Source: Silvanigrellaceae bacterium (GTDB lineage Bacteria; Bdellovibrionota_B; Oligoflexia; Silvanigrellales; Silvanigrellaceae). Taken from it: a DNA stretch of 17,793 bases. Location: NCBI GenBank assembly GCA_049423385.1, contig JBMSQQ010000069.1, positions 1-17,793 of the forward strand, written 5' to 3'. Below the pieces are notes generated by a model. That model was not told where the DNA came from. It did not search any database and worked only from the letters and a program-made list of their open reading frames with translations. The translations under genes and the position numbers were made by a program. Below, in pieces: positions 1 to 17,793 of the stretch (positions are counted from its first letter, which is position 1; every line of letters starts with the position of its first letter).

Positions 1-1292
1 GTCGCTTTTTTTGCAGCAACAGTTTTCGGCCTGAATGGTTTCGTTCTCTGTGCAGCAATCTCCATGTCTCTCTTTTCTTCGCTCAGATCAGTACGCGAGG
101 CGATGGGTTTAACGCTCATCCTTTATATTTGTCGACCCTGGGAGGTGCTGCCGGCCAACGACTGGTGGGCGCAGGTGCCTCGACAATGCATTTGGCTGTG
201 GTTGGTGGCTTGGCTCAAAGCAACAACCCAACAGCCCTTGCAAATTCTTGATGCCACAAAAATCTCGCGCGGAATCGGATTGACGCTCATTTTCGCAATT
301 TGGTGTTTGTTCACAACTCTTGTATCGCGCGACAGCGCCGGAAGCCAACAGTACTTCATCGACACTCTCTTTCGCGCCATCACGCTGGTGGTGATTCTCC
401 ACCTGACGGTGAGCTCGGTTGCCGATGTTGAACGCCTGCAATTGGCCTTTGTCGTTGGAGTCACGACTCTTGCACTGTTCAGTTTGTGGCGATTCCACGG
501 GCTCGATCAAACAGCACCTTTGGAACTGCTGCAAAGGAATTGGGAACAGTCGCAGGATCGGCGGCTCGAGGCCGTGGGTTCACTCGGCAATTCAAACGAC
601 ATCGCAGCAGTCATCATGATTCCACTTGGTTTCCTTTGGCCCACTCTTCTTGATCCAAAGACTTCATTTGCCAAGCGCACAGCAACAGCCACAATCGTTT
701 TTTTTTGCTCAAAACCCTTCTGGCGTCACAAAGCCGGGGCGCACTGATGGCTGCGGTTGCCCAATGCGGACTGCTGTTTGTGGCACGTTCAAAACAACCC
801 GGAAGGATGACATTCATTCTGGCAATGATTGTGGGAGTCCTGGGCTCTTTCGCAAACCAATTGCTTGGAAGAAATTCGGAAGACCTTGATGCATCAACTG
901 AAAGCCGGATGAACTATTATGTGACCGGGCTTCACATGGCATTCAACAGCCCCATTTGGGGACAAGGCTTTGGCCGGTATCCCTATGAGTTCGAGCGCTT
1001 TTCTCCCTTGATACTGCATGAGTGGGGACTGCGAACGGCACATTCAAGCTGGGTACTCGTGCTTGCAGAAACGGGCCTCGTCGGACTCTTTCTGTTTACG
1101 CTCATCCATCTTCACATCGCAAAATCATGCTGGGAACTGCGAAAAACACAACCATCACTCCTGTTGTCGTTTGCAGGCTACTCGTTCACGATTCTCTTTC
1201 TTTCACACTCTTGGCTGATGTTCCCCTGGATTCTTTTTGCACTCGCAGACCTGCACTTCAAGTTCTCCAACATCAGGGAATCAAAACCATGA
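1..1292 (+). CDS. O-antigen ligase/polymerase (Wzy_C/WaaL-like) family membrane protein; 5'-partial, frameshifted at the T9 tract (698-706)
   Basis: Frame 1 is open from base 1 (VAFFAATVFGLNGFVLCAAISM...) through ORF 64..747, with several hydrophobic segments and GSLGNSNDIAAVIMIP. After the T9 run, the frame of ORF 705..1292 carries the rest of the family signature: SQSRGALMA, STESRMNYY, PIWGQGFGRY, AHSSWVLVLAETGLVG. A T10 or T7 tract would join the two frames. Confidence 0.85.
698..706 (+). repeat. T9 homopolymer at the frameshift junction of the Wzy-like gene
   Basis: Sequence reads atc g TTTTTTTTT g ctc aaa acc. The family-like reading frame switches within this run. Confidence 0.9.
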
Positions 1293-2581
1293 GCAGCAAG
1301 ACCCCAAAAGATCTTTTGTGGATCGTTCCGCGTCTTCCATGGCCGCCCCGCTGCGGGGCGAGCTACGCCAATTGTGAACTCGTGCGTGCCATGGCCGACA
1401 GGGGGCATCGCATTCAACTCATTTGCTGGTCAAATGAAACTGTTGAAGTTGTTCCACCCGAAGCCCAGCGCCAACTGGGAGTCGAATCCATTTTTGTTCT
1501 ACAATGGCCCCTGTTGCTCAGAAACAAGTGGACACGACTGCTCATCAGCTTCGGCCTTCAGTGCCTGAGGCGCAAAATACCGTTGAGTGTCCTTCCCTTC
1601 ACGGCCGGAAGATTCAGAGAAAGATTGAATCAATTTTTGTCGAGGCATCCTTTCACCACCATCATTTGGGATGGACTTCACCCGATGGTGATTGCTCCCG
1701 ATAAAAAACCAAACGATTCAAAAAGAATAAACATCTACAGAGCCCACAACATCGAAGCATCCATCTGGCGTGGATTTGGGCGAGCACTGCCGTGGCCATT
1801 CGGGCATGTCTTTCAATGGCAAATCAAAAAAATGGACACCTTTGAACGCGCATGCATGACGTATTCGTCCGGCATTGCATTCGTGCAAGCCGACGATGAG
1901 TTTTGGTTCAAAAGCAATGTGAGCCAATCTGCTCAGACACAATTGGTTCCCATCTCCGTGGGCATCCCTGCTGACACCGCGGCCTGGCAGATTGCACGTT
2001 GGAGAAATGCACAAAGAGAAAGGAACGATGACAAGGGCATCTCACTTTTGTGGATTGGCGGCCTCGACTGGTGGCCAAACAAGCAAGCGATAGAATGGTT
2101 TTTGAAAAACATTTGGAAAAACGTCACAAGAATCAGACCAAACGCTCGCCTGACGCTGGTTGGAAAAGGAACAGAGCGACTCGACACTGTCCAGTTCAAC
2201 AACATCAATGTCTTTGGTTTTACCCAAGATCTCTCGCTGGTTTTAAACAATGCAGACCTCCTGATTGTTCCCATTCAGTCGGGCGGCGGGATGCGCGTCA
2301 AAGCTCTCGAGGCGCTATCAAGAGGTGTGCCCTGCATTGGCACACCCTTGGGAATATCGGGCCTTCCAAAGGAAGGACTCTATATTTGCAATGACGAACA
2401 CGAGTGGATCCGGGTGATCTCGAACGCCACGCCCGAGGAGTGCTTTATTCGCGGAATGATGGGATTTCGCGCGGTTCAGAGTCAATTCGATCGGGCTGCG
2501 AGTGCGCAGCGACTGGATGAACTGATTGAGAAATGCGAAAAGGTCTCATCCACTCCAAAAATGCATCACAGCACAACCTGA
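1289..2581 (+). CDS. Glycosyltransferase family 4 (GT-B), 430 aa
   Basis: ATG at 1289 overlaps the upstream TGA (ATGA). Motifs: LLWIVPRLPWPPRCGA, YRAHNIEASIW, WIGGLDWWPNKQAIEWF, VPIQSGGGMRVKALEALSRGVPCIGT. The 1022 start in the ORF track lies inside the upstream gene. Confidence 0.92.
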   Translation: MSSKTPKDLLWIVPRLPWPPRCGASYANCELVRAMADRGHRIQLICWSNETVEVVPPEAQRQLGVESIFVLQWPLLLRNKWTRLLISFGLQCLRRKIPLSVLPFTAGRFRERLNQFLSRHPFTTIIWDGLHPMVIAPDKKPNDSKRINIYRAHNIEASIWRGFGRALPWPFGHVFQWQIKKMDTFERACMTYSSGIAFVQADDEFWFKSNVSQSAQTQLVPISVGIPADTAAWQIARWRNAQRERNDDKGISLLWIGGLDWWPNKQAIEWFLKNIWKNVTRIRPNARLTLVGKGTERLDTVQFNNINVFGFTQDLSLVLNNADLLIVPIQSGGGMRVKALEALSRGVPCIGTPLGISGLPKEGLYICNDEHEWIRVISNATPEECFIRGMMGFRAVQSQFDRAASAQRLDELIEKCEKVSSTPKMHHSTT

Positions 2582-4361
2582 GTTGCTCAAATTCCCTGAC
2601 AGCAGCACCGGGAGGCAGCAAGAAAGGGTCGCGAATATCCTCGCTGCTGAGCGAATGCGCAAATTCTGCAACGAGAACACATTTTTTCAAGTACTTCAGC
2701 CCAAAGGTCCGAACGACTCGAAGCAAATGCGACTTCTCCATCAGGACAACAATATCGGCATTGTCCAAATCATGTTCGGAAAGTTGTTGTGCCCGATGCT
2801 CTTCGGGCGCAAAACCGTGATGGCGAAACAGCGAATGAAATCTTTTCGGAACACTTTTGTCTTCCACCTGAAGACCGCGCGATAGTGTCGAGAATGTTGA
2901 CCCCTGCAATTTGTCCCGCAAATACATTTCCGCAAACGGACTTCTGCAGCGATTGCCCAAACACACGAAAAGTAACTGCACCTTGCGTGGGTGAACGATT
3001 TGAAGTTCTCGTAACCCACTTGTTCCGCGTATCAGGGTCAAAAGCGATGTTGCGCATTCCGACGCGCGAACCACCACCCGACTCCAAAGTGCCACTGCAG
3101 TCACTTGGGTAAAGCGCATCCATTGCCTAACGCAAGGACGCACGTCGTCCGAGGCAAAGAAATCAAAGCGCATGGCAGGGTGAATCAAGACGTTGAAACT
3201 GGCCACCAAAAAGCGCACGGCGCGCTGAAGCGTCAGCTCGCCATTGACCAGCGATCTTATCACCGATGAAAGGTGCTGAACCTCGCCAGGGTAGATATTG
3301 GTGCAATAAAGATGCTTGGCAAAGACGGCATTGAAGTCCATCAACCCGGCGGCCTGACTCGGATGCGCCGCAGTGAGCGCATAGGAACGAAGAGGAGAAC
3401 TGGACGGTTGAAGTCCAGCCAGCTTTGCCCACTGAGAGACGAAAGCAAAACCTGCGTGATTCGCGAGGGCCAAAGATCCCCACGGCCGGGCGTTCAATTC
3501 AACAAAAAGAACATCGCCTGCACCTTGAACATCTTGCGCAAGTGCGGAAGATCTGCGGAACTCAATCATCGCCATTCCAGTGTGACTCAGTCCCGCCAGA
3601 AAAACCTCTGCTGCTCGGCGAAGACCCAGGTCGAATGTCAATCGCTTGCGCGCACTCACGCCACCGCTCCATGGAATCTCGGCCAATCTTTCGTGTGTGT
3701 GCCACAGACGCACGTCGCCATCCACCATCAAAAAGAATGCACCGCAACCGCTTCCATCGAAGAAATCCTGCAACAAATAGGAAACTCCTGAGTTCTGCAA
3801 TTCTTCATGCAACGCATGCAATTCCTGTTGCGATTGCACAACCCAATTCCGCCCTTTGCAGTAGCGATCACCATCCCAATGGTTATCAGTGCGAACGATC
3901 TGTTTGCCTTCGGAAAAAGAACGCGTGGGTGCCGGATCGTTCTGGCCAATCACGACACCATCTGCCACCCGCAGACCCAATTTCCTGGCACGATGGAAGG
4001 ATTCGATCTTGCTCAATCCATAAAAAAGAACTCTTTCACCGGCGCAAAGAAGTTGAATTGAAGGTGGTAATTCAGAACGCCATCTCATGACAGCGGCAAT
4101 GGTCGACTCGCTCACGGGCAGTATCGCATCTGCTCCCACACTCAACGCAAAAGAGACGATCTCAGCCAAGGCTTGTTGAGGATTCCACCACGGACTCACA
4201 ATCGCACGGTAGCTCTTCACATACCCGCTCGCAGAAGCGGGTGAACTGCGTTCAACACCGCAGACAAATACATCATACCCCGCACGTCCCAAATCTCGGA
4301 CACACGCCAAGGCGGCCAGGGAGTCACCGTCTGTCACGAGGATTCTCGCAGGTCTATTCAT
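2445..4361 (-). CDS. ATP-grasp amide-ligase-like domain fused to a C-terminal low-molecular-weight protein tyrosine phosphatase (LMW-PTP/ArsC fold), 638 aa
   Basis: ATG at 4361 overlaps the deacetylase stop (ATGA). ATP-grasp region: ILVTDGDSLAALACVRDLGRAG, YLLQDFFDG, PWSGGVS, GMAMIEFR, VELNARPWGSLALANHAG. Phosphatase region: P-loop FVCLGNRCRSPFAE (C-X5-R-S at 2940-2963), ADIVVLMEKSH, DIRDPF. Confidence 0.88.
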   Translation of the reverse strand: MNRPARILVTDGDSLAALACVRDLGRAGYDVFVCGVERSSPASASGYVKSYRAIVSPWWNPQQALAEIVSFALSVGADAILPVSESTIAAVMRWRSELPPSIQLLCAGERVLFYGLSKIESFHRARKLGLRVADGVVIGQNDPAPTRSFSEGKQIVRTDNHWDGDRYCKGRNWVVQSQQELHALHEELQNSGVSYLLQDFFDGSGCGAFFLMVDGDVRLWHTHERLAEIPWSGGVSARKRLTFDLGLRRAAEVFLAGLSHTGMAMIEFRRSSALAQDVQGAGDVLFVELNARPWGSLALANHAGFAFVSQWAKLAGLQPSSSPLRSYALTAAHPSQAAGLMDFNAVFAKHLYCTNIYPGEVQHLSSVIRSLVNGELTLQRAVRFLVASFNVLIHPAMRFDFFASDDVRPCVRQWMRFTQVTAVALWSRVVVRASECATSLLTLIRGTSGLRELQIVHPRKVQLLFVCLGNRCRSPFAEMYLRDKLQGSTFSTLSRGLQVEDKSVPKRFHSLFRHHGFAPEEHRAQQLSEHDLDNADIVVLMEKSHLLRVVRTFGLKYLKKCVLVAEFAHSLSSEDIRDPFLLPPGAAVREFEQLRLCCDAFLEWMRPFRISQSVHPVAAHSQPDRIDSEPREIPSFRE

Positions 4362-5296
4362 AGGAATCGGCTCACAAGATTCCATTTTCTCGAGCTCAGA
4401 AGCTCACCCACATCCGTCTGAGGCCCGACGCAAAATCTTCTGAGCGCGTAGGGCTCGGAGCAGTGCCGATTCCACCCGGCAATGGTTGTGACCGCAGAAT
4501 CTACGCCATGCTCCCGCAAAAGATGCGCACATCGCCGACCAAAGTCACCGGACTGACCATTCGGATAGGCGTAATGCAATGGCCTCACACCAAAGACATC
4601 CCTCAGGAAGCCGACGCTCTCGGCAATTTCCTTTTTCAACTCGACCTGGGTCAATTTCGAGTGAATGGAATGGTTAGCCGAATGGGCGCCAAAGGAGAAA
4701 ACGCCAGACGAACGCGCAGCCAGGCACTCGCCAACATTTGCTAGTCGGCGCTCGCGATGCACAGGGATTGCATCAACCTGCAGTGCCAACTGAAGATTGT
4801 TGAGCAACTCAGATATGGCATCTGGATGCAGCTTCTTCAGAAAACTCTGCAGTTTCCTGTTGGCTGCCGCCTTTTGACTGTCAGAGCCAAGAGGAATATG
4901 TCGACCCAGAAAATCGAAGCCCTCAAGCTTCGTTGAGGAAATCAGTTCAATGACTTGGGTAAACCAAGGATTCAACTCTTCCCTCGACAAACGCGTGGGC
5001 AAGAAAACAGTTGCCTGCGCAGAGTGTTTCTTGAGAACGGGTTCGGCCATCGCCAATGAAGCGGCGAAACCGTCATCAAACGTGAGCGATACCGACGGAG
5101 CCGAAAGCTTGCCCAGCCTGAGCAACTCGACCGCCCTATCCAAATCCAAAAATCTCCAACCAAGGTCGGCCACTTTTTTCAAGTCGGATGAAAATTTATC
5201 AGCCGAGACAAAGCAAAAATCATTCAAATGCTCTGAACTGTTCTGTGTGAGTCCATGGTAGCAGAGAATCACAAGTGGAGGCTTATGAATCAACAT
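4358..5296 (-). CDS. Polysaccharide deacetylase (CE4/NodB homology), 312 aa
   Basis: ATG at 5296 has GAGGAG upstream and overlaps the previous gene by 7 bp. Motifs: VILCYHG, SLTFDDGF, ATVFLPT, FGAHSANH, YAYPNG, YALRRF. No N-terminal signal peptide is evident. Confidence 0.92.
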   Translation of the reverse strand: MLIHKPPLVILCYHGLTQNSSEHLNDFCFVSADKFSSDLKKVADLGWRFLDLDRAVELLRLGKLSAPSVSLTFDDGFAASLAMAEPVLKKHSAQATVFLPTRLSREELNPWFTQVIELISSTKLEGFDFLGRHIPLGSDSQKAAANRKLQSFLKKLHPDAISELLNNLQLALQVDAIPVHRERRLANVGECLAARSSGVFSFGAHSANHSIHSKLTQVELKKEIAESVGFLRDVFGVRPLHYAYPNGQSGDFGRRCAHLLREHGVDSAVTTIAGWNRHCSEPYALRRFCVGPQTDVGELLSSRKWNLVSRFL

Positions 5297-7572
5297 CTTT
5301 CTGCTCCTCTCTTCATTCCCTTCAAAACTCCAAACAGGGTCGCCGGTGGAATCACGGTTGGGATTAGAACAACCGCAGCAGCACTCAAAACCAGCCAATC
5401 CGGCAAGACAAAAATTGGCGCAATCATCTTCAATATAAAGACGCACAAAACGACGCAAATGATGTTTATCTGCACAGATTGTGCTGGAACAATCCAAGAA
5501 ATCCTGAGGCCACTCCGAACAACATCGGAAAGCAAAAATCCGATACGGCTCAATGCCGCAGCAAAAACTCCCCCCGCAACCGCACCTGCAACACCGTGCC
5601 AGGAAAATCCGGCAGCAACAGAAGAAATGCTCAGCAAAGCCGAGGCAATGGAAAAGAACAAGATGCGCCTCGAGCTCCCCTGAGCCCGCGAAAGCGCATC
5701 GGGTGGAATGCAATTCAGCGCGTTTGCAAGTGCGAATATTCGCATCACGCCCGATGCTTCCTGATAGCGATCCGCAAAAAGCAACGACAAAATCTCGGGT
5801 GCAAAAAGCATCAAGGTCGCAGTCCACGGAACTGCAAACCTGGCAATTTTTCCGATGCACTCCCTGATGATCGCTGCACACCGTCGCGATTCACCATTTT
5901 GCAAAGAGAAAGCGATCTCCTGCAAGCGATGTTGCATGACCGATTGTTCCAGGAGATTCGCCAGCGGAAAGGAAAGTGTTCCGGCTGCAACCAACGAAAA
6001 CTCCGTTGGCGACAACCTGTGAAGCAGAAAAAATCGATCAAAGGTGGATGCAAAAACGGCCAGTGCTGCCGAAACACCCACAGGCCATGCAGACCTCAAT
6101 ATCGAGACTCCATGCACAAAAGATGATCGCGAAAAGGGTCTGCACTTCACGTCCCGGTTCAGCAACTTCAAGGCAACCAGCCGCACCATCAGAAATGCCG
6201 GAATCACAAAAAGGACATCCAACAAAGATTGTTGTAAAAAAATCAGCGCGAACATTGTCGCAATCTTGGCAAATTCACAGATTCCAACAATGCATGCAGC
6301 CAACAATCCCCTTCCACGCACGTTGAAGTGCTGCTCGAGAAAAACACATGGCAAAAGAGCCCCGGCTGAGAGTGCCAGAATGATGTTGATGTTGCCTTCT
6401 GGAATGGCATCAAGGGGGCCCCAGGCAAAAACGCTCATTGCGCAGATCACTGCGGCCACACACTGAAGGTGCCAGGCGGTTGAAACCATCTGCACACCGT
6501 GCTCACGATTGAGCTTCCACCAAGGGATGAGGCTCCAGAGTCCAGACGTCAAACTCAAAGCAGCGACGGACGAAAGATACAAACCAAAGCTGCGAAACTG
6601 TCCAAACTCATCCTTGTTTAACAAACGTCCCAGCGCTATCGGCACGGCCATGTTCAAGATTGCGACCGCTGCCTGCACAACAGCCTGATTCGCCGAATCG
6701 CTCTCCAATTTTCGAATTCGGCGCATCACCTTGGAAATCACCCAGTCGCCCAACATCCAAAGCATCGACAATGTCCACAGCGGAAAGAGGGCAGGATTTC
6801 GACAAACAATGGCCAGTCCGCCGGCACCCATCACGCGCAATCCTGTCCACTTGAGAAGAGGCGCGAAGGCATCCGCCGCCAGCGAGCTTTCTTGTTGCTG
6901 TCGCCAGCTATAGGTCGGCGTCATGGAAAGTGTGATGGGGGAGCGGGTCACCAGTCTCATCAGAAATTCCATGTCTTCGCAACGCCAGAGAGATTCCTTA
7001 AAACCTCCAAGAGCCTCGAAAAGCGATTTTCGAATCACAAGCCCCGAAGGCTGAAGAAAGTTGCCAAAAAGCGCCTGAGTTTCTGCATTCCCGTGCCAAA
7101 AATCACGATTGTTCCGAGGACAAAAGAGGAACGAAAAAAGCCTGGAAGACGATCGAAACGCAGGAAATGCTCCGACAAATCCTTGCCGCCCGGACTGCGG
7201 ATTCAGAGCGGCATCGGTGATGTTGAAGTTGCTGATGACCACATCGGAACCTTGCTGTGATTCAAGGATTCGCAAAACGTTTGCGATGTGTTGCGGATGC
7301 CAGACATCATCCGAGTCCAAAAATGCAATCCACTTTCCGTGTGCAAAAAAGGCGCCAAGGTTTCTTGCGGCCGATGGTCCTGCGCGAAAGGTGGACAGCA
7401 AAACAATGTCGTTCTGATTCTTACACCATTCGTGCGTTCCGTCGGTGGAACCATCATCCACAACAATCAGTTCGTGCACCGAAGTGGCTTGGCTTCTCAC
7501 CGATTCGATCGCCAATTTCAACATCGGAAGGCGATTCCAGGTGGGAACCACAACAGAGACTTCGGCAATCAT
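5290..7572 (-). CDS. GT2 (GT-A) glycosyltransferase fused to a Wzx/MOP-superfamily oligosaccharide flippase, 760 aa
   Basis: ATG at 7572 overlaps the upstream stop (ATGA). Residues 1 to ~280: VSVVVPTWNR, VVDDGSTDGT, GPSAARNLG, IAFLDSDD, CEDMEF. Residues ~283-760: multi-TM region with flippase-like segments PIALGRLLNKDEFGQF, STFDRFFL, LFAPEILSLLFADRYQEASGVMRIFAL. Confidence 0.85.
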   Translation of the reverse strand: MIAEVSVVVPTWNRLPMLKLAIESVRSQATSVHELIVVDDGSTDGTHEWCKNQNDIVLLSTFRAGPSAARNLGAFFAHGKWIAFLDSDDVWHPQHIANVLRILESQQGSDVVISNFNITDAALNPQSGRQGFVGAFPAFRSSSRLFSFLFCPRNNRDFWHGNAETQALFGNFLQPSGLVIRKSLFEALGGFKESLWRCEDMEFLMRLVTRSPITLSMTPTYSWRQQQESSLAADAFAPLLKWTGLRVMGAGGLAIVCRNPALFPLWTLSMLWMLGDWVISKVMRRIRKLESDSANQAVVQAAVAILNMAVPIALGRLLNKDEFGQFRSFGLYLSSVAALSLTSGLWSLIPWWKLNREHGVQMVSTAWHLQCVAAVICAMSVFAWGPLDAIPEGNINIILALSAGALLPCVFLEQHFNVRGRGLLAACIVGICEFAKIATMFALIFLQQSLLDVLFVIPAFLMVRLVALKLLNRDVKCRPFSRSSFVHGVSILRSAWPVGVSAALAVFASTFDRFFLLHRLSPTEFSLVAAGTLSFPLANLLEQSVMQHRLQEIAFSLQNGESRRCAAIIRECIGKIARFAVPWTATLMLFAPEILSLLFADRYQEASGVMRIFALANALNCIPPDALSRAQGSSRRILFFSIASALLSISSVAAGFSWHGVAGAVAGGVFAAALSRIGFLLSDVVRSGLRISWIVPAQSVQINIICVVLCVFILKMIAPIFVLPDWLVLSAAAVVLIPTVIPPATLFGVLKGMKRGAERC

Positions 7573-10400
7573 GGACGCACCAGCCCCGAGGATTCCGCCA
7601 CGTCCAAAAGACACGCTGCGAGCTGATCCCTGGCAAGGTCGTAGTCGGCTGAATTTCGACTCCAATGTGTGGCGCTGACCACCGCATTGAATCTTGCTTT
7701 CACGCTTTCAAAGCATTCGGGATTGTGTTTTTTGGCCAGCAATAGATATTCGGCATCAAAGGACGCCTGTCGCCAGTATTTCAGGCGCAGGGAAGGCACA
7801 GGGACGTGATCCGAAAGTCCATGTTCACCAGGACGGCCCGGATAAAAAAGTGTTCCATCGCCGTTTCCGCTGAAGTCCCAAACGTTTTCCCAAACATTTG
7901 TCGTCTTGGCCTTTCGCCAGATGTTGTTGACGCTGTAATAAAGTATGCGCTTCAGGCCATAGTGGCTTGCCATCCATGGCCACACACGTATGTAGGAAGC
8001 ATTTCTTTCAATCACAAAGTCGGGCTCACCGCTCGACCTGTCGTTGCCACAGCCATGGCTCATGCAGCTCACATACGCCCACAGCTCATTGTCGGGACCA
8101 AGATCAGGTGGACCTTCACGGTCCAAAATCTGAAGCAATGGAGCAAAGATTTGAATGGAATCCACAAGACTCTGCCACGGATAAATCGTAACCAAGGATG
8201 AAACAGAAGGTGAGCCAAGCCTGAGACTTTCGGCAACTTCGCTCAAAGACAAAAGATCTTCCTGGGTGGGCTCATCCCAAAGGTAAACAATCGGATCTTT
8301 CGCCATGCGTCTTTGCAACTCTGCCTCTTTCAAGTCTTCTGCCGAGCCATCCAAAAATTCCTGCCAGCGCCTCCAGTAGCGAAGCCTTTCAGCAGGTTCC
8401 TTGCTGTCGATGCGTGGAAGATCGACAGCAGCCCAGTGCGGGAGCTCGCTCACCACCGTGTCGCCATAAGACATTCCAGGTTGAGGATCCCGGCTCAGCA
8501 AAAAGCTCCCGCTCAGCTGTTCTTCCAGTTTCTTGAACGGATGTTTGATCCAAGCCTTGAGCGGCAGAACGCGGTGCTGGACCATCGAACGCACATATGC
8601 GCGCGTCAGCGGGCCTTCCTGCTCGGTCGACTTGCCAAAATGCGCCAATGAGGCAAACCAAGGGGTAAATTCCGAAGACAACGGCAACGCCCATGGCTCA
8701 GACATGCGATAGGGCAAAACCATCAAATGGAACCGCCAGCGCCGGAACCCTGTTGGCAACTGTTCTCCATTTTCTGGTGGATGCATTGCACTTTCAATTG
8801 TGAAGGTGGTCTTGCCCGGGGGTGAATCCGGATCAATTGTCAAATCTGCAAACAGCCAGTCGACTTTCCCACCCTCCAAGGGCACGCAATCAATGGCGCG
8901 ATTCACGGGAACCAGAGCATCAATATAATTGCCCGTTTTCGCACCTTCATATGAGGGATTTCGAACAGAAATCGACAGTCCGCGATACCATTGCAAGTTG
9001 GGCTTGTGCGCTTCATTCGCACCGACAAGCTTGGGCAGCGACCCGCAGAATCCTTCATTTTTAAGAGTCAACAGGCGAGTCTCACCGGGAAACACAAATA
9101 CATCGAATTCCTCTGCGTAGCTTTCGCTTTGAAGATATTCGGGTCGCTCAAGGGCAAGCGTCAGACTCTGCTGTGCGTGGGCAATCGACGAAGAAGAAAG
9201 CAGGACAACGGGCAGCACCACCAACGCGAGCGAACGAACGGCGTTTGCAATGACACCCTCGGCAGCGTGATAAACATCTTTGTATTTGTTGACCATGGCC
9301 GCAAGACCAAATTGTCGGCGAAAGGCATCTCGATGCAGCCAGTCATTGAAGCGCTCATACGGAGTTGCAGAACCATGTTCCTTGAGGAATCCGGCAAGGC
9401 ATTGCTGATCGTCTTGCATGGTCGTGGCAAATGGCATCAGTGCCCGGTGCCCTTCGATGTCTGAGATCAAAACCGGCAAACCAGCACCCACTGCTTCGCA
9501 CGCAGCCAAAGGCATTCCTTCCTGCTCCGACAGAGAGACAAAAGCGTCTGCCGCAAAATGCCAAAGCTCGGGAAACGCCGTGGGACCAACAAACACTGGA
9601 GAAGGCAATTCCTCGTTGGCGGCAGAGAGCAAGGGATCCAGGGCACGCTTGAAAAACGAAGAATCCACAGGCCCCACTATCAACAAACACCAATTTTCCC
9701 TGAGCGACTGGGGCAGATGCAGCCACATTTCCAACAGACGTTCTATTCCCTTTCCCTGAACAACCCGACCCAGAGCCATCAGCCAGCGCTTGCTGGAGGC
9801 AGCCTCAACCGTGACCCTCAGTTCCTTCGACATGCGATCCATCAGCCAGCGTCGGGCGCGGCCTTTCTCAATGAAATTCTCAGCAAACGAGACACCATTG
9901 GGAAGTGTGATCAATTTCCGGGAATTGATCCCCAGAGCGCGATATGTCTCGGCCAGCCCTTCCGAAACCGTGCAGACCTTTTTGGCAAAGGCAGTAAAGA
10001 TTCGTTCATAAAGGGCGTATCTCTTCTTGCCCTTTCGAAAATGAACGAAGCTGTGCTGGGTGTGAACAAGACGAATCCGAAACGCGGATAAAACCACAAC
10101 CATTGCGCCGTAGATCAAGGCACCCAAATCGTGACTGTGAATGATGTCGATTTGCCGCGCCCGTGCCATTTTCGAAATGCGCAACAGGGTTCCAAAACAA
10201 AATCCTGGCCGCTTCTGCATAAGGACGATTTCCACACCGGCGGATTCAAGTTCACCCACAAGCCGTGCATCCACGCCAGCTGTCTCGTAAGCCACAACGC
10301 AACACTCAACGCCCTCGCGAGATAACCCACGGGCCAATGAAACCATCATTCTCTCGAGCCCACCCAGGGCAAGATATTGGCTCAACAACAAAACATTCAT
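7569..10400 (-). CDS. GT4 glycosyltransferase fused via a signal-peptide-like segment to a DUF4091/GH123-like glycoside hydrolase domain, 943 aa
   Basis: ATG at 10400 has GAGGT upstream and an ATGA overlap. GT4 region: LGGLERM, DIIHSH, LVHTQH, LPNGV, LGRVVQGKG and the EX7E motif EGMPLAACE. Residues ~389-409 are RSLALVVLPVVLLSSSSIAHA. C-terminal region: YLWDEP, WAYVSCMSHGC, GNGDGTLFYPG, PSLRLKYWRQASFDAEYL, which resemble DUF4091 proteins. Confidence 0.82.
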   Translation of the reverse strand: MNVLLLSQYLALGGLERMMVSLARGLSREGVECCVVAYETAGVDARLVGELESAGVEIVLMQKRPGFCFGTLLRISKMARARQIDIIHSHDLGALIYGAMVVVLSAFRIRLVHTQHSFVHFRKGKKRYALYERIFTAFAKKVCTVSEGLAETYRALGINSRKLITLPNGVSFAENFIEKGRARRWLMDRMSKELRVTVEAASSKRWLMALGRVVQGKGIERLLEMWLHLPQSLRENWCLLIVGPVDSSFFKRALDPLLSAANEELPSPVFVGPTAFPELWHFAADAFVSLSEQEGMPLAACEAVGAGLPVLISDIEGHRALMPFATTMQDDQQCLAGFLKEHGSATPYERFNDWLHRDAFRRQFGLAAMVNKYKDVYHAAEGVIANAVRSLALVVLPVVLLSSSSIAHAQQSLTLALERPEYLQSESYAEEFDVFVFPGETRLLTLKNEGFCGSLPKLVGANEAHKPNLQWYRGLSISVRNPSYEGAKTGNYIDALVPVNRAIDCVPLEGGKVDWLFADLTIDPDSPPGKTTFTIESAMHPPENGEQLPTGFRRWRFHLMVLPYRMSEPWALPLSSEFTPWFASLAHFGKSTEQEGPLTRAYVRSMVQHRVLPLKAWIKHPFKKLEEQLSGSFLLSRDPQPGMSYGDTVVSELPHWAAVDLPRIDSKEPAERLRYWRRWQEFLDGSAEDLKEAELQRRMAKDPIVYLWDEPTQEDLLSLSEVAESLRLGSPSVSSLVTIYPWQSLVDSIQIFAPLLQILDREGPPDLGPDNELWAYVSCMSHGCGNDRSSGEPDFVIERNASYIRVWPWMASHYGLKRILYYSVNNIWRKAKTTNVWENVWDFSGNGDGTLFYPGRPGEHGLSDHVPVPSLRLKYWRQASFDAEYLLLAKKHNPECFESVKARFNAVVSATHWSRNSADYDLARDQLAACLLDVAESSGLVRP

Positions 10401-11146
10401 GCCAAAACCTCGCGCTCAACAAGTCGTCGAACGACGCGCGCAGGATTGCCGGCGATAATGCTTCTTGGAGGATATTCACCACTGGTCACCACACTACCAC
10501 TGGCGACAATGCAACCGTCTCCCACACGAGCACCCTTGAGAATTGTGCAATTTGCACCCAGCCAAACATCGTCACCTATGAGCACCGGATCAGTCGGTGC
10601 AATCCAGCGGGTCTCGCTCTCCTGTTCAGAAAGCTCCTGGGTGTCGCCAAACTTTGGGTAAAACTTTCGGCAAATCGACTTCACCTGTTCGCCCCGCAGG
10701 GAAGGGTCAAGCGGATGAGGATCGTTGTCCTGGATAAAGACATTCCAGCTGGTCAGAACCCGATTGCCTATAACAACCAACTCACGCGCCGATATCCTGC
10801 AGTCGCCAATCACCCCGCACTGGCCAATGCGAATGCAGCCATGACCCAATGCCTCCAGACGTGAATGTTCGTATAGAATAGAGTCATCGCCAATTTCGAT
10901 GCGGGAGTGACTTCCAATTCTCACCAACGACCGCAGCCGCTGGATGCGTACATTCCGACCCAACAGAAGACCTTTTCTATGGAGAGGTGAAATTCTCATC
11001 ACAAGATTGCTGATCCAAAACATGAGAAAATTTCTGGTCATGGCTGGAACGAGCAAAAGATGGCTACGGATGGCTCTGCCGACAAGGTCGAAAAAAGTTC
11101 TGGCCTGATGAAATCTTTTGCCGACTTTTTTTTCAGTCAACTCCAT
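10397..11146 (-). CDS. Hexapeptide-repeat (left-handed beta-helix) O-acyltransferase, maltose/galactoside acetyltransferase-like, 249 aa
   Basis: ATG at 11146 follows GAGGAGGACGAGGTGAG and overlaps the GT2 gene by 10 bp. Motifs: IEIGDDSIL, VVIGNRVLTSWNVFIQDNDPHPLD, PVLIGDDVWLGANCTILKGARVGDGCIVASGSVVT, IIAGNPARVVR. Confidence 0.92.
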   Translation of the reverse strand: MELTEKKVGKRFHQARTFFDLVGRAIRSHLLLVPAMTRNFLMFWISNLVMRISPLHRKGLLLGRNVRIQRLRSLVRIGSHSRIEIGDDSILYEHSRLEALGHGCIRIGQCGVIGDCRISARELVVIGNRVLTSWNVFIQDNDPHPLDPSLRGEQVKSICRKFYPKFGDTQELSEQESETRWIAPTDPVLIGDDVWLGANCTILKGARVGDGCIVASGSVVTSGEYPPRSIIAGNPARVVRRLVEREVLA

Positions 11147-12261
11147 CTCACCTCGTCCTCCTCGTTTCGACCTCGGCCCAGGAAAGTCCTGATCGCCAAC
11201 CACGACGCAGCAAATGCCGGCTGCCGCGACAGGGCAATCACCGGGACGACAGACACAATCAGGGTCACCAATGCAAATGCCGGGTTCCGAGTCAGAATGG
11301 TGTATTCCCACGCCGCGATATTCATCGACGCAATCAAAGACAAAGGAATCACGCACCAGAACAACCGAACCGCACGTCTGAGGGAAATCAAGAGTACAAG
11401 TGGACTCCATTCCCACATGACGGGTACAAGGTGACCGATCCATTGAAGGTTTCCACGCGCAATTCTTTTTCTTGCAAAAACCTCTGCCGGACCCAGACGC
11501 AGCGAAGTGTCCTGAACAGAAAATCCACCCTCTTGATTCTGTGCATAAACGATTCTTTTTTCAGGCGAGACAATGCGCAGGGCCATTGGAATCACCACAT
11601 CGTCGTTGATCCACTCCCGCCCTTCCAAAAGTGTCAGTGCCTCGAGAAGGTCCTTCCTTCGATAAAAGACTGTTGCGCCATGTACAGAAACAGGACCCCC
11701 GGATTTGTTTTCAAGACATTTCAAAAACGCCTCAAGTCGCCAGTAGGCTCGTGCAAGCAGACCAGCATTGAGTGTTTGATAGCGCGGGGCAACGCACATG
11801 TTTTCGGCGCGTTCAAACAGGGGATGACAATTGCGCAATAAACGCGGATCCCAAACGGTTCCTGCATCAACCAACGCAACCCAGTCGGCTGTGCTTGCCG
11901 AAACAAGACTGCGCAGAACCTTCCACTTTGACTTGTATGAAAAGGCCATGGCTTTCAGCCGGAATCCATGAGTATCGAGAACTGTGTTGTCGGAACAAGC
12001 GTCAAGACCCACACTCACGTTCACATTGAGATCCGGAAACAATCTGTTTGCATTCCGGATCGCCGTGACAACCGATTTCAGGGTTTCTCTCAGCCTTCCT
12101 TCTTCATTGTGGCAAGGAATAAGCACATCCAGAGAATGAACTTGTTCCAAAACTTCGTCCGTCGGGTTTCTTCCGCGAACAAACAATTGCGAGATGATCG
12201 GAAAAAAGAAGACAGCAAGAAGCAAGACAAAGAACCCAATCAGGAAGGACATCCACCACAT
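11137..12261 (-). CDS. Membrane-anchored GT2 glycosyltransferase (CESA-like subgroup), 374 aa
   Basis: GGAGG ribosome-binding site before ATG 12261. N-terminal TM helix, then VLIPCHNEE, LDACSDNT, ALVDAG, VHGATVFYRR, INDDVVIP, RKRIARGNLQ and C-terminal TM helices. Confidence 0.9.
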   Translation of the reverse strand: MWWMSFLIGFFVLLLAVFFFPIISQLFVRGRNPTDEVLEQVHSLDVLIPCHNEEGRLRETLKSVVTAIRNANRLFPDLNVNVSVGLDACSDNTVLDTHGFRLKAMAFSYKSKWKVLRSLVSASTADWVALVDAGTVWDPRLLRNCHPLFERAENMCVAPRYQTLNAGLLARAYWRLEAFLKCLENKSGGPVSVHGATVFYRRKDLLEALTLLEGREWINDDVVIPMALRIVSPEKRIVYAQNQEGGFSVQDTSLRLGPAEVFARKRIARGNLQWIGHLVPVMWEWSPLVLLISLRRAVRLFWCVIPLSLIASMNIAAWEYTILTRNPAFALVTLIVSVVPVIALSRQPAFAASWLAIRTFLGRGRNEEDEVRWS

Positions 12262-12320
12262 GGAACCTCCAGCATGTTCGTTTGAGCTGTTCTCAAGTCA
12301 GTTTCATTGGCTTTTTTCGT

Positions 12321-13553
12321 CTATTTCCTTTTCATCCGAATCGGATAGTGAGCGCCTGTGAAGGTTGAAAGGCCCCATCCTCGAATCTCGCATCGGCCCC
12401 AAGGGTTCCTTTCAGCGAGCAGCCTCCAACCCAAAGGGACGTTCATCTGCATGTTGATGAAGGTCAGACGGCCTGAATGTTCGTTGTATCTGCCAAACGA
12501 AAACGGCAGACGCAGGACCCCCTCGTCGCTAGCAAAGACTGCAGCAAGTTGACGCGGCCCGATTCGCTCAATTGTGAACTGACCCTCAAGGTCAGCCAGA
12601 CTCATTCGATAGTTGCCCAGCAGTTCCTCTTCAGTGCAAGGCTTGTTGCTTACGACGTCTACTTTAATCAGACGGCGAGCCTTGATGTGGATTTTTTTGA
12701 ATTCGAGCGGATCAAGCATGGTTCCTTCCACGCTTGAAAAGCTTTCATCGAATTTGAGTTGAAGGACCGAGGGCACTGCAGATCCAAACGACTGTCTGCT
12801 GCCGAGCCACTGGGGACTTTCGTTGAAGGAGAGCTTTTGAAAAGTTGTTGGTCTCAGGGTGGGGTGACTCAAAGAAGCCACAACACCGAGGTCTCCACCC
12901 GTGGAGAACAACACCAGACGAAGGTTTTCAACGTCTTCACTCAAAGGCCCGTCAATGCTGGTCAGAAGAAAAACACCTTCCCAACCATCGACCACCTCAA
13001 GAAGTTGCGTCGATAGAGCACTACCTAGCTGAAGCGCCTGCCGTGCAACGTAATCGGCATCTTTGAGATCCATGCTGACGGCTTCTGCATTGCGGGCAAA
13101 GCAAACCAGCTCCTTGATGGCCTGGTGATCCTGAAGAGCCTCAACTCTCCGCAAAAAGAAGTCGAGCGCCGCGAAACGTTGGGATTCTCCTGCCAACTCG
13201 GAATAACCGCTGCTCAGCCGCTTGCAGTCGCGCCAGACCCACTGCACCAACAAAAACACGCTCTGGTCGCGCAATGCCTTGGTTTCGCGTAGCACGTAAT
13301 CTTCATCATTCACCTTCTGAACCAGCTCAACAGCTGCGCGGGCAAATTCAAGAAGATTGTTGAGCTTGGCCTCGGCCTTCTCCCTTGAGAATTCTTGCCT
13401 GAGTTTGCTGACCAGCTGAAACCTATAGGATTGGTTCTTGCTCTCCATGGTCTTCAGCTCGGCTGCGACGTCGCAAATAGGTAAATCGCAGCCCAGGGCT
13501 GTCGCTGTGAACATCAGACCCGGGAGTGCAGCACAGAGCGCGACCAGCCTCAT
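12321..13553 (-). CDS. Secreted hypothetical protein with an internal helical repeat, 410 aa
   Basis: GAGGT ribosome-binding site before ATG 13553. Signal-peptide-like N-terminus MRLVALCAALPGLMFTATALG followed by CDLPIC. Long ORF filling the gap between the kinase and GT2 genes. No family recognised. Confidence 0.8.
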   Translation of the reverse strand: MRLVALCAALPGLMFTATALGCDLPICDVAAELKTMESKNQSYRFQLVSKLRQEFSREKAEAKLNNLLEFARAAVELVQKVNDEDYVLRETKALRDQSVFLLVQWVWRDCKRLSSGYSELAGESQRFAALDFFLRRVEALQDHQAIKELVCFARNAEAVSMDLKDADYVARQALQLGSALSTQLLEVVDGWEGVFLLTSIDGPLSEDVENLRLVLFSTGGDLGVVASLSHPTLRPTTFQKLSFNESPQWLGSRQSFGSAVPSVLQLKFDESFSSVEGTMLDPLEFKKIHIKARRLIKVDVVSNKPCTEEELLGNYRMSLADLEGQFTIERIGPRQLAAVFASDEGVLRLPFSFGRYNEHSGRLTFINMQMNVPLGWRLLAERNPWGRCEIRGWGLSTFTGAHYPIRMKRK

Positions 13554-13752
13554 AGATACCTCGACTGCATTCGATCGTGGATCAACCAGGCACTTTTCAC
13601 AGAAGACTCGCTGCAAATTCTGCGAACTCGTTTAGATCTTGTCTTGGGGCAAAACTTTTCTCTTCGAACGGATGTGACGGCCAGACCGCAGGACTGCAAG
13701 GCGACCGACGAAAATGATTATTCGACAAGCTGCTTCGATTTCGAAGTGCTCT

Positions 13753-16185
13753 CTAAGTCGAATTCTGAATCGCCGAGAGAATGTCCTCCCAACTCGCATT
13801 TTTTTCCAACCGAGCGCTTATGCCTGCCGAACGCAGGCTCTGCTCAGAAATCTCTGCATCGGTCAGCAAAACGATGGGACGTGAATATTCCAATGCACGA
13901 AGGTCTGCAGCCAGTCGAAGACCTGTGAATTCGCTACCGGCGGCAAAATAATGATCTGTGATCACCAAATCATATTGCGAAAGCGCATTGGGATTGTCGT
14001 GCAATTTTTCAAGCCATACCTGAGGCGAAGAATGGCTTTCCACTTCAGCTCGACCCTTCAATCGCGATTTGAAGACATAGAGCATGAATTCCGAATCATC
14101 GATGTGGGCAACCCTGAGTTTTCGCGCACTGCTTGACTGGACTTCTCCAGACTTGATGGTCTTCGCTCCCAACGCCTCTGCCAACAGCTTGATGAGATGA
14201 CTGCGCCCCATCGGCTTTGGCAAAATGATATCAGCACCGGCAGCGACTGCAGCCTTGTTGTCCCGGGCGGAGAGCCTGTTGGAATGAACGCAAACGAGTC
14301 CCTGAAAACCTGCCGCGCGTGTCCGACGGATGAGCTCGAATCCATCCACTTCGCCCGCACCAAGGTCGAGATCCAGGATCAAAAGTCGCACTCCAGACAA
14401 ATGCTCCACCAATCCTTCAATGCTCATCTTTTGCAGGGTTTTGAAATTCAATCTGGCTGAGACATCAGGCAACGATGCCATGATGCCGAGAAGGCTGTCG
14501 AGGTAAACCTGTTCATCATCCACGGCAAGAACAACCGGCGGTTCAGTGCCCGCAAGCAAACGTTCCTGAATCTTTTCGATAAGCCGCGAGTCGTCCTCAT
14601 AGACATTCTCCCCTGAAGACTGCGCAGCTGGCTTTATGATGCTGACGAACTCTTTTGAATGAAAGGGCAAAGCTTTTGCTGCATCCAAGTCTTGCTCTGA
14701 AGAAATCGGGAGAGTGAACACGAACTCGACTTTACCTTTTGGAAAATGAACATTCTTGAAAGACTCACAGCGAATCTGTCCGCCATGCAGCTCGACAATC
14801 TTCTTGACGATGGCAAGTCCAAGGCCCGTGCCCCCTTCCTTGTTCGCGGTGTAGAAAAGATCAAACAGTCGTTGTCGGGCATCCTCAGTGATGAAAGATC
14901 CAGAATTGGAAATACATATTTCCAGCTTTTCAGAAGTTTCATTCGTGCTGATGGAAATTTGATCACCATCGGGCATCGCCTGTATGGCGTTCTCGAGGAT
15001 ATTCAAAATAACTCGACCCATATGAACCGAGTCAACCAACACCTTTTTTCGATGTGAAAAATTATAATTCAAGAGGATATGACGCTCAGGATAAAGACCA
15101 AATGCCTCACGCAACGAATCTCCCACAAGCGTCCGCACCGACAGTGGCGCAGTGTTGAGCTTCGTTTCGCCACCCATCTGCATCACGTCGCGAATCATCA
15201 CATCGACTTTCTTCATTGCCAGGTTTATTTCGGGAATGGCACGAAAGAATATCTCGCGAGCCTGCACAATGTCGGATGTCGACTGGACCGCCTCAATCAA
15301 TGCCTTGAACATCGAAAACGGCTTGCGCACGTCGTGGGCAAAGGCCTGTGTCGATCGTGCAATCGCACCTTGTGCGGTAGACAATTCAAGAACATCCAAA
15401 TAACTCTGCAATGATGTTCGCAGTGACGAAAGCTCGAGAGTCTCTTCCTCGGCATTGGTGCGCAAAGATTCCCGCACTTTCTGAACCGCTTCGTCACTCG
15501 TCTCCTGAGCCTGACGCATCAACGCGGTCAGCCGGAGCAGAGGATTGACCTGCTGCCGGCTCGCGTAAAATACCGCAAGACCAGTTCCAACTGCAGCAAG
15601 CACACCAAAGCCAACAAATGCCAGGGTAAAGTTCAATGCTGTGTTGCGGGCACCTTGTGGTGCAATTGCCACCCTCAACTGAGCACAAGCTGACGACTGT
15701 TCCGGACACGACACCGGAAAACCCACCAGCAACACTTCATCGCCTGCCTGTAGTTTGACTTTGAACTTGGATGCCAGAACCTCATCCGCAATAAACGGCA
15801 AAGCCACCTGTTGCGTGAAGTCGATTGGCAATTCGGGCTCCCAAGATTGTTTTGCCTTGCCCACCTCGCCCGAATTGACTCCCTCGATGCCTACATCAAT
15901 GAGGCCATTGTTTCTGACGATGTAGCTGTAAATGATGTTGGGGCTTTCAGAAAGAAAGCGTTGTTGGGTTTCCAAATGAAGAAGATTGTCCTGCTGATAG
16001 AAATATCCCAGCGTCCAGGTTGTGAAGCGCTCTGCGTAACTTCGCGCTTCAGCAATAAGCTGCTTCTCCAAAAGGTTCTTTTGATAGACACCAAAAAATG
16101 ATGCGGAAAGGGTTATGAAGCCAGCACCAATCAGTGACGCAATGAGGGCTATCCGTCCGGGCAGAGATCGGGTCAGCATTTTCAT
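13753..16185 (-). CDS. Membrane-bound hybrid sensor histidine kinase with two C-terminal receiver domains, 810 aa
   Basis: ATG at 16185 overlaps the upstream stop (ATGA). Two TM helices flank an extracytoplasmic region of roughly 170 aa. H-box FAHDVRKPF, N-box LNILENAIQAM, F/G2 boxes FDLFYTANKEGGTGLGLAIV. REC1: AVDDE, LILDLDLG, HSN, PKP. REC2: HIDDS, VITDHYF, LLTD, EKN. Confidence 0.93.
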   Translation of the reverse strand: MKMLTRSLPGRIALIASLIGAGFITLSASFFGVYQKNLLEKQLIAEARSYAERFTTWTLGYFYQQDNLLHLETQQRFLSESPNIIYSYIVRNNGLIDVGIEGVNSGEVGKAKQSWEPELPIDFTQQVALPFIADEVLASKFKVKLQAGDEVLLVGFPVSCPEQSSACAQLRVAIAPQGARNTALNFTLAFVGFGVLAAVGTGLAVFYASRQQVNPLLRLTALMRQAQETSDEAVQKVRESLRTNAEEETLELSSLRTSLQSYLDVLELSTAQGAIARSTQAFAHDVRKPFSMFKALIEAVQSTSDIVQAREIFFRAIPEINLAMKKVDVMIRDVMQMGGETKLNTAPLSVRTLVGDSLREAFGLYPERHILLNYNFSHRKKVLVDSVHMGRVILNILENAIQAMPDGDQISISTNETSEKLEICISNSGSFITEDARQRLFDLFYTANKEGGTGLGLAIVKKIVELHGGQIRCESFKNVHFPKGKVEFVFTLPISSEQDLDAAKALPFHSKEFVSIIKPAAQSSGENVYEDDSRLIEKIQERLLAGTEPPVVLAVDDEQVYLDSLLGIMASLPDVSARLNFKTLQKMSIEGLVEHLSGVRLLILDLDLGAGEVDGFELIRRTRAAGFQGLVCVHSNRLSARDNKAAVAAGADIILPKPMGRSHLIKLLAEALGAKTIKSGEVQSSSARKLRVAHIDDSEFMLYVFKSRLKGRAEVESHSSPQVWLEKLHDNPNALSQYDLVITDHYFAAGSEFTGLRLAADLRALEYSRPIVLLTDAEISEQSLRSAGISARLEKNASWEDILSAIQNST

Positions 16186-17213
16186 TCTTCGCGCAAGCCC
16201 CTCACAAAATAACTGCACTCCTGTTTTCCGTCGTTCTGGCACAGCTGATACGGACCACCCAACTCATTCGGGATGTCCTTTCCGGCGAATCCGCGCACCA
16301 ACTCATAGCGAGCAGGCTCCGATAGAGTTTGGGTCTGTCCGGTCATGTATTCCACAACCAATTTCTTTCTTGATGTTTGCGCTTTTTCGGATTTTGCTGA
16401 CTTTTCAGACTTTTGAGACTCAAGCGCCAAGACTTTCGAGACTGGACAATACAACAGCTCTCCCATGTTGGCCCGCGGAGGCTCCTTCTTCCTTCGCCCT
16501 CGCGGATAGTTCAATTTTCCAGTTTTCTTGTCGCTGCAAAGAGAGCCAACCTTGTTGCCATTCAAGGTCTGGCCATTGACCTCAAGATTGAGGTCGGGCT
16601 TGCCAATAAAAATTGCAGATACCCACCATGCCCACCATGATTGTTCCGAGAGATATGAAGCCTTCGAATGGTTGAGAAATGCTAAAAAAGGAGCTCCCTT
16701 CCGCCAGTTGAGTCTCTGCCCCTTTTCAAATCCAACAATGACTGCCTGTGCCTTGATCACGTCTTCGAACGGGAGAGAAACAGAATAGCTGTCGCGGCCA
16801 ACGAAGGTGATCGTCTCGGCATTGAGAGACCCGAACTGTTCTTCTTTGATGCCTGAATGGAGGAGAAGATCACGAACCGTGATTCCAAAGAATTCAGACT
16901 CAACGTGTTGAGGATTGACCACGTCGTGGGGATGGTTCATGCGAAAAGACTTTTTTTGCAACAATTCATATGGTTTTTCGAGGTCAGTCTGTCGAGACAA
17001 TGCTCTTGTATTCACAGAAATCCAGATTCGGGTGACGTCCCTGGTTTCCGATGAACTGGCGTTCAGATTCTGCTGAAAGCCAAGCAGACACGCCAAAGCG
17101 ATGAACAAACGGAAAGAAGATCCCAGCCTCATGCAGGAGCAATGGATTTCTGAATTTTCACGCGATATCAAAACACCTGGAACGTCATTCAACTTTTCAT
17201 CTTTTGCCTGCAT
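16182..17213 (-). CDS. Exported protein with degenerate molybdopterin-oxidoreductase (SUOX/MsrP-like, PruR-like) domain(s); alternative start at 17132
   Basis: Hydrophobic segment FRLFIALACLLGF followed by QQNLNA. Then the pattern EFFGITVRDLLLHSG, ITFVGRDSYSVSLPFEDV, IVGFEKGQRLNWRKGAPF, WWAWWVSAIFI. A weaker second copy near the C-terminus: GKDIPNELGGPYQL, YFVRGL. GGAAGAG lies upstream of ATG 17213. Confidence 0.7.
   Translation of the reverse strand: MQAKDEKLNDVPGVLISRENSEIHCSCMRLGSSFRLFIALACLLGFQQNLNASSSETRDVTRIWISVNTRALSRQTDLEKPYELLQKKSFRMNHPHDVVNPQHVESEFFGITVRDLLLHSGIKEEQFGSLNAETITFVGRDSYSVSLPFEDVIKAQAVIVGFEKGQRLNWRKGAPFLAFLNHSKASYLSEQSWWAWWVSAIFIGKPDLNLEVNGQTLNGNKVGSLCSDKKTGKLNYPRGRRKKEPPRANMGELLYCPVSKVLALESQKSEKSAKSEKAQTSRKKLVVEYMTGQTQTLSEPARYELVRGFAGKDIPNELGGPYQLCQNDGKQECSYFVRGLREE
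16380..16415 (-). repeat. Imperfect 9-bp tandem repeat, four copies, encoding QKS-EKS-AKS-EKA
   Basis: Minus strand reads CAAAAGTCT GAAAAGTCA GCAAAATCC GAAAAAGCG. Confidence 0.6.
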
Positions 17214-17252
17214 TACATGCTCTTCCCAAAAAAAACCGACTGGGAGTCCCTG

Positions 17253-17282
17253 AATTTAGAAGCACTATCTCACAATTGCCAA
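17253..17282 (-). promoter_or_regulatory. Candidate sigma70-type promoter for the PruR-like/kinase pair
   Basis: Minus strand TTGGCA-N18-TAAATT, about 40 bp upstream of ATG 17213, in an AT-rich divergent intergenic region. Motif match only. Confidence 0.25.
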
Positions 17283-17513
17283 ATATTCTGAACCTCAGAA
17301 AAATTAATCCGGCCAGTGAAGATGTAAAAACCAAAAAAGGCAATCATTGAATAGCCTTTAAAATCCTCTTCTGGCTCCCAACGGAGACTAAAAATATGCT
17401 GCGAATTGATAGGATCTCGCGCATGCAAAGCAGATATCCCAGACTGAAATCGACGCGGATTGCCACAAAATCAGTCTTCCTCGCCATGCTGTCAAAAAGA
17501 ATGGCATCACAGT

Positions 17514-17542
17514 TCTACATCCACGAAAACTTCACATATTAT
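17514..17542 (+). promoter_or_regulatory. Candidate sigma70-type promoter for the divergent lipoprotein gene
   Basis: TCTACA-N17-TATTAT, about 30 bp upstream of ATG 17574. Motif match only. Confidence 0.3.
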
Positions 17543-17573
17543 TCGATTTCACAATCGAGAAAGGTGCTTTTGC

Positions 17574-17793
17574 ATGAGAAAAAAGGTTCTTAATTCGGGG
17601 CTCAGCATGTCTCCCATTCTTTTGGTCGCCTCTCTGGGCTTCATCCACAATGCCTGCCGCGCCAAAATCGAGAAGTCCGAGGGAGAAACAGCAACGGGAG
17701 AAAAGCTTGATCCTGCCCTTCCGAAAGATGCCCGCTTTCTGGAGCTGTTCTCCAACATTCCGATTGTCGATTTCGCGCAGGAGCCGAAGTACA
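17574..17793 (+). CDS. Probable lipoprotein, 3'-partial (not in the ORF track)
   Basis: AAAGGTG precedes ATG 17574. Translation is open to the window end: MRKKVLNSGLSMSPILLVASLGFIHNACRAKIEKSEGETATGEKLDPALPKDARFLELFSNIPIVDFAQEPKY. It has a basic n-region, a hydrophobic h-region, a lipobox-like NA|C and a polar linker. Confidence 0.72.
   Translation, partial: MRKKVLNSGLSMSPILLVASLGFIHNACRAKIEKSEGETATGEKLDPALPKDARFLELFSNIPIVDFAQEPKY

Follow-up and report, generated by a model that had tools for sequence, protein, structure and literature searches.

The window, the whole 17,793-nucleotide stretch of DNA analysed here, derives from an uncultured genus of Silvanigrellaceae, aquatic bacteria, and carries a polysaccharide gene cluster (Table 1). 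It includes a single minus-strand frame (10400 to 7569) of 943 amino acids with no internal stop, whose product comprises a complete GT4 glycosyltransferase, a signal-peptide-like junction and a GH123-fold domain. An earlier note on this DNA had described a glycosyltransferase running without a stop into a hydrolase, and the uninterrupted frame bears this out. The neighbouring GT2-flippase gene gave one continuous match in seven relatives, while in two the match was cut by locus ends; its flippase-like domain was detected at E 8.7e-6 (Pfam). The N-terminal part of the tyrosine phosphatase gene product had no Pfam match and is presumably ATP-grasp-like. In 4/4 relatives read, wzy is an unbroken frame some 500 aa long; in the window it is interrupted by a frameshift where nine T follow one another (698-706). 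Relatives encode Bac_transf, GT4, Poly_export/SLBB and Wzy_C, and the Wza and Wzz homologs of the genome lie on contig C64, the co-polymerase, which has no Pfam match in the genus, being assigned by tblastn only. With a priming phosphoglycosyltransferase, glycosyltransferases, a flippase, Wzy, a co-polymerase and OPX/Wza all represented, the cluster is of the Wzx/Wzy-dependent polysaccharide type. Because its gene sits in such a cluster, the fused GT4 builds repeat units rather than being the polymer synthase that the earlier note had supposed, and the closer analogy is therefore PslG beside Wzy rather than BcsZ beside BcsA.

Table 1 Features of the window and further fusions in the same genome
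Feature	Position (nt)	Strand	Basis
wzy (Wzy_C), truncated by contig start, split by a frameshift	1..1292	+	Pfam, relatives
Second GT4, convergent half of cluster	1292..2581	+	Pfam
Protein with C-terminal low-molecular-weight tyrosine phosphatase	2445..4385	-	Pfam for C-terminal part
Polysaccharide deacetylase (CE4-type)	4358..5296	-	Pfam; start codon inferred
GT2 fused to Wzx-like flippase; start overlaps fusion stop	5290..7572	-	Pfam, relatives
Fusion gene (GT4, internal signal, GH123-like part), 943 aa	7569..10400	-	Single ORF; relatives fused
GH123-fold (DUF4091) hydrolase domain, residues 410-943	7572..9173	-	Profile, homologs, fold
D709-E710, aligned to catalytic DE motif of GH123 enzymes	8271..8276	-	Alignment
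Internal signal-peptide-like segment, residues 389-409	9174..9236	-	Sequence; motif test; model linker
GT4 glycosyltransferase domain, residues 1-377	9270..10400	-	Pfam; alignment with stand-alone GT4s
M369, sole in-frame ATG before the signal	9294..9296	-	Alignment, anti-SD pairing
E294-X7-E302 motif of GT4	9495..9521	-	Invariant in 18/18
Hexapeptide-repeat acetyltransferase, upstream; stop overlaps fusion start	10397..11146	-	Start codon inferred from relatives
GT2 glycosyltransferase; the operon's enzyme genes begin here	11137..12261	-	Pfam
AcrB + outer-membrane factor fusion			Site in 14/14 loci
Permease + ZnuA fusion			Site in 11/12 genus loci
CcmF + CcmH fusion			Site in 14/14 loci

Pfam GT4 families spanned residues 13-320 of the fusion protein, and the GT-B two-domain profile (PF13439 + PF00534/PF13692) scored 94.6 and 44.8 bits, above the curated cut-offs of 28.5 and 26.4. 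The domain ends in a MxxxYxxxY helix, the same endpoint as in stand-alone orthologues, and E294, E302, R212, K217 and H116 were invariant in 18/18 fused homologs. The E-X7-E motif and the Arg/Lys pair of GT4 enzymes serve the nucleotide sugar. These results confirm a complete GT4 with an intact EX7E motif, as first noticed. No named GT4 subfamily was reached: the best NCBIfam match, TIGR03088, scored 83.9 bits where 409 is required.

The C-terminal part extends for 534 aa after A409, close to the earlier estimate of about 530, and contains YLWDEP and the other motifs then quoted. The earlier note had proposed separate HMM searches of the two halves; the GT4 half was identified in this way, but the C-terminal part alone had no Pfam match, even with the threshold relaxed to E 10, and a phmmer search of PDB with this domain alone gave no match. 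Its assignment as GH123/DUF4091-like came instead from its homologs, of which 36/50 alignment members matched PF13320, and from a profile search of PDB, which retrieved GH123-type structures at E 1.7e-47. The domain model (pLDDT 94.5) showed an N-terminal beta-sandwich, a (beta/alpha)8 barrel and a DUF4091 part, and the first 18 Foldseek matches listed were all GH123-type (E 1e-23 to 2e-18), with the next fold at 1e-6. D709 and E710, part of YLWDEP, were invariant in 66/66 close homologs and aligned in the PDB profile search with the DE motif of NgaCa, NgaDssm and NgaAt. When the nine residues shared by characterised groups of GH123-type enzymes (PMC11087588, partial text) were compared through profile alignment to NgaCa, six appeared to be kept (D494, D709, E710, Y776, Y853, R872) and three replaced (W>F517, G>R818, W>Y822), one of them a substrate-binding Trp; a GalNAc substrate is therefore not assured. 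The hydrolase domain has six invariant Cys (452, 505, 779, 784, 896, 930) and the GT4 domain one, a contrast that would fit export of the former.

We then asked whether the fusion is real. The hydrolase was found in 10 of 12 other genomes of the genus, in frame with GT4 in every one; the other two (G001 and G004) had no match to either half. Open frames in the relatives ran to 933-1022 aa (n = 9), and the tenth, of 780 aa, is cut by a contig end. Seventeen database proteins carried the same GT4-hydrolase fusion at 44-85% identity. The earlier note would have been contradicted by separate genes in close relatives or by a C-terminal part unlike GH123/DUF4091, and neither was found. The close relatives identified were all fused: the best 80 genome loci and the 79 metagenome loci listed contained no stand-alone close relative, and there was no stand-alone close GT4 among the 42 GT4 matches listed (212-676 aa), in which one at 82% was a contig-cut fusion and the next best reached 33-39%. 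In a metagenome assembly of 183 contigs with a frameshift in wzy, one could suspect an error of assembly or gene calling, or that a single strain had recently lost a stop, yet the many full-length cluster members come from several sources, and contigs of runs from two studies carry no junction indel. One contig of run X1, possibly the source sample, covers 7000-9688 with five differing letters and no gap, and two contigs of run X3, from a different study, cover 9165-9582; no indel was listed within 9150-9300, and runs X7 and X8 did not reach across the junction. No RNA run was listed among those carrying this DNA. The probability of such an origin is negligible, and an assembly artefact was rejected on the open fused frames in relatives.

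Elsewhere the hydrolase occurs as a stand-alone protein with an N-terminal signal or behind Wzy or an acyltransferase, so that its unrelated upstream partners are three: GT4, Wzy and an AT3 acyltransferase. In the tree, Wzy-fused and stand-alone forms are interleaved, with at least four changes forced by well-supported branches, and the partner thus looks exchangeable. The 18 GT4 fusions form one clade of single origin; they are therefore not independent, and a motif shared by them could partly be inherited.

The earlier note had seen no in-frame ATG directly ahead of the signal-like segment, which needs refining, since M369 sits 20 codons before it. Initiation at this codon would yield two products and provide the hydrolase with a normal N-terminal signal of 30-41 residues, the shortest junctions giving one of ordinary length. 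M369 is in frame and invariant in 18/18 fusions, but this Met belongs to the final helix of the GT4 domain and is just as invariant in the 13/13 close stand-alone GT4s reaching this position. A Shine-Dalgarno at M369 was absent in 11/11 orthologues, with anti-SD pairing weaker than -4 kcal/mol (57% of 776 confident starts reach this mark, compared with 12% of 4632 internal ATGs), and the full-length chain would still need handling. We consider an internal start highly improbable.

The segment begins with R389 at nt 9236 and finishes with A409 at nt 9174, exactly where the earlier note had placed it. It consists of a basic residue, an 11-residue hydrophobic core and a Ser run, with a predicted cut after A407-H408-A409 or, alternatively, after A407. 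In the full-length AlphaFold model (pTM 0.58) both domains were formed and junction residues 399-408 had pLDDT <50; junction identity was 18.5% versus 39-59% for the flanking domains. Cleavage motifs were scored without SignalP, by a plain rule of our own (a small-x-Ala site that follows the hydrophobic core by 2-11 residues) that was set after the GT4 and Wzy junctions had been inspected, and by which a site was present in 17/18 GT4 fusions, 32/32 Wzy fusions, and 10/13 close and 43/47 distant stand-alone hydrolases. The control rate was 41-53% (114/254 internal hydrophobic segments of the genome, 47/114 internal segments with N-in charge bias and 17/32 last Wzy helices). Shuffling within junctions attained 17 sites in 0/2000 trials (mean 9.2). 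Under the same rule a site was found in 8/8 held-out Wzy fusions (one judged by eye), while a hydrophobic junction was seen in 0/10 held-out proteins whose N-terminal extension is of another kind (CBM96, lyase, fn3, Ig-like, unannotated). The rule replaced two weight matrices, whose weak results speak against cleavage. The first, from 60 stand-alone family signals and dominated by Ala-rich high-GC sequences, gave medians of 1.2 for GT4 junctions, 6.3 for Wzy junctions and 12.9 for leave-one-out stand-alone signals; the second, label-free from 377 N-terminal segments of the genome, gave p 0.03 versus controls and converged on the lipoprotein Cys with misplaced cut sites. A LepB gene is present in the genome (family search).

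Based on these data, we propose that, in an operon for a Wzx/Wzy surface polysaccharide, the GT4 gene became joined to the one following it, which encoded a secreted GH123-like hydrolase that would have retained its own Sec signal peptide. The ribosome would then make a single 943-aa chain whose GT4 would fold in the cytoplasm, and segment 389-409 would insert N-in/C-out and so send the hydrolase part across the membrane. Cleavage by signal peptidase I (LepB) would follow, behind A409 or A407. The GT4 product, probably anchored to the inner membrane through the short tail left at its C-terminus, would remain cytoplasmic and add its sugar to a lipid-linked repeat unit; the hydrolase, of about 60 kDa, would be free in the periplasm, probably disulfide-bonded, and may trim or clear N-acetylhexosamine-containing polysaccharide made by the cell itself, in the way that PslG acts on Psl. 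We regard cleavage into a tail-anchored GT4 and a free PslG-like hydrolase as fairly likely.

The median 19-residue insertion energy was 2.2 for GT4 junctions, whose median n-side charge is +2, and 2.0 for internal membrane segments; N-terminal signals (4.0-4.7) and Wzy junctions (4.2) are less hydrophobic. Since the GT4 junction thus equals internal membrane segments, an uncut anchor fits too: a single-pass protein with GT4 inside and the hydrolase still attached on the outer side of the inner membrane, in which the Ala motif would be a signal-peptide relic. Strict A-x-A is limited to 6/18 GT4 fusions, and their single origin also suits an uncut chain, for which the glycosyltransferase-hydrolase NdvB and the acyltransferase-esterase OafA are precedents. 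Proteins with a cytoplasmic domain, a transmembrane segment and a periplasmic domain are ordinary, for example RodZ (PMC9360617, partial text). Against this, a relic should decay at a junction identity this low, yet the site is retained in 17/18 at a fixed 9-13 residues ahead of the mature domain's first conserved motif. The genome also encodes three more conserved fusions with the same junction type (Table 1), and among these AcrB with an outer-membrane factor must presumably be cut because, by known RND architecture, its parts occupy two membranes. A hydrolase fixed to Wzy, moreover, would sit at the protected conduit from which PslG is reportedly excluded (PMC13434223, partial text). Of the two options in the earlier note, the comparative evidence favours the second, cleavage by signal peptidase I, and an uncut protein seems unlikely. 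Anchor-strength hydrophobicity together with a retained cleavage motif could also reflect slow or signal-triggered cleavage, in which tethered and free hydrolase would coexist and release would act as a switch, for example in dispersal; RsiV is cut by signal peptidase at an internal site in a regulated manner (PMC4183432, partial text). This is improbable, given that the junction holds no conserved regulatory sequence and that stand-alone homologs with ordinary signals fill the same gene position in other lineages.

In a wider reading, for which we see about an even chance, the Silvanigrellaceae lineage would routinely fuse adjacent genes of an operon into polyproteins for processing by signal peptidase (at least four conserved cases in a single genome, one led by a large soluble cytoplasmic enzyme that keeps a membrane tail), and the GH123-like clade would be an unrecognised PslG-like standard part of Bdellovibrionota Wzx/Wzy systems, repeatedly fused to or split from its upstream gene. 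Bacterial polyproteins cut by signal peptidase are regarded as rare. In the present case a single secreted hydrolase is linked, via the signal peptide that it carries, to three upstream enzymes unrelated to one another, and one genome contains four conserved fusions of the kind. Such a set lends itself to asking which properties of an internal segment lead to its cleavage by LepB, and if an exported domain can follow a folded cytoplasmic domain of 42 kDa. Annotation pipelines seek signals only at the N-terminus, so such fusion genes are mislabelled (as 'glycosyltransferase' or 'O-antigen ligase') and the exported enzyme stays hidden. If the hydrolase acts on the polysaccharide of its own cell, the GH123 fold would have a role in biosynthesis or biofilm release, beyond glycan foraging.

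Finally, we compared the fusion with known systems. The literature searched, which covered few subscription journals, contained no account of a GT4-internal signal-GH123 architecture. PslG belongs to family GH39. Like PslG, the hydrolase is predicted to be periplasmic and is encoded inside a Wzx/Wzy-dependent cluster; unlike PslG, which has a separate gene, it resembles GH123 enzymes and shares its gene with a biosynthetic enzyme. Pseudomonas aeruginosa PslG is a periplasmic glycosidase of the psl operon, which also encodes Wza, a co-polymerase, Wzy, Wzx and glycosyltransferases, and has been proposed as a fail-safe against misrouted polymer (PMC13434223, partial text). The hydrolase shares the three-part fold of the GH123 enzymes NgaCa (8K2F/8K2G; nearest, Group 1), NgaDssm (8K2J) and NgaAt (8K2H) (PMC11087588, partial text), at Foldseek E 1e-23 and TM 0.64-0.69. 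It differs from them in its identity of 12-18%, the three replaced positions, a clade-specific SCMSHGC loop and its place in a polysaccharide biosynthesis operon behind an internal signal, a context and fusion absent from the available part of PMC11087588.

The principle of an internal signal-peptidase site is already precedented by FbcH and RsiV. FbcH is reportedly split into two proteins through such a site. Cytochromes b and c1 of Bradyrhizobium japonicum come from this one gene (PMID 1647023). The upstream part of FbcH spans the membrane several times and its two products stay together in one complex, whereas here the upstream part is a soluble cytoplasmic enzyme of 377 residues. In Bacillus subtilis RsiV, signal peptidase cuts the internal site only upon lysozyme binding (PMC4183432, partial text). 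RsiV resembles the fusion in having a cytoplasmic domain, one membrane segment and an outside domain. Pseudomonas NdvB (GH17-GT2) and fungal Ags1 are uncut chains with the glycosyltransferase inside and a hydrolase domain outside, processive glucan synthases whose outer domain acts on the product of the same chain. In contrast to NdvB and Ags1, the GT4 described here is a repeat-unit transferase, and its link to the hydrolase looks cleavable.

The GT4-hydrolase fusion is real and conserved. Its minus-strand open reading frame runs without a stop in the window, contig C69 (17,793 bases) of a metagenome-assembled genome of 3.47 Mb in 183 contigs, and the earlier note had described the junction accurately: the quoted segment begins at R389 (nt 9236), ends at A409 (nt 9174) and is followed by 534 residues. 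The C-terminal part was matched in 11 of 41 genomes searched, namely the source genome and 10 of the 12 further genomes in its genus. Searching all 33 genomes of the family with a profile returned the identical 11 matches and found no hydrolase in the seven other genera. Neither half was matched in the genus genomes G001 (94% complete) and G004 (91% complete). Homologs spanning the junction were found in nine relatives, as frames of 933-1022 aa that begin with the GT4; in a tenth, a frame of 780 aa is ended by the contig end with the junction still covered. The protein database added 17 full-length fusions at 44-85% identity, one of them belonging to a cluster of 22 members. A contig of sequencing run X1, which may be the source sample, covers 7000-9688 with 5 other letters and 0 gaps, and two contigs of run X3, from a different study, cover 9165-9582 and bridge the GT4-to-signal join. 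One X3 contig shows 67 differences along with two indels that offset each other at 9390/9394, and none of the X3 records by itself reaches 31 letters on both sides of the cut site. Across 9150-9300, where the earlier note had proposed a sequence check, no indel was listed in the X1 and X3 contigs. An assembly artefact as the explanation of the fusion is exceedingly improbable.

Coordinates of fusion genes and other features (window and G000, source genome; L023, homologous locus)
Feature	Location	Length
GT4-hydrolase fusion	window 10400-7569 (-)	943 aa
Nine-T run with frameshift in wzy	window 698-706	
Tyrosine phosphatase fusion	window 2445-4385	
Wzx-like flippase fused to GT2	window 5290-7572	
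Protein with apparent N-terminal signal	window 12321-13553	~410 aa
Hybrid histidine kinase (two receiver domains) plus upstream gene	window 13753-17213	
Wzy-hydrolase fusion with in-frame stop	L023:600-1200	
MacB/FtsX-type permease + ZnuA-type binding protein, signal-like segment between	G000:C3:7376-9577 (L175)	734 aa
AcrB-type RND pump + outer-membrane efflux protein, SPase I-like signal between	G000:C15:27505-32055 (L176)	1517 aa
CcmF + CcmH, signal-like segment between	G000:C33:17987-20491 (L177)	835 aa

Pfam GT4 families match residues 13-320, and the GT4 motif positions E294-X7-E302, R212, K217 and H116 are invariant in 18/18 fusions. Stand-alone GT4 orthologues (33-39% identity) stop a few residues past the MxxxYxxxY helix, which places the end of the GT4 at Y377. 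A full-length model contained both domains with a low-confidence junction (pTM 0.58). The C-terminal part alone had no match in Pfam, nor in the PDB by phmmer. The GH123/DUF4091 similarity claimed for it nevertheless emerged from 36 of 50 members of the hydrolase alignment, which match PF13320, from a profile search of the PDB with this 50-sequence alignment (NgaCa, E 1.7e-47, then NgaDssm and NgaAt), and from the modeled fold (pLDDT 94.5): the first 18 listed structure matches are all GH123-type (TM 0.61-0.69), and among the listed matches GH123-type entries precede any other fold. Sumida et al. (PMC11087588) name nine conserved residues for GH123-type enzymes and describe the Group 1 enzyme NgaCa as open-cleft and oligosaccharide-releasing. 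By a correspondence drawn through the profile, six of these nine are kept, including D709/E710 (66/66 close homologs), so the domain is predicted to act like a GH123 substrate-assisted hexosaminidase; the other three are replaced, one a substrate-binding Trp that is Y822 in 66/66 close homologs. Six invariant Cys in the hydrolase domain versus one in the GT4 suggest that the hydrolase carries disulfides and is exported.

The operon comprises, in order, GT2, acetyltransferase, the fusion, GT2-flippase, deacetylase and a protein with a C-terminal tyrosine phosphatase, with overlapping starts and stops; wzy and a second GT4 converge on it. The converging half, read further in four relatives, contains a priming sugar transferase, GT4, Wza, a gene of 350-360 aa and wzy, and Wza and Wzz homologs of the source genome lie on contig C64. 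The cluster is of the Wzx/Wzy-dependent polysaccharide type, which makes the GT4 a repeat-unit transferase and not the synthase proposed earlier. Given such a cluster, PslG is an apt comparison for the hydrolase; it is presented as a periplasmic fail-safe excluded from the export conduit (PMC13434223). In the window a frameshift in a nine-T run splits wzy, either an assembly slip or phase variation; in four relatives it is one frame without such a run. The flippase-GT2 fusion is kept across the genus, and at locus L022 GT2 is a separate gene directly behind the hydrolase. Also kept in the genus is the fusion of a low-molecular-weight tyrosine phosphatase to an ATP-grasp-like N-terminal region; two queries found no Wzc-type kinase homolog in the source genome. 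The protein with an apparent N-terminal signal matched no Pfam or NCBIfam family, and in 9 relatives a protein 51-61% identical to it occupies the same site ahead of the operon. Neither the histidine kinase nor the gene upstream of it, which gave a weak molybdopterin-oxidoreductase match, showed a link to the cluster.

Classed by script, 120 listed homologs and the query comprised 18 GT4 fusions (query included), 32 Wzy fusions, 67 stand-alone proteins, most of them labeled from database protein entries alone without surrounding DNA, and 4 others. Genomes of Bdellovibrionota and similar ones have the hydrolase behind wzy, fused or as the next gene; at L027 the wzy stop overlaps the hydrolase start, and at L035 and L032 the genes are separate. 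L024 and L027 carry the GT4 orthologue a few genes upstream, so both halves were in the cluster before fusing. On a quick-method tree of 94 rows the GT4 fusions form one branch (support 100), and Wzy-fused and stand-alone forms interleave, with starred branches forcing at least four changes. A search of cluster representatives added an AT3 acyltransferase as the third kind of partner (P0164, 2 cluster members); its lipobox-like junction with the hydrolase suggests processing by SPase II. The Wzy fusion at L023, with a stop within the hydrolase N-domain, is a broken gene or an assembly error.

Pairwise identity averages 18.5% in the junction, 44% in the GT4, 39% in the hydrolase N-domain and 59% in the barrel. 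We scored a cleavage site where position -3 was small/aliphatic, -1 was Ala and +1 was not Pro, 2-11 residues past the best 11-residue hydrophobic core, leaving out P0066 and stand-alone rows with <26 residues ahead of the anchor motif. Sites were present in 17/18 GT4 fusions, 32/32 Wzy fusions, 10/13 close and 43/47 distant stand-alone proteins; among controls, in 114/254 internal hydrophobic segments of the source genome, 47/114 N-in charge-biased ones and 17/32 last Wzy helices. Further requiring D, E or Q at +1/+2 left 11/18 GT4 and 26/32 Wzy fusions versus 30/254 internal segments. Within-junction shuffles averaged 9.2/18 and reached 17 in 0/2000 trials, p-values of such tests being overstated because the rule was fixed after the junctions were inspected and the rows are kin. 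In a held-out check, the unchanged rule found sites in 8/8 new Wzy fusions (one site was identified by eye, the script having chosen an incorrect helix), and a hydrophobic junction occurred in 0/10 proteins extended N-terminally in other ways. Counting against the signal reading, strict A-x-A occurs in only 6/18 GT4 fusions, the GT4 junction core is as hydrophobic as internal membrane segments, and two trained matrices performed poorly. The product could be an uncut single-pass membrane protein, which we consider rather improbable; cleavage only under certain conditions is more doubtful still.

Seventeen N-in-biased control segments satisfied the stricter rule, and all three signal-looking ones inspected proved to be fusions, which renders the control conservative. 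Frames of 1450-1542 aa carry the AcrB fusion in 15/17 family genomes with a match. The ZnuA fusion is genus-specific (727-742 aa in 11/12 genus genomes with a match; ZnuA is separate in other genera), and the CcmF-CcmH fusion is family-wide. In the loci read, cleavage-type sites occur in 14/14, 11/12 and 14/14, respectively. We infer that an inner-membrane pump and an outer-membrane channel are unable to remain one chain, and hence that the source organism, whose genome encodes one signal peptidase I (LepB), very likely cuts internal signals.

For the GT4 fusion, we consider it probable that targeting would begin once the hydrophobic segment emerges, and that the C-terminal part would be exported and then freed by LepB. 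The GT4 would be left with a tail in the membrane. Such a tail would be in keeping with action on lipid-linked sugars and may account for the stronger hydrophobic core. Alternatively, translation could start internally at M369, which is invariant; however, this residue is equally kept in 13/13 stand-alone GT4 orthologues reaching the position, and anti-SD pairing below -4 kcal/mol, seen at 57% of 776 confident starts and 12% of 4632 internal ATGs, occurs there in 0/11 orthologues. Both observations make internal initiation appear highly unlikely.

The literature listings searched showed no fusion of GH123 to either GT4 or Wzy, and no GH123 member within a cluster for polysaccharide biosynthesis; supplements of the papers may contain such proteins. 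The principle of internal-signal processing is not unique, and FbcH reportedly yields two proteins from one gene by processing. Internal signal-peptidase cleavage is described for RsiV (PMC4183432). The proposed targeting of the fusion through a membrane segment far from the N-terminus resembles that of RodZ, in which SecA recognises a distant membrane segment (PMC9360617).

Follow-up and report, generated by a model that had tools for sequence, protein, structure and literature searches.

Pterin signalling through PruR represents a recently defined bacterial control of biofilm formation and adhesion. To our knowledge, all PruR systems described so far come from Alpha-, Beta-, Gamma- and Deltaproteobacteria and pair PruR with a periplasmic domain of the DcpA type. 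In the SUOX molybdoenzymes, including YedY/MsrP, a conserved cysteine that ligates molybdenum is located in the hairpin before a W-x-G-V motif. The reported criteria for the PruR family include a PW motif (W70) replacing this cysteine and the contacts N102, Y104, and W160, and its members are reported to bind reduced pterins, such as tetrahydromonapterin (Greenwich et al. 2024). PruR is described as binding the periplasmic domain of DcpA in a pterin-stimulated manner, and the pair from Agrobacterium tumefaciens as controlling adhesive polysaccharide (PMC11194511). Pairs of PruR with a kinase, named PruR-DTB, have also been published (PMC11194511). In these, the partner of PruR is described as a TorS/BaeS-like kinase with a fused periplasmic domain of the DcpA type, and they account for 23–29% of the more than 5,500 published pairs (PMC11194511, PMC13259868).

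The window analysed here, which is the whole stretch of 17,793 nucleotides at positions 1 to 17,793 of contig JBMSQQ010000069.1 from a Silvanigrellaceae bacterium (GCA_049423385.1), holds a two-gene unit that can be compared with these systems (Table 1). The upstream member is a genuine gene and no chance open reading frame, since its 343-residue product has relatives at 30–78% identity and falls into a family that counts 72 representative clusters (E<=1e-3), with members of 278–345 residues. Its translation contains the motifs FFGITVRDLL, RDSYSVSLP, GQRLNWRKGAP, and WWVSAI. The N-terminus is signal-peptide-like and export is predicted, with residues 32–48 as the sole N-terminal hydrophobic segment, followed by NLNA/SS. 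Cysteines are present only at positions 25, 27, 42, 226, 256, 325, and 333, so that residues 43–225, comprising the whole first domain and the stretch before FFGITV, are Cys-free. The first-pass annotation had described an exported protein with these motifs and no cysteine before FFGITV, and both points hold. Met28 as an alternative start would yield a classical signal peptide.

Table 1. Features of the locus, with coordinates in the window.
Feature	Position	Strand	Basis or detail
Polysaccharide biosynthesis cluster (context)	2445..13616	-	Pfam and NCBIfam matches
Hybrid sensor histidine kinase gene	13753..16185	-	810 aa; Pfam, NCBIfam, TM segments
Kinase periplasmic sensor domain, approx. residues 34–181, predicted single Cache/PDC, WalK-like	15643..16086	-	AF2, Foldseek, Atlas
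ATGA stop/start overlap	16182..16185	-	Sequence read; TGA 16182–16184, ATG 16183–16185
Tandem SUOX/PruR-like gene, product with predicted export	16182..17213	-	ORF, stop codon included; 343 aa
Domain 2, degenerate second SUOX-fold copy, approx. residues 208–343	16185..16592	-	hhalign, Atlas neighbours
Domain 1, PruR-like Cys-free SUOX fold, approx. residues 58–207	16593..17042	-	Family profile, Foldseek

By both sequence profile and fold, PruR is the closest characterised relative of the 343-residue protein. A 43-sequence family profile matches four PruR PDB sequences with E-values of 4.8e-11, 7.1e-10, 1.2e-9, and 1.1e-6, the next matches being sulfite:cytochrome c oxidoreductases with an E-value of 0.06. 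The AF2 model of the protein is confident (pLDDT 88.7, pTM 0.83), and in a Foldseek search of this model against the PDB the PruR entries 7kom, 7kp2, 7kou, 7rkb, and 7kos occupy ranks 1, 2, 3, 6, and 7 (E 6.6e-7 to 3.1e-5, TM by target 0.61–0.74). Among the PruR-DcpA structures, 7kos and 7kou come from A. tumefaciens, while 7rkb, 7kp2, and 7kom are from homologues. YedY appears in the same search with an E-value of 5e-4 and a TM of 0.40. The earlier reading as a PruR-like SUOX-fold protein is thus borne out, and the comparison by AlphaFold and Foldseek that the first-pass annotation proposed places PruR entries at the top.

This Moco-binding-domain fold is shared with the SUOX molybdoenzymes (sulfite oxidase/dehydrogenase, SoxCD, and YedY/MsrP), which raises the alternative, very improbable in our estimate, of a periplasmic SUOX/MsrP-type enzyme or subunit with molybdenum or another cofactor, whose only tie to the kinase would be a shared operon. 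PF00174 is matched by 35 of the 43 family members (best E 5.1e-13) and, weakly, by the protein in the window, which stays just below the cut-off (E 8.3e-5, 22.7 bits against 24); SUOX enzymes and YedY are among the fold matches, and one relative is named 'Oxidoreductase molybdopterin binding domain' by one source. However, the family profile favours PruR over the sulfite dehydrogenases by about nine orders of magnitude (1e-11 against 0.06), and full SUOX enzymes align to the model with an rmsd of around 20 Å and a TM of 0.21–0.30 (Foldseek). In addition, the first domain is devoid of cysteines and no cysteine is conserved in the family at the Mo-ligand position: in the 45 residues before G110, 38 of the 43 members hold none, and the other five share no cysteine column. 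The Mo-ligand cysteine is lost in the 343-residue protein, as it is in PruR, and the protein bears neither a dimerisation nor a heme domain. Moreover, the genes of the window include no heme, cytochrome, or MsrQ-like partner.

The architecture of the protein is tandem, with two SUOX-fold domains of which the second is more degenerate. This distinguishes it from PruR, whose crystal chains comprise 134–149 residues and whose reported size is about 16 kDa (PMC11194511), and also from the SUOX molybdoenzymes, where the second domain is an Ig-like Mo-co dimerisation domain instead of another SUOX-like copy. Domain 1 carries P95-H96...N100-P101, D141, Y143, G173, and W194/W196. Domain 2, which has no Pfam match even at E<=10, is marked by YPRGRR, GGPYQLC, and the Cys pair C325/C333 (present in 33 and 35 of the 43 family members, respectively), to which C226/C256 are added in the close subfamily. 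The relationship between both copies is seen in the hhalign comparison of the N half with the C half (probability 83.5%, E 8.4e-6, 109 columns) and in the Atlas structural neighbours of domain 2, which bear PF00174 (TM by query 0.59–0.64).

The stop codon of this gene overlaps the ATG of the kinase gene within the junction sequence GAAGAATGAAAATG, just as the first-pass annotation had stated, and the ATGA overlap suggests translational coupling. This arrangement is shared with the PruR-DcpA system: in both, a two-TM sensor with a periplasmic loop of about 150 residues is encoded right after the PruR-type gene and coupled to it. The position of the PruR-like gene directly before one kinase type is conserved in Oligoflexia-type bacteria: the pair, on whose conservation the earlier reading had been made to depend, is kept in all four related loci, where the next gene starts within 0–4 nt and its product has the same kinase N-terminus (47–64% identity). 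The junctions lie at 2959/2960 in L001 and 10906/10907 in L002, read TAAATG in L003, and form a 4-nt overlap in L004, the last two loci ending at contig ends. These neighbourhoods represent the close subfamily, with roughly 65 more distant clusters lying outside the comparison. An NMT1/THI5-like binding protein is encoded beside the pair in three of the four loci. No pterin-pathway genes were found in the window or in L001–L004.

The kinase holds, in this order, TM1, a periplasmic domain, TM2, an H-box/HATPase region, and two receiver domains, which agrees with the two-TM sensor kinase originally proposed. Its hydrophobic segments span residues 8–33 and 182–209, and its H-box reads AHDVRKP with H284, the H284-D-V-R-x-P motif being invariant among the kinases compared, as are D696, D697, D744, and K795. 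Pfam matches HATPase_c at residues 385–494 (E 2.7e-22) and Response_reg in two stretches (E 1.6e-12), and NCBIfam kinase models cover approximately residues 280–500 of the 810. An HPt domain was not found in the kinase, and Pfam and NCBIfam detected no HPt protein or response regulator with an output domain encoded in the window. A word-indexed search with the sensor region (residues 1–235) found eight relatives, all of them kinases, with 54–65% identity.

The periplasmic domain of the kinase has no Pfam match and is predicted to be a WalK-like single Cache/PDC domain of mixed alpha/beta structure. Its AF2 model reaches a pLDDT of 82.8 and a pTM of 0.78, with just two of the five models confident, and Foldseek matches it to the WalK/YycG extracellular domains 7dud, 5is1, and 4ywz (E 5.6e-6 to 1.1e-4, TM 0.63–0.73), sCache_3_2 being its Atlas match. 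The domain contains an invariant FTTWTLGYFYQQDNLLHLETQQ block and the sequence W57-x7-Q65, where Q65 is invariant in 9/9 kinases and the Trp is replaced by Phe in L004. A DcpA-type four-helix bundle with WX7E was rejected on the grounds of the Cache/PDC model and W57-x7-Q65, in a comparison with DcpA by description rather than by direct alignment. Without a four-helix bundle and WX7E, the PruR-DcpA interface cannot simply be transferred to this pair.

The resemblance to WalK brings in another alternative, which we consider unlikely: the exported protein would be an accessory or scaffold of the kinase, comparable to the membrane accessory proteins of WalK, and the ligand would be sensed by the Cache domain instead. 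In other sensors, Cache/PDC-fold domains are direct binders of small ligands, and this kinase might therefore do without a co-sensor; the ligand-bound Cache domains 4jgp, 4xmr, and 6w3r are found among the same Foldseek matches, together with 9a5d, an integrative model in the PDB that combines WalK and YycH. As in WalK systems with accessory proteins, the partner is encoded beside a sensor, whose fold is here closest to that of WalK. However, YycH/YycI-type proteins are not known to be related in fold to the SUOX-fold partner, which speaks against such a role, and the strict conservation of PruR pocket residues is hard to explain if the exported protein binds no ligand. An extracytoplasmic partner encoded beside its sensor, and proposed to modulate the periplasmic domain, is also reported for TorT-TorS and NspS-MbaA (PMC11194511). 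Unlike in these systems and in those of WalK, the partner studied here is a SUOX-fold protein and no Venus-flytrap solute-binding protein.

The pocket residues of domain 1 were located through A. tumefaciens PruR, where N83/Y85/W141 of the chain are native N102/Y104/W160, with a constant offset of 19. In the family-profile alignment, these residues correspond to D141, Y143, and W196. Two of the three pterin-contact residues, the Tyr and the Trp at the stacking positions, are thus kept as in PruR, whereas the third, Asn, is Asp in the protein from the window. Within the family, W196 is Trp in 43/43 members, Y143 is Tyr in 40/43 and Phe in 3/43, and D141 is Asp in 38/43 and Asn in 3/43. The same Asn-to-Asp change has been reported for PruR groups C and D (PMC13259868). 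Instead of a PW motif, the family has P95-H96-x3-N100-P101, with no Trp there, in a loop whose alignment to PruR is gapped and ambiguous (P95 in 40/43 members, H96 in 29/43, N100 in 36/43, and P101 in 35/43). Due to this replacement, the pocket may differ from that of PruR. The kept Tyr/Trp sandwich makes a pterin a putative ligand, while the change of Asn to Asp and the missing PW motif weigh on the other side.

A functional pair that responds to something other than a pterin, be it another heterocycle, a metal held at the conserved His96, or redox sensing through the Cys pairs, appears doubtful, although it is a possibility of some weight. The family-specific P95/H96/N100/P101 loop, the Asp in place of the PruR Asn, and the extra domain with its conserved cysteines would fit such a ligand, as would the lack of pterin-pathway genes in the loci examined and the presence of the NMT1/THI5-like protein in most of them. 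Against this, no feature of the family is better conserved than the Tyr/Trp sandwich, both profile and fold place PruR nearest, and pterin genes need not be linked to the sensor, as exemplified by A. tumefaciens, where pruA is reported to lie outside the two-gene pruR-dcpA operon (PMC11194511).

The reading that we favour, with slightly better than an even chance, is that the overlapping genes specify a co-sensor in the periplasm together with the membrane kinase that it serves. The co-sensor would be a catalytically dead, molybdenum-free SUOX-fold derivative whose periplasmic ligand is a small planar heterocycle, with a pterin as the leading candidate, bound by means of the Y143/W196 aromatic sandwich and the polar D141, at the positions where PruR holds the pterin ring. 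The second domain may serve as an adaptor and is probably stabilised by a disulfide. Depending on ligand occupancy, the protein would dock on the single-Cache domain of the kinase, and docking would shift the autophosphorylation of H284 and the phosphotransfer to the two receiver domains. In this scheme, we infer the identity of the ligand, the physical interaction, the direction of regulation, and the target genes.

Compared with PruR-DcpA, whose output is a GGDEF-EAL module, the partner is a hybrid kinase, and the lineage is Oligoflexia/Silvanigrellales. The first-pass annotation had proposed a phosphorelay output instead of c-di-GMP; the hybrid kinase agrees with this, but such an output is not new, as PruR-DTB pairs have been published (PMC11194511, PMC13259868). 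The pair resembles PruR-DTB in that a PruR-type gene precedes that of a sensor histidine kinase, and DTB kinases are reported to often carry receivers. However, instead of the DcpA-like domain with WX7E, this kinase holds a predicted WalK-like single Cache domain with W-x7-Q, and its partner is a tandem protein devoid of the PW motif, which makes the pair analogous to PruR-DTB rather than a member of it. The names Silvanigrell-, Oligoflex-, Bdellovibrio, Fluviispira, and Pseudobacteriovorax are absent from three supplementary files of a PruR-DTB paper.

All this points to a variation of the known PruR signalling pair and no new principle. Tentatively, and with clearly less confidence than for the co-sensor reading, the protein could exemplify a distinct family of tandem Moco-less SUOX-fold proteins (about 70 clusters at 50% identity), which would have arisen by internal duplication of a PruR-like ancestor and been independently recruited to Cache hybrid kinases beyond the classical Proteobacteria. 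The PruR-type ligand module would then act as a portable co-sensor compatible with unrelated sensor folds, and a ligand different from the pterins known so far might be recognised through its P-H...N-P loop. A tandem PruR-derived protein with a Cache kinase in Oligoflexia would demonstrate the modularity and a wider distribution of the ligand-binding module, and would offer a second, independent partner interface to set against that of PruR-DcpA. In practical terms, the locus provides testable residues (D141, Y143, W196, and H96) and, in the kinase, a delimited domain (residues 34–181).

The link of the pair to polysaccharide synthesis is weak. The first-pass annotation had placed the pair beside a candidate target locus, but no polysaccharide genes are found in its neighbourhood in L001, L002, and L003, so that the proposed target is drawn from this window only. 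The polysaccharide cluster beside the pair is a candidate target in this genome. All genes from 2445 to 17213 share the minus strand, in accordance with the co-orientation noted earlier, and the 200-nt gap after the kinase gene has no terminator-like site inside. The cluster comprises genes for a lipoprotein of unknown function, a GT2, a hexapeptide acetyltransferase, a GT4 fusion, a GT2-flippase fusion, a polysaccharide deacetylase, and a fusion of an ATP-grasp-like domain with an LMW phosphotyrosine phosphatase (LMW-PTP).

The exported tandem protein and the hybrid histidine kinase encoded next to it constitute a real, conserved two-gene module, and represent a variant of the PruR-sensor theme, PruR being the pterin-binding, Moco-less SUOX-fold partner of DcpA. 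The tandem protein holds a single N-terminal hydrophobic segment (residues 32–48) followed by NLNA/SS, and contains the motifs FFGITVRDLL, RDSYSVSLP, GQRLNWRKGAP, and WWVSAI, while its stop codon overlaps the ATG of the kinase gene in GAAGAATGAAAATG. The sequence thus fully bears out the elements listed in the first-pass annotation, namely these motifs, an exported protein, the stop/ATG overlap, a kinase with two transmembrane segments, and co-oriented polysaccharide genes. The lack of cysteine before FFGITV also holds, since residues 43–225 are Cys-free, with cysteines only at positions 25, 27, 42, 226, 256, 325, and 333. No Rfam family reached the gathering score across the whole window and none was found at E ≤ 1 in 17100–17793, so no riboswitch is recognized in the leader. 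Promoter and terminator scans of 12200–17793 gave counts at shuffle level (4 vs. 3.5 and 8 vs. 6.3 in shuffles).

Table. Coordinates of the features in the window and in four related loci (L001–L004).
Feature	Position	Strand	Remarks
Tandem protein gene	16182..17213	-	ORF; 343 aa
Kinase gene	13753..16185	-	810 aa; ATG overlaps tandem protein stop
Lipoprotein-like protein	12321-13616	-	431 aa; between kinase gene and glycosyltransferases
GT2	11137-12261	-	
Hexapeptide acetyltransferase	10397-11443	-	
GT4 fusion	7569-10400	-	943 aa; GT4 in residues 1-380
GT2-flippase fusion	5290-7665	-	GT2 fused to Polysacc_synt_3 flippase-like domain
LMW phosphotyrosine phosphatase fusion	2445-4385	-	646 aa
GT1	within 1-2581	+	
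DUF5935-like ORF	1-747	+	5'-truncated; weak match
Truncated divergent gene	17574-17792		
L001 SUOX-like gene	2030-2959		
L001 next gene	2960-5368		802-aa kinase
L001 NMT1/THI5-like gene	5388-6101	-	far side of kinase
L002 SUOX-like gene	9929-10906		
L002 next gene	10907-13384		825-aa kinase
L002 NMT1/THI5-like gene	8889-9926		directly upstream of SUOX-like gene, co-oriented
L003 SUOX-like gene	9938-10882		
L003 kinase gene	start at TAAATG junction		ends at contig end
L003 NMT1/THI5-like gene	8757-9929		directly upstream of SUOX-like gene, co-oriented
L004 SUOX-like gene	1038-1952		
L004 next gene	from 1949		ends at contig end
L004 Cas12f1-like/TnpB fragment	3-434		upstream of SUOX-like gene

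Taken alone, the tandem protein matches PF00174 (Oxidored_molyb, the Pfam family of the SUOX fold) just below the Pfam cut-off of 24 (22.7 bits, E 8.3e-5; residues 102–176 on profile positions 65–139 of 169), and has no NCBIfam match. A word-indexed search (1,251 candidates) returned four relatives with 36–78% identity. These were aligned with the window protein (A1, five sequences), and an exhaustive search with the resulting profile found 72 representatives at E ≤ 1e-3; 41 of these reach ≤ 1e-10 and 8 reach ≤ 1e-30, and most are 278–345 aa long and match over both halves. The family alignment A2 (43 sequences) joins the window protein and P0003 with 41 members taken from the first 48 family matches listed. 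Sequences shorter than 240 aa (P0002, P0017, P0030, P0039, P0040, P0044, P0045, and P0046) were left out, as were, being weaker, all matches ranked after P0051. PF00174 is matched by 35 of the 43 members at E ≤ 0.01 (best 5.1e-13), and the A2 profile matched at least seven proteins in the word-indexed search.

Among PDB sequences, PruR was reached only by the 43-sequence profile (4.8e-11 for 7kos/7kou, 7.1e-10 for 7kp2, 1.2e-9 for 7kom, and 1.1e-6 for 7rkb), followed by sulfite:cytochrome c oxidoreductases at 0.06; the A1 profile gave nothing at E ≤ 10, and single-sequence phmmer only a spurious uS12m match (E 0.19). AlphaFold2 modeling on A2 gave a confident structure (mean pLDDT 88.7, pTM 0.83), and PruR occupies ranks 1, 2, 3, 6, and 7 of its Foldseek matches in the PDB (E 6.6e-7 to 3.1e-5, TM by target 0.61–0.74, about 150 columns). 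SoxCD and sulfite dehydrogenases/oxidases show E-values similar to those of PruR, with a poor whole-chain fit (rmsd about 20 Å, TM 0.21–0.30), and YedY appears at 5e-4. Because PruR leads both the profile search and Foldseek, domain 1 (residues ~58–207) is assigned, from profile and predicted structure, to a PruR-type SUOX fold rather than a generic SUOX-like one, and the AlphaFold and Foldseek comparison substantiates the proposed PruR likeness for this domain. A reading of the tandem protein as a molybdenum enzyme was rejected, given that the Mo-ligand cysteine is missing and that the profile favors PruR over sulfite dehydrogenases.

As described in PMC11194511, the pteridine ring in PruR is sandwiched by Y104 and W160 and hydrogen-bonded by N102, W70 of a PW motif replaces the Mo-ligand cysteine, and the hairpin bearing this cysteine is shortened. 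In the A2 profile alignment, N83, Y85, and W141 of the A. tumefaciens PruR chain correspond to N102, Y104, and W160 (a constant offset of 19), which align to D141, Y143, and W196 of the tandem protein. Position 196 is an invariant Trp in A2 (43/43), position 143 is Tyr in 40 and Phe in 3 of the 43 sequences, and position 141 is Asp in 38 and Asn in 3; the same Asn-to-Asp change is reported for PruR groups C and D in PMC13259868. The PW motif is absent from the A2 family, the alignment of that loop to PruR being gapped, and its place is taken by P95 (40/43), H96 (29/43), N100 (36/43), and P101 (35/43). No conserved cysteine is found in the 45 residues preceding G110, which are Cys-free in 38 of the 43 members.

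Unlike the small single-domain PruR, the protein described here holds two domains. Pfam gives nothing for residues 208–343, even with the threshold relaxed to E ≤ 10; hhalign, however, aligns the N- and C-half columns of A2 over 109 columns (probability 83.5%, E 8.4e-6), pairing PHxxxNP with YPxGxR and GGPQ with GGPxQLC. In the Atlas, a cluster resource with feature and structure neighbors, the structural neighbors of this region are clusters bearing PF00174 or named molybdopterin-dependent oxidoreductase (TM by query 0.59–0.64), with a feature score of 0.89 that serves as a lead only. The C-half also has a conserved cysteine pair, C325 (33/43) and C333 (35/43), which plausibly forms a periplasmic disulfide. 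The hhalign result, the PF00174 neighbors, and this pair point to an origin of the tandem protein by internal duplication.

The kinase has hydrophobic segments at residues 8–33 and 182–209, an AHDVRKP H-box, a HATPase_c domain (E 2.7e-22), and a receiver match in two stretches (E 1.6e-12), and many NCBIfam sensor-kinase models align to residues ~280–500. Its sensor region (1–235) has eight relatives with 54–65% identity in the word-indexed search, all of them with HATPase_c and seven with a receiver domain. The isolated periplasmic part has no Pfam match at E ≤ 10, and its Atlas features lead to sCache_3_2 (score 0.96, 174 shared features, 63% of the members of that cluster), with a single-Cache cluster among its structures (TM 0.72/0.61). 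For residues 30–190, AlphaFold2 predicts a five-stranded sheet and three helices, of which the N-terminal one is long and the other two are short (pLDDT 82.8, pTM 0.78; confident in two of five models), a model best matched in the PDB by the WalK/YycG extracellular domains 7dud, 5is1, and 4ywz (E 5.6e-6 to 1.1e-4, TM 0.63–0.73), and then by KinD, Tlp3, and further Cache domains.

The pairing is conserved in all four loci of the close subfamily that the gene-neighborhood comparison covered. A profile scan of genome contigs found these related loci (30–41% identity), in MAGs labeled Pseudomonadota, uncultured Oligoflexia, Proteobacteria, and Silvanigrellales, the latter lying within Oligoflexia, Bdellovibrionota; in each of them, the SUOX-like gene abuts or overlaps a following gene whose product has the N-terminus of this kinase. 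Three of them also hold beside the pair an NMT1/THI5-like periplasmic binding protein (PF09084, E ~1e-30), 76–78% identical between loci, which may be a third component or have a ligand-uptake function. The truncated divergent gene of the window shows no similarity to these NMT1-like proteins. Other neighbors in the related loci encode a methyltransferase, a radical-SAM protein, a DEAD-box helicase, GSDH, and DUF4423, and no pterin-pathway genes were found in L001–L004. The L004 contig, from the Silvanigrellales MAG, also carries a Cas12f1-like/TnpB TNB fragment (PF07282, E ~1e-9).

Phosphorelay output from a PruR-type module, put forward in the first-pass annotation, has already been published: according to PMC11194511, a TorS/BaeS-like kinase lies behind a DcpA-type periplasmic domain in 23% of PruR-linked pairs (~29% of unique sequences), an arrangement named PruR-DTB and taken up again in PMC13259868. 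The periplasmic domain of DcpA type is described in PMC11194511 as a predicted four-helix bundle with an invariant WX7E, whereas the kinase studied here has a predicted Cache-type, WalK-like domain with W-x7-Q. Because the PW motif, the single-domain size, and the DcpA-type partner domain are all lacking, the pair falls outside PruR-DcpA/DTB as defined. The names Silvanigrell, Oligoflex, Bdellovibrio, Fluviispira, and Pseudobacteriovorax are absent from the available text of the three supplementary files of PMC11194511. A full-text literature search on pterin-binding SUOX/kinase systems returned PMC11194511 and PMC13259868 alone, and in the accessible literature neither a tandem PruR-like protein nor a partner of Cache type was seen. 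In the block W57-x7-Q65, Q65 is invariant in all nine kinases, and the Trp is Phe in L004. This block resembles WX7E with Glu replaced by Gln, despite the different predicted fold (the DcpA domain being compared by its published description), a likeness that may be a coincidence or a remnant.

In the mechanism proposed, a small, planar ligand, for which a pterin is the foremost candidate, would lodge between the domain 1 residues Y143 and W196 of the tandem protein. In a ligand-dependent manner, the protein would make contact with the co-translated kinase through the latter's Cache domain, altering phosphorylation at H284 and transfer to two receivers. This ligand and this contact, like the sign of regulation and the target of the pair, are what we infer here; the analysis itself shows the fold, the kinship with PruR, the missing Mo ligand, the tandem architecture, the make-up of the kinase, and the conserved pairing. 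Co-folding of tandem protein residues 55–343 (A2) with kinase residues 35–185 (alignment A4) scored 0.02 against a mark of 0.32, which speaks neither for nor against binding. Pfam and NCBIfam reveal neither an HPt domain nor an output response regulator among the proteins of the window.

Downstream and on the same strand lie genes for a lipoprotein-like protein, a GT2, a hexapeptide acetyltransferase, a GT4 fusion, a GT2-flippase fusion, a polysaccharide deacetylase, and a low-molecular-weight (LMW) phosphotyrosine phosphatase fusion. A 200-nt gap without any terminator-like site lies between the kinase gene and the first gene of this group, and the pair may be co-transcribed with the cluster. 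Of the suggestion that this cluster is the target, the adjacency stands in this one window only; no polysaccharide genes were found in L001–L004, nor any glycosyltransferase among the ORFs scanned in L001–L003.

Within the cluster, the 431-aa protein has no family match and carries a lipoprotein-like leader from Met22 (MRLVALCAALPGLMFTATALGC). In the GT4 protein, which matches stp2, the remaining ~560 residues open with a hydrophobic stretch and have no Pfam or NCBIfam match, an unusual fusion. The GT1 matches the PEP-CTERM/XrtA-associated stp1 model (TIGR03087, E 8.4e-29) below its cut-off, and the stp1/stp2 matches, together with DUF5935 and the GT2-flippase fusion, hint at an exosortase-type EPS locus. 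The 646-aa fusion is weakly similar in its N-terminal region to PRK06849 (an ATP-grasp-type hypothetical protein, E 7e-9) and ends in a Wzb-like LMW phosphotyrosine phosphatase (PF01451, E 2.7e-19), and the window has no recognizable tyrosine kinase of Wzc type. Finally, the listed acetyltransferase and GT2 ORFs overlap by ~300 nt, and the acetyltransferase probably starts far downstream of the ATG listed, because homology begins near residue 164.
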